Shown: piece by piece, positions 1 to 64,000 of the stretch | Numbering within the stretch: position 1 is the first letter of the stretch | Layout: every line of letters begins with the position of its first letter | Assembly: GCA_037927135.1 (NCBI GenBank) | Contig: JAXSPP010000002.1 | Coordinates: 1 to 64,000 of the forward strand | Length of the DNA stretch: 64,000 nucleotides | From: Candidatus Pampinifervens sinense | GTDB lineage: Bacteria > Aquificota > Aquificia > Aquificales > Aquificaceae | Direction of reading: 5' to 3' | The notes under the pieces: model-generated | Told to the model about the DNA's origin: nothing | Databases searched by the model: none | What the model saw: only the letters and a program-made list of their open reading frames with translations | Made by a program: the position numbers and the translations under genes

Positions 1-151
1 GCTTTTCAATGCTGGTAGTGGGTGGAGGACTTTAACTTGTGTGCTTGTGTATGTATATGCTTATGCTATTGGATATAGTTATTACAGGAGGGGTGAACTT
101 GAGGTCTAATTTCTCACCCAGCGTATAGGTTTATATTATAAACGAACTTCC

Positions 152-1072
152 ATGGTTAATGGTTTTAGCTTTGCAAAGCCTAGAATAGTCCTAAGCAGGT
201 GCTTTTTGGAGCCTGTGCGTTATGATGGGGGAATCATAGTTGATGAGTTTGTAGAGAGGTTAAAAAAGTATGTGGAGATTGTGGGCCTCTGTCCAGAGGT
301 TGGTATAGGCCTTGGTGTTCCAAGAGACAGGCTGATTATAGTTTTAAAGGAAAAGGAAAAAAGGCTTATACAACCCGATAGGGGGAAGGACCTAACGGAG
401 AGTATTCTGAGGTTTTCAAAGGAAGCTATTGAAAGACTTCCTCAAGTGGATGGCTTTCTTCTGAAAGCAAAGTCTCCCTCTTGTGGTGTGGGTTCCACAA
501 AGCTGTACAAAGACAACAGGGTGATTGGAAGAACTTATGGCTTTTTTGCCCATGAGGTAAAGGTCTCCTTTCCATACCTTCCTGTGGAGGACGAAAAGAG
601 GCTAAAAGATCCAGACAGAAGGGCCCACTTTTTGACGAGAATATTTGCCTATGCGGAATTGAGGTCCATTTCTGAAGAAGCCTTCATTGACTTTCACAAA
701 AGATACAGGTATCTTCTTCTTACATACAATCAAAGAATGCTAAAAGAGTTGGAAAAGCTAATAGCAAGGGAGGATATACCCTTAGAAGAAAAGGTAAAGC
801 TATACAGGGAAATGTTCTACAGGTCCCTTTTGAGAAGGCCAGCGTCTAAAAGGCATCTCAATACCATACTTCATATAGTAGGCCAATTCTCCAGCAGATT
901 GGACAAAAGGGAAAAGGGCCGTCTTTACAGATTGATAGAAAAGTTTGAAAAGGGCCAAATTCCCTTAAAGCCTATTTTAGAATTCATAAAAAGCCTTGCA
1001 TACAGGCTTGAGGAGGATTATGTGCTTATACAGAGATATATAGAACCATACCCAGAGGAGTTGGATTTATAA
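152..1072 (+). CDS. DUF523 (2-thiouracil desulfurase-like) / DUF1722 (YbgA-like) protein
   Basis: VRYDG, CPEVGIGLGVPR and KSPSCG motifs in the N-terminal half; helical YbgA-like C-terminus ending Y.EPYP. Confidence 0.85.
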   Translation: MVNGFSFAKPRIVLSRCFLEPVRYDGGIIVDEFVERLKKYVEIVGLCPEVGIGLGVPRDRLIIVLKEKEKRLIQPDRGKDLTESILRFSKEAIERLPQVDGFLLKAKSPSCGVGSTKLYKDNRVIGRTYGFFAHEVKVSFPYLPVEDEKRLKDPDRRAHFLTRIFAYAELRSISEEAFIDFHKRYRYLLLTYNQRMLKELEKLIAREDIPLEEKVKLYREMFYRSLLRRPASKRHLNTILHIVGQFSSRLDKREKGRLYRLIEKFEKGQIPLKPILEFIKSLAYRLEEDYVLIQRYIEPYPEELDL

Positions 1073-1079
1073 TTTATTC

Positions 1080-1778
1080 ATGAAGCTTCTTTATGAGGGC
1101 AAGGCCAAGATAGTCTATGAGGTGGACAAAGACAAATGCCTTATCTATTTTAAGGACTCTGCCACAGCCTTTGATGCCACCAAAAGGGCAAACATAGAAG
1201 GTAAGGGCATAATAAACAACACCATATCAAGCTTGCTTTTCAAGCTTTTGGAAGAAAAGGGCATAAGGACGCACTTTATAGAGAAGGTCTCCGATAGGGA
1301 GATGCTTGTTTGGAAGGCAAAGAGGTATGACCTTGAGGTGGTGGTAAGGAACATAACGGCCGGAAGCCTTTGCAAAAGGCTTGGCCTAAGGGAGGGAGAG
1401 AGGCTAAAAAAGCCCCTTGTAGAACTTTTTTACAAAAAGGATGAACTGCACGACCCATTTATATGCATAGACCATGCCCTCCTTTTGGGCATTGCAGACA
1501 GGAAAAGCATACTCAAAATGATTGATATGGCAAAAAGGGTAAATAAAGTCCTTAAGAGGTTTTTCAAGGACCATGGCCTATTGCTTGTAGATTTTAAGCT
1601 TGAGTTTGGCCTCCTTCCCGATGGAAGCTTGGCCGTGATAGATGAGATCTCTCCCGATACATGCAGGCTCTGGGATGCCAAAACGGGAGAAAAGCTTGAC
1701 AAGGACAGGTTTAGGTTTGACTTGGGCGACCTCATGGAGGGCTACAGAAAGGTGCTTGAGGCCATAGAAAAGGGCTAA
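1080..1778 (+). CDS. purC: phosphoribosylaminoimidazole-succinocarboxamide synthase
   Basis: LYEGKAK, LVDFKLEFG and DEISPDTCRLWD motifs. Confidence 0.97.
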   Translation: MKLLYEGKAKIVYEVDKDKCLIYFKDSATAFDATKRANIEGKGIINNTISSLLFKLLEEKGIRTHFIEKVSDREMLVWKAKRYDLEVVVRNITAGSLCKRLGLREGERLKKPLVELFYKKDELHDPFICIDHALLLGIADRKSILKMIDMAKRVNKVLKRFFKDHGLLLVDFKLEFGLLPDGSLAVIDEISPDTCRLWDAKTGEKLDKDRFRFDLGDLMEGYRKVLEAIEKG

Positions 1779-3187
1779 GCCCTCCCATATATATCGCACA
1801 AAGAGGCAACAAACTCCCAAAGGTCCCCTTGTGGCATATCCTTTAGCCTCCACTGCCAGTTACCCTCCGCCTTTCCCGGCGTGTTCATCCTTGACTCTTC
1901 TCCAAGGCCAAGAAGGTCCTGCATAGGCACAATGCAATACTTTGCCACAGACATGTAGGCAAGCCTAAGGAAAGCTTCATGCACCTTAGAAGGCGTATAG
2001 CCAAGGTAATCTAAGACCTTTGCCCTCTGCTGAGGGCTTAGCTCCTTAAAAAACCAGTCCCTTATTGGCATGTTGTCGTGGGTTGTGGTATAGACTACAG
2101 AGTTATAGGTGTGGTTGTGGGGAAGATGGGTAGAGTTTTTATCAAAGAAGGCAAAGGCCAAGACTTTCATACCCGGGAGGCCAAAGTGGTCCCTTAAATT
2201 TATCACCCCCTGGTCTATGGTGCCAAGGTCCTCCGCTATAAAGGGCATGCTTGGAAACTTTTGCTTTATCCTTTCAAAGAGTTCATAGCCCGGAGCCTTC
2301 TCCCACCAGCCCCTTTCTGCCGTCTTTTCACCATAGGGCACCTGGTAGAAGGCCGAAAAGCCCCTAAAGTGGTCAAGCCTCACAAGGTCAAAGAGTTTCA
2401 AAGAATGCCTTATCCTTAAAAACCACCAATCAAAGCCCCTCTCCTTTAGCCTCTCCCAGTTATAGACTGGGTTTCCCCAAAGCTGTCCAGTCTTTGAAAA
2501 GTAGTCGGGTGGAACGCCTGCTGAAACATCCAGCCTGAACATATCTTGGTTTGCCCAAACGTCTGCGCTATCTCTGGCAGGATATATGGGAAGGTCCCCC
2601 ACAATCTTTATACCCTTTGAGTTGGCATAATCTTTTAAGGCTTTCCATTGCTTGAAAAAGATGTATTGGACAAACTTCTCCTTTAAAAGGTCTTTTTCTT
2701 CCGCCTTTGGCAACTCTTCCCACTGCCACCAGGGCCTTTGTAGCCTTTTGTGCATGCAAGAGAAGAGGCTAAAATCTTCAAGCCAATAGGCATTCTCTTC
2801 ACAAAAGGAATAAAAATCCTGGTCTTCCTTGAAGTTTTTAAAGGCCACTTCAAGCATATACTCCTTTCTTTTGTAGACCTCTTCATAAGGGACTCTTTCA
2901 GACCTTTCTATCCTTAAAGCTTCAAGGGTAGCCCTATCTATGAGTCCATCCCTGTATAGCATCTCTGGGCTTATAAGAATTGGATTTCCCGCAAAAAGGG
3001 ATATGGAATAGTAGGGAGAGTTTCCATGGGCTTGGTGGGTTGGGTTTAAGGGTAGCACCTGCCAGAGGCTTTGGCCAGAGGAGGCCAAAAGGTCCACAAA
3101 GGCGTAGGCGTTTGGCCCAAGGTCCCCTATTCCAAAGTCTGAAGGCAGAGAACTTATATGAAGGAGTATGCCGGCCTTTCTTTCCAT
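1775..3187 (-). CDS. malQ: 4-alpha-glucanotransferase (amylomaltase, GH77)
   Basis: GILLHISSLP, GVPPDYFS.TGQLWGNP, RLDHFRG, IAEDLG, HDN; start placed at MERKAG (ORF track extends to 3199). Confidence 0.95.
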   Translation of the reverse strand: MERKAGILLHISSLPSDFGIGDLGPNAYAFVDLLASSGQSLWQVLPLNPTHQAHGNSPYYSISLFAGNPILISPEMLYRDGLIDRATLEALRIERSERVPYEEVYKRKEYMLEVAFKNFKEDQDFYSFCEENAYWLEDFSLFSCMHKRLQRPWWQWEELPKAEEKDLLKEKFVQYIFFKQWKALKDYANSKGIKIVGDLPIYPARDSADVWANQDMFRLDVSAGVPPDYFSKTGQLWGNPVYNWERLKERGFDWWFLRIRHSLKLFDLVRLDHFRGFSAFYQVPYGEKTAERGWWEKAPGYELFERIKQKFPSMPFIAEDLGTIDQGVINLRDHFGLPGMKVLAFAFFDKNSTHLPHNHTYNSVVYTTTHDNMPIRDWFFKELSPQQRAKVLDYLGYTPSKVHEAFLRLAYMSVAKYCIVPMQDLLGLGEESRMNTPGKAEGNWQWRLKDMPQGDLWEFVASLCDIYGRA

Positions 3188-3224
3188 TTTTAAAACCATT
3201 ATATCTGCCTTATAATTCCCTCTT

Positions 3225-4211
3225 ATGATAAAGCAATATCTTCCTCTGATAGGCCTCCTATTTGTCCCCTTGTTTGTCCTCTTTGTAGAAAGGCTTTTCC
3301 TAAAGAGGCTAAGGTTCTACTGGGATATTTTTAAGTTTGTCCCAACACTGTGGTCCCTTCTTTTTGTCCTATATATACTTTCAGAAGAGGCAAAGCTTCC
3401 TGTAAGCCTCAAGCTCATAAAAGATAAGGCCCTTTGGGTGGTCTTTATCCTTTCCCTTTCCCTTCTCACTTCTAGGCTTGTGGCCCTCCTTTTAAGGATG
3501 TATATGAACCGCTACCGTCAAGAGATGCCAGCCGTTTCCCTTGTGGTGCAAGCCTCTAAAGTCTTGGTACTTTTGGTAGGTGTGATAATAGCCTTGGACA
3601 AGATAGGTATAGCCATAACCCCCATACTTACGGCCCTCGGTGTGGGTGGCTTGGCTGTGGCCTTGGCCCTAAGGGACACCCTTGAAAACCTCTTTGCAGG
3701 CTTTCATATGCTTGCCTCAGGACAGATAAAGGTGGGAGACTACATAAGGCTTGAAGGCGGTGAGGAGGGCTTTGTGGAAGACATCACATGGAGGAACACG
3801 GTCATAAGACAGCCCTCCAACAACCTTATAATTGTGCCAAACTCCAAGCTTTCCTCTTCCATAGTTATAAACTTTCACAAGCCAGACAGCGAACTGGCAG
3901 TTATCGTCCCCGTAGGTGTCTCTTACGACAGCGACCTTGATAGGGTAGAAAGGATAACCATAGAGGTAGCCAAGGAAGTGCAAAGGGAGGTAGAAGGAGC
4001 CGTGCCAGATTTTGAACCCTTCATAAGGTATACGGCCTTCGGCGACTTTTCCATAAACTTTAACGTGATCCTAAGGGCAAAGGATGTTCCAAGCCAGCAC
4101 ATACTCAGGCATGAGTTTATAAAAAGATTGAAAAGAAGGTATGAAGAAGAAGGCATAAAAATCCCCTTTCCCATAAGGGAGGTATATTTAAGACCTCTCT
4201 CCAAAGAGTAA
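3225..4211 (+). CDS. mscS: small-conductance mechanosensitive channel (MscS family)
   Basis: N-terminal TM helices, GVGGLAVALAL, KVGDYI, IIVPNS, GIKIPFP. Confidence 0.92.
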   Translation: MIKQYLPLIGLLFVPLFVLFVERLFLKRLRFYWDIFKFVPTLWSLLFVLYILSEEAKLPVSLKLIKDKALWVVFILSLSLLTSRLVALLLRMYMNRYRQEMPAVSLVVQASKVLVLLVGVIIALDKIGIAITPILTALGVGGLAVALALRDTLENLFAGFHMLASGQIKVGDYIRLEGGEEGFVEDITWRNTVIRQPSNNLIIVPNSKLSSSIVINFHKPDSELAVIVPVGVSYDSDLDRVERITIEVAKEVQREVEGAVPDFEPFIRYTAFGDFSINFNVILRAKDVPSQHILRHEFIKRLKRRYEEEGIKIPFPIREVYLRPLSKE

Positions 4212-4868
4212 GGTCCCTATCCTGACTATGGTAGCTCCTTCCTCTATAGCCACTTCAAAATCATGGGACATTCCCATGGAAAGGTGTGGCAAAGAAACTC
4301 CAAACTCCCTTTCAAGCTCTTCTTTTAATTCCCTCAAAAGAGAGAAGTAGGGCCTTACCTCCTGTGGGTCCTCTCTGTAGGGTGGTATGCACATAAGGCC
4401 AAGCACCTTTATATTTTCCGCCTTCAGGCACCTTTCAAAAAAGGCCTTTAGCTCTTTTGGCTCCACGCCCCCCTTTGTCTCTTCCCCTCCCACATTCACC
4501 TCTATAAGCACTTCCTGCACCTTTCCTTTTGCCTTTGCCCTCTTTTCAATCTCCTCCAAAAGGCTGTCCCTGTCCAAGGAGTGTATAAGGCTCACCTTGT
4601 CTATTATGTACTTTACCTTGTTGCTCTGTAGCCTTCCTATAAAGTGCCAATCTATAGACAGGTCCCTTAGACTTTCCCACTTTTTCAAAAACTCCTGAAC
4701 CCTGTTTTCACCAAAGGTAGAAAGGCCACAGTTAAAAAATTCCCTTAGCCTTTCTGGAGGGACGCCCTTTGATGCCCCCAAAAGTAAAACCTCTTCCCTT
4801 TTCCTTCCTGCACGCTCACAGGCAAGCCTTATCCTCTCTTCCACCTCCTTTAGCCTTTCGCAAGCCAT
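4188..4868 (-). CDS. yggS: YggS/PROSC family PLP-binding protein
   Basis: FGENRVQE, WHFIGRLQSNK, LSMGMSHDFEVAIEEGAT.VRIGT. Confidence 0.95.
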   Translation of the reverse strand: MACERLKEVEERIRLACERAGRKREEVLLLGASKGVPPERLREFFNCGLSTFGENRVQEFLKKWESLRDLSIDWHFIGRLQSNKVKYIIDKVSLIHSLDRDSLLEEIEKRAKAKGKVQEVLIEVNVGGEETKGGVEPKELKAFFERCLKAENIKVLGLMCIPPYREDPQEVRPYFSLLRELKEELEREFGVSLPHLSMGMSHDFEVAIEEGATIVRIGTLLFGERS

Positions 4869-4871
4869 GGC

Positions 4872-4994
4872 TCAATAGTTTCTATGCTTTATCTGTATCT
4901 GCAAGCCACCACCCACATCCACTTTGTTGTCTTCTTGGCTCACCACATAGGCACAACCGCTTATAAAAACCAAAAGCAGACTAATCCAGAACAT
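4872..4994 (-). CDS. small 40-aa putative lipoprotein (not in ORF track)
   Basis: Hand translation MFWISLLLVFISGCAYVVSQEDNKVDVGGGLQIQIKHRNY; hydrophobic core plus lipobox-like ISGC; fills the maf-yggS gap on the same strand. Confidence 0.65.
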   Translation of the reverse strand: MFWISLLLVFISGCAYVVSQEDNKVDVGGGLQIQIKHRNY

Positions 4995-5535
4995 CCTTTA
5001 ACACCTTATAAGTCTTGGAGGCTGGAAGGCCCATAACAGTGTAAAAGTCTCCTATTATCTTTTCTATAAACCTTGCTCCCATGCCTTGCACCGCATAGGC
5101 CCCCGCCTTGTCCATAGGCTCTTCACTGCTAACATACTCTTCTATCTCCTCTTCATCCATTTTTCTAAACTTTACCCATGCTATATCATGAAAGCTTATC
5201 TTGCCCTTGGGAGATATGACGCACACACCCGTTATGACCTTGTGCCACCTTCCAGAGAGGCTTCTTAGCATTTCCTTGGCTTCCTCCCTGTCCTTTGGCT
5301 TTCCAAGTATCCTTTTGCCAAGGACCACTATGGTGTCCGCACCAAGCACGGTGGCAAACTTATAATCCTTCCAAACGGTAAAGGCCTTTTTGAAGGCAAG
5401 CCTTCTGGCCGTTAGAAGTGGATTTCCCTCATGCCTTTCTTCCACATAAGAGGGTATTACAAAGAATTTAAAGCCAAGCATGCTGAGTATTTGAACTCTT
5501 CTTTTTGACTCTGAAGCAAGGATAAGCAGTCTCAT
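4981..5535 (-). CDS. maf: Maf family nucleoside triphosphate pyrophosphatase
   Basis: LILASES.RR, GADTIV, GKP, DKAGAYAVQG, VMGLP. Confidence 0.93.
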   Translation of the reverse strand: MRLLILASESKRRVQILSMLGFKFFVIPSYVEERHEGNPLLTARRLAFKKAFTVWKDYKFATVLGADTIVVLGKRILGKPKDREEAKEMLRSLSGRWHKVITGVCVISPKGKISFHDIAWVKFRKMDEEEIEEYVSSEEPMDKAGAYAVQGMGARFIEKIIGDFYTVMGLPASKTYKVLKDVLD

Positions 5536-5538
5536 TTA

Positions 5539-6036
5539 CTAAAATATTTTAAACCTTTTTAATAGCGTGCTAAGAAGGTCAAGGACTATATGAAAAAGCT
5601 CAGATAGTATAACACCTAAAGCAAAATAGAAGGTCTCTTCCCTCTGGGCTATAGAGGAGAGGACCTCAAAGGGGTCAAAAAGGAGGAGAAGCTTCTCTAT
5701 GTGGGGAGCATATCTGGAGGAGAGGCCCAATAGAACAAAGTATAGAAAGGTTAAGATAAAAAAGAGGTAGGACATCCTTATCAGTGAACCTATCAGAGGA
5801 ATATGAGAAAGACCCCTGTGCTTTGAAAATAGTTGATATGGTCTCCATATTAGCCTTAAACCTTTCCAACGCTTTGAAGGCTTGGAATGGGGCAGGTCTA
5901 GATCGGGTGAAAGGAAAAAGGTACCAAAGGTGTAGCCAAGGGCAAAGGGAAGGTAAAAATCCTTTGGTATATAGTAGAGGCATATGGGTAGAGCGATCAT
6001 GTTTATAAAGTCATGACTCCTACCAAGCGCCATCAC
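5539..6036 (-). CDS. DUF2227-like putative metal-binding membrane protein
   Basis: GRSHD, FLSPDLD, HRGLSH, H.VLD motifs and hydrophobic segments. Confidence 0.75.
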   Translation of the reverse strand: MMALGRSHDFINMIALPICLYYIPKDFYLPFALGYTFGTFFLSPDLDLPHSKPSKRWKGLRLIWRPYQLFSKHRGLSHIPLIGSLIRMSYLFFILTFLYFVLLGLSSRYAPHIEKLLLLFDPFEVLSSIAQREETFYFALGVILSELFHIVLDLLSTLLKRFKIF

Positions 6037-7670
6037 TCCTCCACGTCCAAAAGTGAAAGTGTAGGATAATTGGTCCTTTTCCTATCTGGTCTATATACAA
6101 CCCTCCTTGGCCTACTTTCTACCTTTAGAAGTTTACTGTTTAGGATGCTGTCGTGGGAGACAAGGTAGTATCCGTTTGCCTTTAGCTTGAGAACATCCTT
6201 GTTGACAATGATTATATGGAAGTTTAAAGGCTCGGAGAGGAAGGTGGGTTCTGGAAAGCCCTCACCGAAAGGCTCAAGATCTGCTAAAGCTTGATAGACT
6301 TCCTTACCAAGCTTGTTCAAAGGTAGTTCCATGTCTATGTAAAGCTTGCCTTCCGCCTTTGGTATCTCCCAAAACACCTCCCTTACTACCTTTTCAAAGT
6401 CTCGGATGAGGTCTGTTCTAATGGTGAAGCCAGCTGCGCTTGAGTGCCCTCCCCATTTGATGAAGAATTGAGAAAGCCTCTTTAGAGGAGTGTATATATC
6501 CATACCTTCCGGCCCTCTTACCGATGCGCTTGAATATTCATTTCCAACCGACAGCACTATGGCTGGTTTAGAGAAAGCGCTTGCAAGCTTTCCAGCCACT
6601 ATACCCGCCACACCACCAGCCCGTTCATCCAGCTTTACCACCAACACACTCTGATCCTTTTGGTATGAGGCTTGTTCTTTGGCCATTTCAAAAGCCTCTT
6701 GACTTAGCCTCTTCCTCTCCTCGTTCAACCTCTCTATCTTATCCACCAAATACTTTGCTTTCCCTTCATCCTTTTCAATAAGAACCCATAGGGAAGGATA
6801 AGGCTCTGAGACCCTGCCCGGTGCATTCAACCTCGGTGCAATATAGTAAGCTATATCCCTTGAAGTCACCTCCCCCTTTATACCGCTTGCCTCCATAAGA
6901 AGCCTAATGCCAGGAGCCTCAAAGCCACCCTTTAGTATGTAATTCAAAAGTCTAAGGCCATAGGAAACTATTATTCTGTTTACAGAGTTCATAGGCATCA
7001 CATCCGCCACAGTTCCCAAACATGCAAGATGTAAGTAGTTGCGCACATCTACATCTAAGTTTAGTTCCTTTCTCAATAAGGCAGAAACGTAGAAGGCCAA
7101 ACCTGATGAGGAAAGGTGTTTCAATTCATCCACCTTTGAGGGTGCTAGCTTAGGGTTTACCACAAGGGCTGGGGGTAAAACCTCTCCAGGGTTGTGATGG
7201 TCAAAAACTATGGTAGGGATTTTGCTATAGCTTAGCTCTTGTATGGCCGTTGTTCCATTGTCTATGGTGATAAGGAGGTCTGCATAGAGGTTTAACTTTT
7301 GGACAAGGTCCAAGGTAAGACCATATCCACTCCTCCTGTTTGGTAAGATGAATGTTACCTTTGCTCCAGCCTTTTTCAAAAGGTCATAGAGAATGGCAGT
7401 GCCCGTTATCCCATCCACATCGTAATCCCCAAAAAGTACTATCCTTCCACCTTTTAAAAGGGTGTCCTTTATAAGCCAGATGGCCTCTTGAATGTTTGGA
7501 ATGTCAAAGGGGGGTGTCAGATTCTTTAGCTTACTGTCTAAAGCTTCCACTTCCATGTTCCTGTTGGCAATTATCTGCGCCTTTAGAGGCCCCAATGCCT
7601 CTATAAGGTCCCTGTCAGGCCTTACCATATCGCTCAGGAGTACCCACTCCTTTCCAGAAAGCCCCCTCAT
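6033..7670 (-). CDS. recJ: ssDNA-specific exonuclease RecJ (DHH family)
   Basis: GDYDVDG, DNG, DHH, GTVADV, PRLNA.GR, GGHS.AAG, LEPFG.G. Confidence 0.9.
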   Translation of the reverse strand: MRGLSGKEWVLLSDMVRPDRDLIEALGPLKAQIIANRNMEVEALDSKLKNLTPPFDIPNIQEAIWLIKDTLLKGGRIVLFGDYDVDGITGTAILYDLLKKAGAKVTFILPNRRSGYGLTLDLVQKLNLYADLLITIDNGTTAIQELSYSKIPTIVFDHHNPGEVLPPALVVNPKLAPSKVDELKHLSSSGLAFYVSALLRKELNLDVDVRNYLHLACLGTVADVMPMNSVNRIIVSYGLRLLNYILKGGFEAPGIRLLMEASGIKGEVTSRDIAYYIAPRLNAPGRVSEPYPSLWVLIEKDEGKAKYLVDKIERLNEERKRLSQEAFEMAKEQASYQKDQSVLVVKLDERAGGVAGIVAGKLASAFSKPAIVLSVGNEYSSASVRGPEGMDIYTPLKRLSQFFIKWGGHSSAAGFTIRTDLIRDFEKVVREVFWEIPKAEGKLYIDMELPLNKLGKEVYQALADLEPFGEGFPEPTFLSEPLNFHIIIVNKDVLKLKANGYYLVSHDSILNSKLLKVESRPRRVVYRPDRKRTNYPTLSLLDVEE

Positions 7671-9025
7671 ACCCTCTTTAAAGTTAAAAACTCTTCACAC
7701 CATTTGGATATGCTTCCAGCACCCATAAAGAGTATTACCATATCCTCTGAAACTATCTCTTCTATAGCTTCAAAGAGCTCCTCCTTTGTAGGCAAAAAGG
7801 CGCAACCAGCTCTTCTTGCAAGATCTTCAGCCTTCACATTGTAGATGTTTTCTTCACTGGCAGGGTATATCTCCGTAAGAAGGCATTGGTCTGCCTCTTT
7901 CAAAGCCTCTACAAAGTCTTCAAAAAGGTAATAGGTCCTTGAATATCTGTGAGGCTGGAATACAAGAAGTATCTTCTTGTTCGGATATAGCTCCTTTATC
8001 GTCTTTAGAACGGCCCTTATCTCCGTTGGATGGTGTCCATAGTCATCGTAAACGGGAATGCCTTTGAAGTAGCCCTTCAGTTCAAGCCTCCTTTCTGCAT
8101 TCTTAAAGCTTTCAAGGGCCTCCTTTATACTCTTAAAATCTATATTTGCTTCAAGGCAAACACCAATGCAAGCAAGGGCATTGTATACATTGTGCCTTCC
8201 CGGTACGCCAAGATGCACTTCTCCTAAGACCTTTCCCTCATGCCAAACTTCAAAGATATACCTTCCCTCCAAAAGCCTAAGGTTCTTTGCAACTACATTT
8301 GTCTCCCTTTCTATACCATAACCTATAACCCTCCTGTGTGTCCTTTGGGCAATTTCTCTACAGCTTGGGTCATCCATGTTTAGGACCACAAAGCCATAAA
8401 AGGGGACTGCGTTGGCAAACTTCAAAAAGGCCTCCTTTATCTCCTCAAGGTCCCTATAAAAGCCTATGTGTTCTTTATCTATGTTGGTTATGACGGCCAC
8501 AGTGGGCAAAAGCTTTAGAAAGCTGCCATCGCTCTCATCTGCCTCAGAGATAATTAGCTTATCCTTGCCCAGCTTGGCGTTGGAGCCAAGGCTTTGAAGC
8601 ACACCGCCTATAAGAACGGTAGGGTCATAACCAGCCCAATGGAAGGCATGGGCTATCATGGATGTGGTGGTTGTCTTCCCATGGGACCCGCATACGGCTA
8701 TGCCCTCACCAAGCCTAAAAAGTTCTGCAAGCATCTCCCCCCTCGGTATTACAGGTATGCCAAGCTCCTTTGCCTTTTTTACCTCTGGGTTGTCCTCCGA
8801 GACGGCGGAAGAGTAGACCAAAACCTGCGCACCCATCACGTTCTCTTCCTTATGCCCTATAAAGACCTTTGCACCCTTCTTTCTTAAAAGCTCAATGTTT
8901 TTGTTTTCTCTTATGTCCGAACCGGAGACCTCATAGCCCATATCAAGGAGTATTTGGGCTATACCGCTCATGCCTATGCCACCTATACCCACAAAGTGGA
9001 AGCTCCTGACCCTTTCCCTGAACAT
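7667..9025 (-). CDS. murC: UDP-N-acetylmuramate--L-alanine ligase
   Basis: GIGGIGMSG, GSHGKTTT, EADESDGSF, DDYGHHPTE, FQPHRYSRT; start moved to ATG 9025 because the longer ORF runs antisense through the tRNA. Confidence 0.96.
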   Translation of the reverse strand: MFRERVRSFHFVGIGGIGMSGIAQILLDMGYEVSGSDIRENKNIELLRKKGAKVFIGHKEENVMGAQVLVYSSAVSEDNPEVKKAKELGIPVIPRGEMLAELFRLGEGIAVCGSHGKTTTTSMIAHAFHWAGYDPTVLIGGVLQSLGSNAKLGKDKLIISEADESDGSFLKLLPTVAVITNIDKEHIGFYRDLEEIKEAFLKFANAVPFYGFVVLNMDDPSCREIAQRTHRRVIGYGIERETNVVAKNLRLLEGRYIFEVWHEGKVLGEVHLGVPGRHNVYNALACIGVCLEANIDFKSIKEALESFKNAERRLELKGYFKGIPVYDDYGHHPTEIRAVLKTIKELYPNKKILLVFQPHRYSRTYYLFEDFVEALKEADQCLLTEIYPASEENIYNVKAEDLARRAGCAFLPTKEELFEAIEEIVSEDMVILFMGAGSISKWCEEFLTLKRV

Positions 9026-9048
9026 TGGGTATATTATATACTTTGGCA

Positions 9049-9122
9049 GTGTCCGTAGCTCAGCTGGATAGAGCGTGGGTCTCCGGAACCCAAGGTCGGG
9101 GGTTCGAGTCCCCCCGGACACG
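9049..9122 (+). tRNA. tRNA-Arg(CCG)
   Basis: Acceptor stem GTGTCCG/CGGACAC, anticodon arm TGGGT-CT-CCG-GA-ACCCA, T-loop GGTTCGAGTCC; no encoded CCA. Confidence 0.95.
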
Positions 9123-9123
9123 T

Positions 9124-10134
9124 TTATGCCCACACGCCGGGCAACCTATAGCCACAGTGGGGACACAAGCCTTCTTTAAGGTGGTTCTTTGTCCTGTAGC
9201 CTACCCTCTCTATCACCTTTTTGCCACAGTTTGGACAGTAGGTAGATTCAAGGTCCTCTTGCCAGTAGTTGCCCACATAGACAAAGTTTAGCCCCTCTTC
9301 CCTTCCTATCTCATAGGCCCTTTTTAGCTTCTCTATGGGTGTGGGCATAAGGTGTGCCATCTTATAGGCTGGGAAAAAGCGGGATATGTGCCATGGTATA
9401 TCCCTTGATAGACTTGCTATAAAGCGGGCTATCTCCCTTATTTCCTCCTCAGAGTCGTTATAGCCCGGTATGAGAAGGGTGGTTATCTCTATCCATATGC
9501 CTTTTTTGAGGGCATACTCAATGGTCTTCAATACAGGCCTCAGCCTTGCTCCGCATACCTTTTTGTAAAACTCATCGGAGAAGGACTTTAGGTCTATGTT
9601 CATGGCATCAAGGTATGGAAGGGCTATGTCTATGGCCTCTTCCGTTTCATAACCGCTGGTTACAAAGACATTTCTTATGCCCTTCTCCTTTGCAAGCCTC
9701 ATCACATCAAAGGCAAACTCAAAGAATATGATGGGTTCGTTATAGGTATAAGAGATAGAAGGTGTTTTGTAAAGCTGGGCCAGTCTTACAAGCTCCTGAG
9801 GGCTTATAGGCTCTCCAAAGACTTTATAGTTATTGTTCTGAGGATATTGGGAGATTTCCCAGTTTTGACAAAACTGGCAGGAGAAGTTGCAACCCACCGT
9901 GCCAATAGAGAGGCTATAAGTGCCAGGAAGGAAGTGATAGAGGGGCTTTTTCTCTATGGGGTCTATGTTTATGGCGGAAACAAGGCCATATACGGTAAGA
10001 TAAAGCCTTCCTCCCCTGTTTACCCTCACCCCACACTTTCCATACTCACCCTCACCCAAAACACACCTCTGACTGCAGGCCTTGCAAAGAACTTTTTCTT
10101 CCTTTTCTTCACTTAGCCAGGCCAAGGCTTCCAT
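9124..10134 (-). CDS. amrS: AmmeMemoRadiSam system radical SAM enzyme
   Basis: DPIEKKPLYHF.PG, GCNFSCQFCQNWEISQ (CxxxCxxC), YTYNEP, C-terminal CPNCG/CPHCG; start MEALAW at 10134. Confidence 0.92.
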   Translation of the reverse strand: MEALAWLSEEKEEKVLCKACSQRCVLGEGEYGKCGVRVNRGGRLYLTVYGLVSAINIDPIEKKPLYHFLPGTYSLSIGTVGCNFSCQFCQNWEISQYPQNNNYKVFGEPISPQELVRLAQLYKTPSISYTYNEPIIFFEFAFDVMRLAKEKGIRNVFVTSGYETEEAIDIALPYLDAMNIDLKSFSDEFYKKVCGARLRPVLKTIEYALKKGIWIEITTLLIPGYNDSEEEIREIARFIASLSRDIPWHISRFFPAYKMAHLMPTPIEKLKRAYEIGREEGLNFVYVGNYWQEDLESTYCPNCGKKVIERVGYRTKNHLKEGLCPHCGYRLPGVWA

Positions 10135-10152
10135 AGGGTTAAATTTATAGCT

Positions 10153-10920
10153 ATGAGGGTAAGAAAGCCAGCGGTGGCAGGCTACTTTTATCCTTCTGAT
10201 AGAAAAAGGCTTGAGGAGTATGTGGACAGGCTGATGGGGGAAAAGGTGGAGGTTGAGGGAAGCCTTAGAGGCCTCATTGTGCCTCATGCGGGCTACGAGT
10301 GCTCTGGGATTGTGGCGGGCAAGGTCTATGCCCTTTTGAAAAACAGAAGCTACAAAAAGGTAGTCCTTGTGGGACCTTCTCACTTTGTGGATTTTAACGG
10401 CTACTCCTTTGGAAGCTTTCATGCCTTTGAAACTCCCTTTGGAAGGGTAGAAGTGGACCATCTTGCCTTAAAGGACTTTCCAGAAGAAGCCTTTTGGGAC
10501 ATGCCACACCTGTATGAACACTCCCTTGAGGTTCAACTTCCATTCCTTCAGAGAACTCTAAAGGATTTTTTGCTTGTGCCTGTGGTCTACGGCAGGGTTG
10601 AAGCAAAAAAGTTAAAAGAACTTTTGGACACCCTCTGCGATGAGAATACCCTCTTTGTTATAAGCTCAGACCTAAGCCACTACTATCCTGATGAGATTGC
10701 AAGAAGGATAGATGCCTACTGCCACAGGTGGATCCTTGAAGGAAAGGAGAATCTTAAAAAAGGATGTGAAGCCTGTGGAAAGATAGGGATTGAGGGTGCC
10801 TTACTTTATGCCAAAGAAAAGGGCCTAAAGGCCAAACTTGTAGACTATAGGACATCTGCGGAGACATGCGGGGATGACAGAAGGGTGGTAGGCTACGGTG
10901 GTTATGTTTTTATCTCATGA
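10153..10920 (+). CDS. amrB: AmmeMemoRadiSam system protein B (MEMO1 family)
   Basis: RKPAVAGYFYP, PHAGY..SG, GPSH, EHSLEVQLPFLQ, SSDLSHY, VVGYG. Confidence 0.93.
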   Translation: MRVRKPAVAGYFYPSDRKRLEEYVDRLMGEKVEVEGSLRGLIVPHAGYECSGIVAGKVYALLKNRSYKKVVLVGPSHFVDFNGYSFGSFHAFETPFGRVEVDHLALKDFPEEAFWDMPHLYEHSLEVQLPFLQRTLKDFLLVPVVYGRVEAKKLKELLDTLCDENTLFVISSDLSHYYPDEIARRIDAYCHRWILEGKENLKKGCEACGKIGIEGALLYAKEKGLKAKLVDYRTSAETCGDDRRVVGYGGYVFIS

Positions 10921-11755
10921 TGTAGTAAAGCATAAGAGGATAGTCCAATCCAAAGCCCTGAAGGTCTTCCTCCATAAGCCTTCTTAAGAGGCCTCTTCTT
11001 TCCTCCATGTAAAATACCCTTGCCTTTGGCACGCCCGCAAGCTCCTTTGCCCTCTTTATAGCATCCTGAAGGTTTCCAAGCTCATCCACAAGGCCAAGCT
11101 CCTTTGCCACCCTTCCCGTAAAGACTCTACCGTCGGCTATCTCTCTTAGCTTCTCTTCCGATATCTTTTTAGACCTATACTTTAATATGGCCTGAAGAAA
11201 CTGGTTGTAGGCATCTTCAATGGTCTTTTGAAGGTAGACCTTTTCTTCTTCCGTTAGTTCTCTAAAAGGTGATAGAGTATCTTTAAACTTGCCCGTCTTT
11301 ATGGCCGTGGTCCTTATGCCAAGCCTTTCAAGGAGTGCCTTTAGCTCTGTGTGCTGGACTATAACACCTATGCTTCCTGTAATGGTGCCGGGGTTGGCAA
11401 AGATAACATCCGCGGGCGCCGATATGTAATAACCCCCAGAGGCGCACACATTACCCATAGAAACCACAAGGGGCTTTCCGGAAGCCTTAAAGTCCTCAAG
11501 GGCCCTGTATATCTCCTGAGAGGCACCTACCGACCCACCAGGGCTATCTATCCTAAGCACCAAGGCCTTAACGCTTTCATCCTCTTTTGCCTTTTGAATC
11601 TTCTCCACTATCTTATCCGGCTCTATTATGGCACCCTTTACCTTTATGACTGCTACCCGTTCTCCAACTGGAAGCCTTGACAAAACCGAACTCAAGAAGC
11701 CAAGCACCATTAATATTATTACAAAGATAAAAAGTCTTTTAAGCCACTTTTTCAT
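10910..11755 (-). CDS. sppA: signal peptide peptidase SppA (S49)
   Basis: [35 protein letters not shown]. Confidence 0.93.
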
Positions 11756-12551
11756 GCCTCTTCTCTCTTAGTAGCCACAGTGCAAGAACTACAGAAAGGA
11801 TAATCATACCAAGGGCTACAAGCTGGTTCCATGTGAGGCCTATGCTGGGAATGGGAGGTGTGACACCTCTGAAAAACTCAAGGAAAAACCTAAGTGAGCC
11901 ATACAAAAGGGTATAAAAGGCAAAGACAAAGCCGTCAAAGGGCTTTTTCCTGTAGGCCAATAGGAGAAGTATAAAGATCAAAAGCAGGCCTATAAACTCC
12001 ATAAGCTGGGTAGGATACAGGGGCATATAAGGTGGTGCTACCGCACCGGGTGGAAAGACCACATAGAAGAAGGGAAATTTGTCTGCAAAGTGAATGCCTG
12101 GCAAGGTAGAGCCATCCACGGGAAAGGGCTTTCCATAGCAACAGCCAGCGGAGGTGCAACCGAGCCTTCCTATAGCATGAGCCATACTCAATGCGACCAC
12201 TGCCATGTCCGCAGACTTCCAAAGGGGCAGTTTATACTTGAGGATACCCAAAAGTGCACCCGCTATACCACCAAAAAGGCCACCGAAAAAGTCCATACCA
12301 CCGTTCCATATGCTAAGCACGTCCATAAGGCCTTCTATCTGTTCTGGGTGTTCTATCACATAAGAGAGCCTTCCACCCACTATGCCAAGCAGTAGGGCAA
12401 AGAGGAGTGTGTTCTCCACATGGCTTGGGTTTAGGCCTTCCCTTTTGGCAAACCTAAGAAGGAGCCAGTAGGCTATTAGGACACCAAGGGCCACAAGCAC
12501 GCCATAGGTGTATATCTTTATGCCGAATATTTCAATCAATACTGGATACAT
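11739..12551 (-). CDS. lgt: prolipoprotein diacylglyceryl transferase
   Basis: YG near N-terminus, GGRL.YV, W.GGM, AIGRLGC...[18 protein letters not shown]. Confidence 0.93.
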
Positions 12552-12553
12552 GG

Positions 12554-13111
12554 CTAAAATTTTAAACTATCCACAGTGAGAAGAAGGCTAAAGCTTTCTC
12601 CCTCTATCTTTATGGCCTTGGCATAGCCTTCCCTTGCCCAATCAAGGTAATTGATCTTTAAGGTTCTGTTTTTCTTTGTATCGTAGAATTCCACAAGGCT
12701 TAACTTCCCATCCTTGAATATATACTTTGTCTTATACACACCATCATCCCTCTCAAAGGCAACGCCGGAAAGCCCACAGCTAAGCTTTTCATCACCTCTT
12801 ATTACTTTGCCGAAGATAAGGCCATCTGGGTTTATCGGAAGGTCAAGACACACCCCAGCTACACACAGATTGTTTAGGCTAAACTCCAAAACTCTACCTT
12901 CCCCACTTATGGTAAACTTACCCTCCGTCTTTTGAACTTGCACTGGTATGCGCAAAAAGCCTTGTCTTAGAGAAAGGCTGGCTTGGTAAGAAGAGGGAGC
13001 AGACTGTTCTAAATAGGTTTTCTTTATACTTTCTCCTTCGGGACATACAATAGGAGCGCAGGCGGACAAAAAGAGGAGAACCAACCCACCAAAGGCTATT
13101 TTTCTAACCAT
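12554..13111 (-). CDS. hypothetical lipoprotein
   Basis: Signal peptide with lipobox LSAC; beta-rich mature region; first gene ahead of lgt-sppA. Confidence 0.7.
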
Positions 13112-13126
13112 GCTTCAATTATAAAC

Positions 13127-13594
13127 TTACTGAAGCATATAGTCAAAGTTGACCCTTATAGTCCTCCCACCTTCATCCCTTATGTAAAGATTGATGGAGT
13201 ATAGACCCTTTTCCTCCATCTGGAACCACCCACCATAGTTATCACCGTACTGGTGAGGATACTTGTGAAGTTCTCTCCTTTGAGCCCTCAATATGGGAGA
13301 CCTCACCTCCGCCTCTACCTTATAGTTTGACAGGTAAACTATCTTATCTCCTTCCTTTTTCCATATGGCTACGGCAAGATGGTGAGTATCATACCTTTGA
13401 GGTGTTCCATTGTGCTTTTCCAATAGCGCATAGGCCCTTGGAAAGCTCTTTTTTAACTCTTCAATACTGACAATTCCAATGCTCACATTAAAGTCCTTTA
13501 ACCTTTTGGTAAGTGGTGTTTTGATAAGCACGCTGTCCTCTTGGGCAAAGGCAAAGCTTAAAAGGATAAAGAGATAAATCAGGTATCTAACCAT
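13127..13594 (-). CDS. secreted hypothetical protein, possibly metal-binding
   Basis: GGAGG SD, signal peptide ending AFA, HHL motif and NYG..F.M...G.Y beta-rich C-terminus. Confidence 0.6.
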   Translation of the reverse strand: MVRYLIYLFILLSFAFAQEDSVLIKTPLTKRLKDFNVSIGIVSIEELKKSFPRAYALLEKHNGTPQRYDTHHLAVAIWKKEGDKIVYLSNYKVEAEVRSPILRAQRRELHKYPHQYGDNYGGWFQMEEKGLYSINLYIRDEGGRTIRVNFDYMLQ

Positions 13595-13686
13595 TTTTCC
13601 ACCTCCTCAAGGTATATCTTACACTAGGAAGCTGAAAGAGGCAATTAGACTTATTTTAGAAATAAATAAGCCTATCTTATATTCCT

Positions 13687-14958
13687 ATGCGCATAAACCT
13701 TCTTCCCGAGGAGGTAAAAAGTAGGATAGCCTCTGGAGAGGTGATAGAAGGTCCTGCAGAGTGTGTAAAAGAGCTTATGGAAAACTCCCTTGATGCGGAG
13801 GCCACCAAGGTGGAAGTGGAGATAATAAAAGGGGGGAAAAGGTATATAGCTGTAAGGGATAACGGTGTTGGAATACCTTCGGAGGATATAAAAAAAGCTA
13901 TTCTAAGCGGTGCCACAAGTAAGATAAGATCTTTAGAGGACCTGCAAAGTATAAACACATACGGCTTTAGGGGTGAAGCGCTTCATGCCATTTCTTTGGT
14001 CAGTAGGCTTATATTGAGATCAAGGTTTTATCAAGAAGAAGTAGGCAGGGAGATAAGGGTGGAGGGAGGAAGGGTGGTGTCAGAAAGGGAGGTGGGTATG
14101 CCTGTGGGAACGCATGTGGAGGTCTATGACCTTTTTTACAATCTGCCTTTGAGAAAGGCCTTTTTGAAAAAGGAGGATGTAGAAAGAAGGAGGATTTACA
14201 GGGTTTTTAAGGCACTTGCCTTGGCCAACCCATCTGTAGCTTTCAGGCTTGAGGCAGAAGGCAAAGAGGTTTTTAATTTCAAAGCGGTAAAGGATCTAAA
14301 AGATAGGGTAGAAGAGGTCTTTGAAGAGAGGTTTGAACATTTAAGTGGTGAAGAAGGACCTTTTAAGGTGGACCTCTTCCTATCCGATAGAGCAAAAGAT
14401 CATTTTCTCTTTGTAAACAGGAGGCCTGTAAGCAACGAGGCGCTTATGGATTATATTAGAAGGTCTGTGGATAAAAAGTCATGTTTATGCTATATCTATG
14501 CACCGCCATACCTTGTGGATGTGAACGTCCATCCCAAAAAGACAGAGGTGAGGATACTGAGGGAGGGCAAGTTAAAAGAGCTCATAGGAAGACTTCTTTC
14601 AAACAGGCATTTGACCGGTTTAAGCCTAAGACAGAAAAGTAAGGAATACACTCTTGAGCCCGAGCTTATTGGTATAATAGATAACACCTTAATAGTGGCA
14701 AGGTACGGCGACTATCTTTACTTTTTTGATCAGCATCTCTTGGCAGAAAGGTATAACTACGAGGTTAAAGGCCTTGCTCCAGAAAGGGCTTGTAGGGCAT
14801 CCATAAAGGCTGGAGATAGGATAGATGAAAGGATGGCTAAGGAACTGCTCAAAAGGTGGATTAGCTTTGAAAATAAGGAAGTGTGTCCGCACGGCAGGCC
14901 TATGTATTACAGAATATACTTAGGTGATCTTTACAAAAAGCTTGGAAGGGAGTACTGA
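13687..14958 (+). CDS. mutL: DNA mismatch repair endonuclease MutL (short Aquificae type)
   Basis: [33 protein letters not shown], endonuclease motif [18 protein letters not shown]. Confidence 0.95.
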
Positions 14959-15713
14959 TGCTTGCAAAGAGGATAATACCTTGTCTTGATGTGGATAAGG
15001 GAAGGGTTGTAAAGGGTGTGAAGTTTTTAAACTTGGTGGATGCGGGAGACCCTGTAGAGGTGGCAAAGGTCTACGAAGAACAGGGAGCGGACGAGCTTGT
15101 ATTTCTTGACATTACAGCCTCCGCAGAGGGAAGAAAGATCACCCTTGAGGTGGTAAGGCGCGTAGCGGAGGAGGTCTTTATGCCTTTTACCGTAGGTGGG
15201 GGTATATCAAGCCTTGAGGATATGAGAAAACTTCTTGAGGCCGGTGCGGACAAGATATCCATAAACACTTCCGCAGTTAAGAACCCAGAGCTTATATACG
15301 AAGGTGCCAAAAGGTTTGGTTCTCAATGCATAGTTGTGGCCATAGATGCGACAAGAAAAGGAGGGTCTTGGGAAGTGTACATACACGGTGGAAGGACTCC
15401 TACAGGTCTTGATGTGATAGAGTGGGCAAAAAGGGTGGAAAGCCTTGGGGCTGGTGAAATCCTTCTTACTTCTATGGACAAGGATGGGACCAAGTCGGGT
15501 TATGATCTTGAATTGACTAGGGCTGTAGCTGAGGTGGTAAACATTCCGGTGATAGCCTCCGGTGGGGCTGGAAGCATGGAACATTTCTACGAGGCCTTTA
15601 CCTTTGGAAAGGCAGATGCTTGCCTTGCCGCATCCCTCTTTCACTTCAAGGAGATAGAGATACCTTCCTTAAAGGCTTATCTTAGATCTAAGGGAATTCC
15701 TGTAAGGCTTTAA
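14958..15713 (+). CDS. hisF: imidazole glycerol phosphate synthase cyclase subunit
   Basis: [34 protein letters not shown]. Confidence 0.97.
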
Positions 15714-15728
15714 GGGGCCAAAGGCCCC
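15714..15728. terminator. GC hairpin between convergent hisF and porG
   Basis: GGGGCC-AAA-GGCCCC fills the gap between the two stop codons; no U-tract. Confidence 0.5.
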
Positions 15729-15729
15729 A

Positions 15730-16443
15730 TCAGACGGCAACCTTTTTAGGTGGTGGTGGAAGGAAGGGTTCTAAACCTTGCTCCTGTGCCCACTTCTGGG
15801 CCAATTCATAGGCCGCTTTTGCAGTGTTAAGGTTCTTCTCTATAAGTTCTAGCTTTTTCTTAAACTTTCTTTCTAAGGCTGAGTCCAAGGAAGCTGTTCC
15901 ACCGGAAGCTACAAACTTCTTTAGGAACCTTGCCTTTATACCCTCCTCTATGGCCTCTACGCTCACCCTTCCTATGGCTCCAAAGAAGGCTCCTATCATG
16001 GCCATATTGGTTGCCAGTTCCGTTCCGGCTATCTCTATGGCAAACTTTGTGGCTGGAAAGTTAAAGATCTTCACCTCTAGCTCTTCAAGCCTCTCTTTAT
16101 CTTCCTCAGAAAGCAGGTCCTCTTCACTGTTTATGATTATAAGCCCCCTTCTCTTTATGCCCGCGTAGAAGGGCATGGTGTAGGACTTACCCATGGTTAT
16201 GACCTGGGGATGGAAGACCATGATCACATCCGGATAGACAACTTCACCCCTGTCGTAGATGGGTTCTATACCTATGCGTGCATAGCTCTCCGCCGGTGCC
16301 ATCCTCTTCTCCGCTCCAAAGAAGGGGTTGGAGATGGCATAGTAGCCTTCGTAGTCTGCCGCCGTGGCTATTATATGGGCTGCTGTAACCGCGCCCTGTC
16401 CTCCAAGGGCAGGCATACGTATGTTCAACCTTCTCCTCATCAT
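15730..16443 (-). CDS. porG: 2-oxoacid (pyruvate):ferredoxin oxidoreductase gamma subunit
   Basis: LGGQGAVTA, PFFGAEKR; last gene of an E-D-A-B-G order matching Hydrogenobacter porEDABG. Confidence 0.8.
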   Translation of the reverse strand: MMRRRLNIRMPALGGQGAVTAAHIIATAADYEGYYAISNPFFGAEKRMAPAESYARIGIEPIYDRGEVVYPDVIMVFHPQVITMGKSYTMPFYAGIKRRGLIIINSEEDLLSEEDKERLEELEVKIFNFPATKFAIEIAGTELATNMAMIGAFFGAIGRVSVEAIEEGIKARFLKKFVASGGTASLDSALERKFKKKLELIEKNLNTAKAAYELAQKWAQEQGLEPFLPPPPKKVAV

Positions 16444-17300
16444 AGTAAGCCCTCCTCCTTTTTACGTTCAATGACTTCCCTTGCAGCGTCTGTCATGTAT
16501 TCAAAGAAGGCAAACCTCTCCTTATCCCTTTGTCTCATCTCATCAAGGCCATCGTCAGAGTTTAGACCTATTTCAAGTATGCAAGGTGTGTAAAGGTGCA
16601 CGTAGGTAGGCCCCACTTCCCTTGCCACATATATGGCCTTCTTTATAACCGTCTCCACCCTCTTTGGTGAAGAAACGGTCAGCCTTGCCACATAATGACA
16701 GCCCGCATCTATGGCAAGCTGCCACATGGGAACCTTCTCCCATTGTTTACCCTTTGGTGCCATCTTAAAGACATGTCCCTTCACCGTTGAACCGCTCTCC
16801 TGACCTCCTGTGTTTGCATAAACCTCATTGTCAAAGCATATGGTGGTAATCTTCTCTTGCCTAAAGAAGGAGTGGAGTGTGCACTCCAGTCCTATGTCTA
16901 TAGTAGCTCCATCTCCAGCTATGACGACCACATCCTTTACCTTGTCTGGGAACCTCCACTCAAGAACCCTTTTAATTCCAGAGGCTACAGCATTTTGATT
17001 CCCAAAGAGTGAGTGAACAGTATGAAGGGCTATATGGGGAAAGACAAGGGAGGTGCAACCGGTAGAGTTAACTATTATTGTGTCTTCTGGATTTGGCAAG
17101 GAGGCCAATATGTACCTAAGAGCCATAGACTCAGGGCAACCAGCGCAAAGGGAGTGTTCTTCTATGAGTTCCTTTGAGTAGGGAAGGTCCATAACACCCC
17201 TTTTAGGATTGCCCCAGGTAGCCTTAAACTGAAGGTCCTTTATCTCTTGAGGAACCACATCCAAAAACTCTTCGTTTATCTGATAGATCTTATAAGACAT
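16440..17300 (-). CDS. porB: pyruvate:ferredoxin oxidoreductase beta subunit (TPP-binding)
   Basis: LCAGC, TGC, AGDG...DIG, DNEVYANTGGQ, TPC. Confidence 0.85.
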   Translation of the reverse strand: MSYKIYQINEEFLDVVPQEIKDLQFKATWGNPKRGVMDLPYSKELIEEHSLCAGCPESMALRYILASLPNPEDTIIVNSTGCTSLVFPHIALHTVHSLFGNQNAVASGIKRVLEWRFPDKVKDVVVIAGDGATIDIGLECTLHSFFRQEKITTICFDNEVYANTGGQESGSTVKGHVFKMAPKGKQWEKVPMWQLAIDAGCHYVARLTVSSPKRVETVIKKAIYVAREVGPTYVHLYTPCILEIGLNSDDGLDEMRQRDKERFAFFEYMTDAAREVIERKKEEGLL

Positions 17301-18498
17301 GTTTCACCTCCTTTCCAGTAAGTTTAAGAACTTCCATCACTATAACTTCCGGTGGCATTGTCATACCACCAGCAACCCTTGGTGAACCAATTATCTCCGC
17401 ATCGGAATGGCCATAAAGATACCTCTTTACCTCCCTTTCAAGCCAACCCACCACGTTAAACTCTGGAACAAAGATATACTTTGCACCCTTCACAGCCTGT
17501 CTTAGCTCCTCTATGGGGAAGGGTCTTATGGTCTTCAACTTGACCACCCTTGCCTTTACACCCTCATCCTCAAGAAGCCTTACAGCCTCCTTTGCTTGGG
17601 CTGCCGCCGTACCGCAAGCTACAAAGACAATGTCAGCTTCAGGGTCTCCAAACTCTTCTATAAGACCCCTCAGATAATGCCTTGCATAAGGCCTTGACCT
17701 TTCAATGGCAGCCCTTACCTCCCATTGCCAGCTGGCATGAGTAGCATAGGAGATATAGTTGGACTTCATCACAAAGGGGTCCCTCAAAAACCTTCCCGGT
17801 GGAACCTCTGCGTCTATGACGGGCATAGGTGCCCTGTAGGGATTATAAGGTGGAAGTGCTATATCATCCGGTGGCAACATAACTGTTTCCCTCGTGTGAG
17901 ATACAAAGAAGCCATCCACAACAGTTATAAGTGGAACGTGTACGCTTGGCTGCTCTGCCACCACAAAGCCAGCAAGTATCATATCAAAGAGTTCTTGTGC
18001 ATTTTCCGCATACCATATCATACAACCTGTATCAAGGAGGAAACTAACCTCAAGGTTATCCGGTTGTATAGAAAGAGGTGCATTCACACCTCTAGCCATA
18101 AGCACAAGCTGAACTGGTATCCTTGTTCCTGCCCACATGGGAAAGTTTTCAAAAGCTCTCAAGGTACCAGGGCCCGAGGTGGTAGTGATACATCTTCCTC
18201 CTGCCAAGGCACAGCCTGCAATCTCAGACATAACACCAAACTCCGACTCACCCCTGAAGTAGACACCCACATAGCCTTCTACCCAAAGCTCACCTATAAG
18301 GTGAGCAGCCTCCGACTGAGGTGTGATAGGATAAGATACCGATGCATCCACAGAGGCCCTCTTTACAGCCTCTTTGACCGCTTCCGAACCTGTCATAAAG
18401 TGCTTTGTCCTTGGTGCCTCAAACAGGAGATAATCTGGAGAAACTACCCTCTGTCCAGCTCTGTTATATATGACCCTTTCCTCTTTGACTGCCTGCAT
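17290..18498 (-). CDS. porA: pyruvate:ferredoxin oxidoreductase alpha subunit
   Basis: YPITPQSE, ESE, TTTSGPG, DGFFVSH; AGGAGGT SD. Confidence 0.85.
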   Translation of the reverse strand: MQAVKEERVIYNRAGQRVVSPDYLLFEAPRTKHFMTGSEAVKEAVKRASVDASVSYPITPQSEAAHLIGELWVEGYVGVYFRGESEFGVMSEIAGCALAGGRCITTTSGPGTLRAFENFPMWAGTRIPVQLVLMARGVNAPLSIQPDNLEVSFLLDTGCMIWYAENAQELFDMILAGFVVAEQPSVHVPLITVVDGFFVSHTRETVMLPPDDIALPPYNPYRAPMPVIDAEVPPGRFLRDPFVMKSNYISYATHASWQWEVRAAIERSRPYARHYLRGLIEEFGDPEADIVFVACGTAAAQAKEAVRLLEDEGVKARVVKLKTIRPFPIEELRQAVKGAKYIFVPEFNVVGWLEREVKRYLYGHSDAEIIGSPRVAGGMTMPPEVIVMEVLKLTGKEVKHVL

Positions 18499-18564
18499 AG
18501 CTACCTCCTTACAAGATTTCTAAATAAAATGTAAGTTGATAATAGAATGGCAAGCTGAGAAAGG

Positions 18565-19104
18565 TCATAAGAAAACCTCCTCAAGCTCTATACAAAGTCC
18601 CTCCAAAATCTTAGAACAAACTTTGCCCTTTTCAAAGGCGTAGGAGAAAACTTCATAGATACCATCTTTAAGCTCTAAAACTTCAATGCCTTTTTCCTCA
18701 GGAAAGACAAGCCAATACTCTTTAACACCAAACTTGGTGTATATCCTTCTTTTGTCTTCTGTATCCTTTTTAAAGGTGTTTGGAGAGACCACTTCCACCA
18801 CAAGGTCTGGAGATCCAAAGATGCCCTTCTCCTTTACTATATGAAGCCTCTCCTTTGAAACAAAAACTATGTCTGGCTGGACTACCACATCCTCCGACAG
18901 AATAACATCCACAGGGGATAGATAAAAATCTCCAGGACCCTTTTCCTCCTGATAAAGCATAAAAAAGCGGGAAAGTCTCCAAATGATTTTTTGATGGATA
19001 GTATTAGGTGCTGGCATTTCTATAAGCTCTCCCTCCAAAACCTCGTACCTTTTGTCCTCTTCAAGGTTCAGGTAGTCTTGGTAGGTAAAGAGTGTAGCCT
19101 TCAT
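18565..19104 (-). CDS. Uma2 family (DUF820) PD-(D/E)xK endonuclease-like protein
   Basis: RYEVLEGEL, P...HQ, VQPDIVFV, PDLVVEVVSP, DKR.IY..FGVKEYWLV. Confidence 0.9.
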   Translation of the reverse strand: MKATLFTYQDYLNLEEDKRYEVLEGELIEMPAPNTIHQKIIWRLSRFFMLYQEEKGPGDFYLSPVDVILSEDVVVQPDIVFVSKERLHIVKEKGIFGSPDLVVEVVSPNTFKKDTEDKRRIYTKFGVKEYWLVFPEEKGIEVLELKDGIYEVFSYAFEKGKVCSKILEGLCIELEEVFL

Positions 19105-19670
19105 TTCCCAAGCTCCCTCTTTACCTCCTCCGCTATCTTGATAAACTTTTCTATTTCCTCAAGATGTTGATCCCTTAGTGTTATCATGGCGTCTTCGTGC
19201 CCGTCCATACTGCACATAGCTATTGTGAAACAGTCTGTTTCTGCTCTTATTATCTTGAGTGCCACATTGGCATAATGACAATGGACACCTATGAATATAC
19301 AGGCCTTTATGTTGTTATGCCATATGGTTAGGTTGGGATGATTTGGATTTATTTCAACAGCTGGGTCTATCTTAGGATACTTAGGTCTGTAGTCATACAT
19401 GGGTATGATCTTTGCATTCAGAACTTCTGCCATCTTTTTAACAAGTTTGGCCTTCTCTTTGGCCTCTTCATTCCACGCGTAAAGCACCTGTGGACCTGGG
19501 AAGATGGTGGGGTTTGGCCTGGTTAGCATGGCCTTTGCAGCCTCTCTCATGGCTATCTCTTCATCAACTATCTCATTAAAAAGCAGGGCCTTACCAGGTG
19601 GTGGGTTTAAAACTCCCTCATAGACTGCTACTGGATAAGGTGAAAAGGCACTAGGGCCTAAGGTTGCCAT
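19101..19670 (-). CDS. porD: pyruvate:ferredoxin oxidoreductase delta subunit
   Basis: Position between the ferredoxin-like gene and the alpha subunit; INPNHPNLTIW and GVHCHYAN motifs. Confidence 0.7.
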   Translation of the reverse strand: MATLGPSAFSPYPVAVYEGVLNPPPGKALLFNEIVDEEIAMREAAKAMLTRPNPTIFPGPQVLYAWNEEAKEKAKLVKKMAEVLNAKIIPMYDYRPKYPKIDPAVEINPNHPNLTIWHNNIKACIFIGVHCHYANVALKIIRAETDCFTIAMCSMDGHEDAMITLRDQHLEEIEKFIKIAEEVKRELGK

Positions 19671-19684
19671 TCCTCTTCACCTCC

Positions 19685-19915
19685 TTACTTTTTTGCATGC
19701 ACTTCTGGCATTATCATGTGTATGGCGTTTCTCTTTAAAAGGTTAACGCACACATAAACACACAAGGCACAGCCTTTACACCTATCTTGGTTCACGTAGG
19801 CATGGTGTTCTTCATCGGAGTACATAAGGGTGTTTGGCTCGGGGCAAAATAACGTGCACTGTTTGCAATTGTACTTACTGCACTCTTCGTTTATCACCTC
19901 GGCCACATAGTACAT
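19685..19915 (-). CDS. porE: ferredoxin-like epsilon subunit of pyruvate:ferredoxin oxidoreductase
   Basis: CSKYNCKQCTLFCP and CKGCALCVYVC Fe-S motifs; first gene of the operon; GGAGG SD. Confidence 0.75.
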   Translation of the reverse strand: MYYVAEVINEECSKYNCKQCTLFCPEPNTLMYSDEEHHAYVNQDRCKGCALCVYVCVNLLKRNAIHMIMPEVHAKK

Positions 19916-19984
19916 GCCATGCCTCCTGAAAAAGTAATGGGTTTTTATAAGTTATTACTATAATGGAATTTGTCAATACTTTGA

Positions 19985-21292
<1,308 letters not shown>

Positions 21293-21305
21293 TATATTCA
21301 TTAAC

Positions 21306-21560
21306 ATGAGGAAACAAACCTACAGGCTTTTAGGCCTTTCTTTTTTTGCCCTTGGAACCTTAGGCCTCTTTTTACCCATAATGCCAACTGTTCCTCTATA
21401 TCTGCTTGCTGTGTTTTTCCTTTCAAGGGCCTCCAAAAGGGACATTGTAAAGCTAAAAAAATTACCCATTTTGGGTAAAAAGATATATCCATACATCAAA
21501 AAGTCTGTAAAATATCTCAAAAGATGGAATACACAACAGCCAAGTTTATCCATATTATAG
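21306..21560 (+). CDS. YbaN/DUF454 family membrane protein
   Basis: LG.LG.FLP.MPTVP..LLA..F.SRAS. Confidence 0.8.
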   Translation: MRKQTYRLLGLSFFALGTLGLFLPIMPTVPLYLLAVFFLSRASKRDIVKLKKLPILGKKIYPYIKKSVKYLKRWNTQQPSLSIL

Positions 21561-21964
21561 GCATATTGTTGTGGGCAAGTTCTTCTTTTTCCCTCGGTCT
21601 TTTTATGTTTTACTCTATGCATAGAGAAACTGGTTGCAACCAGCACATACTAAGAAATTTCTACAGATGGATGACAAACTTGGAAATCTTTGGCTTTTTC
21701 CTTGCCCTTACTATGGGCCTTTACATGCTCCATCTTATTGGCTATAGCTTTGATATAAGGTGGTTAAACTATAAAATATCCTTGGTCCTTGGAGTGCTTT
21801 TGCCACTTGAAGTTTTAAACTTTTGGTTTGTAAATATCTACATTCCAAAGGCTGAAGATAAGATAAAGGCTTACAAAAAGTATGACCTTTTTAACTATAT
21901 AGTGGCTATCCCTTTGATAATAGTTTCCCTGTTTGTTATATACCTTGCGGTGGTAAAACCATAA
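21524..21964 (+). CDS. four-TM membrane protein (DUF2269/CopD-like)
   Basis: KFIHII...LW, WL..KI.LV, C-terminal LAVVKP; four hydrophobic segments. Confidence 0.6.
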   Translation: MEYTTAKFIHIIGILLWASSSFSLGLFMFYSMHRETGCNQHILRNFYRWMTNLEIFGFFLALTMGLYMLHLIGYSFDIRWLNYKISLVLGVLLPLEVLNFWFVNIYIPKAEDKIKAYKKYDLFNYIVAIPLIIVSLFVIYLAVVKP

Positions 21965-21988
21965 GTTCTGTCTCAAATAATTTTGAAA

Positions 21989-22008
21989 GGGCAACCCGTA
22001 GGTTGCCC
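21989..22008. terminator. hairpin between convergent genes
   Basis: GGGCAACC-CGTA-GGTTGCCC perfect 8-bp stem. Confidence 0.65.
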
Positions 22009-22015
22009 AAAGGCC

Positions 22016-24067
22016 TCAAAACTGGTAAGAAGCGCTAACATAAAAGCTTCTGCCGGGCTCTGGCACCTTTACGCCTGCGCTAAAAGGATTTCTCACATAG
22101 GAGAAGTGTTCATAATACTTTTTGTCAAAAAGGTTTTCCACTCCAGCATTTAAGGTAAAGTTTTTGTAGCTTATGCCAGCCTTTAGGTTTACTATGCCGT
22201 AGCCGGAGGTCTTTGTCTCATTTACATCGGAGTCTACCTTGCTTTGGGTGGCGGAAGCCACAAGCTCTGCCTCTGCAAACCAAAGGCCAGTATCATACCT
22301 TAGCCCAAGCCTGCCCTTTAAAGGTGGCACCTCCGCCACATCCTTGTCTTTTATGTTCAAGCTTGGCTTTGTATCCTTTCTGCCCTCTGTGTAGCTTACA
22401 CCACCAAAGAGGAAAAGGCTTTTCCACACGTTGTAATTGGAGCTTAGCTCAAAGCCCCAGAAACGTGCATCCACGTTGGCATAGGTCATGGCTTGACTGT
22501 TTTGTGGCCAATTGCTTGGTGGATTTACTGGATCCTTTCTGTGGAGAGTTATGTAGTCCCACACGTAGCTTACAAAGACCGTTGCCTTTGTAAGGGATTT
22601 TGGAGTCTGATGCTTTATTCCAAGGTCAAACTCTAAGTTTTTGGAAGGCTTTAGTTCTGGGTTTCCAACCCAAGCACAGAAGGGAGGGCATCCCATTCCC
22701 ATCCTCCTTAAGGCAAAATACCTCTCCTGTTGGTCTGGCACCCTTACCCCATAGCCCAAGCCTGTAAAGAGTTCAATCTCTGGTGTCAAGTTGTAAAAGA
22801 GTTGGAGATTACCCGAAGGGTATGTATCCGTCTTGGAAGTGCTTCTTGTGTTGTGGAAGGCATAGTATAGGTTTGTGTTTGCTTTGGAGCTGTCTGCCTT
22901 GCTTTTGGTAGTATCAAGCCTTAGGCCTGCCACAAGCCTCAACTTAGGATTAAAGGATTTCTTATACTCTCCATACACGCCAAAGTTGGCAATGTCTGCA
23001 TTTGGGATTACAAATTGCCTCATATACATACCACTCATTTGATTCCACATGTAGTTTGTAGCATCCCAGTTCCTTTTGTAGGCCTCAAAGCCCAAGGCAA
23101 AATCTTTTATCTGTGCTTCCACTCTTCCACCAAAGGTTTTTGTTTGTGCATCCGTTGCCATGCTGTAAGGTAGATCTCCAGCAGACATTCTAAACCTGTC
23201 ATCCATCCAGTGGTCTACCTTTGTGTAATAAAGCTGGAAGCTAAGGGAACTTATAAGGTCAGATATTTTATCCACCTTGTAGGCAAGGTTAAACCTGTCC
23301 GTTTTGTCATATTCCGCATCCATCATAAGGGCTGGGTACAAAACATGTCTGGCATCCTGCCTTGTGTAGGCCATTTCAAGATGATGGTTTTCCAAGGGCC
23401 TTAGGCCAAACTTGGCCCAGTAGGTGTTTATCTCAAAGGCCTTTGAGTTTATATACTGTGGCTTGTAGTTGGCATACTCCGTTATCCTTTTTCCATCTCC
23501 GTCCTTGTAGGGCTTTGAATACTTGTAAGAGTAGCCCGCAAGGCCATAAAACCTGTCATCCCTGTAGGAGACCACAGGAGAAATATTTCTAAAGTCAAAG
23601 GAGCCAAGGCTAAGGTTAAGCTTAAACCTAAAGCCAAAGTCTGGCCTTTTGGTGATTATATTAACCAAACCACCCAAGGAACCTTGATGCCTTATGTCAA
23701 ATGGTCCCTTTATAACCTCTATCCTTTCTACTTCCGAAAAATCCACATGGAAGGCGGGCGGGTCCATTCGGTTGGGACATGCACCATGAACCTCTGAGTC
23801 ATCAATTAGCACGTTAAGGTTATCCCTTTGGAAGGCGCGTATTATCACATCGTTGGCTATGCCACCCTTTCTGAACTTGTGAAGCCCCTCAATCTTGGTT
23901 AAGGCCTCTCCCACATCCTTTGCAAAAGACTCCCTTACCTCCCTTATCTCAAGGCTTTCTTTAAAGGTCTCCCTTTTTCCCTTAACTTCCACCTCCTTCA
24001 AAAGCACCTCTTGGGCAAAGGTGGGAAGGCTAAAAAGGGCAGTTGAAATTAAAGCAATTTTCTTCAT
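22016..24067 (-). CDS. TonB-dependent outer-membrane receptor, OprC-like copper receptor
   Basis: Signal peptide, plug GACPNRMDPP, ERIEVIKGP, DHWMD, ENLFDK.Y, PGR, terminal Phe. Confidence 0.88.
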   Translation of the reverse strand: MKKIALISTALFSLPTFAQEVLLKEVEVKGKRETFKESLEIREVRESFAKDVGEALTKIEGLHKFRKGGIANDVIIRAFQRDNLNVLIDDSEVHGACPNRMDPPAFHVDFSEVERIEVIKGPFDIRHQGSLGGLVNIITKRPDFGFRFKLNLSLGSFDFRNISPVVSYRDDRFYGLAGYSYKYSKPYKDGDGKRITEYANYKPQYINSKAFEINTYWAKFGLRPLENHHLEMAYTRQDARHVLYPALMMDAEYDKTDRFNLAYKVDKISDLISSLSFQLYYTKVDHWMDDRFRMSAGDLPYSMATDAQTKTFGGRVEAQIKDFALGFEAYKRNWDATNYMWNQMSGMYMRQFVIPNADIANFGVYGEYKKSFNPKLRLVAGLRLDTTKSKADSSKANTNLYYAFHNTRSTSKTDTYPSGNLQLFYNLTPEIELFTGLGYGVRVPDQQERYFALRRMGMGCPPFCAWVGNPELKPSKNLEFDLGIKHQTPKSLTKATVFVSYVWDYITLHRKDPVNPPSNWPQNSQAMTYANVDARFWGFELSSNYNVWKSLFLFGGVSYTEGRKDTKPSLNIKDKDVAEVPPLKGRLGLRYDTGLWFAEAELVASATQSKVDSDVNETKTSGYGIVNLKAGISYKNFTLNAGVENLFDKKYYEHFSYVRNPFSAGVKVPEPGRSFYVSASYQF

Positions 24068-24139
24068 TACTTTACCTCCAATTTAGCGTTATTTTAACAT
24101 TATAACATACTCTGAAGCCTGAGGGCTATATTTTTATTA

Positions 24140-24625
24140 ATGGTTGTAAGGAAGGCCAAGCTTAAGGATGCACCAGAGCTTTACAACCTTATAAACGAGT
24201 ATGCGAAGGAGGGAATACTGCTTCCTAGAAGTCTAAACTCTATCTATGAGAATATAAGGGATTTTTGGGTTTGTGAAAAGGATGGGAATATAGTGGGTTG
24301 CTGTGCCCTTCATATAGTTTGGGAGGACCTTGCGGAGATAAAGAGCTTGGCTGTAAAGAAGGATTATAGAGGTATGGGTGTGGGCAGTATGCTTGTAGAG
24401 GCATGTTTGAAGGAGGCTGAAGAGCTAGGTATAAAGAAGGTCTTTGTCCTTACCTATGCCCAGGACTTTTTCAGCAGGTTTAACTTTGAAGAGGTGGAAA
24501 AGTCTAAGCTTCCTCACAAGGTATGGGGTGAATGTATAAATTGTATAAAGTTTCCAAACTGCGATGAGGTGGCCATGTGGATTGACTTGGAAAAGGTTCC
24601 TATAAGGCATGACGGTGAAGTTTAG
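24140..24625 (+). CDS. argA: GNAT N-acetyltransferase, short ArgA-like
   Basis: GILLPRS, AEIKSLAV, RGMGVG, VFVLTY, LPHKVW.ECI.C.KFP.CDE.AM. Confidence 0.8.
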   Translation: MVVRKAKLKDAPELYNLINEYAKEGILLPRSLNSIYENIRDFWVCEKDGNIVGCCALHIVWEDLAEIKSLAVKKDYRGMGVGSMLVEACLKEAEELGIKKVFVLTYAQDFFSRFNFEEVEKSKLPHKVWGECINCIKFPNCDEVAMWIDLEKVPIRHDGEV

Positions 24626-26342
24626 CTATATAACCTCTGGAGAGAAGTTAAGCAAGGTTTATGAAAGCTTAAAGGATGAGCCCTATGTATTCCTTGATAC
24701 GGAGGTATCCAACGACAGAATAAGGCTTGTACAGCTGGGTGGGAAGGAGGACATATTCATACTTGACCTTTTTGACCTCGGTGAGGAGGGGGTGATGTTT
24801 TTAAGGGAGCTTCTTTCCAATAAGGGCATAGTGGGGCATAACCTCAAGTTTGACCTAAAATACCTCTACAGCTACGGTATAGAGCCTTATGCTGTGTTTG
24901 ATACGATGATAGCCAGTCAGCTTTTGGGGGACACAGACAAACACTCTCTGCAAAGGGTAGCTATGCACTATTTGGGACAGGTATTGGACAAGGCCCTTCA
25001 AGCTTCCAATTGGGGACAGCCCTTTTTAGGAAAGGAACAGCTAGAGTATGCCGCTTTGGATGTAAAAGTGGTGAGAGATCTGTTCTACATATTCCTCAAA
25101 AGGCTAAATGAGACGCGCCACAGGGAGGAGCTACTGCTAAAGACTAGGACCTCTAGGGTCTTTGGCCTTTTGAACCCTGTGGCCATAGTGGAGATGGCCT
25201 TTGTTCAAGAGACGGCAAAGCTTGAACTTAACGGCATACCTGTGGACAAGGTAGAGCTGGAAAGGAAGCTAAGGGAACAGGAGAAATTGCTTCAGAAAAA
25301 GGTTATGGATTTTATGGTAAAGTACAGGGTGGATCCTATGTCTCCCAAGCAGGTTGGAGAGCTTCTTACAAAGAGGTTTGGTCTGGATCTTCCAAGGACG
25401 GAAAAGGGTAATGTTTCTACCGATGATAAGGTGCTTTCAGAATACGCTTCACATCCTGTAGTTTCCGAACTTTTAGAGATAAGGGGAATGAAGAAGATCA
25501 TTGAAAAACTTCAGGAGATAAGGGAGAGGGTGAAAGGTGGCAGGGTCTATCCAGAGTTTAAGCAGATAGGCGCTGTAACCGGAAGGATGGCAAGCATGAA
25601 CCCTAACGTGCAAAACATACCTAGGAATTTAAGAAGCATCTTTATGGCGGAAGAAGGTAATGTGTTTGTCATCGCAGACTTTTCCCAGATTGAACTAAGG
25701 ATAGCCAGTGAGTATGTGGGTGAAGAGAGGATGATACAGGCCTTTAGACAGGGCAAGGACCTTCACCGTTATACCGCAAGCATCTTTTTGGGAAAGCCTG
25801 AGGAGGAGATAACAAAGGAGGAGCGCCAGCTTGCCAAGGCTGTAAACTTTGGCCTCATATACGGCATATCGGCCAAAGGCCTTGTGGAGTATGCCAAGAC
25901 CTATGGCATTGACCTCACCCTTGAAAGTGCCCAAAGGATAAGGGAGAGCTTTTTTGAATACTATACTGCCTTTAAGGTTTGGCATGAAAAGGTAAAGAAG
26001 GAGCTAAAGGAATACAAAGAGTCAAGGGGTTATACCCTTTTGGGAAGGCCCTACATAGCCCACACCTTTCCAGACGCGGTAAACTATCCCATACAGGGAA
26101 CGGGTGCAGACCTTCTAAAACTTTCTGTGCTTATGTTTGATGCGGAGCTAAGGAGAGAAGGGCTTAAGGCAAAGGTGGTAAACCTTGTCCATGATGAGAT
26201 ATTGGTGGAGTGCAAGGAGGAGGAAGCGGAGCTTATAAAAGAGCTTTTGAGAAAGGCTATGGTGCATGCGGGCAAGGTTATACTGAAGCAGGTGCCTGTG
26301 GAGGTGGAGATATTTATAAACAAAAGATGGGAAAAGGATTAA
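24609..26342 (+). CDS. polA: family A DNA polymerase with 3'-5' exonuclease, no 5'-3' exonuclease domain
   Basis: Exo motifs LDTE, HNLKFD, YAALD; polymerase motifs TGRM, ADFSQIELR, R..AKAVNFGLIYG, QGTGAD, VHDE. Confidence 0.95.
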   Translation: MTVKFSYITSGEKLSKVYESLKDEPYVFLDTEVSNDRIRLVQLGGKEDIFILDLFDLGEEGVMFLRELLSNKGIVGHNLKFDLKYLYSYGIEPYAVFDTMIASQLLGDTDKHSLQRVAMHYLGQVLDKALQASNWGQPFLGKEQLEYAALDVKVVRDLFYIFLKRLNETRHREELLLKTRTSRVFGLLNPVAIVEMAFVQETAKLELNGIPVDKVELERKLREQEKLLQKKVMDFMVKYRVDPMSPKQVGELLTKRFGLDLPRTEKGNVSTDDKVLSEYASHPVVSELLEIRGMKKIIEKLQEIRERVKGGRVYPEFKQIGAVTGRMASMNPNVQNIPRNLRSIFMAEEGNVFVIADFSQIELRIASEYVGEERMIQAFRQGKDLHRYTASIFLGKPEEEITKEERQLAKAVNFGLIYGISAKGLVEYAKTYGIDLTLESAQRIRESFFEYYTAFKVWHEKVKKELKEYKESRGYTLLGRPYIAHTFPDAVNYPIQGTGADLLKLSVLMFDAELRREGLKAKVVNLVHDEILVECKEEEAELIKELLRKAMVHAGKVILKQVPVEVEIFINKRWEKD

Positions 26343-26353
26343 ACTATATAGCT

Positions 26354-27016
26354 ATGGGGAGGTGGGTATTAGTCTTGCTGTTTTTCATAGCCTCATGCGG
26401 TCCAAAGGTTAGCACCTTAGAGGAGTATGAGAGAAGGAACCCTTACCCTGGCACTAAAGAGAGAATAGACTATATCTCTAAGGGTAGTCTTATGCCAAGG
26501 GAGGGCTATCAGGACCTGTATTCGGAAAGAAGGGCGAGTAAGGTGGGGGACATAATATACATTCAGATTATAGAGAGTATTAACGCTATAGAAAGCATAT
26601 CTGCACAAACTCAAAGATCTTCAGCCTTTCAGCAGAGCATTAGTTCTCTCTTTGGTCTTCCTAAAGACTTCCTTTCAGACCTTGGTGGAAGGGGTTCTGG
26701 GCAGATGAGCACAAAGGGTGCTGGGAAGGTGCAACAGACTGGTGTTTTGACCACAAGGCTTGCGGGAAGGGTCATGAAGGTCTATCCTAACGGTAGTATG
26801 CTTGTGGAGGCAAAAAAGTATATAGCTGTAGAAAACGCTCAGAGGGAGGTAGTTTTGAGGGGTATAGTTAGGCCAGAGGACATAGATAGCACCAACACCG
26901 TATCAAGCGACAGGATAGCAAACTTGGAGGTTATCATAGACGGAAGGGGCTTTTTGGTGGATGGAGGTAGTCCGGGATGGCTTGCAAGAATACTTGCAAA
27001 GGTCTTGCCCTTTTAA
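26354..27016 (+). CDS. flgH: flagellar L-ring lipoprotein
   Basis: Lipobox IASC, LY.ERRA..VGD, V.PNG, LRGIVRPEDI...N.V.S..IA, GWL; start at ATG 26354. Confidence 0.92.
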   Translation: MGRWVLVLLFFIASCGPKVSTLEEYERRNPYPGTKERIDYISKGSLMPREGYQDLYSERRASKVGDIIYIQIIESINAIESISAQTQRSSAFQQSISSLFGLPKDFLSDLGGRGSGQMSTKGAGKVQQTGVLTTRLAGRVMKVYPNGSMLVEAKKYIAVENAQREVVLRGIVRPEDIDSTNTVSSDRIANLEVIIDGRGFLVDGGSPGWLARILAKVLPF

Positions 27017-28062
27017 TGATCCTTTTCTCCTTTGCCTTTTCTACCCGCATTGGGGATGTGGCAAGCTTTGAGGGCAACAGAAGCAACTACCTTGTGGGCT
27101 ATGGCCTTGTGGTGGGCCTAAAGGGCACAGGCGATGGCAAAAGTACCCTCTTTACGGTGAGAAGCATAGCCAACATGCTAAACAGGATGGGTATAGTGGT
27201 GGACCCAAAGAGGATGACTACAAAGAACGTGGCGGCTGTTATGGTAACGGCCAAGCTACCACCTTACGCAAAGCCAGGTATGAGGATAGATGTGGAGATC
27301 TCTTCCATAGGGGATGCTAAAAGCTTAGAAGGTGGTACCCTTCTCCTCACTCCTTTGAGGGGGCCAGACGGCGTAGTCTATGCTTTGGCACAGGGGCAGG
27401 TGATTGTGGGTGGTTATGAGGCGAGGGGAAGGGGTGCCCAGCAGGTGGTGAACGTACCAACGGTGGGAAGGATACCAAACGGTGCCATAGTGGAAAGGGA
27501 GTTGCCAATGGATAGCATTCCTCAGGAGATAAACCTTTATCTGGAGAGTCCTAGCTTTTCCCTTGCCAAGCTGATCCAAGACAGGATAAACATGGAGTTT
27601 GGCAAAGATGTGGCAAAGGCCTTGGATGCTAGCACAGTGAGGCTAAGAATACCGGAGGGGACAAACCCGGTAGATTTTCTTGCCAAAGTGGAGGATCTGG
27701 AGATAGATGTGCCTTCCTTTGCCAAAGTGGTGATTGACGGAAGGTCTGGAGTGGTCCTCTTTGGTGGGGATGTGACCATAAGCCCGGTCTCTGTGGCGGT
27801 AGGAAGTCTAACGGTAATTATTAGAGAAGCTCCAGAGGTGGTTCAGCCACCACCTTTTTCTCCAGGTGAGACAAAAGTGGTGCCAAGGACGGAGGTAAAG
27901 GTGGAAGAAAAGACTGCAAGAATTGTTCAACTGAGGGGTGCTACCGTCTCACAGCTGGTAGAATCCCTAAACAGAATAGGTGCCACACCTAGGGAGATCA
28001 TCTCTGTCCTTCAGGCCATAAAGGCTGCTGGTGCTCTAAGAGCAAAGCTGGAGGTGCTTTAA
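26977..28062 (+). CDS. flgI: flagellar P-ring protein
   Basis: LVGYGLVVGL.GTGD, NVAAVMVTA, SIGDAKSL.GGTL, AGALRA.L; alternative start at ATG 27016. Confidence 0.95.
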   Translation: MACKNTCKGLALLMILFSFAFSTRIGDVASFEGNRSNYLVGYGLVVGLKGTGDGKSTLFTVRSIANMLNRMGIVVDPKRMTTKNVAAVMVTAKLPPYAKPGMRIDVEISSIGDAKSLEGGTLLLTPLRGPDGVVYALAQGQVIVGGYEARGRGAQQVVNVPTVGRIPNGAIVERELPMDSIPQEINLYLESPSFSLAKLIQDRINMEFGKDVAKALDASTVRLRIPEGTNPVDFLAKVEDLEIDVPSFAKVVIDGRSGVVLFGGDVTISPVSVAVGSLTVIIREAPEVVQPPPFSPGETKVVPRTEVKVEEKTARIVQLRGATVSQLVESLNRIGATPREIISVLQAIKAAGALRAKLEVL

Positions 28063-30140
28063 ACCAACATAAGCTCAATCCTCGCCCTCTCCTCATCAAC
28101 CGATACCACCTTTACCCTTACCCTGTCACCCAACCTAAAGACCTTACCCGTGTTTATACCCACAAGCCTGTGGGCAGGCTCATCGTAGATGTACTGATCA
28201 TCGGTCAAAGTGCTTATGCTTACCAAGCCTTCCACCAAATACTCTTGAATCTCCACGAAGAAGCCAAAGGACACAACACCTGTAATAATACCATCAAACT
28301 CCTCTCCAATGTGGGACCTCATGAAGCGCACCTTTAGCCTGTCTATGGCCTCCCTCTCTACCTCTTCTGCCAACCTCTCCTGCTGGGAGAGATGCATGCC
28401 AGCCATCTCAAGGTAAGCGATCGTCTTCTCATAATCTATCCTTTCTCCTCTTAAAGCTTTTTTTAGAAGCCTATGGACTATGATGTCTGGATACCTTCTT
28501 ATGGGTGAGGTAAAGTGGGTATAATGCTCTGAGGCAAGGCCAAAGTGGCCAAGGTTGTGGGGAGAGTAATGGGCCCTTTTCATGGACCTTAGGGTCAAAA
28601 ACCTCACCAGGTTCTCCTCAGGCCTCCCCTCAAAGTCTTCTATTATCTTTTGGAAAAACTTAGGATTTAGACTTGGCCTTTTAACTTTATAGCCAAGCCC
28701 CGCAAGGATCTCAAGGAGGTTTTCCACTTTGCTTGGATCTGGCTTTTCATGAACTCTATAAAGGCAAGGATAGCCTAGGCTTTCAAGGTGCATGGCTACC
28801 GTCTCGTTGGCCGAAATCATAAAATGCTCTATTATCTTGTGCACCACATGCCTCTCATAGGGCATAACTGCCACAGGCTCACCATACTCATCCACCACAA
28901 GCTCTGCTTCGGGCAGGTCAAAGTCTATGCTTCCCCTCTCCCAACGCACCCTTGAAAGTATCCTATAGAGGTCCTCCATAAGCCTCAAGGACTCTACTAT
29001 CTCTTTTGGATACCTTCCTTCCAAGGCTGGGTCTCCAAGAATGAGCCTTAGAGCCTCGTTGTAAGTTAGCCTTGCCTTACTCCTTATCACACTCTCGTAT
29101 ATGTCATACTCCAACAGCCTCCCTCTTTCATCAAAGAACATCTCACAGGTAAAAGCAAGCCTATCTTCGTTGGGCTTTAGACTGCATAGGTCTCCAGCGA
29201 GTTCCTCAGGAAGCATATGCAAGGCCCTATCGGGCAGGTAAAAGGTAAAGCCCCTCTTGAAGGCCTCCTTATCAATGGCGGAATTCTCCTTGACAAAGTA
29301 AGACACATCAGCTATATGAACCCAAAGCCTGTAGCCTTTTGGAGTTTTCTCAATGGCCACCGCATCATCAAAGTCCTTTGCCCTCTCCGGATCAATGGTA
29401 AAGCACACCTGATCCCTAAGGTCCCTCCTTCTTTTTAGCTCCTCCTCAAGGTTCACCTTTAGACTTCTTGCTTCTTTTATCACCTCCTCTGGGTAAGAGG
29501 TGGGCAGGTTATATTTCCTGATGAGTATGTCTATGATGAGGTTTCTCTCCTCCGGATGGCCCAATACCTCCTTTATCTTTCCAAGGGCTGGGCGTCTCTT
29601 TGTAGGGAACTTCCTTATTTGTGCTACCACTACCGTTCCATCCTTTAGATCTTTACAGCCCTCCAATAGCACCACCTGATGCTGGTTTTCATCCATCGGT
29701 ATGCCAAGACAAGACCTTCTCTTCTTTTGCACTTTACACACAATCTCTTTTTTTGCCCTCTTTAAAACCTTTAAAATGCGCACCTCCTTTTTGCCCTTAT
29801 ACTCCACCACCTTAGCCCTCACTATGTCTCCCGCAAAGAGGTTTACCATTTCAAAGGGTGGTATGTATATGTCCTTTTTGCCCTCACCGACCTCCAAAAA
29901 GCCAAAGCCCGCAGGATAAGGTATGACCTTTCCTACAACTATTTCTTCCTCAACATAGGCATACTTACCACCTTGGACTGCCACCTTACCAGACTTTTTC
30001 AAGGACCTTAGAACCTTCTTTAAAACCTTCCTATCCTTCTTGTTTAGTCCAAGCCTCTTTAGTATCTCCTCAAAGCTTAAAGGCCTTTTGCTGTTTTTTA
30101 GGGTCTTTAGAACTAGTTCCTCCAGGGGAAGGCCTTCCAT
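28059..30140 (-). CDS. rnr: ribonuclease R
   Basis: TIDP..AKDFDDA, VHIADVS, HFGLA...YTHFTSPIRRYPD, C-terminal S1; start MEGLPL at 30140. Confidence 0.95.
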   Translation of the reverse strand: MEGLPLEELVLKTLKNSKRPLSFEEILKRLGLNKKDRKVLKKVLRSLKKSGKVAVQGGKYAYVEEEIVVGKVIPYPAGFGFLEVGEGKKDIYIPPFEMVNLFAGDIVRAKVVEYKGKKEVRILKVLKRAKKEIVCKVQKKRRSCLGIPMDENQHQVVLLEGCKDLKDGTVVVAQIRKFPTKRRPALGKIKEVLGHPEERNLIIDILIRKYNLPTSYPEEVIKEARSLKVNLEEELKRRRDLRDQVCFTIDPERAKDFDDAVAIEKTPKGYRLWVHIADVSYFVKENSAIDKEAFKRGFTFYLPDRALHMLPEELAGDLCSLKPNEDRLAFTCEMFFDERGRLLEYDIYESVIRSKARLTYNEALRLILGDPALEGRYPKEIVESLRLMEDLYRILSRVRWERGSIDFDLPEAELVVDEYGEPVAVMPYERHVVHKIIEHFMISANETVAMHLESLGYPCLYRVHEKPDPSKVENLLEILAGLGYKVKRPSLNPKFFQKIIEDFEGRPEENLVRFLTLRSMKRAHYSPHNLGHFGLASEHYTHFTSPIRRYPDIIVHRLLKKALRGERIDYEKTIAYLEMAGMHLSQQERLAEEVEREAIDRLKVRFMRSHIGEEFDGIITGVVSFGFFVEIQEYLVEGLVSISTLTDDQYIYDEPAHRLVGINTGKVFRLGDRVRVKVVSVDEERARIELMLV

Positions 30141-30156
30141 TGTAAAATATTTAACC

Positions 30157-30462
30157 ATGAAAGATTGGCAAAAGTACAGGGAAAAAGTGGAGGAGTTGAA
30201 AAAAAGTCTTGAAGAGGCTCTTGTTTCTTTGGACATGGAGTATGATGTGAAGATGCCTGGGGAGGAAGGCTTTGATCCTTCCTTCAAGGTGCCTTATGTG
30301 CTTCTGAGGTACTACACCGATGAGGACCACTACCACGAGAGAAAGATAGAACTTTTTGACTACTACTTTGAGGAGCCTTTGGAAAACTTGGTGAAGCTCA
30401 TAAAGGATATGGCGGAAGAGTTTCTTATGGAAATAGACCAAAGTGAATATGGTGGAGGTTGA
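30157..30462 (+). CDS. acidic hypothetical protein
   Basis: ORF MKDWQKY... with host-like codon usage, upstream of rpsO; start at ATG 30157 avoids overlap with rnr. Confidence 0.7.
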   Translation: MKDWQKYREKVEELKKSLEEALVSLDMEYDVKMPGEEGFDPSFKVPYVLLRYYTDEDHYHERKIELFDYYFEEPLENLVKLIKDMAEEFLMEIDQSEYGGG

Positions 30463-30495
30463 GTTATAATATTCTGTTCTGAAGGAGGAAAGAGG

Positions 30496-30768
30496 ATGGC
30501 ATTACCCAAGGAAGTAAAGCAGGAGATAATTAGGAGCTTTCAAAGGCATGAGAAGGATACTGGATCACCTGAGGTACAGATAGCCATACTCACCGAGCGT
30601 ATAAACAGGCTTACAGAGCACCTCAAGAGGCACAAAAAGGATATACATTCTAGGCGTGGGCTAATAGCACTAATACATGCCAGAAGAAGACATCTTGAAT
30701 ACCTAAGAAATAAGGACTATAAAAGATATCTGGAGGTTGTTGAAAGGCTTGGCCTTAAGGTGAAATGA
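30496..30768 (+). CDS. rpsO: 30S ribosomal protein S15
   Basis: [29 protein letters not shown]. Confidence 0.98.
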
Positions 30769-32843
30769 TGGAGATCGCACGCGCAAAGGTTGGAAGCTCA
30801 GAGGTAATAATAGAGACGGGAAAGTATGCTAAGCTGGCAGATGGCGCTGTAGTTGTAAGACAAGGAGATACGGCCGTATTGGTAACTGCCGTAATGTCTG
30901 AGGAGCCAGTTCAAGGTATAGACTTCGTTCCCCTTTCTGTAGATTACCGCGAGCAGGCTTCCGCATGGGGTAAAATACCCGGTGGCTTTATAAAGAGGGA
31001 AGGGAAGCCCACCGACAGGGAAATACTGGTATCAAGGGTAATAGACAGGCCCATAAGGCCTATGCTGCCTGAAGGCTTTTTCCACGAGGTGGTCATAACA
31101 GCCCTTACCCTTTCGGCCGATGACAAGTATGATCCCGATGTGCTTGCCATAACGGGAGCCTCTGCAGCCCTGCACATATCAAGGATACCCTTTGACGGTC
31201 CAATAGCGGGTGTAAGGGTATGCAGGATAGACGGTAAGTTTGTGGCAAACCCTACCTACGAGGAAAGACAAAGGGCAGACCTGGATATAGTCATGGCTGG
31301 AAGCAAAGATGCTATAGTGATGGTAGAGGGTGGTGCAAAGGAGGTGGATGAGGACACCTTTACCGATGCTCTATACTTTGGCCTTGAGGCCATACAGGAC
31401 CTTTTGAGGGCCCAGGAGTACTTGAGGGAAAGGGTAGGTGTGCCAAAGGTAAGCTTTGAGGGTATGGAGCTGCCAGAGGAGCTCCAAAAGGCTCTTGAAG
31501 AGTTTTGCACAGAAAAGATCCTTCAATCCTTTAACATCTCCGACAAGAGGGAAAGGAAGACCTTCCAAGCGAACATACTCAAAGAGTTCATAGAGGCAAA
31601 TCAGATTCCTGAAGAGTGGCACTTTAAGCTAAGCTATAACTACAAAAAGCTTATAAGCAAGCTTATGAGAAAGAGGGTCTTGGAGGAGGGTGTTCGCATT
31701 GATGGAAGGGGTCCAAAGGACATAAGGCCCATAAGCATAGAAGTTCATCCCTTTGAAAGGCCTCACGGTAGCGCCATATTTACAAGGGGTCAAACTCAGG
31801 CCTTTGCTACAGCTACCCTTGGATCTCCAGAGGAAGCCCAGCTTGTAGAAAGCATATATGAGGGTGAGACCTTCAAGAGGTTCATGCTACACTACAACTT
31901 CCCACCCTTCTCCACCGGTGAAGCCAGGCCTTGGGGCCCACCAAGAAGGAGGGAGATAGGCCATGGAGCCCTGGCAGAAAGGGCTATAGAGCCCTTAATA
32001 CCACCGGAGACGGAGTTTCCTTACATAATAAGGGTGGTTTCCAACATACTTGAATCCAACGGCTCCACTTCCATGGCTACCGTGTGTGCAGGTTCCCTTG
32101 CCCTCTTTGATGCGGGAGTGCCCCTCAAAAAGCACGTGGCTGGCATAGCCATGGGCCTTATCATGGAAGGCGACAGATACGTTATCCTTTCGGACATTTT
32201 GGGAGATGAGGACCAGCTTGGTGATATGGACTTTAAAGTGGCTGGCACAAAAGATGGAATAACGAGCGTTCAGATGGATATAAAGATAAAGGGCCTCAAA
32301 AAGGAGATAATGAGGGAGGCATTGTACCAGGCAAGGGAAGGAAGGCTGTATATACTTGAGAAGATGTATGAGGCCATTCCTGAGCCAAGGAAGGAGGTAT
32401 CCCCTTATGCACCTAAGATAGAGATAATGACCATACCCGAGGATAAGGCTTTGGTGGTCATTGGCCCAGGTGGAAGGAATGTGAGGGAGTTCAGGGACAA
32501 GATGGGTGTGTCCGTGTGGGTCCATGAGGGTGGAAGGGTCTCCTTGACCTCTCATTCAAAGGAGGCCATAGAGGAGGTGAAGAAGATCATACAAAACCTT
32601 ATTGCAGAGGTGGAGGTAGGCAAGGTCTATAAGGGTAGGATAACAAGGGTGGAGCCTTATGGTGTCTTTGTGGAGATCTTGCCCGGTAAGGTGGGGCTCT
32701 TGCATGTGAGCAAGATGGAAGGGTATATTAAAGATGTAAGGGCAAAGTTTAGCGTTGGTGATGAGATTGTGGTCAAAGTATTTGAAGTAGATGAACAGGG
32801 AAGGCCTAGGTTGACTACCATAGGTATAAATGAGCCGGCGTAG
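30765..32843 (+). CDS. pnp: polyribonucleotide nucleotidyltransferase
   Basis: [45 protein letters not shown] and S1 domains. Confidence 0.97.
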
Positions 32844-32905
32844 CTCAGCGGCAGAGCGAGGCACTCGTAATGCCTAGGTCGTGGGTTCAAATCCCACCGC
32901 CGGCT
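32834..32905 (+). tRNA. tRNA-Thr(CGT)
   Basis: Acceptor GCCGGCG/CGCCGGC, anticodon arm AGGCA-CT-CGT-AA-TGCCT, GGTTCAAATCC; no CCA; first 10 nt overlap the end of pnp. Confidence 0.95.
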
Positions 32906-32916
32906 TGGAGAAAATC

Positions 32917-33363
32917 ATGAGGATAAAGGTAAAAAAACTTCCTCATGCAAAGGATCTACCTTTGCCCTTTTATGCCACAGAGCATTCTTCAGGCATGGAC
33001 CTGCTCGCTGCTGTGGAAGAGCCCATAGTTTTAAAGCCCATGGAAAGGGCATTAATTCCTACAGGCATAGCCATAGAGATACCACCGGGCTATGAAGCCC
33101 AGATAAGGCCAAGGAGCGGCCTTGCCATAAGGCACGGCATAACCCTTTTGAACACTCCTGGCACCATAGACGCAGACTACAGGGGGGAGATAAAGGTAAT
33201 TGTTATAAACCTTGGCAGTGAAGACTTTGTGATAAAAAGGGGAGACAGGATAGCCCAGATGGTCATATGTCCCGTGATTAAGGTGGAGCTAGAGGAAGTG
33301 GAAGATCTAAGCCCCACGGAAAGAGCCGATGGTGGCTTTGGCTCCACTGGGTATAATATTTAA
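32917..33363 (+). CDS. dut: dUTP diphosphatase
   Basis: [43 protein letters not shown]; start ATG 32917. Confidence 0.97.
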
Positions 33364-33366
33364 GCC

Positions 33367-34554
33367 ATGGATCTTCACAGCCTATTTCTTTATCTTGCCA
33401 TAATCCTCTTCCTTGCACGCATCATAGGCGATACCTTCGGAAGGCTTGGATTTCCTCCCGTGCTTGGTGAGATACTGGTGGGCATCCTACTTGGCAAGAG
33501 CGCCTTAGGAATAATAGAGCCCAACGAGGTTTTAAGGCTATTGGCTGAGATAGGTGTAATCCTTTTGCTTTTTCATATAGGCTTGGAGGCAGACATAAAC
33601 CAGCTTAAAAAGGTTGGCCTTTCGGCCTTTGTGGTGGCCTTTGTGGGCGCCTCTACACCCATGCTCCTTGGAACCTTAGCAAGCTACTACCTTTTGGACC
33701 TTTCTTTGACTACCTCCCTCTTTCTGGGAGGCACTTTAACGGCCACAAGCATAGGCATAACGGTAAGGGTGCTTGACGACCTTGGAAAGATGAAGGAGAG
33801 GTTTGCCCAGATAGTTTTGGGAGCTGCTGTGCTTGACGATATATTCGGAGTGATAGTCTTGGCAGCCCTCTATGAGTTTTCAAAGGAGGGAATAGTTCAT
33901 TTTGATGCCCTTACCATGCTTGTACTATACATAACAACCTTCTTTATCCTTTCTCCCATCTTGGCCCAGATATTGGCAAGGGTTATAAAAATACTTTCCC
34001 AAAAGCTAAAAACGGAAGACTTTATACCACCAACCGTTATAGCCCTTGTCTTTCTTTTTGCCTTCCTTGCCCATGAGGTGGGCTCTCCAGAGATACTTGG
34101 AGCCTTTACGGCAGGCCTTGCCCTCTCAAGGCGCTTTGCCCTACCCTTTGCCATGTTTTTGAAAACCGATGAAAAAATGGCTCACAAGATAGAGCATACC
34201 ATAATGCCTTTAGTTTGGGTTTTGACACCCATCTTCTTCGTTTATGTAGGACTTCAGCTAAACCTAAAAGCCATTGATTTCACTTCACAAAAGTTCTGGA
34301 TGCTTTCCCTGCTTATACTGCTTATAGCCATAGTAGGAAAGGTTATCTCTGGCTTCTTTGTAAGAGGATCTATGAGGGAAAAACTTCTTATTGGCTTTTC
34401 TATGTTGCCTAGGGGAGAGGTGGGCCTTATCTTTGCAGAGTTTGGAAGGCAGATAGACCTCTACGATGATACCCTTTATGCGGTGGTCATCTTTGTGGTG
34501 GCCATCACCACCCTTATGGCTCCTATTGTGTTAAAGATGCTTGCTAGGGCATGA
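33367..34554 (+). CDS. CPA2 family cation:proton antiporter (NapA-like)
   Basis: PVLGEILVG, AEIGV.LLLF..GLE, ATSIGIT, AAVLDD, PRGEVG. Confidence 0.92.
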   Translation: MDLHSLFLYLAIILFLARIIGDTFGRLGFPPVLGEILVGILLGKSALGIIEPNEVLRLLAEIGVILLLFHIGLEADINQLKKVGLSAFVVAFVGASTPMLLGTLASYYLLDLSLTTSLFLGGTLTATSIGITVRVLDDLGKMKERFAQIVLGAAVLDDIFGVIVLAALYEFSKEGIVHFDALTMLVLYITTFFILSPILAQILARVIKILSQKLKTEDFIPPTVIALVFLFAFLAHEVGSPEILGAFTAGLALSRRFALPFAMFLKTDEKMAHKIEHTIMPLVWVLTPIFFVYVGLQLNLKAIDFTSQKFWMLSLLILLIAIVGKVISGFFVRGSMREKLLIGFSMLPRGEVGLIFAEFGRQIDLYDDTLYAVVIFVVAITTLMAPIVLKMLARA

Positions 34555-35555
34555 GGGTAGAAGACTTTGACTACCACCTGCCAGAGGAGCTAATAGCCAA
34601 GTATCCTGTTGTGCCAAGGCACAGCGCCAGGCTTATGGTTCTAAACAGAAGGGAACAAAGCATAAAGCACGACATCTTTTGGAACCTTCCCCTCTATTTA
34701 GAAGAAGGAGATCTTTTGGTCTTTAACAACTCAAAGGTCTTGCCCGCAAGGCTATACGGAAAGAAGCCCACCGGTGGGAAAGTGGAGGTGCTTCTGACAG
34801 ACTTTATCACAAAAGAAGAGTGGTATGCCCTGGTAGGTGGGAAGAATATAAAGGAGGGATTGCAGATATATGTGGGTGAGGATCTGATAGTGGAGGTGCT
34901 GGAGCATGTGGAGGGTGGCAAGTTTAAGGTAAGGCTCTTGTCGGAAGACCCCCTCAAAGCCCTTGACAAGCATGGCAAAATACCCATACCGCCCTACTTA
35001 AAGCGTGAGGAGGAGCCCATAGACAGGGTCTACTATCAAACGGTCTTTGCACAAGTGGAAGGCTCCGTGGCTGCGCCCACTGCAAGCCTCCACTTTTCAG
35101 AAGAGCTTTTAAAAAGGCTGGAAGAGTATGGGATTAAAAAAGCTTTTATAACCTTACATGTTTCCTATGGCACCTTCAAGCCGGTAAAGGTGGATGAGGT
35201 GGAGCTCCACAGGGTAGACCCAGAGTATGTAAAGGTGCCAAAAGAGACTATTGAGCTCATAAGGGAAACAAAGGAGAAGGGCAAAAAGGTAATAGCCGTG
35301 GGCACCACAGTGGTAAGGGCCTTGGAGACTGCCGGCTTTGAACCCTTTGAAGGCTGGACAGACCTTTACATATACCCAGGCTATTCTTTTAAGGTGGTGG
35401 ATGCCCTCATCACCAACTTTCACCTGCCAAGGTCTTCCCTCCTTTTCCTCGTTTGCGCCTTTGGAGGAAGGGAGTTTATTTTAAGGGCTTACCAGGATGC
35501 TATAAAGGAGAGATACAGGTTCTATAGTTATGGGGATGGGATGTTGATATTGTAA
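34551..35555 (+). CDS. queA: S-adenosylmethionine:tRNA ribosyltransferase-isomerase
   Basis: FDY.LPEELIA, PPYL.R, YQTVFA, AAPTA.LHF, VGTT.VRALE, TNFHLP.S, YRFYSYGD. Confidence 0.97.
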   Translation: MRVEDFDYHLPEELIAKYPVVPRHSARLMVLNRREQSIKHDIFWNLPLYLEEGDLLVFNNSKVLPARLYGKKPTGGKVEVLLTDFITKEEWYALVGGKNIKEGLQIYVGEDLIVEVLEHVEGGKFKVRLLSEDPLKALDKHGKIPIPPYLKREEEPIDRVYYQTVFAQVEGSVAAPTASLHFSEELLKRLEEYGIKKAFITLHVSYGTFKPVKVDEVELHRVDPEYVKVPKETIELIRETKEKGKKVIAVGTTVVRALETAGFEPFEGWTDLYIYPGYSFKVVDALITNFHLPRSSLLFLVCAFGGREFILRAYQDAIKERYRFYSYGDGMLIL

Positions 35556-35609
35556 AGAATAAACGGAGATTAATAAAATATTTTTTTTAGAAAATCAGAG
35601 AGCGCTAAC

Positions 35610-36773
35610 ATGATAGCCGTTGTGAGTATTTATGATGATGTTAACAGCATACTGAACGTGTATAACGATATGGTTTTAGATAGTGAGAGGTTTAAAAAGT
35701 TCAAAAAGGATATTGCTTCTTTTGGTTGTAGGCTTGTAAAATTGGGTGATAAGTATTACAAGATTTTGAAAAAGAAAAAAGCTGTAGGTCATGTGCATAT
35801 AGTATCCTATCCCTTTTGGCACTCTTTAGTAAAAGACTTTAGAGATTGGTTCAAAAATTGCTTCCTTGTTCGTGTGGAAGCCCAGAATTTTCCCATACCT
35901 GCCCCCACAGGAATCACGGATAGGGCTATCCTTACTTATGTAAAAGGTATGTATCTACTATTTCCAAACAGTAATGTAATGTATTTTGCTGGCGAGGGTT
36001 TGGAGTATGTTTATACTGAGGACACCTCAGGCTACGGTTTGCTTTTTATCCAAAGGTATGTTAAAATAGAATATAGGAGGGCTAGCATGAAACAAAAAGA
36101 AAATATACCTATAGAGGTTAAAAACTTAGGCTCAAAAGAGGCAGACAAGCTTGACTTTTCAAGAGAAGAGCTCTATAAACGCATGGACCCCTATCCTTTT
36201 ATGTCAAAAAGAGCTACCGAAGTTCCCGTATACCTGGTAAATCCAAAGCAGATGGATATAGTAAGCCCTCCGGAATATTCAAAGTGCATAGACGAGGAAG
36301 AAATAATCAAGTGGGTAGAAAAATGGATAAAGGAGATAGAAGATTACAAAATCCTTGATGAGGAAGCTATAAAGTCCTTAGCTGATGCCAGAGATATACA
36401 GGAATGTATGCGTGAATCTGAGGAATGTAATAAGGGGTTTGAGGCTGTAGGCTTGTATATAAGTGAAGAATTAGGTAAGCAAAAAGAACAAGAATTGCTT
36501 AATAATGCAGAAATCCCTCTTAATAATGTTTATATAAAATACCCATGCATCTTCATATGTCCAGAGAGGGTTATAGAACGTGCAAAGAAGTATGAAGTTG
36601 ATGTTAATTTATGCTTAGATATGGTTTATTATCATGAATTGGCTCATGCTGTAATGGATAGTAAGCGTAGGGGTATTAATTTAGGAGATGCTTGGGCAAA
36701 AGTTATAGAAGAAAGCTTGGCAAACTGGCTCTCATATAGCTGTTTTACTGGTATCTCTTTCAAAGAATTTTGA
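35610..36773 (+). CDS. hypothetical protein with C-terminal zincin-like HExxH motif; possibly two fused genes and 3'-truncated
   Basis: VYYHELAHAVMD...IEESLAN; internal AGGAGG (36075-36080) and in-frame ATG 36087. Confidence 0.6.
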   Translation: MIAVVSIYDDVNSILNVYNDMVLDSERFKKFKKDIASFGCRLVKLGDKYYKILKKKKAVGHVHIVSYPFWHSLVKDFRDWFKNCFLVRVEAQNFPIPAPTGITDRAILTYVKGMYLLFPNSNVMYFAGEGLEYVYTEDTSGYGLLFIQRYVKIEYRRASMKQKENIPIEVKNLGSKEADKLDFSREELYKRMDPYPFMSKRATEVPVYLVNPKQMDIVSPPEYSKCIDEEEIIKWVEKWIKEIEDYKILDEEAIKSLADARDIQECMRESEECNKGFEAVGLYISEELGKQKEQELLNNAEIPLNNVYIKYPCIFICPERVIERAKKYEVDVNLCLDMVYYHELAHAVMDSKRRGINLGDAWAKVIEESLANWLSYSCFTGISFKEF

Positions 36774-37686
36774 GCGAATTCAAATAAATTGGGGAGGAGG
36801 AGAGCTAAGTTTATTGGGGAAGGATATTTTCAGGAAGATAGTCAACACACATGCTTTCAAGGATAAGAAGTTTTACAACAAGTTATATAGCATGTTAGTT
36901 CCACATTTGGATAAGGAATGGCTTGAATTAATTCATAAGTTTGATAGCATGCAGATATCTATAGACAGTTATCGGAAAAGGAATTTTTACACACAAGAGT
37001 ATTTAGAAAAGATAAGGTCATTAAATTTAACAAAGAGCATTTCTTACACGCCTCACAAAGAAGACAGTAAAGAGTTTTTGAGGTATTGCTTTGAGGTTGC
37101 AAAAGGTATAAATGCGAGCGTTTTCCATTTAGGGGTGCTTTATACTAACAAGCCAGAAGAAATTGTGCCTGTAAGTAAGATGATAGAGCTGTTTTATTGG
37201 GCTTTGGAGTTGGCAGAAGAATATGAGATAGAATTAGGTTTTTGGGGAGGTGAAGTAGAAGGTTTTTACTATTTAGATGAGTGTGTAGGCTGGACAGCCT
37301 TTAACTGTTTTAACAATGGTTTTTATATAAGGTCGGATGGAAGCATGTCTTCTTGCACTATAATAGAGGAATATGCGAAAATGTTTATAAAGCCACAATC
37401 CGTAGACATAACCTTTCTTAGCAATGCGGATTATCACAAGGTAAAAGATATAAATACGGGTTTTATAAACACTGTTTTCTTAAAACCTCATCCTGATTGT
37501 TTAGAATGTAATTACTATCCTTTATGTAAGGGAGGATGCCCTTTCTTTAGATTTCTTGGCAGAGGGAAAGACATTTACTGTTCCTATTACAAGGTAATTC
37601 TTGATACACTGTTAAAAAGGGAAAGGAGAAGGCTACTGCCTTCCCCCTCAATTGGTTCAGAAAACAAAGCCCACTTGCAGTCCTAA
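36751..37686 (+). pseudogene. 5'-truncated radical SAM/SPASM protein
   Basis: Frame reads ...ERIQINWGGGELSLLG... and has SPASM cysteines (CFNNGFYIRSDGSMSSC; CLECNYYPLCKGGCP; DIYC). It is closed upstream by TAG 36706, with no CxxxCxxC and no ATG before the GGGE motif. Confidence 0.75.
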
Positions 37687-38460
37687 TCTTTCCTCCTTGC
37701 CATTGGAAGTAGTGTATCTACCTATATGGTCATAAAAGCTCTTATGTTCTCTTCTTTCATAGAAGACGCCTGCGGTGAGTAATTTCCACTTTATGCCTGC
37801 GGATACATTGTATCCTACCTTTTTACCCATATCCTTTTCTATTGAACCTATCCCAGCATAACTTTTATCAAGCTTTACCTTATTTTTCAGTGGAAGCAAA
37901 ACTTTGCCATCCAAATATAACATCTTGTATTCAAGCCTCATGCCTAAGCCAGTGTATAGATATTTGTAGTCGTCAGAGTATGAACCTTCAGTATCCTGCC
38001 ATTGATTTTGATCTTTATCAAACTCCTTAGCAAGATAGTCTACATTCATTTTCCTGAAAGAATAGCCAATAGGGATATATCCTGTTATGGCTACTCCCTT
38101 TAGATTTCCTTCAAAGCGGTCATATTTGTATCCCACTCTGCCTTCTCCTTGAAGTTCCACATGCTTGTATTTAGCTGAGGTATAGTAAAAGACAGAAGAT
38201 TCCACTTTTGCGTCTCCATCGCCCACATAATAAGCGGATAGGTCGCCCTCCAGTCTTACATTACCAAAGGAGTGCCCAAGTCCCATCTTCAATCCATAGA
38301 AGGTCCCATCGTATTTGACTTTACCTTCCTCTCCACTGTCTCTTCTGTAGTTTGCCTTTTGTTGAAAACTGCCCACAACTGGAGTAATGCTAAAATCCAG
38401 TGCGTTGGCTGTGCCAACTGATAAGGCAAACAAAGCTCCTACTGCCAAAGCCTTTTTCAT
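37657..38460 (-). CDS. outer-membrane beta-barrel protein
   Basis: GGAGGTG SD, signal peptide MKKALAVGALFALSVGTANA, amphipathic Gly/Tyr-rich strands, C-terminal GLQVGFVF. Confidence 0.8.
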   Translation of the reverse strand: MKKALAVGALFALSVGTANALDFSITPVVGSFQQKANYRRDSGEEGKVKYDGTFYGLKMGLGHSFGNVRLEGDLSAYYVGDGDAKVESSVFYYTSAKYKHVELQGEGRVGYKYDRFEGNLKGVAITGYIPIGYSFRKMNVDYLAKEFDKDQNQWQDTEGSYSDDYKYLYTGLGMRLEYKMLYLDGKVLLPLKNKVKLDKSYAGIGSIEKDMGKKVGYNVSAGIKWKLLTAGVFYERREHKSFYDHIGRYTTSNGKEERLGLQVGFVF

Positions 38461-38497
38461 CTTGCACCTCCTTTTAAAGAGTTTTGCATACATGTTT

Positions 38498-38526
38498 ACT
38501 ATAGCACAAAAACATATAATTGTCAA
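38498..38526 (-). promoter_or_regulatory. near-consensus sigma70 promoter of the OMP gene
   Basis: Minus strand TTGACA (38526-38521), 17-bp spacer, TATAGT (38503-38498) with extended TGn. Confidence 0.75.
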
Positions 38527-38554
38527 GTCTAAATTAAGCATATAATTTATAAGT

Positions 38555-38728
38555 ATGGCAAGGAAGGGATTATGGGTTAAGCGGGATTTGACAAGAATAA
38601 CCACGCATATTCCTACGGAGCTTTACGCCCTTTTAAAGGAAAAGGCAAAGTCTGAGGGCAAGACAATGTCTCTGGTAATAACTGAGATTTTGGAGAAAGA
38701 GCTTAGGCAAGTGCAATATAATAAATAG
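38555..38728 (+). CDS. 57-aa ribbon-helix-helix (CopG/Arc-like) DNA-binding protein (not in ORF track)
   Basis: MARKGLWVKRDLTRITTHIPTELYALLKEKAKSEGKTMSLVITEILEKELRQVQYNK: strand RITTHIP, helix, G-K-T turn, helix; TATAAT 8 nt upstream; ends 2 nt before the rSAM start. Confidence 0.75.
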   Translation: MARKGLWVKRDLTRITTHIPTELYALLKEKAKSEGKTMSLVITEILEKELRQVQYNK

Positions 38729-38730
38729 TT

Positions 38731-39990
38731 ATGAGGAGAACGTTTCTTTACCTGCGACTAACAAACAGATGCAATTTAAGATGCCCGCATTGTTATATTC
38801 CAGACTATAAAGGTGATATGTCCTTAGATATAGTAAAGAGGGCTTTTGAATATTTCTCAGATAGAGAGTTGACAGTAAGTTTACATGGAGGCGAGCCTAT
38901 CCTTGTGGGTAAGCGTGGTCTTTTCAACGTATTAGAGTTATTTAATAAACAGCGGAAGCATTCTGACACAATCTACATTCAAACCAATTTGCATTATGAT
39001 GTGGAGAGTTTTATAGATTTCTTTAAAACTTTGGACGGTGTAGGAACGTCAATGGATGAGGGCAGAGATAATAAGGTTTTGTATAAGAATATTGATAGAC
39101 TTTTAGAGGAAGGGATAGATATTCATGTTAATATTACGCTTACTGATGCGTATATTGACAGCGGAAAGTTTAGCGAGGATATAAAATTCATTGAGAGTAG
39201 AGGGGTAGGTTTTAGAATAGAACCTTATGTTTATGTTCCTGGTAAGATTTCCCTTTTCAATTACAGAAGGTATATGGAAATAGTGGATGAGTATATGAAG
39301 CATCCCCTTTATACTGCAAAGCATACAGTTTGCGGAGTAAACAAAGTAGTGATTGGCGGTAATTGTGCGAAAGACGGGCTAAGGGTTGTGGATGCAGATG
39401 GTGAGGTGTATATATGTCCTAATTTAGCAGGGTATAAGATGTTTTCCATAGGGAACATAATGGATGATAGTTTTAGCGATGATTTAAGGATAAATAAACT
39501 TGGCATGAAGATTTTTCATGAGAGGGCAAAACAGATAGTATTAAAGACGGATTGTGGTAATTGTCAGAATTTTGCTTGGTGTGAGGGCGGATGTGTAGCG
39601 AACAATATTTTCAAAAATTGGCACAAATTAAAGAGGGAAGAAGATTATATACTTGAAAAGAAGCCCTATTGTTTCATAGGATTGAAAAAAAATTCGCCTA
39701 TAGAATACAGGGGCTACATTCATATTTCAGAAGCCTTTCACAAGCTTTTGGAGTTTTTCTATAATCGTTATAAGAATTGGGTTCTATGGGAGCCCTGGGT
39801 GTATAAGCTTCTTTTTAATTACGACCTATCAACGCATATATTTGAAGCATGGAGCGGGGGAGATACCTATATATTACCTCTTAGTTTAAGGTTGAAAGGG
39901 GAGTCATTTAGATTTGGATACTGGCAACTCTATTCAAAGTTTTTGCTTTTGAGTATGTTAAAGGACAAGATCCGCACCTTTCTTAGTTAA
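38731..39990 (+). CDS. radical SAM/SPASM-domain protein
   Basis: LTNRCNLRCPHCY (CxxxCxxC), LHGGEP, IQTN; SPASM NC...VDADGEVYIC and CGNCQNFAWCEGGC...YC. Confidence 0.9.
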   Translation: MRRTFLYLRLTNRCNLRCPHCYIPDYKGDMSLDIVKRAFEYFSDRELTVSLHGGEPILVGKRGLFNVLELFNKQRKHSDTIYIQTNLHYDVESFIDFFKTLDGVGTSMDEGRDNKVLYKNIDRLLEEGIDIHVNITLTDAYIDSGKFSEDIKFIESRGVGFRIEPYVYVPGKISLFNYRRYMEIVDEYMKHPLYTAKHTVCGVNKVVIGGNCAKDGLRVVDADGEVYICPNLAGYKMFSIGNIMDDSFSDDLRINKLGMKIFHERAKQIVLKTDCGNCQNFAWCEGGCVANNIFKNWHKLKREEDYILEKKPYCFIGLKKNSPIEYRGYIHISEAFHKLLEFFYNRYKNWVLWEPWVYKLLFNYDLSTHIFEAWSGGDTYILPLSLRLKGESFRFGYWQLYSKFLLLSMLKDKIRTFLS

Positions 39991-40689
39991 TACTTCTGTA
40001 AACTTTTCTATAATCTCATCTTTATCTTCTGAATTAGATAAAACTCTTAGCCAATCGTCAAATTTATGAGGCGATGATATTACCTTATCAATCCCGGTCA
40101 TACTTAAAATTGATTTTGCTGTTTTACGCTTTATAAGCCTCTCTCCATCTATAATATACACCTTCTCCACTTTTTTAAAAACATCTATGTTAGCGTTTTC
40201 ACTCCTCAAAAGCTCCAAAATCTTACCCGCAGCACTATTGCTATCATTATACTTATCAAACAAAAGCACACCAAAAAGCATATCATAGTCATACCTTATT
40301 GAGTTTTCTATTAGATATTCCTCTAAACCTTCTATGTTTATTTCACACATATCCAAGTATGCTTTCAAAACCGGTTGAGGATGTTTATTTTTCATAAAAC
40401 ATCTTGTTCGTTCGCATAGTTGTATAAGTTCGCTTATAAACCGCCCATTGTTGGCTATATTGTCCGTTTTAAACCTCCAAACATAGCCCACAACCCAGCC
40501 CCTTTCCGCCTTAACTGCAAAATGACAAAATACTTCCTCCTCCTTATCATCCACTGGGCGAAAGCATACCATATACTCCCCTTTGCTCTCAACAGCTTCC
40601 AAAGCTCTTAGCCCTGCCGGTAGGCTATGTATTTGAGTGTCAAACCCCCTATTCTTAAAACCTTCCTCTAATCTATCCAATCCTCCCAT
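39958..40689 (-). CDS. hypothetical protein
   Basis: 243-aa ORF; TATAAT 7 nt before ATG; no recognised motif. Confidence 0.6.
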   Translation of the reverse strand: MGGLDRLEEGFKNRGFDTQIHSLPAGLRALEAVESKGEYMVCFRPVDDKEEEVFCHFAVKAERGWVVGYVWRFKTDNIANNGRFISELIQLCERTRCFMKNKHPQPVLKAYLDMCEINIEGLEEYLIENSIRYDYDMLFGVLLFDKYNDSNSAAGKILELLRSENANIDVFKKVEKVYIIDGERLIKRKTAKSILSMTGIDKVISSPHKFDDWLRVLSNSEDKDEIIEKFTEVLTKKGADLVL

Positions 40690-40704
40690 GTTATTAATTA
40701 TATG

Positions 40705-42285
40705 CTATTTTGCGTTAAGTTGTAAGTCCTCCACTATATCCACAAAAGCCTTTATCCTATTATACTGGGTAGCAACGCTTTGATAGTCTATAGGATTGGA
40801 CGAGGAAAAGCCAAAAAGGTTTGTATCAAAATCTATGGCTATGAAAATACGCGAATCTATAAAGGAAATTCTTATGCCCTTTGCCTTCATCCGCCTAAGC
40901 CTTTCCCAAAGGCTTACTATTCTCCGCATAAGTTCTGGAGAAAGTATGTGTCTTGATTCAATATGATCCTCTCCAAAGGTATTGAAAAGATTTTCAAAGG
41001 CAGGGTCCTCCAGCTTTATGCGTTTAAAGTTGTTTAAATTTATTTTTTCTCCCTTTGGTAGCAAAATTACTTTTTTAGTAAAGCTTTTGTTAAAATCCGC
41101 CATAAAAAATACACCACGAAAAACATCATACCATACCCTTTCTGTCCGTGTTACAGTTTCGGTCCGTGTATTTCCAAAGGCATCCGTATATGTGCGAGTT
41201 TCCGTATATGTGCGCACCTCTTCGTGTAAAGCATGCACTTGGCTAAATTCTATGGAAATAGCCCCCACTGTTCCGCTTATCAAGGCACTACCACTATACC
41301 TATTTATGCTTGGCTTTGTTATAAAAAGCATGCTTTCATTAACAACTTCAATGGGAATATAGTTATCAGGTTTATATTCTAAATTTGGCTCAATAAATTT
41401 AACTATCTTGTTCATAATGTTTGTAGTTTGTTCCTTAAACTCCTTTTCAAACCCACGGGATAATAACTTTATAATTATAAAGTAGGCTATTATACCCACT
41501 ATGAAAAACAAAATTGCAAATTCTGGTGAATATAAAAGTATGGTAAAACCGATAATGGCCAAATATGACAAAAGACCTATCTTCCACATGAATAGATTAT
41601 GCTTCTCACTTTTTCTTCTTTCTTCTAATGGTTCAACTATAAGCTTTAATTCTTTATTATAAAACTCTTCAAAAATCTTCTCATGTTTTTCATCCTTAAA
41701 AGTAATTTCCACATCCAGCTCTTCCTTTCTTACCTTAAACTCCTCCCTTATTTCATAAAGTTCGTATGGCTTAAAATTAAAAAGTTCAGCCGTTAAACTA
41801 TACCATGCGCTTTGCAACATTCCATTATATTTAGCCACCTTTTCGTTGTAATCTTCTACCAATGATGTGATGGCGCGCCTTGCGGCAAATAATTTATTTT
41901 TTATCTCATTTAACTCAAAGCTAAGCTCGGAAAAGTTTTCATTAGCTCCAAATGGTTGATTTTTATATACACTATCTATAAAATCTTCCAAAAGTTCTTG
42001 CATCTTTTTATACACCTTTAGCCTTTCTTGAATAATCTCTTGAAAAGGTATACCCTCTACAAAGGCTCTGTTTTTTAACTTTGACAATTGGTTTAATATG
42101 CTATCTCCACTAAAAGGTGGGATAATATTATGTAAGTTCATTAGCATACTGTCTGCCTCATATATAACCTTTTCTATGTCTGCCTTTATTGATGATATTT
42201 CTTTAACCCTTTCCTTAAGCCTTCTGTGGAATATCATGAAAAATAAAACAGCTATAAGCACTAAAGCTAATATCCAGTATTCTAT
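40705..42285 (-). CDS. LemA-like domain fused to DUF3137-like membrane protein
   Basis: LemA-like ANENF..L..EL......L.AARR...YN..V..YN...F.F.P; DUF3137-like FRG.F..ADFNK.F, LEDP.FE..F, R.ILSP.LM; start ATA 42285 (SD-supported) or GTG 42261. Confidence 0.7.
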   Translation of the reverse strand: MEYWILALVLIAVLFFMIFHRRLKERVKEISSIKADIEKVIYEADSMLMNLHNIIPPFSGDSILNQLSKLKNRAFVEGIPFQEIIQERLKVYKKMQELLEDFIDSVYKNQPFGANENFSELSFELNEIKNKLFAARRAITSLVEDYNEKVAKYNGMLQSAWYSLTAELFNFKPYELYEIREEFKVRKEELDVEITFKDEKHEKIFEEFYNKELKLIVEPLEERRKSEKHNLFMWKIGLLSYLAIIGFTILLYSPEFAILFFIVGIIAYFIIIKLLSRGFEKEFKEQTTNIMNKIVKFIEPNLEYKPDNYIPIEVVNESMLFITKPSINRYSGSALISGTVGAISIEFSQVHALHEEVRTYTETRTYTDAFGNTRTETVTRTERVWYDVFRGVFFMADFNKSFTKKVILLPKGEKINLNNFKRIKLEDPAFENLFNTFGEDHIESRHILSPELMRRIVSLWERLRRMKAKGIRISFIDSRIFIAIDFDTNLFGFSSSNPIDYQSVATQYNRIKAFVDIVEDLQLNAK

Positions 42286-42332
42286 TTCCGACCCTCCCCA
42301 GTTTATATTTTAAGCTTTAAGCTATACTTTAA

Positions 42333-43793
<1,461 letters not shown>

Positions 43794-43797
43794 TTAA

Positions 43798-45138
43798 TTA
43801 TATTCCAACCTCAATGCCGTACTGCCTTATCTTCCTGTAGAGGTTGGAAAGGTCTATGCCTATGGTCTCCGCAGTCCTCTTGAGGTCATAGTTATACTCC
43901 CTTAGCTTCCTTTCTATAAACAGTTTTTCAAACTTCTGTCTTGCCCTCCTTAGGTCCTTTTCTAAAAGTAAAGAGTTTATGTCCTCTGGCTGGTGGTCAA
44001 AGCCAAGCAAGTATCTTAAATCCCTCTCTGTTATCTGTATCCCTTCATGCAATAGGGCAAGCCTCTCCATAAGATTTTTTAACTCCCTGACGTTTCCTTT
44101 CCATTGGTAGGTAAGCAAAAGCCTTTTGGCATCTTCACTCAAATATTTGCTGGGCTTTCCATACTTCTTAAGGTAGTGGTCCAGAAAATGTTCTGCCAGA
44201 AGAAGGATGTCATCACCCCTTTCTCTAAGCGGTGGAAGGCTAATCAAAAAGGTGGATATTCTGTGATAGAGGTCCTCTCTAAACCTGCCCCTTTCTACTT
44301 CTTCTTTCAGATCCTTGTTGGAGGCGCATATGAGCCTAAAGTCGGACCTTATGGTTTGAGTGCCCCCAAGCCTTGTAAACTCCTTTGTCTCCAAAACTCT
44401 CAAGAGCTTGGCTTGAGCTTTGGGACTGAGTTCGGATACCTCATCAAGGAACAAGGTGCCACCGTGGGCAAGCTCAAGCTTCCCTAGCTTTCTATGAGTG
44501 GCTGAAGTGAAGGCTCCCTTCTCATAACCGAAGAGCTCTGCTTCCACCAGATCCTCTGGGAGTCCTGCGCAGTTTATGTCTATAAAGGGCCCTTCAGACC
44601 TGTTTGACAGCCTATGTATGCTTCTTGCTACAAGCTCTTTACCCGTCCCACTTTCACCTATTATGAGAACGCTGGCATCCGTTTTGGCTATCTTGTTAAT
44701 CAACTCCTTCACATACAGCATCTGTTTGCTTTCACCCAAAATCTCATCTTCATCCTTTTCCCTTCTTGACCTTATGGTCTCTTTGAGTGCCTTTTCTATG
44801 GTTAGCAGAAGTCTATCCATTGAAAAGGGCTTTTCCAAAAAGTCATAAGCCCCCTCCTTTACAGCCCTTACTGCGTGCTCGCTTTTGCCATGGCCCGTTA
44901 TCACTATGATGGCAGACCCCGGGAGGCTCTCTTTGAGATAGCCTATATAATCAAGGCCGTTTCCATCGGGAAGCCAAAGGTCCAAAAGGACGCAGTGGAA
45001 GTAGTTTTTCTCTACCAAGCCCTTCATAGACCTTATACTGTCTGCAGTAAAGACCCTATAGCCCTCCTCCTCAAGTATGCCCTTTAGAGTATCCCTTATG
45101 GCCTTCTCATCATCCACCACAAGGATGTTCACTTCCAT
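43798..45138 (-). CDS. sigma54-dependent response regulator (NtrC/NtrX family)
   Basis: Receiver VVDDE/LLD/KP, GESGTGKE, GAFTSA, LFLDEV, FREDLY, Fis-type HTH. Confidence 0.9.
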   Translation of the reverse strand: MEVNILVVDDEKAIRDTLKGILEEEGYRVFTADSIRSMKGLVEKNYFHCVLLDLWLPDGNGLDYIGYLKESLPGSAIIVITGHGKSEHAVRAVKEGAYDFLEKPFSMDRLLLTIEKALKETIRSRREKDEDEILGESKQMLYVKELINKIAKTDASVLIIGESGTGKELVARSIHRLSNRSEGPFIDINCAGLPEDLVEAELFGYEKGAFTSATHRKLGKLELAHGGTLFLDEVSELSPKAQAKLLRVLETKEFTRLGGTQTIRSDFRLICASNKDLKEEVERGRFREDLYHRISTFLISLPPLRERGDDILLLAEHFLDHYLKKYGKPSKYLSEDAKRLLLTYQWKGNVRELKNLMERLALLHEGIQITERDLRYLLGFDHQPEDINSLLLEKDLRRARQKFEKLFIERKLREYNYDLKRTAETIGIDLSNLYRKIRQYGIEVGI

Positions 45139-45145
45139 AAGAAAA

Positions 45146-45790
45146 TTATAAAAGGTCGGTAAAGATATATGTTCTTAGGCTACCTTTTATCCTACTTGCT
45201 GGAATGTTTTTGCCCCTTAGCATAGCCTCAAGGGCTTTCCTCTTTTCTTCACCTTTTAAAAAGAAGATGACCACACAGGACATATTTAAGTATTCCTCCT
45301 TCAAGGAAAGCCTCAAAAGCCCATCGGGGGACTTACTTAGACACACCTTGGGGCTCACATCCTCACATTCCACTCTGGGGAATAAGGAGGCCGTATGCCC
45401 GTCTTTGCCCACGCCAAGGAGGGCTATATGTAGCCTTTCTGGAAGCTGAAGGCTGTAATCCATAGCGCACTCCTCTGGTGGCATCTCCGTTTTAAAAAAG
45501 GCCAACCTTGCCCTCTCTCCAAGGGCTTCTTTTATGTTTTTATAGTTGCTAAACTCGGAAGAGAGAGGCACATACCTTTCATCGCTAAGATAAAACCTTA
45601 GCCTGTCCCACAGAAGCTTTTCCTTTGATAAGATTCTGTAGAGTTCAAGGGGTGTCCTGCCACCAGCTAGGGCCACATGGCAGAGCCTCTCCTTGTTTAG
45701 AAAAAGTTTAAAAAGCCTTTTTAGAAACCTGACAAGATAATTCTCTGGCTCTTTGCTTGAATGTATAAGATAGCTTGCCAGCTTTTTCAT
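45146..45790 (-). CDS. pgl: 6-phosphogluconolactonase
   Basis: ALAGGRTP, DERYVP, SN, LLGVG.DGHTASLFP, PA. Confidence 0.88.
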   Translation of the reverse strand: MKKLASYLIHSSKEPENYLVRFLKRLFKLFLNKERLCHVALAGGRTPLELYRILSKEKLLWDRLRFYLSDERYVPLSSEFSNYKNIKEALGERARLAFFKTEMPPEECAMDYSLQLPERLHIALLGVGKDGHTASLFPRVECEDVSPKVCLSKSPDGLLRLSLKEEYLNMSCVVIFFLKGEEKRKALEAMLRGKNIPASRIKGSLRTYIFTDLL

Positions 45791-45809
45791 AGGAATATAC
45801 TATAAACCT

Positions 45810-46648
45810 ATGGGGTTTTTACTGATCATCTTCCTCTTTTGCAGCGTTCTCTTTGCAAAGGAGGTTAGGGTGGGCTTTACCGCTGTGATCTCAAAGGAGG
45901 ATACCTACACAGTTTACAGCTTTTTGGACTATCTGTCAAGGAAGACTGGACTTGTTCTGAAGCCAGTGTTTGCAAAGTCCTATGACGAGATGGACTTTTT
46001 CCTATACACGGGCTATGTGGACATCGCCTATATATGCGGAGCTCCCTTTGTGGAAGGGTATAAGAGGTTTGGCTACAGGATACTTGCAGTCCCTACCACA
46101 AGGGAGGGACCCGTGTACTATTCCTATGTTATAACCAGAAAGGAGAAAAGGTATAACTCCATCTTTGATTTTCAAGGAAAGGCCTATGCCTTTTCTGACC
46201 CCAAGTCAAACTCTGGCTCCATCGTTCCTACCTATATGCTTATGAAAAAGGGTTACAGCCCTTCCAATTTTTTCAAACCACTCATTTACACCTACTCTCA
46301 CAGCCAATCCATAATGGCCGTTTACAAAGGTTTTGTTGAAGGGGCAAGCGTGGATAGCCTTGTATACCACCAGGTTCTAAAGGTGAACCCAGAGATGGCT
46401 GAAAGTCTTAAAGTGGTGCAAAAATTTGGCCCTTTTCCTACCACCCCTTTGTGTACAGAAAAGGTTTAGATAAGGAGGTAGTTAAAAAGATAAGGCAAGC
46501 CCTGCTGGCTATGAACAAGGATGAGGAAGGGAGAACGCTACTCCAAAGGATGGGAATAGAGGGCTTTATCCTTGTGGACATAAGCTTTTACAAACCCATA
46601 CAAGAGATGATAGCCTTCATAAATAAGCATGAGGTGGCTGTTAAATAA
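45810..46648 (+). pseudogene. PhnD/SsuA-type periplasmic substrate-binding protein, frameshifted near 46445-46450
   Basis: Signal peptide, Y.SYVI, AFSDP.SNSG...P; adding one base at ACCACCCCTTTGTG restores PTTPFVYRKGLD and joins ORFs 45810-46469 and 46451-46648; may be a sequencing error. Confidence 0.75.
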
Positions 46649-48330
46649 ACTGTTAAAGCTTAGCATAGGAGCCAAACTCTCTCTTTCCTTCATGTTTGTA
46701 ATCCTTCTTACCTCCCTACCCATATCTACCCTTATGCTACTATGGCTTGAAAGGACCTTAAAAGAACACATTGAAGACACCATAAGGAAGGAGATCTTAT
46801 CAAGGGAAAACGATGTAAGGAATGCCCTGCTAAACGGTGACTATTGGACCATCTTTAAACAGGTGGAGTCTCTCTCAAGGCTAAAAGGTATAAAAGATGT
46901 GGCAGTTGTAGACAGCTCGGGCTTTGTCTTGGCCCACTCAAACCCCATGGAATACCCTATAGGTACCTACTTACCGAATTACGAAAGGCTGGAAAAGATA
47001 CCCATAGACAGCTACAACTATACGTTGGCCTACGTGGTCTTCCGTATAGATAAGGAGGCCATAGAAGCCTCCCTTATTCCTCTAAAAATAATCTCCGCAG
47101 GCCTAACTTTCTCCTTGCTCTTTATCGGCATTTTAATGGGCCTTATAGTATCCCTGAGGATTTCAACAAGGTTAAGGAAGGTCCTTAATATGGTAGATAG
47201 CTTTGAGAAGGGCAGGCTTGAAAAGGTTGAGTTTTTAGAGAAGGATGAAATAAGCACCTTTGGTGAATACATGTACAAAAGCCTTTCAAGGATCAACACT
47301 ATGATAAAAAACTCTATCTTTGAAAGGGACTTCTATCAAAGCCTTGTAAACAGCCTTCAGGACATTTTACTGATACTTGACAGGGATGGGAGGATATACT
47401 ATGCCAATAGTATGATTGAAAAGCTAGGCTATACATACGAGAGATTACTCGGTAGGTCTGTGCTTGTGCTTATAAAGGATAGCAAGGATAGAAGAAGGAT
47501 AAAGTCTAAGTTAAGGTCAGGGGAGGCTTTTATAGAAAAGGTAAAGATAAGGGCAAGCTCGGGCGACCTTTACGCCATAATGAGCTTTGTGCCTACCGAA
47601 GAGGCCATCATAGTCTCCATTAAAGGATGTGACAGAGCTCGTAAAGATGGAGGAGAACTTAAAGAGGATGGAGGTATTCTACATGCTTGGAGAGCTTAGC
47701 GCTGGTTTGGCCCATGAGTTGAAAAACGCCCTACTTCCCATAAAGCTACTATCTGATGTTCAAGATTGGGATGAGGAAGACATAAGGGTTGTAAGGTCTG
47801 CCATAAACAGGATAAACAACGTAGTTAGCACCATGCTGGAGTTTGCCAACCTAAACAGCCATCCGGAGGAGAGGGTTTCTTCAGAAGAGATTATAAACTC
47901 GTGGCTGAGCCTTTATGAGCCTTTGATAAGGAGGAAAGGGATAAAGGTAAGCACCCATGTGGATGATTTTAGCTTTAAGATAAACAAGCAAGCTTTCCAG
48001 ATAATCTTTAGCAACCTTTTCAAAAATGCCTTGGAGGCTGTGCCGGAAAATGAAGGGGAGGTGGAGGTACACTTAAAAAAGATAAACGGTAAGGTAGTCT
48101 TAATAGTAAAGGATAATGGCCCTGGTATACCCGCCAAGTACAGAGATAAGATATTTGAACCCTTCTTTACCACCAAGGGAAATAGTGGTACAGGTCTTGG
48201 CCTCTCCCTGGTTTTAAAATATACCTATGAAATCGGTGGATACTTGCATATGGAGACAAAGGAAGGAGGTGGTACAAAATTTGTCCTTGAGGTGCCATTA
48301 AAGGATGGAGAAGAGGATTTTGATAATTGA
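46629..48330 (+). pseudogene. sensor histidine kinase (TM-HAMP-PAS-HisKA-HATPase), frameshifted near 47622-47624
   Basis: Two TM helices, PAS, LAHELKN, NLFKNALEA, DNGPGI, FEPFFTTK, GTGLGL; removing one A at ATTAAAGGAT restores IKDVTE; may be a sequencing error. Confidence 0.8.
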
Positions 48331-49636
48331 TGACGATCCTGCGGTGCTATATGCTATAAAGAGGGTGCTTACTCAGAGGGGCTTTATCGTTTACACCTTA
48401 GAGTCTCCCGACAGAATGGAGGAGTACATAGATAAATGCCACCTTCTTGTGGTGGACATAAGGCTTATGAACAGGTCTGGGATTGAGGTGGTTATGGATT
48501 TGAGGAGCAGGGGTATAAACATACCCGTCATATTCATAACAGCTTATACAGACTTTGATAACATAGTTCAGGCTTCAAAGCTTGGTGCAGTGGACATACT
48601 TAAAAAGCCCTTTGATATAGAAGACCTTCTGAGGGCTATCAACGTTGCTTTAGATAGGGATAAGGGGAGGATAGTAGACCACTACGAAGAGGAGCATAAG
48701 GTAGTTGGCGCATCTAAGGCCATGTTTGAGGTCTTTAAAAAAGTTGGAATAGCAAGCACTAACGACCTGAACGTGCTTATAACTGGTGAGACGGGCGTGG
48801 GTAAGGATCTGGTGGCAAGGCTTATACACGCCAATTCAAACCGCAAAAATGGCCCCTTTGTGGTGGTTAACTGCCCTTCCGTGCCATGGGACCTTTTTGA
48901 GGTGGAGCTCTTTGGCTATGTTAAAGGTGCCTTTACAGGGGCAACCACTGACAGGAAGGGCAAGGCGGAGCTTGCCAACGGTGGAACCCTTTTCCTGAAC
49001 GAGATTGGAGACCTCCCCTATAAACTTCAAGCAAAGCTCCTAAGCTTTATAGAAAGAAAGGCCTTTTACCCAGTTGGTGGAACGAAAGAGATAACCGTTG
49101 ACGTGAGGTTCATCTTTGCTACCAACAGAAACCTAAAAGAGCTCATAGCAGAAGGTAAGTTTAGAGAGGATCTCTATCATAGGATGAACCAGATGGAGAT
49201 ACACATACCACCATTAAGGGAGAGGAAGGAGGACATAGAGCCCCTCATAAACCACTTTATAGCCATGGTAAACAGAGAACTTGGACTGAAGATAACTGGA
49301 ATATCAAAAAAGGCCCTTGAATTAGCCCTTAAACATCCTTGGTATGGCAATGTGAGAGAGCTAAAGAATGTCATATATAAAGCGGCTATAGATACAAAGG
49401 CAGGTGTAATAGAGAGCCTACCCTTAAAGGAGGAGAGGGCTAAGGGCTTTTCCCTTGAGGAGATGCTTGACCTATATATATCCTCTAAAAAGGAATCAGA
49501 ATTGGCCAACGCCCTTGAAGAGCTTGAAACAACCTTTATAAGGAGGCTACTTGAAAGGTACGGAGGAAACAAAAGCAAGGTGGCACAGCTCCTTGGCATA
49601 TCAAGGAATACCCTCAACGCTAAGCTAAAGGAGTAG
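48305..49636 (+). CDS. sigma54-dependent response regulator with Walker B D-to-N change
   Basis: Receiver IIDDD/VVD/KP, GETGVGKD, GAFTGA, LFLNEI, FREDLY, HTH. Confidence 0.9.
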   Translation: MEKRILIIDDDPAVLYAIKRVLTQRGFIVYTLESPDRMEEYIDKCHLLVVDIRLMNRSGIEVVMDLRSRGINIPVIFITAYTDFDNIVQASKLGAVDILKKPFDIEDLLRAINVALDRDKGRIVDHYEEEHKVVGASKAMFEVFKKVGIASTNDLNVLITGETGVGKDLVARLIHANSNRKNGPFVVVNCPSVPWDLFEVELFGYVKGAFTGATTDRKGKAELANGGTLFLNEIGDLPYKLQAKLLSFIERKAFYPVGGTKEITVDVRFIFATNRNLKELIAEGKFREDLYHRMNQMEIHIPPLRERKEDIEPLINHFIAMVNRELGLKITGISKKALELALKHPWYGNVRELKNVIYKAAIDTKAGVIESLPLKEERAKGFSLEEMLDLYISSKKESELANALEELETTFIRRLLERYGGNKSKVAQLLGISRNTLNAKLKE

Positions 49637-50969
49637 CCTTACCCTTCAAAAGCTTCCTAAGGGTTATCCTGTTTATGCCTAAAACCTTGGCCGTTTTAGA
49701 CTGGTTTTTACCAAGGATTGAATAGGCCTCCTCCACTATGGCATAGCCTACACTTTCTAAAAGCTTACGGTATATGCCCCTCTCACCAGCCTCTATAAGC
49801 CTTCTTACCTCCATCCTTACAACCCTGTCAATGTCCTGTGGCTCATACTCTTCCACCACAAGCTCCAAATCCTTACCTCTTAAAACATCGCCATCACTTA
49901 AGGCTATGGCCCTTCTTAGCATATTCTCCATCTCCCTCACATTACCGGGCCAGCTGTAGCTAAGCACCTTATCCAAAAAGTCCCTTGTATAACCCCTTAT
50001 CCTCTTTCCCATCTCGACGGATAAGTTCCCTATTATGCAGTTGAGCAAAAGGGGTATGTCTTCCTTTCTTTCTCTTAGAGGGGGTATATGTATATGCACC
50101 ACGCTTATCCTGTAGTAAAGGTCCTCCCTAAAGAGCCCCTCCTTTACCAAACTCTTTATATCTTTATTGGTGGCGCAGATAAGCCTAAAGTCGCAGGGAA
50201 CCTCCTTTGTGCTTCCAAGCCTCCTTAGCTTCTTCTCCTGCAAGACTCTTAAAAGCTTCGGCTGTAAGGCCAAGGGTAGGTCCCCCACCTCATCCAAAAA
50301 TAGCACACCACCCTTCGCCATCTCTATAAGGCCAGCCTTAGAGGTAGAAGCACCTGTAAAGGCTCCCCTTTCGTATCCAAAGAGCTCAGCCTCAAACAAC
50401 TCCGGTGGCACTGCAGAGCAGTTTATGGCCAAAAAGGGTCCATTCCACCTTTTTGAAAGCTTCCAAAGGGCCTTTGCAAAAAGCTCCTTTCCCACACCAG
50501 TCTCACCCGTTATTAAAACTGGCACATCCAAGGGTGCTACCTTCCCAATGGTCTTTAAAACCTCCTTCATCCTTCCCTCAGGGTTCCCTATTATGGAACA
50601 TAGCTCCTTACATAGGTCTCCAGAGAGGTTCTCTTCGCTGTAAACTATAGGTATTACTTCTTCCCTGTGGTAGAGCTCATTTTTAGCCTTTTCAATCACC
50701 TCCCTTAACTCCTTAGGATTTATGGGCTTTAGAAGCACATCATAAAAGCCAAGGCTCATAAGCTTCATGGTGTATCCTGGTAAGGTCCTTCCCGTTATGG
50801 CTATAACCAAGTTCCCATCCTCTTTAAGGTCTGGCAGTGGTGAAAGCCCAACTGTGTCCACATCCAAGATAACTATGGAGTTCCTTAGATCCTCTGGGAG
50901 TTCATCAACAGCTTTTAGGCCTTCCACCCTTAAGCCCCTGTCCTTTGTATACATGATAATAGATTCCAT
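49620..50969 (-). CDS. sigma54 enhancer-binding protein with degenerate receiver domain
   Basis: GETGVGKE, GAFTGA, LFLDEV, FREDLYYR, WPGNVRE, HTH; receiver lacks the N-terminal acidic pair. Confidence 0.9.
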   Translation of the reverse strand: MESIIMYTKDRGLRVEGLKAVDELPEDLRNSIVILDVDTVGLSPLPDLKEDGNLVIAITGRTLPGYTMKLMSLGFYDVLLKPINPKELREVIEKAKNELYHREEVIPIVYSEENLSGDLCKELCSIIGNPEGRMKEVLKTIGKVAPLDVPVLITGETGVGKELFAKALWKLSKRWNGPFLAINCSAVPPELFEAELFGYERGAFTGASTSKAGLIEMAKGGVLFLDEVGDLPLALQPKLLRVLQEKKLRRLGSTKEVPCDFRLICATNKDIKSLVKEGLFREDLYYRISVVHIHIPPLRERKEDIPLLLNCIIGNLSVEMGKRIRGYTRDFLDKVLSYSWPGNVREMENMLRRAIALSDGDVLRGKDLELVVEEYEPQDIDRVVRMEVRRLIEAGERGIYRKLLESVGYAIVEEAYSILGKNQSKTAKVLGINRITLRKLLKGKATPLA

Positions 50970-51005
50970 GTTTATTAATTATACAAGCTGTTTACAAAAT
51001 ATACA
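50969..51005. promoter_or_regulatory. tandem enhancer-like sites TGTTTA-N5-TATACA
   Basis: TGTTTATTAATTATACA (50969-50985) and TGTTTACAAAATATACA (50989-51005), 20 bp apart. Confidence 0.7.
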
Positions 51006-51057
51006 TGAGCTATATCAGGTAGGCTTGAAAGGTCATTATCTTTTTGAGGCTTCCCCC

Positions 51058-51073
51058 TGGCATGCACTTTGCA
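51058..51073 (+). promoter_or_regulatory. sigma54 (-24/-12) promoter
   Basis: TGGCATGCACTTTGCA: GG-N10-GC matching TGGCAC-N5-TTGCA; AGGAGG SD follows at 51085. Confidence 0.85.
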
Positions 51074-51098
51074 TTGAGTTAGATAGGAGGTGGATAAT

Positions 51099-53738
51099 AT
51101 GAAGCTTTGGGAAGAGGTTATAGAGAAGAATCCAAGGGAAAGGCTTAAGGCAGAAAAGCACCCCCTTGATATAATTTGGGATCTTCCAAGGCTTATAAAG
51201 GAGGGCTATGAAAGGGTCCCAGAAGAGGACCTTGTACGCCTCCAATGGTACGGCCTCTATCACGATAAACCACGCATAGGCTACTTTATGCTGAGGGTTA
51301 AACTGCCTGGTGGAAGGGTAAGGCCGGACCAGCTGAGAATAATTGGGGAGCTTGCCAAAAGCTTTAATGATTATGCAGAGCTCACCACAAGGCAGGATAT
51401 TCAAATGCATGGAATAAGGCTTGATGACCTGCCCTGGGTCTTTGAAAGGCTTTCCAGCGTTGGACTTTTGCCCATAGGGGCCTGTGGTGATACAGTGAGG
51501 AACATAACTAGCTGTCCCGTTTCAGGCGTAGATAAATATGAGCTTTTTGACGTTGAAAGGTGCATAAAAGATCTTGAGAGCTTCTTCCACAATCCAGAAA
51601 ACAAGGAATACTTTAACCTGCCTAGGAAGTTTAAGATAACCCTTTCAAGCTGTCCTTACCATTGCAACTGTCCAGAGATGCATGACCTTGCCTTTGTGGG
51701 CATGGTAAAAGATGGTGTTGAGGGCTTTGCAGTTTGGGTAGGCGGTGGGCTTTCTTCAACGCCAAGGCTTGCAAGAAAGCTAGGCCTATTCATACCAAAG
51801 GAAAAAGTCCTAGAAGTAGCCAAGGCTGTGGTGGACATATGGAGCGAAGATCCAGAAAACAGAAGGTCCTTTGTAAGGGCAAGGATAAAGTACTTCATAG
51901 ACAAGGTTGGGATAGAAGGCTTTAGGGAATTGCTTCTTAAAAGGTTGAGCTTTAGCCCAGATCTTATCAAGGAAGAGCCTGTGGCCATAGGTAGGAACTT
52001 CCATGTGGGAATAGGAGAGCAGAAGGAGGAAGGCCTTTTCTATGTGGGCTTTCCTGTGGAGGCAGGTAGGGTATCCGGCAGCCAGCTTATAAAGGTGGCA
52101 GATCTTGCAGAGGACCTAAACCTCTCCATAAGGGTCTCTCAGAGGCAGAACCTTATACTGACCCATATACCAAGAGAGGATCTTGACCATGTGCTAAGAA
52201 GGATGGAAGAGATAGGCTTTAGCCTCAAAAAGAGCATATCAAGGGGCATATCCATAGCCTGCACAAGCGACCCCTTCTGCAACTACTCCGTTGGCTCCTC
52301 AAAGGAGTTTCTTTTGGAGCTTTTGGAATATCTTGAGGAGAGGCTTGGAGATTTGGGAGATATTGCCATAGGTGTGGATGGCTGTCCCCATGCCTGCGCC
52401 CACCATTGGCTAAACGACATAGGGCTTCAGGCCACTCACATAAGACATCCCGACGGAAGCGTGGAGAGCGCGGTAAACATAGTGCTAGGAGGTGGCTATG
52501 GAAAGTATGCAAACATAGGTAGGATAGTGGCCAAGAAGGTGCCACTGCCTTTGGCAAAAGAGTACATAGAGAGGCTTATACAGGCATACAAAAGCTCAGG
52601 ACATAAAAGCTTTCAGGAGTTTGTAAGGTCTTATTCTGATGAGGAGCTTTTGAGCATTATGCAAGGTGGAAAGGCGGTGGTGCAAGAGGAGAAGGGGAAG
52701 GTAAAGGTAAGGCTCTTTGGGCCCATAAGCAGGTTTTTCGGTGGGCTTTCTGAGGTTGAGGTGGAAGCTAAGACAGTGAGAGAAGCTCTTCTGAAGCTTG
52801 AGGAGGAGTTTAAAGATTTTCGTGGAAGGGCTATTGATGAAAAGGGGGAGCTGAAGCCTTACATAAAGGTCTTTTTGAAAGAGGAGGACATAAAGTTCTT
52901 GCAAGGCCTTGATACCCCTCTTAAGGAAGGAGACGAGATAGCCATATATCCAGCCCTTGCGGGAGGTGCACCCATGTACGATGAGCTTGAGCTTCATGAG
53001 CTCGCTATTGAGTATGAAGGAAGACCGGCACAAGATGTAATAGCCTGGGCCATGGAGAACTTTCATCCAAAGCTCTACATAGCCTGGAGCGGTCAGGCAG
53101 AGGATATGGTGATCCTTGATATGGCTTGCAGGATAAACCCACAGGTCAGGGTCTTTACCGTTGATACGGGAAGGCTTCATGAGGAGACCTACAGGCTTAT
53201 GGAAAAGGTCTATGAGGTCTACGGCATAAGGATAGAGGTTTACTTCCCAGACAAGGAAGAGGTGGAGGATATGGTAAGGAGGTTTGGCGTAAACCTCTTT
53301 TACAGGTCTGTGGAGCTCAGACACCTCTGCTGTCATATAAGGAAGGTGAGGCCCCTTTTGAGGGCTTTAAATCAGGTGGATGCCTGGATCACAGGTTTGA
53401 GAAGGGAACAATGGGCAAGCAGGCACAACCTTATGAAGATTGAAGTGGACCACGACCACGGACAGATAGTAAAAGTGAATCCCTTGGTAGATTGGACGGA
53501 GAGGGATGTGTGGAAGTACATAAAGGAAAAGGGAGTGCCATATAGCGAGCTCTACGAGAAGGGCTATAGAAGCATAGGATGTGCACCTTGCACCAGGCCT
53601 GTGGCCCCTTATGAGGATCCAAGGGCAGGTAGATGGTGGTGGGAAGTGGGAGCTCCTAAGGAGTGTGGTATGCACTGCAGTCTGGAGACGGGAAGCTTTG
53701 AAAGGATATCGGACAAGATACTGGGGGAAAGGAAATGA
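51099..53738 (+). CDS. fusion: ferredoxin-dependent sulfite/nitrite reductase + MoaD/CysO-like sulfur carrier + APS reductase (CysH)
   Basis: Sir: TTRQDIQ, LPRKFK, siroheme/Fe-S ligands CTSDPFC and GCPHAC. Ubl: VKVRLF...TV.EAL...L.EGDEI.I.PALAGG. CysH: DTG, CCHIRKV.PL, W.TGLRREQ, SIGCAPC, RAGRW, ECGMH. Confidence 0.9.
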   Translation: MKLWEEVIEKNPRERLKAEKHPLDIIWDLPRLIKEGYERVPEEDLVRLQWYGLYHDKPRIGYFMLRVKLPGGRVRPDQLRIIGELAKSFNDYAELTTRQDIQMHGIRLDDLPWVFERLSSVGLLPIGACGDTVRNITSCPVSGVDKYELFDVERCIKDLESFFHNPENKEYFNLPRKFKITLSSCPYHCNCPEMHDLAFVGMVKDGVEGFAVWVGGGLSSTPRLARKLGLFIPKEKVLEVAKAVVDIWSEDPENRRSFVRARIKYFIDKVGIEGFRELLLKRLSFSPDLIKEEPVAIGRNFHVGIGEQKEEGLFYVGFPVEAGRVSGSQLIKVADLAEDLNLSIRVSQRQNLILTHIPREDLDHVLRRMEEIGFSLKKSISRGISIACTSDPFCNYSVGSSKEFLLELLEYLEERLGDLGDIAIGVDGCPHACAHHWLNDIGLQATHIRHPDGSVESAVNIVLGGGYGKYANIGRIVAKKVPLPLAKEYIERLIQAYKSSGHKSFQEFVRSYSDEELLSIMQGGKAVVQEEKGKVKVRLFGPISRFFGGLSEVEVEAKTVREALLKLEEEFKDFRGRAIDEKGELKPYIKVFLKEEDIKFLQGLDTPLKEGDEIAIYPALAGGAPMYDELELHELAIEYEGRPAQDVIAWAMENFHPKLYIAWSGQAEDMVILDMACRINPQVRVFTVDTGRLHEETYRLMEKVYEVYGIRIEVYFPDKEEVEDMVRRFGVNLFYRSVELRHLCCHIRKVRPLLRALNQVDAWITGLRREQWASRHNLMKIEVDHDHGQIVKVNPLVDWTERDVWKYIKEKGVPYSELYEKGYRSIGCAPCTRPVAPYEDPRAGRWWWEVGAPKECGMHCSLETGSFERISDKILGERK

Positions 53739-54022
53739 TAAGCTTGAAGGAGATCAAAGACAGGAAGGCCTTTGAAGAGGGGCTAAGGAAAAGGGGTTGG
53801 AAGGAGGGAAGGTTTAACGGAGGGGTATGTATGATGAAGGAACTGGAAGGCTGGCTATGGATATGCTTGGTCTTTGACCATGAGGCCAAGTTTGCCTCCT
53901 TTGCCCTTGAGGAAAGTTCAAAGATGCATTCGGAAGGTGTAAAGAGGCTTTTGGAGGAAATAAAGAACCTATCAGAGGAGTTTGACTTTGCCATGTTTGG
54001 GAGGTTAGAGTATGGTGGCTGA
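53735..54022 (+). CDS. hypothetical 95-aa protein in the sulfate assimilation operon
   Basis: ATGA overlap with the upstream gene and overlap with the downstream gene. Confidence 0.7.
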   Translation: MISLKEIKDRKAFEEGLRKRGWKEGRFNGGVCMMKELEGWLWICLVFDHEAKFASFALEESSKMHSEGVKRLLEEIKNLSEEFDFAMFGRLEYGG

Positions 54023-54773
54023 CTTTTTGGGACTTCTTCTCTTTGGCTTCTTTATAGCCTTTGCCATAGGATTAACTGGTGTAGGTGCTGGAACTCTTAC
54101 TGCGCCTCTTCTCATCTTGCTTGGCTTAGATCCTGCAAAAGCAGTTGGTTCTGCCCTTGCCTTCTCTACAGTGGTGAAGTTTCCAGCGGTGTTTACTCAT
54201 GCAGTTTACAAAAATTTGGATTATAAAACCCTTCTTCTTATGCTTGTGGGAGGAGTTCCTGGTACACTCTTGGGTTCTCTTCTTCTCAAACTGTTTCATG
54301 ACCCCTTAGGATTAAAGAAGCTTCTTCTTTTAGTCATAGGTATCACCATAATATTTTCTGTCCTTTTAAATCTACTTATGATTTGGAAAGGTAAGAGGTT
54401 TGACTTAAGCAGGTATAAATACCTTTTACCTGCATGTTGCTTCTTAATAGGCCTTGAAGTTGGTTTTACATCTGCTGGTGCTGGAGCTTTAGGTATGGTA
54501 TTGCTCTTATACTTTACAAAACTGAGTCCTGCAAGAGCGGTTGGTGTGGATATAGCCTTTGGTTTAGCCTGCTCCTTTGTAGGTGGTACCTCACACTTTT
54601 TACAAGGTCATACAGACACGGGAGTATTTCTTCCCATGTCCTTAGGTGGTCTCGCTGGAGTGTTGCTTGGGACTCATTTAGCAAGGACCTTAAATCCCAG
54701 GCCTCTAAGAATAGTTATATCACTGTTGCTTGTTGCAGTTGCCATAAACCTTATACAAAAGGGTTTGAGATGA
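54012..54773 (+). CDS. TauE/SafE (TSUP) family sulfur-compound transporter
   Basis: GLTGVGAG.L..P, AVG..L, GFTS.GAG repeat; multiple TM helices. Confidence 0.88.
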   Translation: MVADFLGLLLFGFFIAFAIGLTGVGAGTLTAPLLILLGLDPAKAVGSALAFSTVVKFPAVFTHAVYKNLDYKTLLLMLVGGVPGTLLGSLLLKLFHDPLGLKKLLLLVIGITIIFSVLLNLLMIWKGKRFDLSRYKYLLPACCFLIGLEVGFTSAGAGALGMVLLLYFTKLSPARAVGVDIAFGLACSFVGGTSHFLQGHTDTGVFLPMSLGGLAGVLLGTHLARTLNPRPLRIVISLLLVAVAINLIQKGLR

Positions 54774-55519
54774 TGGGTAAAGTGTACATAGTAGGTGCAG
54801 GACCAGGAGATGTGGAACTTTTAACCCTAAAGGCGTACAAAATCATAAAATCTGCAGATGCCATACTTTATGACAGACTCATAAACCAAGAGATACTGTT
54901 CCTTGCAAAGCCTAACTGCGAACTTCTGTATGTAGGCAAAGAGGACGGAAAGCACACCATAGAGCAAGAAAAGATAAACGAGCTTTTGCTCAGATACGCC
55001 CACACAAAGGATACAGTGGTTAGACTAAAAGGAGGAGACCCCTTTGTCTTTGGAAGAGGAGGGGAAGAAGCCCTCTTTTTAGCACAGCATGGTGTAGAGG
55101 TGGAGGTAGTGCCCGGAGTTAGCTCTGCCATAGCGGTACCATCCTACGCAGGCATACCCTTGACCTTCAGAGGCATATCCTCTTCCTTTGCAGTCATCAC
55201 AGGACACGAAGACCCAAGAAAAGAACACTCAGACATAGATTGGGGAAGTTTGAAAGGCATAAACACCCTTGTCTTTCTGATGGCGGTAAAAAACAGGCAG
55301 GAGATAGCCAAAAGGCTTATAGAGGTAGGGAGGGACCCAAAGGAGCCTGTGGCCTTTATAGAGAATGGGACCACAGAGAAGCAGAAGGTTATACTTACAG
55401 ACCTTTATGAGCTTTCCACAAACCCGCCTGAGGTAAGCCCTCCTGCCATCATGGTGGTGGGACATGTGGTAAGACTGAGGGAAAAATTAGCATTAAAGGA
55501 GGTTGAGGCATGCTTATAG
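54770..55519 (+). CDS. cobA: uroporphyrinogen-III C-methyltransferase (siroheme synthesis)
   Basis: VGAGPGD.ELLTLKA, YDRL, VRLKGGDPFVFGRGGEE, VPGVSS, GIPLT.R. Confidence 0.93.
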   Translation: MMGKVYIVGAGPGDVELLTLKAYKIIKSADAILYDRLINQEILFLAKPNCELLYVGKEDGKHTIEQEKINELLLRYAHTKDTVVRLKGGDPFVFGRGGEEALFLAQHGVEVEVVPGVSSAIAVPSYAGIPLTFRGISSSFAVITGHEDPRKEHSDIDWGSLKGINTLVFLMAVKNRQEIAKRLIEVGRDPKEPVAFIENGTTEKQKVILTDLYELSTNPPEVSPPAIMVVGHVVRLREKLALKEVEACL

Positions 55520-56700
55520 CACCCCATGGAGGAGAGCTTGTAAACAGGGTTGTGCCAGAGAGGGAAAGGGTAAAGATACTGACTGAGGCCGAGAGGTACC
55601 CGTCCCTCCATGTGGATAGGGATACACTCCTTGACGTTGAGAACATTGCCACAGGCGTCTTTTCGCCCCTCAAGGGCTTCATGACAAAAGAAGAGCTTGA
55701 GGGTGTGGTCTATCATATGCTCCTTCCAAGCGGTCATGTCTGGACCATACCCATACTTCTACAGGTGGAAGAAGAGGTGGCAAGGTCCCTTGGACCTGGA
55801 GAGAGAGTGGCCCTAAGGGACGATGAAGGCAGGCTAAAGGCCCTGCTTGATGTTAAGGACATATATCCCATAGAGTTGGAAAAAGTTGCCAGGCTTGTAT
55901 GGGGTACGGACATCAACGAACACCCAGGCGTGAAGACCTTTTACTCAAAGGGAAGATGGGCCATAGGCGGTGATATTTGGCTTTTGGAAAGGGTAAACCA
56001 CCCCCTTAGGGATTGGGTACTGGACCCTGAGGAGACAAGGAAGGTCTTTGAATATAGGGGTTGGAAGAGGGTGGTGGGATTTCAAACTAGGAACGCACCC
56101 CATAGGGCCCATGAGTACCTTCAGAGGATAGCCCTTGAAATAGCAGATGGCCTTTTTATAAACCCTGTCTTGGGCTGGAAGAAGTCTGACGACTTTGACT
56201 CCTACACCGTTTTAAGGGCTTATGAGTACCTTATAGATAACTACTATCCTTCCAAAAGAGTCCTTCTCTCTGGACTTGCCACGGCCATGAGGTATGCGGG
56301 CCCGAGGGAGGCGGTCTTTCATGCTATAGTAAGAAAGAACTTTGGATGCACCCATTTTATAGTGGGCAGGGACCATGCGGGCGTTGGAAACTTTTATGGT
56401 CCTTACGATGCACACAGGATCTTTGATAGGCTTCCAAAGGACATAGGCATAGAGATAATAAGGGTTACTGCTGTCTTTTACTGTAGCCTGTGTGGTTGTA
56501 TGGCATCGGACAAGAGCTGTGGGCATGAGGAAGTCTACAGAACCTATGTTAGCATGACAAAAATAAGGGAGATGTTGAGGAAGGGCCTTGTTCCACCAAA
56601 GGAGATGATAAGGGAGGATATAGCTAAGCTCCTATTCGACCTTGAGTTCACCCATAAGAAAGGCTTTATGGTCTCTGAGAAAGGCCCTGAGGAAAGATAG
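55510..56700 (+). CDS. sat: sulfate adenylyltransferase
   Basis: PHGG.L, SPL.GFM, FQTRNAPHRAHEY, MRYAGPREA..HA..RKNFGCTHFIVGRDHAGVG. Confidence 0.96.
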   Translation: MLIAPHGGELVNRVVPERERVKILTEAERYPSLHVDRDTLLDVENIATGVFSPLKGFMTKEELEGVVYHMLLPSGHVWTIPILLQVEEEVARSLGPGERVALRDDEGRLKALLDVKDIYPIELEKVARLVWGTDINEHPGVKTFYSKGRWAIGGDIWLLERVNHPLRDWVLDPEETRKVFEYRGWKRVVGFQTRNAPHRAHEYLQRIALEIADGLFINPVLGWKKSDDFDSYTVLRAYEYLIDNYYPSKRVLLSGLATAMRYAGPREAVFHAIVRKNFGCTHFIVGRDHAGVGNFYGPYDAHRIFDRLPKDIGIEIIRVTAVFYCSLCGCMASDKSCGHEEVYRTYVSMTKIREMLRKGLVPPKEMIREDIAKLLFDLEFTHKKGFMVSEKGPEER

Positions 56701-57153
56701 AGAATCTGCCAAAGCTAAAAAGCCCTTTTCTTTGAAGGCCTCCTCAAGGTCTCTTAGCCACTCAGGCCTGTTCCTTGTAAACCTATACTGGTTTGTATAA
56801 CCCTTAACACGATCTTCTTCTAAGCAAAGAAGGGACAAAAACCTCAGCTCCATGTCCACATGGTCTGGCTCATAGCCTTCATCCAATTTAAACCCCAAAT
56901 GCTCATAAGCTGAAGAGATCAGCTTTGGGTCCACATCCCTATAATCCCTTTCCAAAAGGGAAATTCCGTCCATAAGCTCAAGCTCCTCTTGAAGCTTAAA
57001 GCTGTCCATATGCCTAAGCACCTTTAAGGCATAGTTAGAGTATGTTGAGTTGATTAGGTCATTGCATAAGGAATTGAGGTAGTAGTAGTCCTTTTCCAAA
57101 AAAAGCTCGGAAAAGGCATAATAAAAGAAGGAAAGGCCCTTTAGCTCATCCAT
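56632..57153 (-). CDS. TorD/DmsD-like molybdoenzyme maturation chaperone
   Basis: Y..LGF, EPDHVDMELRFL..L signature; start MDELKG at 57153. Confidence 0.75.
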   Translation of the reverse strand: MDELKGLSFFYYAFSELFLEKDYYYLNSLCNDLINSTYSNYALKVLRHMDSFKLQEELELMDGISLLERDYRDVDPKLISSAYEHLGFKLDEGYEPDHVDMELRFLSLLCLEEDRVKGYTNQYRFTRNRPEWLRDLEEAFKEKGFLALADSLSFLRAFLRDHKAFLMGELKVE

Positions 57154-57155
57154 CT

Positions 57156-58385
57156 TCAAACCCTGTTTACAGAGTAATCTAAGGCTATGTCTCCAAAGTA
57201 TTCGCAAAGGGAGGGATGCGTATAGGGCATGCGGAAGAGCTGATCGTCCCAGAGAGCGTTGTTCATGGTAAAGGATATCAGATTTAAAGCTTCGCTAACC
57301 TCTTCCCCGACGATGGAGAAGTAAGAAAGCCTTCCTTCCCCGTCCACATACATGCTTATTATCCCCCTTCTTCCGTTTACAAAGCTCTTTGTGTTTGCGT
57401 TCAAGGTCTTTGTGATCTTTTTATGCCTTGCCTCATAAGAGCCAACAAAGCCAAGCTCAAGGGCCGAGCATATAACTATGGGCACAAGCTCAGGCCTGTA
57501 AGGGCTATAGAGGTCCATTATGCTCTGGCAGGCAGACTTTGCCTTTGCAATGGCATGGCTTGCACCCATGGGCTTTGTTATATCTCCCACAGCGTAAATA
57601 TTCTTTATATTAGTTCTCATACACTCATCAACCTTAACATAACCCTCTTGGTCAAACTCAAGGAAGGGGAAGCTCTCTTTGCACAAGTTTGGAACTCTAC
57701 CAGTAGCCTTTACATGAAGGTCCGCATCTATTACACTGTCCACAAACTTTACACCGCAGAGCTCCAGCTCTTCCTCCAGCTTTTCCACCATATCCTCATC
57801 CACAGGATAATCCTTTAAAAGCCTTCCCTCAACCCTTAGATAAACATGGTAGCCGAAGGTTGAAAGTATGAAAGAGAGCTCGCAGGCGCTGGCACCAGAG
57901 CCTTCTATAAGGACCTTGCCTCTTGGAAGCACCTTTCCCGTTAGCACATCCTCCGGGCTTGTGTGTCTTTCCTTAGGCTTGGAGCCGCAAGCAAGCACAA
58001 CATGCTCACCCCTAAGATAAAGGTTTTTACCTACCTTTACCGTATTCTCATCCACAAGCACACCAATACCCTTTATCAAGTCTATACCTTCCCTTTTTAG
58101 CAAAAATTCCGCATTAGCCTTTATCTGGTTTATCCTTGTTCTTACGTACTTTAAAGCTCTTTCAAAGTCCAGCTTTACCTCAAAGCCCTTCTTCCTTAAA
58201 GAGTGGGCCTCCTTAGCTATACGGTAAAGCCCTTCCTTTGGTATACACCCCCTGTTTAGACATGTACCACCAAGCTCCTCAGCCTCCACAAGGGCTACCT
58301 TTAGGCCACCCTTTGCAAGTATGAGGGCTGAAGTAAAACCCCCTGGACCGCTTCCTATAACAACCGCATCATAGATCTTTATCAT
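57156..58385 (-). CDS. dihydrolipoamide dehydrogenase-like flavoprotein disulfide reductase
   Basis: GSGPGG, GGTCLNRGCIP, ATGRVPN, IYAVGD, HPSLCE. Confidence 0.85.
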   Translation of the reverse strand: MIKIYDAVVIGSGPGGFTSALILAKGGLKVALVEAEELGGTCLNRGCIPKEGLYRIAKEAHSLRKKGFEVKLDFERALKYVRTRINQIKANAEFLLKREGIDLIKGIGVLVDENTVKVGKNLYLRGEHVVLACGSKPKERHTSPEDVLTGKVLPRGKVLIEGSGASACELSFILSTFGYHVYLRVEGRLLKDYPVDEDMVEKLEEELELCGVKFVDSVIDADLHVKATGRVPNLCKESFPFLEFDQEGYVKVDECMRTNIKNIYAVGDITKPMGASHAIAKAKSACQSIMDLYSPYRPELVPIVICSALELGFVGSYEARHKKITKTLNANTKSFVNGRRGIISMYVDGEGRLSYFSIVGEEVSEALNLISFTMNNALWDDQLFRMPYTHPSLCEYFGDIALDYSVNRV

Positions 58386-58870
58386 CCTTTCACCTCCAGT
58401 TCAAAAAGACAAAACTCTTTGCCTTGTGCTACACACTCCACCTCTTTACATTCCCATTTGAGGTCTGTTAGCTCTTCAAAGATGCCGGAAAGAGCACCCT
58501 GTAAGGGTATACAGACAGGCTTTTTGCCTTCTTGCCCCTCTGCAAAGACAGAGCTTCTAATGTATATCTTTATCTTGTTCTCCTCATTCTTCCAATGGTC
58601 CACAACTCCTATACCAGCCTCTTCAAGGAAGGTCCTAAGGTAGAGCTCTATTTCCTCCGTGGAGGGCGCATGATTCCCTATAAGTTCCTTTAATATTTGC
58701 CCCGCTATCTTCCCAGCCTTTTTGCCAGACATGTGGAGTATGCCACCTATACCAAAGCCTGAAAGCTTTACTATGCTTGAGTAAAACTCCTGCACAGGCT
58801 TTTTTGGCACTATAAAGCCTTCCTGCCTCAGAAATACCTTTATCTTTGACACCGCCTCCAGCTCGTCCAT
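58382..58870 (-). CDS. V4R domain protein
   Basis: GIG, KPVC...G.L.G.F, EVECVAQG...C.F; start MDELEA with GGAGGT SD. Confidence 0.85.
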   Translation of the reverse strand: MDELEAVSKIKVFLRQEGFIVPKKPVQEFYSSIVKLSGFGIGGILHMSGKKAGKIAGQILKELIGNHAPSTEEIELYLRTFLEEAGIGVVDHWKNEENKIKIYIRSSVFAEGQEGKKPVCIPLQGALSGIFEELTDLKWECKEVECVAQGKEFCLFELEVKG

Positions 58871-58938
58871 TTTTGTACCTCCTTGATTGAATATTAATTC
58901 ATAATTTAGCATACCCTCCTTTCATGTCAATATGGTAC

Positions 58939-59336
58939 TCAATCTCCAATAGTAAGCGTTACAAAGGGCTTAGTTTCTTTATAATCTGGCCAAGACCTTG
59001 TGTGTAAGGCAGGCTTGTAGGTGATGAACTTGGAGGGATACTCCTGCTCCACCCTGTCTGAGTCAAAGCCTTGATACTGACACGCTTCTCTTAAAAACAC
59101 ATACCTTGGATAACCGGGCATGAACTTACTGGTAATGGAATCGTGTCTTGTTGCCAAGCCCTCAAAGTAGAATCTTACCATATTCTCCTTGTAAGGTCTC
59201 CTTTAAAGTGGTCCTCACAGCTTAGGAAGAAGCCACCTTTGGAGAGCAGGAAGGTTACCTTGTACTACTGATAGACATCTGCATGTCCTAAAAAGTTGTT
59301 AGAGCTTTTCTCTGGATTCACCTCTTTAATCTTCAT
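58939..59336 (-). pseudogene. remnant of molybdopterin oxidoreductase catalytic subunit (TtrA-like)
   Basis: Across an in-frame stop and a frameshift reads KVTFLLSKGGF...VRFYFEGLATRHDSITSKFMPGYP...EYPSKFITYKPALHTRS, resembling the segment leading into the TtrA molydopterin-binding domain (recalled similarity). Confidence 0.55.
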
Positions 59337-59897
59337 GGAGTTGTGCTTGTAAACAGCGGTAAGATTGGAACCACAAGCAACAGTGGATGGCTTGCAAGGC
59401 TTGAGGGTTCTACAAAGCTTGGTCCAGCCAATGTAAGCCTACTTGGTGTATACTCTTCGGGTAAAAACAACGGCAACGGTTTTAAAACAGTTCATAGCCT
59501 TCTTGGCACCGCTGGCTACTGGGCATACACTTACATCTTCACACCCCATGGCCCATCCGATGTGAACGACTTTGGGCTTGAGCCTGGAAACATGGGATAC
59601 GGTCTTACAACGGTGCAGGCAAAGATAGACTTTCCTATAACCAAGGGCTTCTCTGTGCAAGGTGTGGTGGGAGTCTTTAGATCCAACAAAAATATGTTTG
59701 ATGATAATGGTAATAATGTAGGCAAAAACCTTGGCACAGAGGCTGGAGTCACCTTTACAGTCAACGTTGGCAAGCATATGAACCTTGAGTTTGGTGGTGC
59801 CGTTGCAAGCCTTGGTAATGCGGGAAAGGCCGTATACAATGCCGGCACAAAGAAATCAGTAAACGAAATCTTCGCAAGGCTTCAGCTGGAGTTTTAG
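59325..59897 (+). pseudogene. 5'-truncated outer-membrane porin (C-terminal part)
   Basis: Amphipathic Gly/Asn-rich strands ending ARLQLEF; no signal peptide or SD-supported start; in-frame TAA at 59289. Confidence 0.65.
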
Positions 59898-59912
59898 GTC
59901 CGCAACTCCCAT

Positions 59913-59968
59913 AAGGGCTGCTACTCCCCCTCTTGGGGGCTTTTTTGAATGAGCAGCCCTTTTTTTTT
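59913..59968 (+). terminator. rho-independent terminator
   Basis: Outer stem AAGGGCTGCT/AGCAGCCCTT enclosing CCCCC-TCTT-GGGGG, followed by a long T-run. Confidence 0.8.
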
Positions 59969-60030
59969 ATTTTATGCTGAACCCTCCTCTTTTTTTGTTT
60001 TATATTTAATCAGTGAGGAGGGGTTTGCAA

Positions 60031-61224
60031 ATGGTAAAGGAAATCATAGAACAAATAAGTAAGAAGCTGGAAGATGGCCTGCTTGTAGAGCTTCCCGATG
60101 GTATCTGTTATGGACAGGGGAAAAACAAAATAAAGATCACAAAAAGGGAAGCCATCAAAGAGATACTCAGAGACCCTGAGATGGGCTTTGGTGAAGCTTA
60201 CATGAAGGGGGACATAATAGTGGAAGGAGATTTGGAGAAGGTTTTGATGGCCTGTATGGAGTATTTGGCTTCCAATGAAAAGAGGAGTCTAAAAGATACC
60301 TTTTCATACCTTTTTAGGTTTTTGCTAAAAGGTCTAAGGCTCATAAAAGGCTTGGAAGGGAAGGAAGTAAGAAGGCATTATGACCTTGGAAACGATTTTT
60401 ATAGACTTTGGCTTGATAGCTCCATGACTTACTCCTGTGCCTTCTTCTCAGAGCCCAACATGTCTCTTGAGGAGGCACAAAGCGAAAAGAGAAGGATAAT
60501 CTATGAAAAACTGCAGTTAAAGGAGGGTGATAGGCTGTTGGATATTGGCTGTGGATGGGGTTCAATCATACTTGAGAGCGCATCCCTTTATAACATAAGG
60601 TCTGTGGGTATAACCCTCTCTAAAAACCAGTATGAGTTTGTAAAGGAGAAGATAGAAGAGCTTGGCCTAAAAGGGAAGGTGGAGGTCTATCTTATGCACT
60701 ACGAGGACCTTCCCAAGCTTGGAGAAAAGTTCAATAAAGTGGTCTCCGTTGGTATGTTTGAGCATGTAGGAAAAGGAAGACACAGAAAGTTCTTTGAGGT
60801 GGTAAGCCAGATCATGGAAGAGTGTGGGCTCTTTTTACTGCATACTATAGGGAAGGTTCACCCATCAAGCCAAAGCAGGTGGATAAGAAAGTATATATTT
60901 CCCGGCGGATACCTGCCTTCCATAGAGGAGGTGCTGAGGGCCTCTAAGGGCCTTGGCTTTAACCTAATAGACATAGACGACTGGAGGCTTCACTACTACT
61001 TTACCCTCAAAGAGTGGAGAGAGAGATTCTACAAAGCTAAGGACTGGGTCATAAAAAGGTATGGAGAGGAGTTCTTTAGGATGTGGGAGCTTTATCTTAC
61101 TGCCTCTGCCGTTTCCTTCTACATAGGTAGCAACCACCTATTCCAATTCCTCTTCTCTAAGGGTGTGGTAAATAGCTATCCTGTGATGAGAAGGCAGTTT
61201 GGCTATCCACTTTTGACCGCTTGA
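60031..61224 (+). CDS. cfa: cyclopropane-fatty-acyl-phospholipid synthase
   Basis: HYDLGNDFY, MTYSCA, LDIGCGWG, SVGMFEHVG, YIFPGG.LP, HY..TL..W, RMW.LYL; GAGGAGG SD. Confidence 0.93.
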   Translation: MVKEIIEQISKKLEDGLLVELPDGICYGQGKNKIKITKREAIKEILRDPEMGFGEAYMKGDIIVEGDLEKVLMACMEYLASNEKRSLKDTFSYLFRFLLKGLRLIKGLEGKEVRRHYDLGNDFYRLWLDSSMTYSCAFFSEPNMSLEEAQSEKRRIIYEKLQLKEGDRLLDIGCGWGSIILESASLYNIRSVGITLSKNQYEFVKEKIEELGLKGKVEVYLMHYEDLPKLGEKFNKVVSVGMFEHVGKGRHRKFFEVVSQIMEECGLFLLHTIGKVHPSSQSRWIRKYIFPGGYLPSIEEVLRASKGLGFNLIDIDDWRLHYYFTLKEWRERFYKAKDWVIKRYGEEFFRMWELYLTASAVSFYIGSNHLFQFLFSKGVVNSYPVMRRQFGYPLLTA

Positions 61225-61967
61225 AGGTCCCCAAGCCCTTTCTTTATAAACTCCCTTACAAAGGGAATACTGGAGTTTAATATCTCCTCTTTTGTTCCTA
61301 TTTGAACCAGTTCACCATCCCTTAGTATGAGTATGCGGTCTGAGATGGAGAAGGCCGACACAAGATCATGAGATACCACTATGGCCGTAGAGTTTGTCTT
61401 GTCTCTGAGGCTTACAATAAGTTCATCTATTAGCCTACTAGTTATGGGGTCAAGGCCAGAGGTGGGCTCATCGTAGATTATAAGCCTTGGCTCCGTGGCT
61501 ATAGCCCTTGCTATTCCTACCCTCTTTCTCATACCACCTGAAAGCTCAGAAGGATACATATCAAGGTGTTCCTCTGAGAGGCCAACCAAGCTCAAATACT
61601 TTTTGGCCATTTCTTTTAGCTCTTCCTCTTTGAAATTCCCATGCTCCAAGTAGTAAAATACCACATTCTCCCAAACCTTTAAGCTGTCAAAAAGGGCAGC
61701 ACCCTGAAAAACGTAGCCTATATCCTTCCTCATTCTGTCCAGCTCAAACTGGCTTAGTTTGGGTACCTCCTTTCCAAAAACCTCCACCTTGCCAGAGGTA
61801 GGCCTATAGAGACCTACCAAACACTTGGTAATGGTAGTCTTTCCGCTTCCACTACCACCCAGTATGGTAAATATCTCACCTTCATAGACCTCAAAGCTTA
61901 TATCCTTTAAAATCTCCCTTCCGTTTATGTTAAGGCGTAGGTTCTCAACCCTTACTATGCTCTTCAT
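61203..61967 (-). CDS. ABC transporter ATPase, MlaF/Mkl type
   Basis: GGSGSGKT, FQGAALFDSL, PSELSGGMRKRV, YDEPTSGLDP, SHD. Confidence 0.9.
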   Translation of the reverse strand: MKSIVRVENLRLNINGREILKDISFEVYEGEIFTILGGSGSGKTTITKCLVGLYRPTSGKVEVFGKEVPKLSQFELDRMRKDIGYVFQGAALFDSLKVWENVVFYYLEHGNFKEEELKEMAKKYLSLVGLSEEHLDMYPSELSGGMRKRVGIARAIATEPRLIIYDEPTSGLDPITSRLIDELIVSLRDKTNSTAIVVSHDLVSAFSISDRILILRDGELVQIGTKEEILNSSIPFVREFIKKGLGDLQAVKSG

Positions 61968-62401
61968 AAGCTTTTTAAGGCTTCCAGCACTAGCTTATCC
62001 AGCTCACCAGCCTTTTGAAGATCTCCAGTATGCATAAAGGGTATGGTGCCCGTTATGGTGCCACCTGGGAAAAGGTTGTTTTCTATGTTGTATATCTCCA
62101 TCTCAAAGACAGAAACGGGAAACTTTACCTCATCTATCCTATCCTTTATCATGCTTGCCTTTCCATAACATGCCAAAGCCTTATCTTGGGCTATAAGCAT
62201 AAGGGATGCTGTGCCAGTTTGAAGTATATTTTTGGCGCTTTTGGCGTTGGCACTAAGGGCTATCCTTATGGTTTTGTCATCTACAGGATACACCCATGTT
62301 ATAAAGGTCAGATGAGGGTTTCCATCCTTATCCACCGTGCAAAGCACTGCAGGAAAAACACCAAGATTACGCATAAGTTCTACAAGATCCCTTGGAAGCA
62401 T
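61964..62401 (-). CDS. pyridoxamine 5'-phosphate oxidase-like FMN-binding split-barrel protein
   Basis: VL.TVDKDG.PH, S..NI...G pattern. Confidence 0.75.
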   Translation of the reverse strand: MLPRDLVELMRNLGVFPAVLCTVDKDGNPHLTFITWVYPVDDKTIRIALSANAKSAKNILQTGTASLMLIAQDKALACYGKASMIKDRIDEVKFPVSVFEMEIYNIENNLFPGGTITGTIPFMHTGDLQKAGELDKLVLEALKSL

Positions 62402-62404
62402 CCT

Positions 62405-62980
62405 CTACCTCCTTTGAATTTTCATAAAAATATAGGCCCTTTGAAGGGTGGTGAAAAGGGAACCTATGGCTATTATCAACACCGCAAGGAATAGCATATC
62501 AAGGACAATGCCCAAAAGAAGGACCATCCATCTTTCGGGCCTCCCAAAGGTGCCTACCTTTAACTCAAAGCCAAGCCCCTCAGTCCTTGCCCTTGCGTAG
62601 CTAACCGTGTAAGAAAAAACCATAGCAAGCATGGAAAAAAGGGAAAGTACTTTGTCTTCCGAAGATAGGGCTATAGCTATGAAGGGAAGGGCATCGGAAA
62701 TTCTGTCCATAAGAGAGTCAAAGAAGGCACCAAAGGGCGAATTTCTGCCAGAACGCCTTGCAAGGCTACCGTCTATAGCATCACACAAAGCACCCAAAAG
62801 TAAAAAGATAAAGCTTATAAGGTTTTGGCCAAGGTAGAGGAAAAGGGAGCCTATGGCCACAAGCAAAAGCCCCAGTAGGGTTATAAGATTAGGGGTAGTG
62901 CCAAGCCTATGAAGTAAATCTACCAATGGCTCTGTTAGCCTTTCAAAGGTTGGTTTTAACTCTCTTACAAGGTAGCTCAT
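62405..62980 (-). CDS. CDP-alcohol phosphatidyltransferase (phosphatidylinositol-phosphate synthase-like)
   Basis: TPN.IT, DAIDGSLAR...S.FGAFFDS..DR.SD, SYARAR.EGLG, RPER. Confidence 0.9.
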   Translation of the reverse strand: MSYLVRELKPTFERLTEPLVDLLHRLGTTPNLITLLGLLLVAIGSLFLYLGQNLISFIFLLLGALCDAIDGSLARRSGRNSPFGAFFDSLMDRISDALPFIAIALSSEDKVLSLFSMLAMVFSYTVSYARARTEGLGFELKVGTFGRPERWMVLLLGIVLDMLFLAVLIIAIGSLFTTLQRAYIFMKIQRR

Positions 62981-62992
62981 AGTATTCTCCTG

Positions 62993-63080
62993 CGGCGAGG
63001 GAGGGATTCGAACCCCCGGTGGGCTTTGAACCCACAGCGATTTTCGAGACCGCCCCGTTCGTCCACTCCGGCACCTCGCC
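62993..63080 (-). tRNA. tRNA-Ser(CGA)
   Basis: Acceptor GGCGAGG/CCTCGCC, anticodon arm GCGGT-CT-CGA-AA-ATCGC, long variable arm, GGTTCGAATCC; no CCA. Confidence 0.95.
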
Positions 63081-63105
63081 TATCCTATAATTATATTCCA
63101 ACAGC

Positions 63106-63843
63106 ATGCTAAACCTTGCGGTAGTCCAATACAGGCCAGCCTTTGGAAAAGTAGAGGAAAACCTTTCTAAGGTGTTGGACATGCTCAAATACATAAAGGA
63201 AGGTTCCATAGTAGCCTTGCCAGAGATGTGGCAGTGTGGCTTTGACTACGAAAACTTAGACAAGCATGCGGAAAATACAGAGGATGTGTTGGAAGAGATA
63301 AGAAGGGTTTCTTTTGAGAAGGATCTTACTCTTGTAGGCACATACCCTTTAAAGCTTGAAGGAAAGATATACAACTCGGCCATTCTGGTGGAAAGGGGCA
63401 AAATAATAGGCATAAGGCACAAGATAAAGCTATTTCCTTTGTATGAAGAGCCAAAACATTTTACTCCGGGCGTAGAAAACCCGGTCTTTGAAAGCTATAA
63501 GGCAAAAATTGGCATCCTCATCTGCTTTGAACTGAGATTTCCTGAACTTTCACAAAGCTTAAAAGAAGCGGATATTTTAATAGTGCCTTCCATGTGGGGT
63601 GAGAAAAGAAAGGAACACCTAAAAGCTTTATCCAGGGCTAGGGCTGTAGAAAATCAATCCTTTTTGATGCTCTCCAACGCTTGGGGAAAGGTGGGAGGGG
63701 AGGAGTATGCTGGGCATTCTGCCATATACAGCCCTTGGGGAGAGGTGCTTGCCTTTTCTGAAAGAGGAGATAGCATACTTCAGGTAGGTGTGGAAAGGGA
63801 ACAGGTGCAAAGGGTAAGGGAACTTATACCCCTTAGGTTTTAA
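63106..63843 (+). CDS. carbon-nitrogen hydrolase (nitrilase/omega-amidase family)
   Basis: LPE, YNSA, H.K..LF, ICFELRFPE, RARAVENQ, GHSAIY.PWG. Confidence 0.9.
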   Translation: MLNLAVVQYRPAFGKVEENLSKVLDMLKYIKEGSIVALPEMWQCGFDYENLDKHAENTEDVLEEIRRVSFEKDLTLVGTYPLKLEGKIYNSAILVERGKIIGIRHKIKLFPLYEEPKHFTPGVENPVFESYKAKIGILICFELRFPELSQSLKEADILIVPSMWGEKRKEHLKALSRARAVENQSFLMLSNAWGKVGGEEYAGHSAIYSPWGEVLAFSERGDSILQVGVEREQVQRVRELIPLRF

Positions 63844-64000
63844 AACTCTTCCAGTTCTCCCTCCTCAAAGGTCACTTTTTCCATAGCTGAGATAAGCCTT
63901 TCAAAGACTGTATAAAAGTCATCGCTTATGTTCCTTACATACTTTCCATACTCCATCTGGAAGGCCTTTGAAACTATGGCCTCCTTCTGAAGGGCGTTCT
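63840..64000 (-). CDS. 3' end of a hypothetical protein running off the window
   Basis: Open frame ...NALQKEAIVSKAFQMEYGKYVRNISDDFYTVFERLISAMEKVTFEEGELEEF*. Confidence 0.6.
   Translation of the reverse strand, partial: NALQKEAIVSKAFQMEYGKYVRNISDDFYTVFERLISAMEKVTFEEGELEEF

Follow-up and report, generated by a model that had tools for sequence, protein, structure and literature searches.

We observed that the AT-rich island between queA and guaB in the window (the whole 64,000-nt stretch analysed, from Candidatus Pampinifervens sinense) is a nested mosaic, in which a fragment carrying two radical SAM (rSAM)/SPASM genes, B and E, lies inside a gene for an HExxH protein. The initial annotation had proposed a single, partly eroded protein-modification module, which was not what we found. 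We consider it probable that the island is a strain-specific composite at the convergent queA/guaB junction, formed by at least two nested insertions, and that B and E are a pair of modifying enzymes in their native replicon that has been disabled here. In the outer layer, a zincin-like HExxH gene is joined to an unrelated upstream ORF of 158 codons, and the opposite strand carries a two-gene unit, in which a 243-aa orphan lies after a LemA-DUF3137 fusion. The inner layer is a 2,922-bp foreign fragment inserted in the HExxH gene and cut within genes at both ends. Three genes were broken through this insertion: the HExxH gene, B and E. The features are listed in Table 1.

Table 1. Features of the queA-guaB island and its flanks, with positions in the window.
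Feature	Position	Strand	Evidence or remark
queA, left chromosomal flank	34551..35555	+	QueA, NF001140 5e-137
Strain-specific AT-rich composite island	35556..42330	.	Low GC; unlike longer queA-guaB gaps of four relatives
Unrelated 158-codon stretch, in frame into HExxH gene	35610..36083	+	HExxH homologues begin at residue matching codon 159
Zincin-like HExxH gene, 5' two-thirds (pseudogene part 1)	36084..36750	+	P0009 residues 1-218, 48% identity, E 1e-67
Inserted fragment of foreign, low-depth replicon	36751..39672	.	2,922 bp; metagenome contigs match 36752-39655
rSAM/SPASM gene B, 5'-truncated	36751..37686	+	92% identical to P0072 residues 44-354
Terminator-like hairpin 3' of OMP	37612..37649	-	12-pair stem 37649-37622, then CCCTTTTTAA
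OMP cassette, 872 bp	37620..38491	.	Common exactly to inter-repeat content of CRISPR array of sister species G024
Outer-membrane beta-barrel-like (porin-like) protein (OMP)	37657..38463 (ATG at 38460)	-	Weak TDE1717 barrel match 1e-4, below cutoff
Promoter-like site for OMP	38498..38526	-	TTGACA-17-TATAGT with TG, 11/12 matches; just outside cassette
Arc/CopG-like ribbon-helix-helix (RHH) protein	38555..38728	+	RHH_5 4e-5, below gathering score; Arc-like repressor PHROGs 4e-5
rSAM/SPASM gene E, codons 1-314 (natural length 325)	38731..39672	+	PF04055 and SPASM matches
HExxH gene, 3' third, fused in frame to E (pseudogene part 2)	39673..39990	+	P0009 residues 226-319, E 7e-8
243-aa orphan ORF F, downstream of G	39958..40689	-	90% cluster: 1 member
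Fused LemA-DUF3137 membrane protein G	40705..42261	-	DUF3137 2e-29, LemA 4e-10
guaB, right chromosomal flank	42333..43790	-	IMP dehydrogenase, TIGR01302 2e-199

The island and its outer layer

The gene order given for this region earlier was confirmed, with NF001140 and TIGR01302 matches at the flanks, and the SPASM-only ORF, the RHH, the rSAM/SPASM ORF and the LemA-DUF3137 protein gave the expected family matches. The island was indeed AT-rich; its GC was 0.360, compared with 0.470 and 0.452 for the two flanks, and the GC3 of its genes (0.33-0.48) was lower than that of queA (0.57) and guaB (0.52). When we examined the synteny in the 23 same-genus genomes holding both genes, we observed that queA and guaB were only 6-8 bp apart in 12. 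Another four had gaps of 311 bp, 1,076 bp, 1,338 bp and 10.8 kb, and in the remaining seven the two genes were on separate contigs. The island sequence was absent from the longer gaps of all four relatives, and a search of 60 relatives gave no orthologue of the island rSAM gene. The near-empty junction, the foreign base composition and the missing orthologue agree with the horizontal acquisition proposed previously.

Protein G is one fused 518-aa protein in foreign DNA, with both domains at significant scores. This differs from known LemA plus DUF3137 gene pairs; in the closest relative (G015) the two halves are separate adjacent genes located elsewhere, at 32% and 48% identity. The orphan ORF F had no Pfam, NCBIfam, PADLOC or PHROG family and no usable Atlas match. 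Both genes belong to the outer layer, outside the fragment, and G shows no link to the rSAM pair.

A foreign fragment splits the HExxH gene

The ORF annotated as an HExxH protein (35610-36773) does contain an HExxH gene, but it is a composite of a 158-codon unrelated N-terminus and a truncated gene. No homologue of the N-terminal stretch was found in 178 genomes of the phylum; over its last 35 aa it shared 75% identity with the N-terminal end of P0030, an XseA-like protein cluster. In the alignment of positions 36084-36773 with P0009, homology stopped at CFTG (codons 36739-36750). Beyond the fragment, positions 39673-39987 aligned with P0009 through its final residue, and this part matched the family by hhalign (E 2.6e-6). 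Order and strand are preserved between the two parts, and the gene has lost about 7 codons. The HExxH protein is not a partner of the rSAM enzymes, as had been suggested, but a gene that was split by the rSAM fragment.

We also looked at five other loci of HExxH homologues, and found no rSAM gene or other island protein nearby, contrary to the co-occurrence that the initial annotation implied. These loci adjoin McrBC, HerA, trypsin-like, WYL and dynamin genes (three dynamin-like GTPases). The family keeps the HExxH with EE 19-20 residues further on, and the structural neighbours of the predicted model included YbeY (Z 8.9), M1 aminopeptidase (Z 7.8) and the ChlB HExxH domain (Z 5.9). The family looks like a gluzincin hydrolase. 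The gene shows no link to the rSAM pair.

The fragment itself was present at 97.7-99.8% identity on hot-spring metagenome contigs from four runs of four studies (differences of 3/898, 2/1,199, 3/988, 8/1,184 and 15/898). These contigs run past both junctions into DNA unlike the window. Contigs of 1,405 and 6,772 bp continue leftward, and contigs of 2,255, 4,995, 5,208 and 5,251 bp rightward; the DNA beyond the match reaches up to 5.9 kb on the left and 4.0-4.3 kb on the right. The source of the fragment is a foreign low-depth replicon of hot-spring communities.

The two rSAM/SPASM genes are both damaged

Gene B had been described as truncated, which was correct. Compared with its relatives of 354 aa, B lacks the first 43 residues; in P0072 these include CSLGCSHC (residues 16-23), whose counterpart is missing from B. 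The earliest possible start is a TTG at 36814, and the only domain match was to SPASM (TIGR04085, 2e-7). The loss of the first 43 codons removed the CxxxCxxC that binds the radical-SAM cluster, and we infer that B is incapable of SAM cleavage in this genome.

The other rSAM/SPASM ORF (38731-39990, 419 aa) had been considered intact, but it is a chimera, in which codons 1-314 are rSAM/SPASM and the last 105 codons are the HExxH 3' end. Up to C314, gene E had 99% identity with P0001 (325 aa); beyond this cysteine the two diverged. P0001 ends 11 residues past C314, and none of the other frames carries this ending. The gene has lost its last 11 codons and reads in frame into the HExxH 3' third. 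All 10 cluster cysteines are kept (14, 18, 21 and 212, 229, 275, 278, 284, 288, 314), and E may remain active, alone or as a fusion; we would regard it as no more than a chimera whose activity is uncertain. The RHH stop lies 2 nt ahead of the E start. As B would be incapable of SAM cleavage and E is at best a chimera, the island would not function as a protein-modification module, and its erosion is further advanced than was thought.

The initial annotation placed the two rSAM/SPASM genes together, and this is supported by their homologues. These were found on contigs of equal size, of 13,272 bp (P0081 and P0005), 24,306 bp (P0082 and P0002), and 4,648 and 73,136 bp (P0084/P0085 and P0003/P0086), and on contigs up to 66.9 and 73.1 kb. 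The equal sizes suggest that B and E homologues lie on common contigs in three further lineages, which argues for a real two-enzyme pair. The B and E families are rare, with only nine representatives at E<=8e-47 among 1.84 billion proteins.

The profile of E matched anSME over the full length (8e-13) and also CteB (1e-11), and the fold matches of the predicted model (pLDDT 70) were CteB, anSME, SuiB, SkfB and ChlB. The scores were all far below the family cutoffs, with 67 bits against 340 for PapB, 65 against 300 for TIGR04083 and 53 against 349 for anSME (TIGR03942). With the rSAM motif of E beginning at residue 14, an N-terminal RRE would not fit. The nearest relatives of B and E are anSME/CteB-type peptide or protein modifiers, all below the family cutoffs.

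The OMP lies on a separate cassette

The OMP between the two enzymes had been put forward as a Tyr-rich candidate substrate. It does contain 9.8% Tyr, a signal peptide ending in ANA and a C-terminal VGFVF with a terminal Phe; however, it sits on a separate mobile cassette and bears no mark of a substrate. In G024 the cassette takes the place of a spacer behind a genuine CRISPR leader, extending exactly from one repeat to the next, and the cassette boundaries coincide with the repeat edges. The cassette DNA was 93% identical with G024, as compared to 79% and 75% for neighbouring housekeeping genes, and metagenome contigs of the cassette part terminate in CRISPR repeats. The hairpin has its stem within the cassette and its T-run beyond the cassette edge, whereas in G024 the stem is followed by a CRISPR repeat. 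The 872-bp OMP cassette is independently mobile and shows no link to the rSAM pair. With its own putative promoter and terminator, the OMP is probably still expressed.

The arrangement resembles CRISPR spacer acquisition: the G024 cassette has repeats at its exact ends and lies behind a genuine leader, a sister species has a normal array at the same locus, and the same DNA occurs without repeats in the foreign replicon, as a protospacer would. However, the G024 insert is 836 bp, against 34-42 bp in 51 normal spacers, and it is a whole gene in sense orientation. The leader-side repeat also has 3 mismatches and is preceded by a 20-nt unit. Non-canonical integration in Cas1-Cas2 spacer acquisition was reportedly described by Nivala et al. 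in 2018.

Discussion

B and E resemble anSME/AtsB (PDB 4k37) and the sactisynthase CteB (PDB 5wgg) in having a complete 7-Cys SPASM after the radical SAM core, and both were full-length profile matches and top fold matches of E. At 325-354 aa and with no N-terminal RRE, B and E are also like anSME. Unlike these enzymes, E scores far below the TIGR03942 cutoff, no sulfatase or SCIFF-type precursor was visible, and B and E occur as a conserved pair of divergent paralogues, E having an RHH gene upstream in the lineage seen. In the search of 1.84 billion proteins, the group that came next was the TIGR04083 'peptide-modifying radical SAM enzyme' family (E 1e-39 to 1e-28), which includes tandem double forms of ~770 aa with two rSAM/SPASM units in one fused chain. 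P0095 and P0097 exceed the TIGR04083 cutoff. We rejected the double form as a fused B-E; since E is below this cutoff and the second half of P0095 is not specifically B-like, the likeness is an analogy.

The junctions at 36750/36751 and 39672/39673 might instead be artefacts of a chimeric metagenome assembly. The genome is in 12 contigs, the best-matching metagenome run is possibly its own source, and the OMP cassette of the fragment also occurs in a sequence that is far more abundant in samples of this type, a kind of repeat that invites misjoins. A misjoin, however, would not resume the same gene about 7 codons on, and the junctions are 870 bp and 1,180 bp away from the shared cassette. Since the same gene resumes cleanly on the same strand and in the same order, misassembly is unlikely, and we give an artefact very little credence. 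It is equally improbable that the HExxH protein, both rSAM/SPASM enzymes, the OMP and the RHH form one acquired, partly eroded modification cluster, with the OMP as a possible substrate. Alpha-ketoglutarate-dependent HEXXH oxygenases (ChlB, PDB 8s5f; PflC/PosC) do accompany some RiPP clusters (PMC12636437), and the HExxH motif, an rSAM beside an HExxH protein, the ChlB HExxH domain among the neighbours of our model and the match of the ChlB rSAM domain to E would all fit. But the physical split of the HExxH gene largely refutes a single cluster, and the adjacency here is an accident of insertion. The fragment is joined elsewhere to other DNA on both sides, the five homologue loci lack island proteins, the OMP cassette is mobile by itself, and the HExxH model is closer to YbeY and M1 peptidases than to ChlB.

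A defence island, with a zincin-like protease, LemA-DUF3137 and its partner, and an RHH-controlled rSAM effector like viperin or an abortive-infection toxin, appears quite unlikely. The neighbours of the HExxH homologues described above, a match of the N-terminal core of E to PADLOC pVip models (7e-9), the resemblance of the RHH directly upstream of E to antitoxin and repressor families, and the variable insertion site within the genus are in its favour. Yet the HExxH gene is broken, no PADLOC model fits any island protein past residues 8-111, the generic rSAM core, and E carries a full 7-Cys SPASM domain, which to our knowledge viperins lack. Two SPASM enzymes in a conserved pair are rather typical of maturase systems. 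We consider it possible, though doubtful, that the native pair acts on a nucleic acid, nucleotide, sugar or cofactor, as in virus DNA hypermodification or anti-defence chemistry. Both B and E match the viral rSAM family phrog_1802 (5e-19 and 5e-22), the RHH matches phage Arc-like repressors, neither enzyme has an RRE domain, and a precursor gene was not seen in the fragment; the only phage matches are jumbo-phage rSAM proteins at 22-25% identity. However, the full-length nearest neighbours (anSME, CteB, SuiB, SkfB, ChlB, PapB, DynA and TIGR04083) are all peptide or protein modifiers, and MoaA, BtrN and viperin ranked lower in the fold comparison.

We therefore favour a native pair of peptide or protein modifiers, which we infer to be disabled in this genome. 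In their native replicon, B and E would be small radical SAM/SPASM enzymes that lack an RRE and occur as a conserved pair, with an Arc-like RHH repressor directly upstream of E in the one lineage observed. By analogy with its nearest relatives, this pair would most likely cross-link or oxidise residues of a peptide or protein whose gene lies outside the fragment.

A putative insertion within the HExxH gene

We observed that the HExxH ORF of the island had 27 relatives besides itself (273-378 aa), whose first residue aligns with codon 159 of the ORF and which extend about 100 residues beyond its stop. The 158-codon N-terminal stretch had no match in the 178 genomes of the phylum, and at the other end the homology stopped at CFTG (codons 36739-36750). 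When the relative P0009 was aligned to the window, its residues 1-218 matched 36084-36773 (48% identity, E 1e-67), while residues 226-319, up to the last residue, matched 39673-39987 in the tail of the ORF of gene E, the second radical SAM (rSAM)/SPASM gene (E 7e-8). An hhalign comparison of this tail with the HExxH family gave E 2.6e-6.

P0001, an intact relative 99% identical to E, stops 11 residues beyond its final SPASM cysteine. In the window the ORF continues for 105 residues, and the ending of P0001 was not found in another reading frame of the window. The ORF that the initial annotation had described as intact is thus a 419-aa chimera with a 105-residue foreign tail from the HExxH gene. 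The other rSAM/SPASM gene (gene B) had been correctly recognized as truncated, as its frame is open from 36751 and aligns to residues 44-354 of the 354-residue intact relative P0072 (92% identity). Because of the split P0009 matches, the tail of E and the open B frame at 36751, the 2,922-bp fragment appears to sit within the HExxH gene, with about seven HExxH codons gone. Both of its ends appear to be cut within genes, the 5' end in B and the 3' end in E. What had been taken for an HExxH-rSAM cluster appears to be an adjacency created by accident, the rSAM fragment interrupting the HExxH gene. Genome mining would be misled by three of these ORFs, annotated as an "HExxH protein" (387 aa), a SPASM protein (290 aa) and a "radical SAM protein" (419 aa), since two are pieces of pseudogenes and one is a chimera.

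The last 35 codons upstream of the HExxH start (window 35979-36083) shared 75% identity with the N-terminus of a protein cluster from Aquificota MAGs (P0030, P0061 and P0065) that is XseA-like (Exonuc_VII_L) and otherwise unrelated. This common upstream piece, in frame before two different genes, may have served as an anchor for recombination or may represent a 5' module that is conserved.

We further evaluated the HExxH family itself. H179, E180, H183, E202 and E203 were invariant in 19 sequences, the EE pair lying 19-20 residues after the HExxH, and with the motif, the downstream Glu and a predicted zincin fold (model pLDDT 83) the family can be placed among the gluzincins. In a VIA-align wide search the model resembled YbeY at Z 8.9 and peptidases of the M1 type at Z 7.0-7.8. 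The zincins came from this search only, with no Foldseek match to the PDB at E<=0.001, and with Z below 9 we hold the predicted fold with moderate confidence. The ChlB HExxH oxygenase 8s5f came at rank 26 (Z 5.9), under many peptidases. An HExxH homologue was present in 5 of 177 other genomes of the phylum, and the other island proteins were not found near the homologues elsewhere in the phylum, contrary to the proposal that the HExxH protein is an rSAM partner. The homologue loci looked defence-island-like, their neighbours being McrBC, HerA together with a trypsin-like protease, a WYL protein, or a run of three dynamin-like GTPases.

Coordinates of the features in the window and in related genomes
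Feature	Location	Strand	Remark
QueA (left flank)	34551-35555		NCBIfam score well over cutoff
HExxH gene, two parts	36084-36750 and 39673-39990		no match in family scans
Putative inserted fragment	36751-39672		
Gene B, 5'-truncated	36751-37686		SPASM alone in family scans (36814-37686)
OMP cassette	37620-38491		OMP without match in family scans
RHH gene	38555-38728		weak RHH match in family scans
Gene E	38731-39672 of ORF 38731-39990		Radical_SAM and SPASM on the ORF in family scans
LemA-DUF3137 fusion	40705-42261		LemA and DUF3137 in family scans
IMP dehydrogenase (right flank)	42333-43790	reverse	NCBIfam score well over cutoff
Unrelated junction insert, closest relative	G015:C1:1371469-1372544		1,076 bp
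Unrelated junction insert	G013:C36:10840-12177		1,338 bp
Unrelated junction insert	G018:C32:118772-119082		311 bp
OMP in CRISPR array of sister species G024	L252 (G024:C1:1297000-1316999) 9472-10614		window counterpart 37620-38491
HExxH homologue locus	L257 (G058:C40) 370-11623		
HExxH homologue locus	L261 (G119:C52) 260-7299		

The island at the queA-guaB junction

The ORF listing agreed with the positions first given, and the GC, codon and synteny checks that had been proposed were carried out. GC content was 0.360 in the island (35556-42330) versus 0.470 and 0.452 in the flanks, and GC3 was 0.33-0.48 in the island genes versus 0.57 and 0.52 in the flank genes. Both queA and guaB were found in 23 of 24 same-genus genomes, convergent and 6-8 bp apart in 12 of them and on separate contigs in 7 (drafts). 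Longer gaps, all unlike the island of the window, separated the genes in four genomes (311 bp, 1,076 bp, 1,338 bp and 10.8 kb); the 10.8-kb gap held housekeeping genes and a transposase-like ORF. This convergent junction (window 35555/42333) is variable within the genus, and three relatives carry unrelated inserts.

An orthologue of the rSAM protein was found in none of 60 relatives, the best other match (E 9e-11) covering the generic core alone. The AT-rich composition, the absence of the island from the short queA-guaB junctions and the lack of an rSAM orthologue uphold the horizontal origin suggested earlier. The island borders carried no tRNA (the nearest is tRNA-Thr at 32833-32906), and no direct or inverted repeats could be recognized convincingly around them. 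No Rfam family was seen in 35000-43000, and in a PADLOC scan of the island the matches were confined to the rSAM core, which is generic, and to AbiEi, which was weak (E 0.018).

The fused LemA-DUF3137 gene passed the Pfam gathering thresholds for LemA (PF04011, 40.1 vs 26.2 bits) and DUF3137 (PF11335, 102.6 vs 26.1 bits). The island copy is the only one in the genome, and the closest relative carries both as separate genes elsewhere. The 243-aa orphan ORF had no match in the family scans; it could be assigned to no family of the four libraries, and the Atlas gave no usable match for it.

Genes B and E as radical SAM/SPASM enzymes

Gene E belongs to the radical SAM superfamily, with a CxxxCxxC motif (C14, C18 and C21) and a PF04055 score of 30.0 bits (gathering 29.5). 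In P0072 this motif is CSLGCSHC (residues 16-23). The window copy of B falls outside the superfamily, as it begins at P0072 residue 44 and its first open-frame Cys is residue 113; in this genome B has lost its SAM-cluster motif. Both genes scored above the SPASM cutoff of 27 bits (TIGR04085; E 47.4, B 31.3), and E retains all ten cysteines, those of the SPASM domain being 212, 229, 275, 278, 284, 288 and 314.

E and B were far under all curated family cutoffs. For the anaerobic sulfatase maturase (anSME) model TIGR03942 (cutoff 349 bits), E scored 53.3 and P0072 40.3, and no sulfatase gene was seen among the island ORFs. E was also under the cutoffs for PapB (67.4 vs 340 bits), DynA (58.9 vs 450) and TIGR04083 (65.3 vs 300). 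Since the rSAM motif starts at residue 14 in E and 16 in P0072, there is no room for an N-terminal RRE (PqqD-like), and none was found. No precursor or substrate gene lies next to the maturases within the 2.9-kb fragment.

By sequence, the closest solved structures to E were anSME (8e-13) and CteB, and by fold its model (pLDDT 70) resembled CteB, anSME, SuiB, SkfB and ChlB. The sequence match to anSME is full length. Since anSME and CteB are nearest by both sequence and fold, B and E could be peptide or protein modifiers of this type, a reading to which we give about an even chance. Pairing of two SPASM enzymes is typical of maturase systems. The rival reading is that the substrate is a nucleic acid or a small molecule. 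The pVip profile of PADLOC gave no full-length match, with only residues 8-111 of E aligning to positions 4-103 of 257, and viperins are not known to carry a SPASM domain. B and E also matched a viral rSAM PHROG. The RHH gene was under the Pfam gathering thresholds (RHH_5 23.6 vs 26 bits, RHH_1 18.7 vs 20.5) and had three PHROG matches to Arc-like repressors (4e-5 to 6e-4).

Relatives of these genes were few. Among 5.8 billion clusters E had six real relatives, all of 314-348 aa, and B had four (41-70% identity). Relatives of B and E lay on contigs of identical size (13,272 bp; 24,306 bp; 4,648 and 73,136 bp), and these matching sizes suggest that the pair co-occurs in three further lineages. 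When the E profile was run against 1.84 billion representatives, the number of matching proteins was 9 for a threshold of E<=8e-47 and 20 for E<=1e-30. The next group comprised many proteins of about 730-830 aa with two rSAM/SPASM units in one chain (including P0095-P0100), and both of the double-unit proteins tested (n=2) passed the TIGR04083 cutoff. The last 21 residues of B (window 37618-37686) are antisense to the OMP terminator region, inside the common cassette, and in B homologues that are more distant the protein stops 5-13 residues past the conserved LLK.

Occurrence of the fragment in metagenomes

The fragment was present at least partly in 20 public runs from 7 studies, all hot springs metagenomes, and 7 runs contained at least half of the sampled words. 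Contigs from four of the runs, each of a different study, were compared with window 34000-44000. Contigs matched 36752-37649 and 38457-39655 with few differences (3/898, 2/1,199, 3/988, 8/1,184 and 15/898) and ran on in DNA unlike the window, leftward for at most 5,874 bases, in a 6,772-bp contig, and rightward for 4,007-4,264 bases (contigs of 4,995, 5,208 and 5,251 bp). Their depth, a rough figure, was 17-123. Bins 35670-36337 and 39678-41013 had no contig cover in the four runs and a few further bins were covered only by depth 2-5 contigs of run X3, neither of which is evidence of absence.

Members of the 90% clusters bear the MAG names Bathyarchaeia and Nanopusillaceae; as the gene set looks bacterial, the fragment may be loosely binned foreign DNA. 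Among the matches listed for the E alignment in metagenome, genome and viral contigs, all of the extended ones were to generic rSAM/SPASM genes with identities of <=28%, and values above 28% came from a few short segments at the N-terminus (<60 residues). In phage and plasmid records E reached <=25% (12 phage and 2 plasmid records), and B had no match in phage records. A paper on Aquificae viruses (PMC7689252) contains zero occurrences of the terms radical SAM, SPASM, outer membrane, CRISPR repeat or ribbon-helix-helix.

The OMP cassette and the CRISPR array of a sister species

The OMP gene had one orthologue in 60 relatives, that of the sister species G024 (93% identity). There it lies in a CRISPR array, in the order leader, repeat, 20 nt, repeat with three mismatches, 31 nt including a ribosome-binding site, OMP ORF, 37 nt and repeat. 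The DNA common to the window and G024 begins and ends precisely at the edges of the repeats and is 93% identical, versus 79% and 75% for the neighbouring metG and nfi. The 160 nt upstream of the first repeat were 97-98% identical to canonical leaders, promoter included, as seen over 189 aligned bases with three canonical arrays. The array itself is irregular, with three repeats (0, 3 and 0 mismatches) and units of 20 and 836 nt, where canonical arrays have spacers of 34-42 nt. G016, another sister species, has a normal array of 10 repeats, and one repeat that is degenerate by eye, at this nfi-leader-array-metG site. Near the G024 locus lie three genes with HepT domains, two of them in tandem and fused to a nucleotidyltransferase (MNT-HepT-like) (L252 4544-5909 and 13621-14493).

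Metagenome contigs over the cassette (four runs) had depths of 83-4,769, and several ended in the genus CRISPR repeat; the same 872 bp without repeats was found in the window and in low-depth contigs. The core of this repeat marks arrays in 14 of 24 same-genus genomes (period 65-67 bp) and had no match in the genome of the window. That genome is 99.96% complete; its arrays are either unassembled or absent from the strain. None of 51 distinct ordinary spacers from fetched arrays had a real match in the window, and no short DNA match in the genus search fell inside an array. A 14/19 resemblance by eye between the 20-nt unit of G024 and window 38527-38545 was set aside, since chance in AT-rich DNA was judged sufficient.

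In the window, a near-consensus promoter lies just outside the common segment, and the terminator stem lies inside with its T-run outside. We infer that the array copy was taken from the donor context into a spacer slot rather than the reverse. The OMP gene could then record the capture of a whole working gene by a CRISPR array, with the leader-driven form in G024, a tentative reading that we place somewhat below even. An 836-872-bp piece of a foreign replicon would have entered a leader-driven array that already existed, in the place of a spacer, bringing the complete OMP ORF and its ribosome-binding site without its own promoter or terminator T-run. The array form would be that of G024 and of the high-depth hot-spring contigs, its OMP transcribed from the CRISPR leader promoter and possibly released by repeat processing, and the island of the window would keep the donor ("protospacer") context.

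Sequence alone does not tell Cas1-Cas2 integration from recombination, and simple acquisition is not consistent with the 20-nt unit of G024 or with the degeneracy of its middle repeat. Nivala and colleagues reportedly described, in 2018, non-canonical integration in CRISPR spacer acquisition. Among the papers listed in our literature searches, none was relevant to a gene, or a spacer of very great length, within a CRISPR array.

Together, B and E make up a pair of rSAM/SPASM enzymes, minimal and RRE-less, that is very rare and comes from hot-spring mobile or low-abundance DNA. Among 1.84 billion proteins the E family has about 9 representatives. For expression, P0072 and P0001 are the worthwhile choice, being intact. 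As the same 872 bp occurs both in donor context and in a genuine array whose sister counterpart is normal, gene-sized capture is directly testable. If it is true, CRISPR adaptation, or recombination at the repeats, would be a route of gene acquisition.

What the first reader, a model, noticed from the sequence alone, without database searches (positions are those of the whole stretch)
51099..53738. Sulfite reductase - ubiquitin-like sulfur carrier - APS reductase in one polypeptide
Seen: one uninterrupted frame encodes a siroheme sulfite reductase (CTSDPFC, GCPHAC), a roughly 90-aa MoaD/CysO-like beta-grasp domain (about 52701-52967, ending PALAGG), and an Fe-S APS reductase (CC...CxxC, ECGMH). 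Known: these carriers need a free C-terminal Gly-Gly to form a thiocarboxylate. In the Wolinella HcyS system a JAMM protease trims GG-Ala and the carrier accepts sulfide from sulfite reductase. Here the GG is internal and also followed by Ala. Inference: either a polyprotein cleaved at GG|A to give a sulfite reductase carrying its own sulfur carrier plus free CysH, or an APS-to-sulfide channelling enzyme. With sat, cobA and a TauE transporter downstream, the operon covers sulfate to sulfide without APS kinase. No E1/MoeB, JAMM or cysteine synthase gene lies in this window.
Basis: partly seen in the sequence, partly recalled or inferred. Interest (0 to 1): 0.85.

Follow-up and report, generated by a model that had tools for sequence, protein, structure and literature searches.

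The report
Sulfite reductase–sulfur carrier–APS reductase fusion
A hot-spring bacterium makes two enzymes of sulfate assimilation as one chain with a small ubiquitin-like sulfur carrier between them, and comparison with relatives suggests the chain is cut after the carrier's Gly-Gly to make it work.

Summary
Window 51099-53738 (+) is one 879-aa frame: a NirA-type siroheme sulfite reductase (residues 1-525), a CysO/SAMP1-type ThiS domain (535-623, ending PALAGG) and an Fe-S APS reductase (624-879).

The fusion is real. It is full length at 14 loci in 13 of 178 genomes of the phylum. A distant second clade carries it too.

In sister genera the same gene stops 2-5 residues after GG, and cysH follows as an overlapping gene. 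In 43 of 58 two-domain SiR-ThiS clusters from other phyla the protein ends exactly at GG. So GG is the carrier's working end, and the window's form is a read-through of that junction.

The genome holds one intact JAMM protease, one MoeB/UbaA-type E1, a CysM, and a free paralogue of the carrier (51% identical, ending GG-HI). It lacks APS kinase, CysE and MetY-type enzymes.

Best reading (0.55): a polyprotein cut after Gly623, giving sulfite reductase with a tethered sulfur carrier plus free APS reductase. Cleavage was not shown. An uncut channelling enzyme remains possible.

SiR-ThiS fusions were described by comparative genomics in 2006, and JAMM-cut MoaD-MoaE fusions are known. This is a new variant, not a new kind.

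The parts
51058..51073 (+). sigma-54 type -24/-12 promoter-like site TGGCATGCACTTTGCA, 25 nt upstream of the start codon
   Evidence: This is the only 1-mismatch match to TGGCAC-N5-TTGCW in the 64-kb window. The other 49 matches have 2 mismatches. Sequence read. The consensus is recalled, not from a call.
51099..53738 (+). Single ORF of 879 aa: SiR-ThiS-CysH fusion (stop codon 53736-53738)
51099..52673 (+). NirA/SirA-type siroheme-[4Fe-4S] sulfite reductase module (residues 1-525), with Cys motifs CTSDPFC (388-394) and GCPHAC (428-433)
   Evidence: Pfam NIR_SIR and NIR_SIR_ferr. Best solved relative is 1zj8, M. tuberculosis NirA, 214 bits over residues 11-514. Motif positions.
52674..52700 (+). 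Flexible linker between SiR and the carrier domain (residues 526-534)
   Evidence: AF2 pLDDT is below 50 for residues 526-532.
52701..52967 (+). CysO/SAMP1-type ThiS-family beta-grasp sulfur-carrier domain (residues 535-623), ending PALAGG
   Evidence: Pfam ThiS 40 bits. NCBIfam SAMP1 57.6 bits, cut-off 60. Solved relatives are 4n6e_B, 2m19, 1v8c and 3dwg_C, the last being the chain bound to 'Cysteine synthase B' in 3dwg. 51% identical to the free carrier of the same genome.
52962..52967 (+). Gly622-Gly623 codons GGA GGT. This is the proposed cleavage point (after G623). The same bases form a Shine-Dalgarno-like GGAGGT.
   Evidence: G622 and G623 are invariant in alignment A1 and in all 12 fused and 50 two-domain rows examined. 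Nucleotides read.
52974..52976 (+). In-frame ATG (Met626), 6 nt after GGAGGT. It is the relic of the separate cysH start codon and a possible internal start.
   Evidence: Kept in 7 of the 13 fused loci read (L016-L022) and absent in 6 (L023-L028). In split relatives the cysH ATG lies at the same place and overlaps the stop codon.
52968..53735 (+). Fe-S APS reductase (CysH) module (residues 624-879), with CC 744-745, CAPC 828-831 and ECGMH 855-859
   Evidence: PAPS_reduct. TIGR02055 APS_reductase 266.2 bits, cut-off 235.3. 2goy APS reductase 211 bits over residues 624-861.
53735..54022 (+). Conserved small ORF (95 aa) of unknown family between cysH and tauE
   Evidence: No Pfam or NCBIfam family. 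Present at the same place in all 7 loci aligned, with 18 invariant columns. The Atlas gave no usable lead.
54012..54773 (+). TauE/SafE-family membrane transporter
   Evidence: PF01925, E 1.1e-40
54770..55519 (+). Uroporphyrinogen-III C-methyltransferase (CobA; first step of siroheme synthesis)
   Evidence: TIGR01469, 303.6 bits, cut-off 185
55510..56700 (+). ATP sulfurylase (Sat), without an APS kinase domain
   Evidence: NF003166, 494.7 bits, cut-off 387. PUA_2 and ATP-sulfurylase domains.
49620..50969 (-). Divergently transcribed NtrC-type sigma-54 activator-like gene (449 aa). A second one lies at 48305-49636 (+).
   Evidence: Translations read GETGVGKE and GAFTGA. Assignment is by reading only; no family search was run on them.

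Best explanation
The gene encodes a precursor polyprotein of assimilatory sulfate reduction.

How it arose (inferred). The ancestral arrangement is still seen in sister genera. There, a sulfite reductase carries a CysO/SAMP1-type sulfur-carrier domain at its C-terminus, with GG followed by a 2-5-residue cap. An overlapping cysH gene follows, and the Gly-Gly codons GGAGGT serve as its ribosome-binding site. In the window's lineage a frame change at that overlap removed the stop codon. APS reductase thereby became a 256-residue cap on the carrier.

How it works (inferred).
1. The genome's single JAMM metalloprotease must already uncap the free carrier paralogue, which ends GG-HI. It cuts after Gly623.
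2. This yields SiR-ThiS with a free Gly-Gly end, plus a CysH that starts Ala-Pro-Met-Tyr-Asp-Glu. Stand-alone CysH in sister genera starts Met-Arg/Lys-Phe-Asp-Glu at the same position.
3. The single MoeB/UbaA-type E1 adenylates the Gly-Gly end.
4. Sulfide made at the siroheme site of the same polypeptide converts the acyl-adenylate to a thiocarboxylate.
5. CysM, and possibly a ThrC-like homocysteine synthase, uses the thiocarboxylate. Little free sulfide is then released in a microaerophilic sulfur oxidiser.

Upstream, Sat makes APS and CysH reduces it to sulfite without a PAPS step.

Shown here: the anatomy, the conservation, the split and free-GG relatives, and the presence of the partner genes. 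Inferred: the cleavage, the adenylation, the thiocarboxylate and its acceptor.
For: Split relatives.
- In 5 loci of sister genera the SiR-ThiS ORF ends ALAGG+AL, +VS, +VCDEV, +VDNEV or +AL. cysH starts at an ATG that overlaps or adjoins the stop codon.
- Of the 178 genomes searched, 13 carry the full fusion. 7 have cysH as a separate gene beside sir: 6 with SiR-ThiS (2 of them cut by contig ends) and G026 with a sir that lacks ThiS.

Two-domain relatives.
- Among the 120 listed relatives of residues 1-626, 58 are two-domain SiR-ThiS proteins.
- 43 of these 58 end exactly at GG, and 15 carry 1-8 extra residues.

The carrier signature is kept.
- GG is invariant in all 12 fused clusters. Most columns conserved at 80% or more in the two-domain forms are also kept.
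- Mean pairwise identity among 10 fused Aquificaceae proteins is 0.70 for the carrier domain, 0.70 for SiR and 0.77 for CysH.

Origins. The fusion arose at least twice. P0012/P0013 nest in a distant clade whose members end at GG. Close relatives of P0012/P0013 have stand-alone CysH.

Partner genes.
- One Prok-JAB gene is found. E25, H85, H87, S95 and D98 are invariant in 21 orthologues.
- One ThiF-family E1 is found.
- CysM scores above the equivalog cut-off, 457.7 against 394.2.
- A free carrier 51% identical to the fused domain ends GG-HI.

Structure and docking.
- In the AF2 model (mean pLDDT 87.6) residues 620-624 fall below pLDDT 50, and CysH starts with a helix at 629.
- Complex prediction of the JAMM with residues 533-879 gave weak support. 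The score is 0.52 (runs 0.54, 0.52, 0.45) and the best of 3 controls is 0.00. The runs agree in at least 82% of contacts, and the partner's pLDDT is at least 87. The mark was reached by 58 of 80 solved complexes and 2 of 110 mismatched pairs. At 0.60 or under it was reached by only 7 of those 80 and by both of the mismatches that passed. JAMM-Ubl complexes are solved, so the pass may reflect likeness only.

Precedents. MoaX must be cut between Gly82 and Ser83 to be active (abstract). DRJAMM was reported to cleave the MoaD-MoaE fusion (abstract).
Against: No call shows the protein cut.
- The one RNA run laid no reads. RNA could not show cleavage anyway.
- The JAMM gene is not linked to the operon. 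It lies next to asd on contig C5.
- The JAMM family is near-universal in the two main families whether or not the fusion is present: f1 87 of 89 genomes, f2 47 of 50. Its presence is therefore explained by the free carrier, which is found in 82 of 90 genomes of the family.
- The carrier domain is dispensable in some lineages. G026 has an in-frame loss of it, and SiR-only proteins nest inside carrier-bearing clades.
- Only about 5 residues separate GG from the first CysH helix. That may hinder a protease.
- The complex prediction is only weak support.
- CysM is no closer to the M. tuberculosis CysO-dependent enzyme (3dwg, 199 bits) than to E. coli CysM (2bht, 236 bits).
Confidence: 0.55

Rival explanations
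1. Uncut trifunctional enzyme. The chain stays whole. The beta-grasp domain is an inactive relic that only tethers CysH to SiR. Sulfite from the CysH S-sulfocysteine intermediate reaches the siroheme site nearby, and free sulfide goes to CysM or to the free carrier.
For: - 6 of the 13 fused loci read have no internal start codon, so CysH must work either fused or after cleavage.
- CysH tolerates many N- and C-terminal fusion partners (Pfam columns).
- The carrier domain has been lost without loss of the operon (G026; SiR-only rows inside carrier clades).
- A free carrier exists for cysteine synthesis.
- No cleavage has been shown.
Against: - An inert tether would not be expected to keep GG invariant and the carrier signature intact across 12 clusters and two independent origins. 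Nor would it be expected to evolve as slowly as the SiR domain.
- No convincing SiR-CysH fusion without the carrier was seen. P0014-P0016 have Arg/Pro-rich stretches that look out of frame, and P0042 lacks the CysH N-terminus.
- The split relatives cap GG with only 2-5 residues, which points to a processed end.
Confidence: 0.27
2. Internal initiation supplies free CysH. In the window's genus, ribosomes also start at Met626 behind the GGAGGT made by the Gly-Gly codons. Free CysH then arises without proteolysis, and the full-length chain is a tolerated by-product of a recent frame change. This can coexist with either reading above. It does not by itself free the carrier's Gly-Gly end.
For: The window reads GGA GGT GCA CCC ATG. 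In split relatives the cysH ATG sits at the same distance from the same GGAGGT. The ATG is kept in 7 of the 13 fused loci read.
Against: 6 of the 13 fused loci have no ATG, GTG or TTG at this position yet keep the fusion. There is no stop codon, so the full-length chain is made in any case. No reads of the RNA run lay on the stretch, so no transcript or ribosome evidence is at hand.
Confidence: 0.15
3. Artefact. The fusion is a sequencing or assembly frameshift that joins two genes.
For: The split and fused forms differ by a small frame change at an overlapping stop/start junction. An error could mimic this.
Against: - The same open frame occurs at 14 loci in 13 genomes, several of them single-contig assemblies.
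- It occurs in 12 protein clusters from several sources.
- Contigs from other samples cover it with no listed insertion or deletion inside the gene.
Confidence: 0.01

Closest known systems
Two-domain sulfite reductase-ThiS fusion (Iyer, Burroughs and Aravind 2006, Genome Biol 7:R60; operon class 4e)
   Same: Both have a NirA-type sulfite reductase with a ThiS/MoaD-like domain at its C-terminus, in a sulfate-assimilation context with PAPS/APS reductase and ATP sulfurylase (passages read). 58 such clusters were found here, in several phyla.
   Different: The known form ends at or just after GG: 43 of 58 end exactly at GG. Here GG is internal and is followed by a whole APS reductase. The paper reports JAB, E1 and SirA/TusA genes inside those operons. 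Here they are unlinked. As far as my searches reach, the two-domain form is a comparative-genomics prediction without biochemistry.
MoaX of M. tuberculosis and MoaD-MoaE of Deinococcus radiodurans (linear Ubl-enzyme fusions)
   Same: In both, a ThiS/MoaD-family carrier with Gly-Gly is joined directly to a partner enzyme in one chain. Cleavage after GG is required for activity (MoaX: between Gly82 and Ser83; abstract). A JAMM protease was reported to do the cutting in Deinococcus (abstract; reference list entry seen).
   Different: Those belong to molybdopterin synthesis and have the carrier at the N-terminus. Here the carrier sits in the middle, between two enzymes of sulfate reduction. It stays attached to the upstream one.
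M. tuberculosis CysO-CysM-Mec-MoeZ cysteine pathway
   Same: The fused domain matches 3dwg_C, the chain solved with 'Cysteine synthase B', and other CysO/SAMP1-type carriers. The genome has a CysM, a small JAMM, an E1 and a free carrier, and no CysE. That CysM uses O-phosphoserine and a CysO thiocarboxylate, and that Mec releases cysteine, is recalled knowledge.
   Different: The genes are scattered, not clustered. The E1 lacks a rhodanese domain (271 aa). One carrier copy is fused to the sulfide-producing enzyme. The CysM substrate was not tested, and sequence does not place it nearer to the M. tuberculosis enzyme.
Wolinella succinogenes HcyS-HcyD-HcyF-Sir-MetY homocysteine pathway (recalled: Krishnamoorthy and Begley 2011; not found in the library)
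   Same: A capped carrier (GG-Ala) is trimmed by a JAMM protease and activated by an E1. It is loaded with sulfide that comes from an operon-encoded sulfite reductase.
   Different: There the carrier is a free protein and the acceptor is MetY. This genome has no Cys_Met_Meta_PP enzyme above the cut-off.

Membership tests
Assimilatory siroheme sulfite reductase, NirA/SirA type | Two NIR_SIR_ferr plus NIR_SIR repeats | tested here: met
   Pfam E 1.8e-34 and 1.1e-53, two stretches each. 1zj8 NirA scores 214 bits over residues 11-514.
Assimilatory siroheme sulfite reductase, NirA/SirA type | Four Cys ligands of the siroheme-[4Fe-4S] centre (C-x5-C ... C-x3-C) | tested here: met
   CTSDPFC at 388-394 and GCPHAC at 428-433. 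That these are the ligands is recalled knowledge of the family.
Assimilatory siroheme sulfite reductase, NirA/SirA type | Sulfite rather than nitrite as substrate | tested here: inconclusive
   The best NCBIfam models are nitrite-reductase/NirA equivalogs, and both score below their cut-offs (332 against 594; 309 against 523). Context argues for sulfite: cysH is fused, and sat, cobA and tauE follow. A separate NirB-type nitrite reductase lies on contig C3.
ThiS/MoaD/CysO sulfur-carrier proteins | Beta-grasp ThiS-family domain | tested here: met
   Pfam ThiS 40 bits against a cut-off of 22.5, over the full profile. SAMP1 57.6 bits, just under its cut-off of 60, and moaD_arch 47.1 bits under 49.5. 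Block-mean pLDDT is 73-95 across residues 531-620 in the AF2 model.
ThiS/MoaD/CysO sulfur-carrier proteins | Gly-Gly at the end of the domain | tested here: met
   G622 and G623 are invariant in 16 of 16 rows, and in 12 of 12 fused and 50 of 50 two-domain rows.
ThiS/MoaD/CysO sulfur-carrier proteins | Free C-terminal carboxylate on the second Gly | tested here: not met
   In the primary translation product GG is followed by 256 residues. The feature can be met only after proteolysis, which was not testable here.
ThiS/MoaD/CysO sulfur-carrier proteins | Adenylation by an E1 and formation of a thiocarboxylate | not testable with these tools
   One MoeB/UbaA-type E1 gene is present. The chemistry needs experiment.
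Thioredoxin-dependent Fe-S APS reductase (CysH) | PAPS_reduct domain that scores as APS reductase | tested here: met
   TIGR02055, 266.2 bits against a cut-off of 235.3. 2goy scores 211 bits.
Thioredoxin-dependent Fe-S APS reductase (CysH) | CC ... CxxC cluster ligands and the catalytic Cys in ECG(L/M)H | tested here: met
   CC at 744-745, CAPC at 828-831, ECGMH at 855-859. These columns are invariant in alignment A1. The role of the motifs is recalled.
Thioredoxin-dependent Fe-S APS reductase (CysH) | APS, not PAPS, as substrate | tested here: inconclusive
   No APS kinase was found in the 99.96%-complete genome: 0 matches, while the control rang in 11 of 14 genomes. This fits APS but is indirect.
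JAMM-processed linear Ubl-enzyme fusions (MoaX / DrMoaD-MoaE kind) | Carrier Gly-Gly joined directly to an enzyme of the same pathway in one ORF | tested here: met
JAMM-processed linear Ubl-enzyme fusions (MoaX / DrMoaD-MoaE kind) | JAMM protease with an intact E...HxHx7Sx2D motif in the genome | tested here: met
   A 141-aa protein, Prok-JAB 94.3 bits. E25, H85, H87, S95 and D98 are invariant in 21 of 21 sequences.
JAMM-processed linear Ubl-enzyme fusions (MoaX / DrMoaD-MoaE kind) | Cleavage after GG demonstrated and needed for function | not testable with these tools
   Only indirect evidence: split and free-GG relatives, a low-confidence junction in the model, and a weak complex prediction of 0.52 against a best control of 0.00.

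The most novel reading that the evidence does not exclude
A bacterial ubiquitin-like polyprotein in which the Ubl sits between two enzymes of one pathway. A JAMM protease releases APS reductase and at the same stroke arms a sulfur carrier that stays covalently tethered to sulfite reductase. Nascent sulfide is then trapped as a protein thiocarboxylate on the enzyme that makes it, and never becomes free sulfide. That would matter in a sulfide-oxidising, oxygen-exposed thermophile. Cleavage would then be an activation step that couples carrier supply one-to-one to APS reductase synthesis. It would resemble the eukaryotic ubiquitin-ribosomal protein fusions.
Probability: 0.4. Interest if true: 0.65.

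Novelty: new variant of a known kind. Interest (0 to 1): 0.5.

Why it matters
Protein-thiocarboxylate routes to cysteine and methionine are known from a few model systems. How sulfide reaches the carrier is the least documented step.

A sulfite reductase that carries its own carrier is widespread: 58 clusters in several phyla among the 120 relatives listed here. As far as my five library searches reach, it has not been studied biochemically.

The triple fusion gives a simple, decisive handle. If a roughly 100-kDa precursor is cut after Gly-Gly by the one JAMM protease of a small genome, three things follow:
- the carrier role of the fused domain is shown;
- JAMM proteases are shown to mature sulfur-carrier precursors outside molybdopterin synthesis;
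- a thermostable, self-contained APS-to-thiocarboxylate module becomes available for study.

If it is not cut, it would be a natural case of a Ubl domain turned into a mere linker while keeping its Gly-Gly. That would need its own explanation.

Tried and rejected
Co-occurrence of the JAMM with the fusion. Prok-JAB is found in 155 of 178 genomes (f1 87 of 89, f2 47 of 50) regardless of the fusion. It cannot discriminate and was dropped as evidence.

RNA evidence. The one raw-read metatranscriptome (X24) laid 0 reads, with about 3 in 100 of the run read. This is no test of expression, of transcript ends or of an internal start.

CysM type. Comparison with solved structures does not place the genome's CysM nearer to the CysO-dependent M. 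tuberculosis enzyme than to E. coli CysM. The acceptor therefore stays inferred.

SiR-CysH fusions without a carrier. P0014-P0016 have Arg/Pro-rich stretches that look out of frame, and P0042 lacks the CysH N-terminus. They were judged unreliable and were not used for or against any reading.

The small ORF's C-terminal GG (53735-54022). I first suspected a second carrier. The C-terminus is not conserved in 6 orthologues, so this was rejected.

Atlas search for the small ORF. The best score was 0.82, with no common family. No lead.

Earlier notes of this scan. Nothing was found near this place. The look-up by sequence gave only an unrelated hit sharing 3 of 180 words.

Literature. Five searches found no paper on a SiR-ThiS-CysH protein. 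PMC11237513 treats MoaD-MoaE and MoaD-MoeB fusions only (passages read).

One coordinate slip was corrected.


Full report
OBSERVATION

The window has one open frame from 51090 (GTG) or 51099 (ATG) to 53738 on the + strand. From the ATG it gives 879 residues (P0001). The ATG is the likely start. It follows AGGAGGTG, and orthologues begin MKLWEE.

Pfam finds NIR_SIR_ferr and NIR_SIR twice each. It finds ThiS at residues 537-623 over its whole profile (40 bits, cut-off 22.5), and PAPS_reduct at 659-834.

NCBIfam places the C-terminal part above the APS-reductase subfamily cut-off (TIGR02055, 266.2 against 235.3). It places the middle part just under the SAMP1 cut-off (57.6 against 60).

The best solved relatives are M. 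tuberculosis NirA (1zj8, residues 11-514) and APS reductase 2goy (residues 624-861). For the middle domain they are CysO/SAMP1-type carriers whose chains end at GG: 4n6e_B, 2m19 and 3dwg_C.

IS THE FUSION REAL?

Yes.
- Of the 120 listed relatives of residues 480-879, 12 carry all four Pfam families.
- In 178 genomes of the phylum, 14 loci in 13 genomes match residues 1-5 to 877-879 without stops. Some are single-contig genomes. One genome (G050) has two copies, at 95% and 69% identity.
- Contigs from other samples span 50905-54158 (X5) and 50905-54107 (X8). Their only listed insertions or deletions are at 51056, 54036 and 54042, all outside the gene. An X12 piece bridges 52537-53027 with 2 differences and no gap.
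- Only 40 of 319 substitution rows were printed, so that table alone does not exclude a stop codon by substitution. P0002, an 879-aa protein from a 7141-base contig of the same length as the X5 record, shows the frame open.

WHAT THE RELATIVES SAY

Seven genomes of two sister genera have cysH as a separate gene beside sir.

In the five loci where the junction can be read, the SiR-ThiS ORF ends ALAGG followed by AL, VS, VCDEV, VDNEV or AL. cysH begins at an ATG that overlaps or adjoins the stop codon. The Gly-Gly codons GGA GGT sit where a ribosome-binding site is expected.

The window reads GCG GGA GGT GCA CCC ATG TAC. This is the same GGAGGT and the same ATG, now in frame, with no stop. The ATG is kept in 7 of the 13 fused loci read and absent in 6.

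One relative (G026) has lost the carrier domain in frame. It keeps the short tail ...EVCDEI, and cysH follows.

Beyond the phylum, two-domain SiR-ThiS proteins are common. There are 58 among the 120 listed relatives of residues 1-626. Source names point to Actinomycetota, Armatimonadota, Chloroflexota, Tectimicrobiota and others. Of the 58, 43 end exactly at GG and 15 carry 1-8 further residues. Eleven of those 15 are the Aquificaceae-like split forms.

A FastTree on the SiR part puts the 10 fused Aquificaceae clusters in one clade (support 96), with one SiR-only row inside. That clade is sister to the capped two-domain clade. P0012/P0013 (47% identical, with a 21-residue insert after GG) fall inside a distant clade whose members end at GG. 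The fusion therefore arose at least twice, and the carrier was lost several times. The tree is midpoint-rooted and made with FastTree only. I left out the 31 CysH-only rows of A2.

Close relatives of P0012 have stand-alone CysH proteins of 275-294 residues. They start just before the motif VIFDDLEIGEIA.

IS THE CARRIER DOMAIN STILL A CARRIER?

- GG is invariant.
- Most columns conserved at 80% or more in the two-domain forms are kept in the fused forms. Examples are G541, G549, G583, G603, G611 and A619, each in 12 of 12 rows.
- Mean pairwise identity among the 10 fused Aquificaceae proteins is 0.70 for the carrier, 0.70 for SiR and 0.77 for CysH.
- A whole-library search with the domain alone gave 3821 hits at E 0.001 or better. 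The nearest are free proteins of about 90-100 residues.
- Some relatives are joined at their GG end to ThiF, to rhodanese, to an NMT1-like domain, or to a second ThiS (10 proteins scanned). Linear fusions behind GG are thus not rare in this subfamily.

THE REST OF THE GENOME (1.55 Mb, 99.96% complete)

- One ThiF-family gene: MoeB/UbaA-like, 271 aa, no rhodanese domain.
- One Prok-JAB gene: 141 aa, next to asd. E25, H85, H87, S95 and D98 are invariant in 21 orthologues.
- Four free ThiS-family genes. One is a SAMP1/CysO-like protein ending AIAGGHI that is 51% identical (45 of 89) to the fused domain. Its orthologues are found across the family: 82 of 90 genomes have a match, and in two of these only the fused domain matched.
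- A CysM above the equivalog cut-off, and two ThrC-like genes.
- No APS kinase. No CysE (best hit 27.7 bits against a cut-off of 210.65). No Cys_Met_Meta_PP enzyme above the cut-off.
- The other NIR_SIR protein is a NirB-type nitrite reductase.

The core of the family therefore looks like a CysO/CysM/JAMM/E1 route to cysteine, with capped carriers that already need a peptidase. The sulfate operon with its own carrier is an accessory addition.

STRUCTURE AND DOCKING

AF2 on a 111-row alignment gives mean pLDDT 87.6 and pTM 0.66. Three segments fall below pLDDT 50: 526-532, 620-624 and 877-879. CysH begins with a helix at 629. The junction is thus predicted flexible, but it is short.

The complex of the JAMM with residues 533-879 scored 0.52 (runs 0.54, 0.52, 0.45). 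The best of 3 controls scored 0.00, and the verdict was weak support. The runs agree in at least 82% of contacts, and the partner's pLDDT is at least 87. The mark was reached by 58 of 80 solved complexes and 2 of 110 mismatched pairs. At 0.60 or under it was reached by only 7 of those 80 and by both mismatches that passed. JAMM-Ubl complexes have been solved, so the pass may only reflect likeness.

MECHANISM

Best reading (0.55): a precursor polyprotein.
1. The JAMM cuts after Gly623.
2. SiR keeps a tethered carrier with a free Gly-Gly end. CysH is released with an N-terminus equivalent to that of the stand-alone enzyme in sister genera.
3. The E1 adenylates the carrier.
4. Sulfide from the siroheme site makes the thiocarboxylate.
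5. CysM, and perhaps a ThrC-like enzyme of the MetM kind, uses it. MetM/MetO are listed as experimentally supported in PMC13759103 (passage read).

All chemical steps are inferred.

Precedents: MoaX must be cut between Gly82 and Ser83 to be active (abstract). DRJAMM was reported to cleave a MoaD-MoaE fusion (abstract). HvJAMM1 and SAMP1-MoaE were seen only in a search listing.

Rivals:
- An uncut channelling enzyme with a relic domain (0.27).
- Internal initiation at Met626 that supplies free CysH in this genus (0.15; compatible with either of the others).
- An artefact (0.01).

COMPARISON WITH WHAT IS KNOWN

Iyer et al. 2006 already noted ThiS fused to the C-terminus of sulfite reductase in two actinobacteria. 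They also described an operon class that joins ThiS/MoaD, JAB, E1 and SirA with PAPS reductase, ATP sulfurylase and sulfite reductase (passages read).

The window differs in two ways. APS reductase is fused behind GG, and the JAB and E1 genes are unlinked.

Five library searches found no description of the three-part protein. Supplements could not be read.

Two earlier notes of this scan describe related fusions in other genomes: ThiS-CysK, and SiR-TusA. I did not test them.

VERDICT

This is a new variant of a known kind, and it is moderately interesting because one simple experiment decides it.

Noticed in passing
window 51058-51073 (+), with 48305-49636 (+) and 49620-50969 (-): The sulfate-assimilation operon is preceded by the only 1-mismatch match to the sigma-54 -24/-12 consensus in the 64-kb window (TGGCATGCACTTTGCA). 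Two NtrC-type activator-like genes lie next to it, one of them divergent. This suggests sigma-54 control of sulfate assimilation.
   Followed up: partly
window 53735-54022 (+): A 95-aa ORF between cysH and tauE has no Pfam or NCBIfam family. It is conserved at the same place in all 7 loci aligned, with 18 invariant columns including G21, W22, W40, W42, H65 and S66. Its C-terminal GG in the window is not conserved.
   Followed up: partly
L035 (G026:C132:1-2535): In one relative the sulfite reductase has lost exactly the carrier domain, in frame. It keeps the short tail ...EVCDEI that follows GG in its neighbours, and cysH follows directly.
   Followed up: partly
G000:C1:76986-78566 (L048): A 67-aa SAMP2/ThiS-like protein ending SGG lies between metF and a 158-aa TusA/DUF2249 + DUF1858 protein. 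The genome has no Cys_Met_Meta_PP enzyme above the cut-off and two ThrC-like genes. Homocysteine may therefore also be made by a carrier-dependent route.
   Followed up: partly
P0014, P0015, P0016: The SiR-CysH 'fusions' named from Thermoleophilia-like sources hold long Arg/Pro/Ala-rich stretches in place of the SiR C-terminus and the carrier. They look like out-of-frame translation in high-GC DNA and are probably frameshifted gene calls.
   Followed up: no
P0163, P0199, P0207, P0255, P0272, P0277, P0278, P0140: Close relatives of the carrier domain occur as N-terminal fusions to ThiF, rhodanese(-ThiF) and an NMT1/THI5-like domain, and as tandem ThiS-ThiS. In all of these the Gly-Gly is internal.
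   Followed up: partly
G050:C1:1363789-1366425 and G050:C1:164519-167134: One single-contig genome of the same genus carries two copies of the triple fusion, 95% and 69% identical to the window's protein. This suggests transfer of the operon within the family.
   Followed up: no
G000:C3:161446-164292 (L047:2447-5293, -): A 948-aa NirB-type protein (Pyr_redox_2 + BFD-like 2Fe-2S + NIR_SIR) lies beside ABC-transporter genes. It is presumably the assimilatory nitrite reductase.
   Followed up: partly

Follow-up and report, generated by a model that had tools for sequence, protein, structure and literature searches.

Introduction

Sulfur carrier proteins of the ThiS type require a free C-terminal Gly-Gly to work. 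In eukaryotes, polyubiquitin and the ubiquitin-ribosomal protein fusions are precursors from which a beta-grasp modifier is freed by deubiquitinases after Gly-Gly. In the HcyS system of Wolinella, a JAMM protease reportedly trims a Gly-Gly-Ala end, and the carrier is said to accept sulfide from sulfite reductase. MoaX is reported to be cleaved between Gly82 and Ser83, a step needed for its activity (PMC4326299). The natural MoaD-MoaE fusion of D. radiodurans (DR2607) is reported to be cleaved by DRJAMM, and archaeal JAMM proteases to cut linear SAMP fusions regardless of the residue after the Gly (PMC8832034). Among the thiocarboxylate routes, MetO, MetM, Mec and MoeZ appear as accepted enzymes in Table 2 of PMC13759103, and Wolinella MetY is described as using a carrier thiocarboxylate (PMC8191291). 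A two-domain fusion of sulfite reductase (SiR) with ThiS is also in print (Iyer, Burroughs and Aravind, 2006, Genome Biol 7:R60, PMC1779556, Table 1, row 4e), with examples from Nocardioides and Acidothermus that lie in sulfate-assimilation clusters with an E1 lacking a rhodanese domain. The SiR-ThiS account in that paper does not mention a triple fusion, and a literature search for experimental studies of SiRs with a built-in carrier returned only this genomic note of 2006.

The window analyzed here is a stretch of 64,000 nucleotides, positions 1 to 64,000 of contig JAXSPP010000002.1 of Candidatus Pampinifervens sinense (Aquificaceae; assembly GCA_037927135.1). It contains a gene that encodes SiR, a ThiS-type carrier and the Fe-S APS reductase CysH as one chain. 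Fusions of SiR with ThiS, and MoaD-MoaE fusions cut by a JAMM protease, have been described before; the triple fusion is a further variation on that theme.

Results

Architecture of the fused gene

The three modules lie in one uninterrupted frame, as the original prediction had read them, and each is recovered by Pfam or NCBIfam (Table 1). The ORF listing starts this frame at a GTG (51090..53738, + strand, 882 aa). The ATG at 51099, which yields 879 aa, is the better start because of the upstream AGGAGGTG and because homologs start with MKLWEE.

Table 1. Features of the SiR-ThiS-CysH locus, with positions numbered along the window.
Feature	Positions	Strand	Basis or remark
Sigma-54 activator (bEBP) gene without recognised receiver domain, divergent	49620..50969	-	Pfam Sigma54_activat 3.3e-68 and AAA_lid_14
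Putative sigma-54 type -24/-12 promoter, TGGCATGCACTTTGCA	51058..51073	+	Motif TGGCAYN5TTGCW
Ribosome-binding site, AGGAGGTG	51085..51092	+	Read from sequence; 7-14 nt 5' of ATG 51099
SiR-ThiS-CysH ORF	51099..53738	+	879 aa, stop included; single frame in relatives
SiR module, siroheme-[4Fe-4S], NirA/SirA type	51099..52658	+	Residues 1-520; Pfam
Variable tether between SiR and ThiS	52659..52700	+	Residues 521-534; dN/dS, AF2
ThiS/CysO/SAMP1-type beta-grasp carrier, ending PALAGG	52701..52967	+	Residues 535-623; Pfam ThiS
Gly622-Gly623 and junction Ala-Pro-Met	52962..52976	+	Proposed scissile site after Gly623; former cysH start codon
Fe-S APS reductase CysH module	52977..53735	+	Residues 627-879; TIGR02055
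ORF95, conserved, 95 aa	53735..54022	+	Overlaps the fusion's stop codon; AF2 pLDDT 82
TauE/SafE-family permease	54012..54773	+	Pfam TauE 1.1e-40
CobA, uroporphyrinogen-III C-methyltransferase (siroheme branch)	54770..55519	+	TIGR01469 303.6 bits vs cutoff 185
Sat, ATP sulfurylase	55510..56700	+	Pfam ATP-sulfurylase and PUA_2; NF003166 494.7 bits vs cutoff 387

In the SiR module, NIR_SIR_ferr and NIR_SIR each match two stretches (1.8e-34 and 1.1e-53). PAPS_reduct matches residues 659-834 (1.4e-50), and the CysH module exceeds the cutoff of TIGR02055, the thioredoxin-dependent APS reductase model (266.2 versus 235.3 bits). The predicted motifs CTSDPFC, GCPHAC, CC...CxxC and ECGMH are all found in the translation. 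Their cysteines (Cys388, 394, 429 and 433 in the Cx5C … Cx3C pattern of SiR; C744, C745, C828, C831 and C856, the last within ECGMH, in CysH) do not vary among the 12 triple fusions. In APS reductases of this kind, CC…CxxC provides the cluster cysteines and ECG[ML]H the catalytic one. The SiR module also scores 332 bits on an NCBIfam nitrite-reductase equivalog, under the cutoff of 594, and a separate NirB-like protein is encoded on another contig (C3) of the same genome. The operon context of sat, cysH, cobA and TauE argues for sulfite, not nitrite, as the substrate.

The triple-module ORF is a genuine protein and not an assembly error. Twelve Aquificota genomes of three genera encode it, in 13 genes with a single frame and 66-95% identity, and 12 protein clusters share it. 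One cluster (P0002, 74 member sequences) is likewise 879 aa long and 99% identical to the window protein. Contigs from three other studies carry positions 51099-53738 free of any insertion or deletion, and gap-free pieces span the junction itself (X5 record 5, 52068-53439; X7 record 15, 52537-53027). Some of the genomes with a triple fusion are assembled as single contigs. The fused form is rare: of the 150 best representatives at the 50% identity level, one alone spans the three modules, as would be expected of a sequencing or assembly artefact or of a recent, pseudogene-like read-through product without function. The recurrence of the frame across genera and studies, together with strong purifying selection on all three modules, makes such an origin exceedingly improbable.

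Operon and promoter

Database matches bear out the predicted sat, cobA and TauE genes 3' of the fusion, which follow ORF95. ORF95 itself has no Pfam or NCBIfam match and no clear structural relative; every Aquificaceae locus examined has it after cysH, and five other loci give weaker matches. As predicted, the pathway lacks an APS kinase, the PF01583 model finding no match in a genome that is 99.96% complete. The motif of the putative sigma-54 promoter occurs once in the window, against 0.11 expected, and at least once in 11 of 100 shuffles; TGGCATGCATTTTGCA occupies the promoter position in the contig of a related strain (X7). The divergent activator gene also adjoins the split loci of the sister genera.

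The carrier domain and its Gly-Gly

The beta-grasp domain of about 90 aa that had been placed at about 52701-52967, ending PALAGG, corresponds exactly to residues 535-623. Pfam ThiS matches residues 537-623 (6.1e-10; 40 bits versus a cutoff of 22.5), and the NCBIfam models SAMP1 (57.6 bits, cutoff 60) and moaD_arch (47.1 bits, cutoff 49.5) score residues 535-623 just under their cutoffs. The nearest solved relatives are 4n6e_B (7.1e-10), 1v8c_A, 3dwg_C (CysO of M. tuberculosis, 3.1e-8) and SAMP1, and 2l52_A is also among the PDB relatives. AF2 predicts strands and helices across residues 533-618, and its pLDDT drops under 50 at either boundary of the domain (residues 525-532 and 620-625). The same genome encodes a free carrier that is 51% identical to this domain and scores 65.3 bits on SAMP1.

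As the original prediction held, the Gly-Gly is internal and followed by Ala. Ala-Pro-Met comes directly after Gly623, about three variable residues lie between the Gly-Gly and the first helix of CysH, which is conserved, and 256 residues lie downstream of Gly623 in the encoded chain. The primary product therefore has no free C-terminal carboxylate on the carrier, and only proteolysis could provide one. All 12 triple-fusion clusters nevertheless keep G622 and G623 unchanged, along with the whole PALAGG tail, and the Gly-Gly is also kept in all two-domain SiR-ThiS relatives aligned. The dN/dS of the ThiS domain is 0.05-0.09, although comparisons between genera approach or exceed saturation at synonymous sites; the values are 0.09-0.18 for SiR, 0.03-0.09 for CysH and 0.27-1.9 for the fast-evolving tether (residues 521-534). 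Purifying selection on the carrier is thus as strong as on both enzymes. Together with the invariance of the Gly-Gly, it indicates that the carrier still works in the fused state. The puzzle is that selection keeps the Gly-Gly and the entire carrier intact although they are buried in the chain.

Split relatives and origin of the fusion

The common form, found in many phyla, is a SiR-ThiS protein that ends at the Gly-Gly or 1-6 residues beyond it, with a separate cysH directly downstream. This arrangement accounts for 72 of the 129 locus entries fetched, mostly ending exactly at PAL[AS]GG, and single-ORF triple fusions account for seven (6 contigs). One of the seven is an independent case in the Anaerolineae; one in-frame stop is all that sets its closest split relative apart. 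SiRs with a built-in carrier occur in Chloroflexota, Actinomycetota, Acidobacteriota, Armatimonadota, Gemmatimonadota, Rhodothermus and Aquificaceae, an arrangement far wider than the Aquificae. The cultured Pyrinomonas methylaliphatogenes K22 has the two-domain form.

In four split loci (G143, G055, G034 and G141), SiR-ThiS ends with ALAGGVS, ALAGGVCDEV, ALAGGVDNEV and ALAGGAL, respectively, and cysH starts with M[RK]FDE[LI]EIHEL directly at that end. The split junction reads …GGA GGT GCA CTA TGA with an overlapping ATG, versus …GGA GGT GCA CCC ATG… in the fused gene. The fusion thus joined two adjacent genes of the direct (APS) route of sulfate assimilation: in part of the Aquificaceae a stop/start overlap turned into an in-frame junction, and the triple fusion is a rare derived state. 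The former cysH Met is absent in other fused genera (GGSHTFDEL, GGSPTFDEL and GGAPSFDEL), so re-initiation cannot be the general route to free CysH. Tails of 2-6 residues follow the Gly-Gly in 11 of 11 two-domain proteins of the Aquificaceae type, and 7 of 9 free carriers extend 1-3 residues beyond it.

SiR and cysH occur without ThiS at 29 of the 129 loci, and in none of these 29 are the two enzymes joined in one ORF. The ThiS domain has also disappeared from one Aquificaceae MAG (G128, 77% complete). Four protein clusters (P0014-16 and P0042) combine SiR and CysH with ThiS missing, and these are probably wrong-frame or deleted gene calls.

Candidate partner genes

The window had been predicted to hold no E1, JAMM or cysteine synthase gene. 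It indeed contains no E1, JAB or PALP cysteine synthase, and the ThiF, Prok-JAB and CysM matches of the genome are all on other contigs. A genome-wide check for the proposed E1 and protease returned one of each. The single ThiF match is a 271-aa MoeB/UbaA-like E1 (contig C6) with no room for a rhodanese domain; it scores 353 bits on the SAMP-activating UbaA model, under its cutoff. The single Prok-JAB match (contig C5, 94.3 bits) scores 75.9 bits on the desampylase model, again under the cutoff. Its E..HSH-x7-S-xx-D motif is intact, with E23, H83, H85, S93 and D96 invariant in 19 of 19 orthologs. CysM, encoded on contig C9, scores above its equivalog cutoff, and a Zn-ribbon ThrC paralog is also present. 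Judged by its matches to E. coli CysM (2bht_A, 6.3e-69) and to the CysO-dependent CysM of M. tuberculosis (3dwg_A, 8.4e-58), this CysM is no closer to the latter than to the former.

JAB is found in 11 of 12 genomes with a triple fusion, the exception (G113) being only 83% complete, and also in the fused Anaerolineae MAG. It is near-universal in the two main families (71/72 in f1 and 42/44 in f2), so its presence is necessary and not discriminating. Near the 129 loci there is no JAB or CysM homolog and just one E1. Carriers of the same family with an internal Gly-Gly do lie beside JAB genes elsewhere, as ThiS-ThiF-Rhodanese in Pyrinomonas and as ThiS-Rhodanese-ThiF in the Anaerolineae MAG.

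Complex prediction of JAB with fusion residues 530-650, run on alignments built for this analysis, gives the pair weak support: it scores 0.45, against 0.01 for the best of three controls, with contact agreement of at least 94% and a partner pLDDT of at least 76 in the JAB runs. Of 80 solved complexes, 58 pass the mark of this test, as do 2 of 110 mismatched pairs; passes with scores of 0.60 or below, such as that of JAB with the fusion, come from 7 of the 80 solved complexes and from both passing mismatches. Complexes of JAMM proteases with ubiquitin-like proteins have already been solved, so the pass may reflect structures that the predictor has already seen.

Discussion

Proposed processing of the fusion

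The original prediction offered two readings, a polyprotein cut between the Gly-Gly and Ala or an enzyme that channels APS to sulfide. The polyprotein reading is favored because sister genera and many phyla encode both proposed products separately with the boundary at the Gly-Gly, because the Gly-Gly and the ThiS domain are under strong selection, and because E1, JAB and CysM are encoded elsewhere in the genome. Cleavage at the Gly-Gly of the carrier is probably required for the fusion to function. Roughly even odds (about 0.5) are given to a cut by JAB after Gly623 that leaves SiR with a tethered carrier and free CysH. The cleavage itself, the identity of the protease, the thiocarboxylate on the tethered domain and its consumers are what we infer.

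In this scheme, the 879-aa precursor would be expressed from the sigma-54 promoter and cleaved after Gly623 by the genome's single JAMM/JAB metalloprotease. The products would be a SiR-ThiS protein of ~70 kDa with a free Gly-Gly end (…YPALAGG) and a CysH of ~30 kDa beginning APMYDELELHEL, which would equal the stand-alone CysH of the sister genera plus two N-terminal residues. The tails that follow the Gly-Gly in two-domain proteins and free carriers of the Aquificaceae imply that JAB would already have to trim in this lineage. CysH would reduce APS to sulfite and SiR sulfite to sulfide; the rhodanese-less MoeB-type E1 would adenylate the tethered carrier, and the nascent sulfide would convert it to the thiocarboxylate. 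CysM, the Zn-ribbon ThrC paralog or both may consume the thiocarboxylate, after which JAB would free the amino acid and regenerate the carrier. Several observations count against cleavage or against this scheme as a whole: the few residues before the CysH helix offer a protease a short handle, the E1, JAB and CysM genes are unlinked to the fusion locus, SiR and CysH do without a carrier at 29 loci and in G128, the genome's CysM is no closer to the CysO-dependent enzyme than to that of E. coli, and four protein clusters combine SiR and CysH with ThiS missing. A stronger version is unlikely; in it, the tethered domain captures sulfide as thiocarboxylate in an obligatory exit, sulfide is never free of SiR in these microaerophilic hot-spring bacteria, and the triple fusion is a true polyprotein.

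Alternative readings

The first three of these observations lend weight to an uncleaved trifunctional enzyme in which ThiS is a structural spacer or docking module that keeps CysH beside SiR, sulfite passes directly from CysH to the siroheme site, and the Gly-Gly is a hinge that bears no thiocarboxylate. Such an enzyme would unite two consecutive steps of one pathway, and the short junction, the unlinked partner genes and the many lineages in which SiR and CysH function without ThiS all fit it. It is harder to reconcile with the lack of any robust SiR-CysH fusion without ThiS (0 of the 29 ThiS-less loci), with an invariant PALAGG under the selection seen for a working carrier, and with 51% identity to the genome's own free carrier. 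Sister genera moreover split both proteins exactly at the Gly-Gly, and CysH therefore does not have to be physically attached. This reading is possible but doubtful.

Everything that supports cleavage applies equally to partial or regulated processing, in which cleaved and uncleaved protein occur side by side and control is exerted through JAB, for example in response to oxidative stress or sulfur status. With a putative sigma-54 promoter and a dedicated activator of its own, the operon is probably tightly regulated, and a link to oxidative stress is reported for the DRJAMM-dependent activation of MoaD-MoaE (PMC8832034). Against this reading, the split orthologs demonstrate that cells can live with the two proteins permanently separate. 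The coexistence of both forms is considered quite unlikely, and no better chance is given to its elaboration, in which the thiocarboxylate route is fed by the cleaved protein while the precursor either lacks activity or channels its substrate. In a further alternative, the cleaved domain would be a SAMP-like modifier through which SiR is conjugated via Gly-Gly to partner lysines, instead of a thiocarboxylate carrier. The SAMP1 scores of the domain and its free paralog (57.6 and 65.3 bits) are in line with this, as is the resemblance of the E1 to UbaA and of JAB to desampylase (353 and 75.9 bits, both under cutoff). The nearest solved relatives, though, include CysO-type carriers, and the domain is constantly linked to sulfate-assimilation genes in one phylum after another, which favors sulfur transfer. 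We also know of no precedent for the conjugation of a ~60-kDa enzyme to targets, and a modifier role is very unlikely.

Comparison with known systems

On the stronger version of the cleavage reading, maturation by a deubiquitinase-like JAMM enzyme would free CysH and arm the carrier in one step. The fusion would then be a prokaryotic counterpart, within primary metabolism, of the ubiquitin-fusion precursors, and its processing could be a control point of sulfur assimilation. Either it is routine for bacteria to make metabolic polyproteins and have JAMM proteases cleave them at ubiquitin-like domains, or such domains do a job for which no free end is needed. Either answer informs the prokaryotic roots of ubiquitin processing and how thermophiles handle volatile, oxidisable sulfide.

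The SiR-ThiS proteins of Iyer and colleagues resemble the window protein in carrying a domain of the ThiS/MoaD kind directly behind the same sulfite reductase. Their carrier forms the C-terminus, as in the split orthologs, whereas the window protein adds CysH, within 256 residues, after the Gly-Gly. MoaX of M. tuberculosis and the MoaD-MoaE fusion of D. radiodurans share the internal Gly-Gly of a ThiS/MoaD-type carrier placed before a pathway enzyme, and the host genome encodes a JAMM protease with an intact metal site. Those fusions belong to the molybdopterin pathway and release an N-terminal carrier as a free small protein; here the carrier would stay attached to SiR in front of it, and CysH alone would be set free. 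The CysO-CysM-Mec-MoeZ route of M. tuberculosis, the MetO-MetM-Mec-MoeZ route of Streptomyces and HcyS-MetY of Wolinella use the same carrier family, and the host genome likewise has an E1, a JAB, CysM and a ThrC paralog. In these routes the carrier is a small protein of its own whose gene neighbors those of its partners, in contrast to a carrier built into the sulfide-producing enzyme with its partners scattered over the genome. Ubiquitin fusion precursors are mostly cut by another kind of protease, serve protein tagging and, unlike the window fusion, have no upstream enzyme to which the released domain stays tethered.

Architecture of the triple-fusion gene

The triple-fusion gene (Table) encodes a sulfite reductase (SiR), a ThiS-type sulfur carrier and CysH, and ORF calls, Pfam and NCBIfam agree on the single polypeptide with carrier and APS reductase that the original prediction had proposed. 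The Pfam profile search matches four families in the 879-aa protein (P0001): NIR_SIR_ferr and NIR_SIR (each in two stretches), ThiS (residues 537-623; 40 bits, cutoff 22.5) and PAPS_reduct (residues 659-834). NCBIfam assigns the CysH module, at 266 bits over a cutoff of 235, to the thioredoxin-dependent APS reductase model TIGR02055 and places the ThiS module slightly below the SAMP1 and archaeal-MoaD cutoffs. Every predicted motif is found in P0001, and residues 535-623 map to exactly the nucleotides predicted for the carrier, 52701-52967. G622-G623 lies inside the chain and is followed by Ala-Pro-Met. Given the ribosome-binding site and homologs beginning MKLWEE, the ATG appears a likelier start than the GTG.

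The downstream sat, cobA and TauE genes are located as predicted by ORF calls, Pfam and NCBIfam. APS kinase, also predicted to be missing, has no match in the 99.96%-complete genome, consistent with a direct APS route. A second siroheme protein of the genome (948 aa) carries its NIR_SIR part at the back, and its N-terminal half, read from sequence, is pyridine-nucleotide-disulfide-oxidoreductase-like. This protein probably reduces nitrite for assimilation; sulfite would then be left to the enzyme of the window.

The putative sigma-54 promoter is the sole match to its pattern in the 64-kb window, and the divergent activator gene is kept in sister genera. Because the promoter faces this activator, an enhancer-binding protein seems to be dedicated to the sulfate-assimilation operon. 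A sensor histidine kinase nearby occupies two overlapping frames; its gene may be frameshifted or split, or the assembly may be wrong here.

Features of the window, of its genome ('own') and of related loci (G, sampled Aquificota genome; C, contig; L, fetched locus; unprefixed positions refer to the window)
Feature	Position	Strand	Remarks
Sensor histidine kinase, first frame	46629-47699	+	PAS
Sensor histidine kinase, second frame	47629-48330	+	HisKA + HATPase_c
Receiver-sigma54-HTH_8 regulator	48305-49636		After the histidine kinase frames
Sigma-54 activator	49620-50969	-	Divergent, opposite the promoter; without recognisable receiver domain
Putative sigma-54 -24/-12 promoter	51058-51073	+	TGGCATGCACTTTGCA; 26 nt ahead of start codon
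Ribosome-binding site	51085-51092	+	AGGAGGTG; read from sequence
Triple-fusion ORF	51090 (GTG) or 51099 (ATG) to 53738	+	Single unbroken frame
ORF95 (95 aa)	53735-54022	+	No family; behind cysH in all Aquificaceae loci examined
TauE permease, cobA, sat			3' of the fusion
Free CysO/SAMP1-like carrier	own C3:10700-10978	+	Ends GG-HI
ThrC paralog	own C1:298820-300049	-	N-terminal Zn-ribbon
Second siroheme protein	own C3:161446-164292	-
ThiS-like ORF (67 aa)	own C1:77470-77673	-	Ends SGG; 20.8 bits, below cutoff
Two triple-fusion genes	G012 C1:1363789-1366425 and C1:164519-167134		L020, L036
SiR without ThiS, then cysH	G128:C132 (L034:25-1807)		SiR ends in EELLKIMKSSQEVCDEI and a stop
ThiS-ThiF-Rhodanese	L184:1918-3363		Pyrinomonas methylaliphatogenes K22
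ThiS-Rhodanese-ThiF	L188:3-854		Anaerolineae MAG
ThrC-paralog and free-carrier homologs	L144:1479-3303		Dehalococcoidia MAG

Occurrence and origin of the fusion

The proposed search for the NIR_SIR + ThiS/MoaD + PAPS_reduct architecture finds 12 clusters in a large protein database that combine the four Pfam families in a single polypeptide, at 99% to 46% identity, and each of the 74 member sequences in the window's own cluster is called at 879 aa. In a 151-genome sample of Aquificota, at least 13 genes in at least 12 genomes align over residues 1-879 in one open frame without an internal stop; the single-frame fusions listed there belong, as a lower bound, to three genera. Over 50900-54100, the only indels in contigs from three other studies fall at 51050/51056 and 54036/54042, both outside the ORF, and gap-free pieces of these contigs span the GG/CysH junction. 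The clusters, the single-frame genes, the indel-free contigs and the purifying selection reported below rule out an assembly artefact or a pseudogene. The triple fusion is real yet rare: among the best 150 of 1.84 billion representatives (50% clustering), one covers all three modules. Four clusters of SiR-CysH without ThiS (P0014-16 and P0042) were not counted, since they are probably gene calls in the wrong frame or with a deletion; in alignment A1, three have Arg/Pro/Ala-rich sequence replacing the SiR C-terminal part and one has a large gap.

The locus survey comprises 129 script-classified entries from two scans of named genomes, in which some contigs were fetched twice. A SiR-ThiS ORF, mostly ending exactly at PAL[AS]GG, followed by a separate cysH accounts for 72 entries; 29 have SiR and cysH, never as a single ORF, but lack ThiS, 16 have cysH alone and 5 are cut off by contig ends. 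The remaining 7 are single-ORF triple fusions on 6 contigs, from five Aquificaceae/Aquificota MAGs and one Anaerolineae MAG. The two-domain form is seen in Chloroflexota, Actinomycetota, Acidobacteriota (including the cultured P. methylaliphatogenes K22), Armatimonadota, Gemmatimonadota, Rhodothermus and others. The triple fusion is therefore the exception, a rare form derived from a gene pair that is itself widespread.

The search with residues 1-879 breaks at query residue 624/625 in two sister genera. Their SiR-ThiS genes end in ALAGGVS, ALAGGAL, ALAGGVCDEV or ALAGGVDNEV, with a stop that overlaps the cysH start (…GGA GGT GCA CTA TGA…), and CysH begins immediately with M[RK]FDE[LI]EIHEL. 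The junction in the window is …GGA GGT GCA CCC ATG TAC GAT…, and a small frame-restoring change has joined the SiR-ThiS gene to cysH, with the former start Met becoming residue 626. Other fused genera have Thr or Ser in place of this Met, so re-initiation at Met626 cannot be the general source of free CysH. The Anaerolineae fusion arose independently: a single in-frame stop interrupts its closest split relative (…AMSGG-stop-SGETAM…VVFDDLELGEI), and in the fusion what was the spacer now encodes ~22 residues of variable linker.

G012, a complete genome of the same genus, has the triple fusion twice, at 95% and 69% identity to the window's gene. The junction of the second copy, GGSHTFDEL, is that of another genus, so the entire gene or operon may have been acquired laterally. 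In G128, an Aquificaceae MAG 77% complete, the absence of ThiS is either a natural deletion or an artefact of assembly (4.5-kb contig).

State of the embedded carrier

Several results say that the buried domain is still a carrier. The Gly-Gly has not been lost from orthologues; with the tail PALAGG, it is invariant in 12/12 triple fusions. Nei-Gojobori dN/dS values, taken from 13 fused genes for pairs with unsaturated synonymous sites, are 0.05-0.09 for ThiS, 0.09-0.18 for SiR and 0.03-0.09 for CysH, and reach 0.27-1.9 in the 14-residue tether before ThiS. Selection on ThiS is thus as strong as on both enzymes long after the fusion. The nearest solved relatives are the CysO-type carriers 4n6e_B and 3dwg_C (the latter being M. 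tuberculosis CysO), plus SAMP1, and the domain is 51% identical to the genome's own free 92-aa carrier, which ends AIAGG-HI. A further near relative with a solved structure, the Thermus thermophilus 'MoaD related protein' 1v8c_A (168 aa), aligns to the domain (52689-52985) and has its own GG, at residues 87-88, internal to the chain.

Weaker matches to ORF95 (24-35% identity) lie behind cysH at loci without ThiS (L122, L123, L126-128). Its invariant residues are G21, W22, K35, S55, H65, G68 and L72, with no conserved Cys, and its predicted fold (pLDDT 82) is beta-alpha-beta4-alpha. ORF95 ends in GG and was considered as a second carrier; this was rejected since neither the GG nor Cys residues are conserved. 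ORF95 has a best score of 0.82 and no family in Atlas, no Foldseek match in the PDB at E <= 0.001, no profile match in the PDB and a best Z of 8.4, inside the stated background, in the VIA wide structural search. Its background-level structural matches include residues 88-165 of 1v8c_A, behind that protein's GG (Z 6.5), which may be a coincidence or a weak lead.

Partner genes

The original prediction, noting that E1, JAMM and cysteine synthase genes were missing from the window, called for a genome search for E1 and JAMM; all three lie elsewhere. The genome encodes one ThiF-type E1 (MoeB/UbaA-like and, at 271 aa, too short to include a rhodanese domain), a single Prok-JAB protease whose JAMM motif is intact and invariant in 19 orthologs, a CysM above the equivalog cutoff and a ThrC paralog, none adjoining another. 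No Cys/Met-gamma PLP enzyme (MetY/MetB/MetC-type) is found above cutoff in the genome. JAB is present in 11/12 triple-fusion genomes (the exception, G113, is 83% complete), in 71/72 and 42/44 genomes of the two main families of the sample (f1 and f2), and in 5/5 SiR-ThiS genomes examined from other phyla, the fused Anaerolineae MAG included. With JAB in nearly every f1 and f2 genome, co-occurrence cannot discriminate, and its presence is a prerequisite, not a correlation.

In the Dehalococcoidia MAG, homologs of the ThrC paralog and free carrier (60% and 56% identity) are adjacent, directly upstream of SiR-ThiS/cysH. This one linked locus hints that the two are a candidate thiocarboxylate route to homocysteine like that of MetM/MetO (PMC13759103, from its Table 2). 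The 67-aa ThiS-like ORF sits between a putative metF, read from sequence, and the gene of a 158-aa protein; small putative TusA- and DsrE-like genes, likewise read from sequence, lie a few kb away.

Proposed processing at the Gly-Gly

Two readings had been offered for the fusion: a polyprotein cut at GG|A, and an uncleaved enzyme that channels APS to sulfide. The polyprotein reading is the best supported, with a probability of about one in two. The predicted cut would leave one product ending …ALAGG and a CysH starting APMYDELELHELAIEYEGR; these products would match the pair that sister genera make from two genes. Adenylation of a carrier needs a free Gly carboxylate, a requirement established for ThiS/MoaD and reviewed in PMC1779556. 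Two to six residues follow the GG in 11/11 Aquificaceae-type two-domain SiR-ThiS proteins, and one to three in 7/9 free carriers, so this lineage already needs trimming behind the GG. Elsewhere, CysO-like carriers are joined at an internal GG to an E1 with Prok-JAB adjacent, in the order cysM - JAB - ThiS-ThiF-Rhodanese in Pyrinomonas and JAB - ThiS-Rhodanese-ThiF in the Anaerolineae MAG; the Pyrinomonas locus also adjoins CysM-like and Cys_Met_Meta_PP enzyme genes. In Wolinella, a JAMM protease reportedly trims the GG-Ala of HcyS, and the carrier is said to accept sulfide from sulfite reductase. Precedents in the literature are MoaX, cut at Gly82|Ser83 with activity requiring the cut (PMC4326299), a natural MoaD-MoaE fusion cleaved by DRJAMM, and linear SAMP fusions cut by archaeal JAMMs whatever residue follows the Gly (both PMC8832034). 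These tails, neighbouring JAB genes, precedents and matching products make cutting after the GG plausible.

Structure prediction contributes little. The AF2 model of the fusion (mean pLDDT 76.2, pTM 0.62, 12-row alignment) falls below pLDDT 50 at residues 525-532 and 620-625, which are both ThiS boundaries. A complex prediction of JAB with residues 530-650 gives weak support, scoring 0.45 against 0.01 for the best of three controls; in the benchmark, the mark was reached by 58/80 solved complexes and 2/110 mismatched pairs, with 7/80 solved complexes and both of these mismatches at or below 0.60. Contacts agree at >=94% between runs and partner pLDDT is >=76 with our own alignments, and the score may reflect known structures, similar complexes being already solved. 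Counting against cleavage, ThiS is dispensable for SiR or CysH (the 29 loci without ThiS, plus G128), the junction between GG and CysH is short, the neighbours of the 129 loci include 0 JAB, 0 CysM and 1 E1, and the genome's CysM resembles the CysO-dependent M. tuberculosis CysM no more than it does that of E. coli. An uncleaved channelling enzyme is rather unlikely.

Comparison with known systems

The literature searchable outside subscription journals and supplements yielded neither an account of the triple fusion nor any experiments on SiR-ThiS proteins. ThiS fused behind sulfite reductase was reported in 2006 in actinobacteria, in sulfate-assimilation operons with an E1 without rhodanese (PMC1779556), and the SiR-ThiS arrangement here has the same order and likewise lies in sulfate-assimilation operons. 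The release of carriers from MoaD-MoaE fusions by JAMM is experimentally established. What is new is the three-module form, which places a carrier between two enzymes of the same pathway, along with its derivation from the split pair and the sequence evidence that the buried Gly-Gly remains under selection. Within a widespread yet unstudied family of carrier-bearing sulfite reductases, the triple fusion is probably a metabolic polyprotein of bacteria that would be processed at its ubiquitin-like domain, and it lends itself to clean testing.
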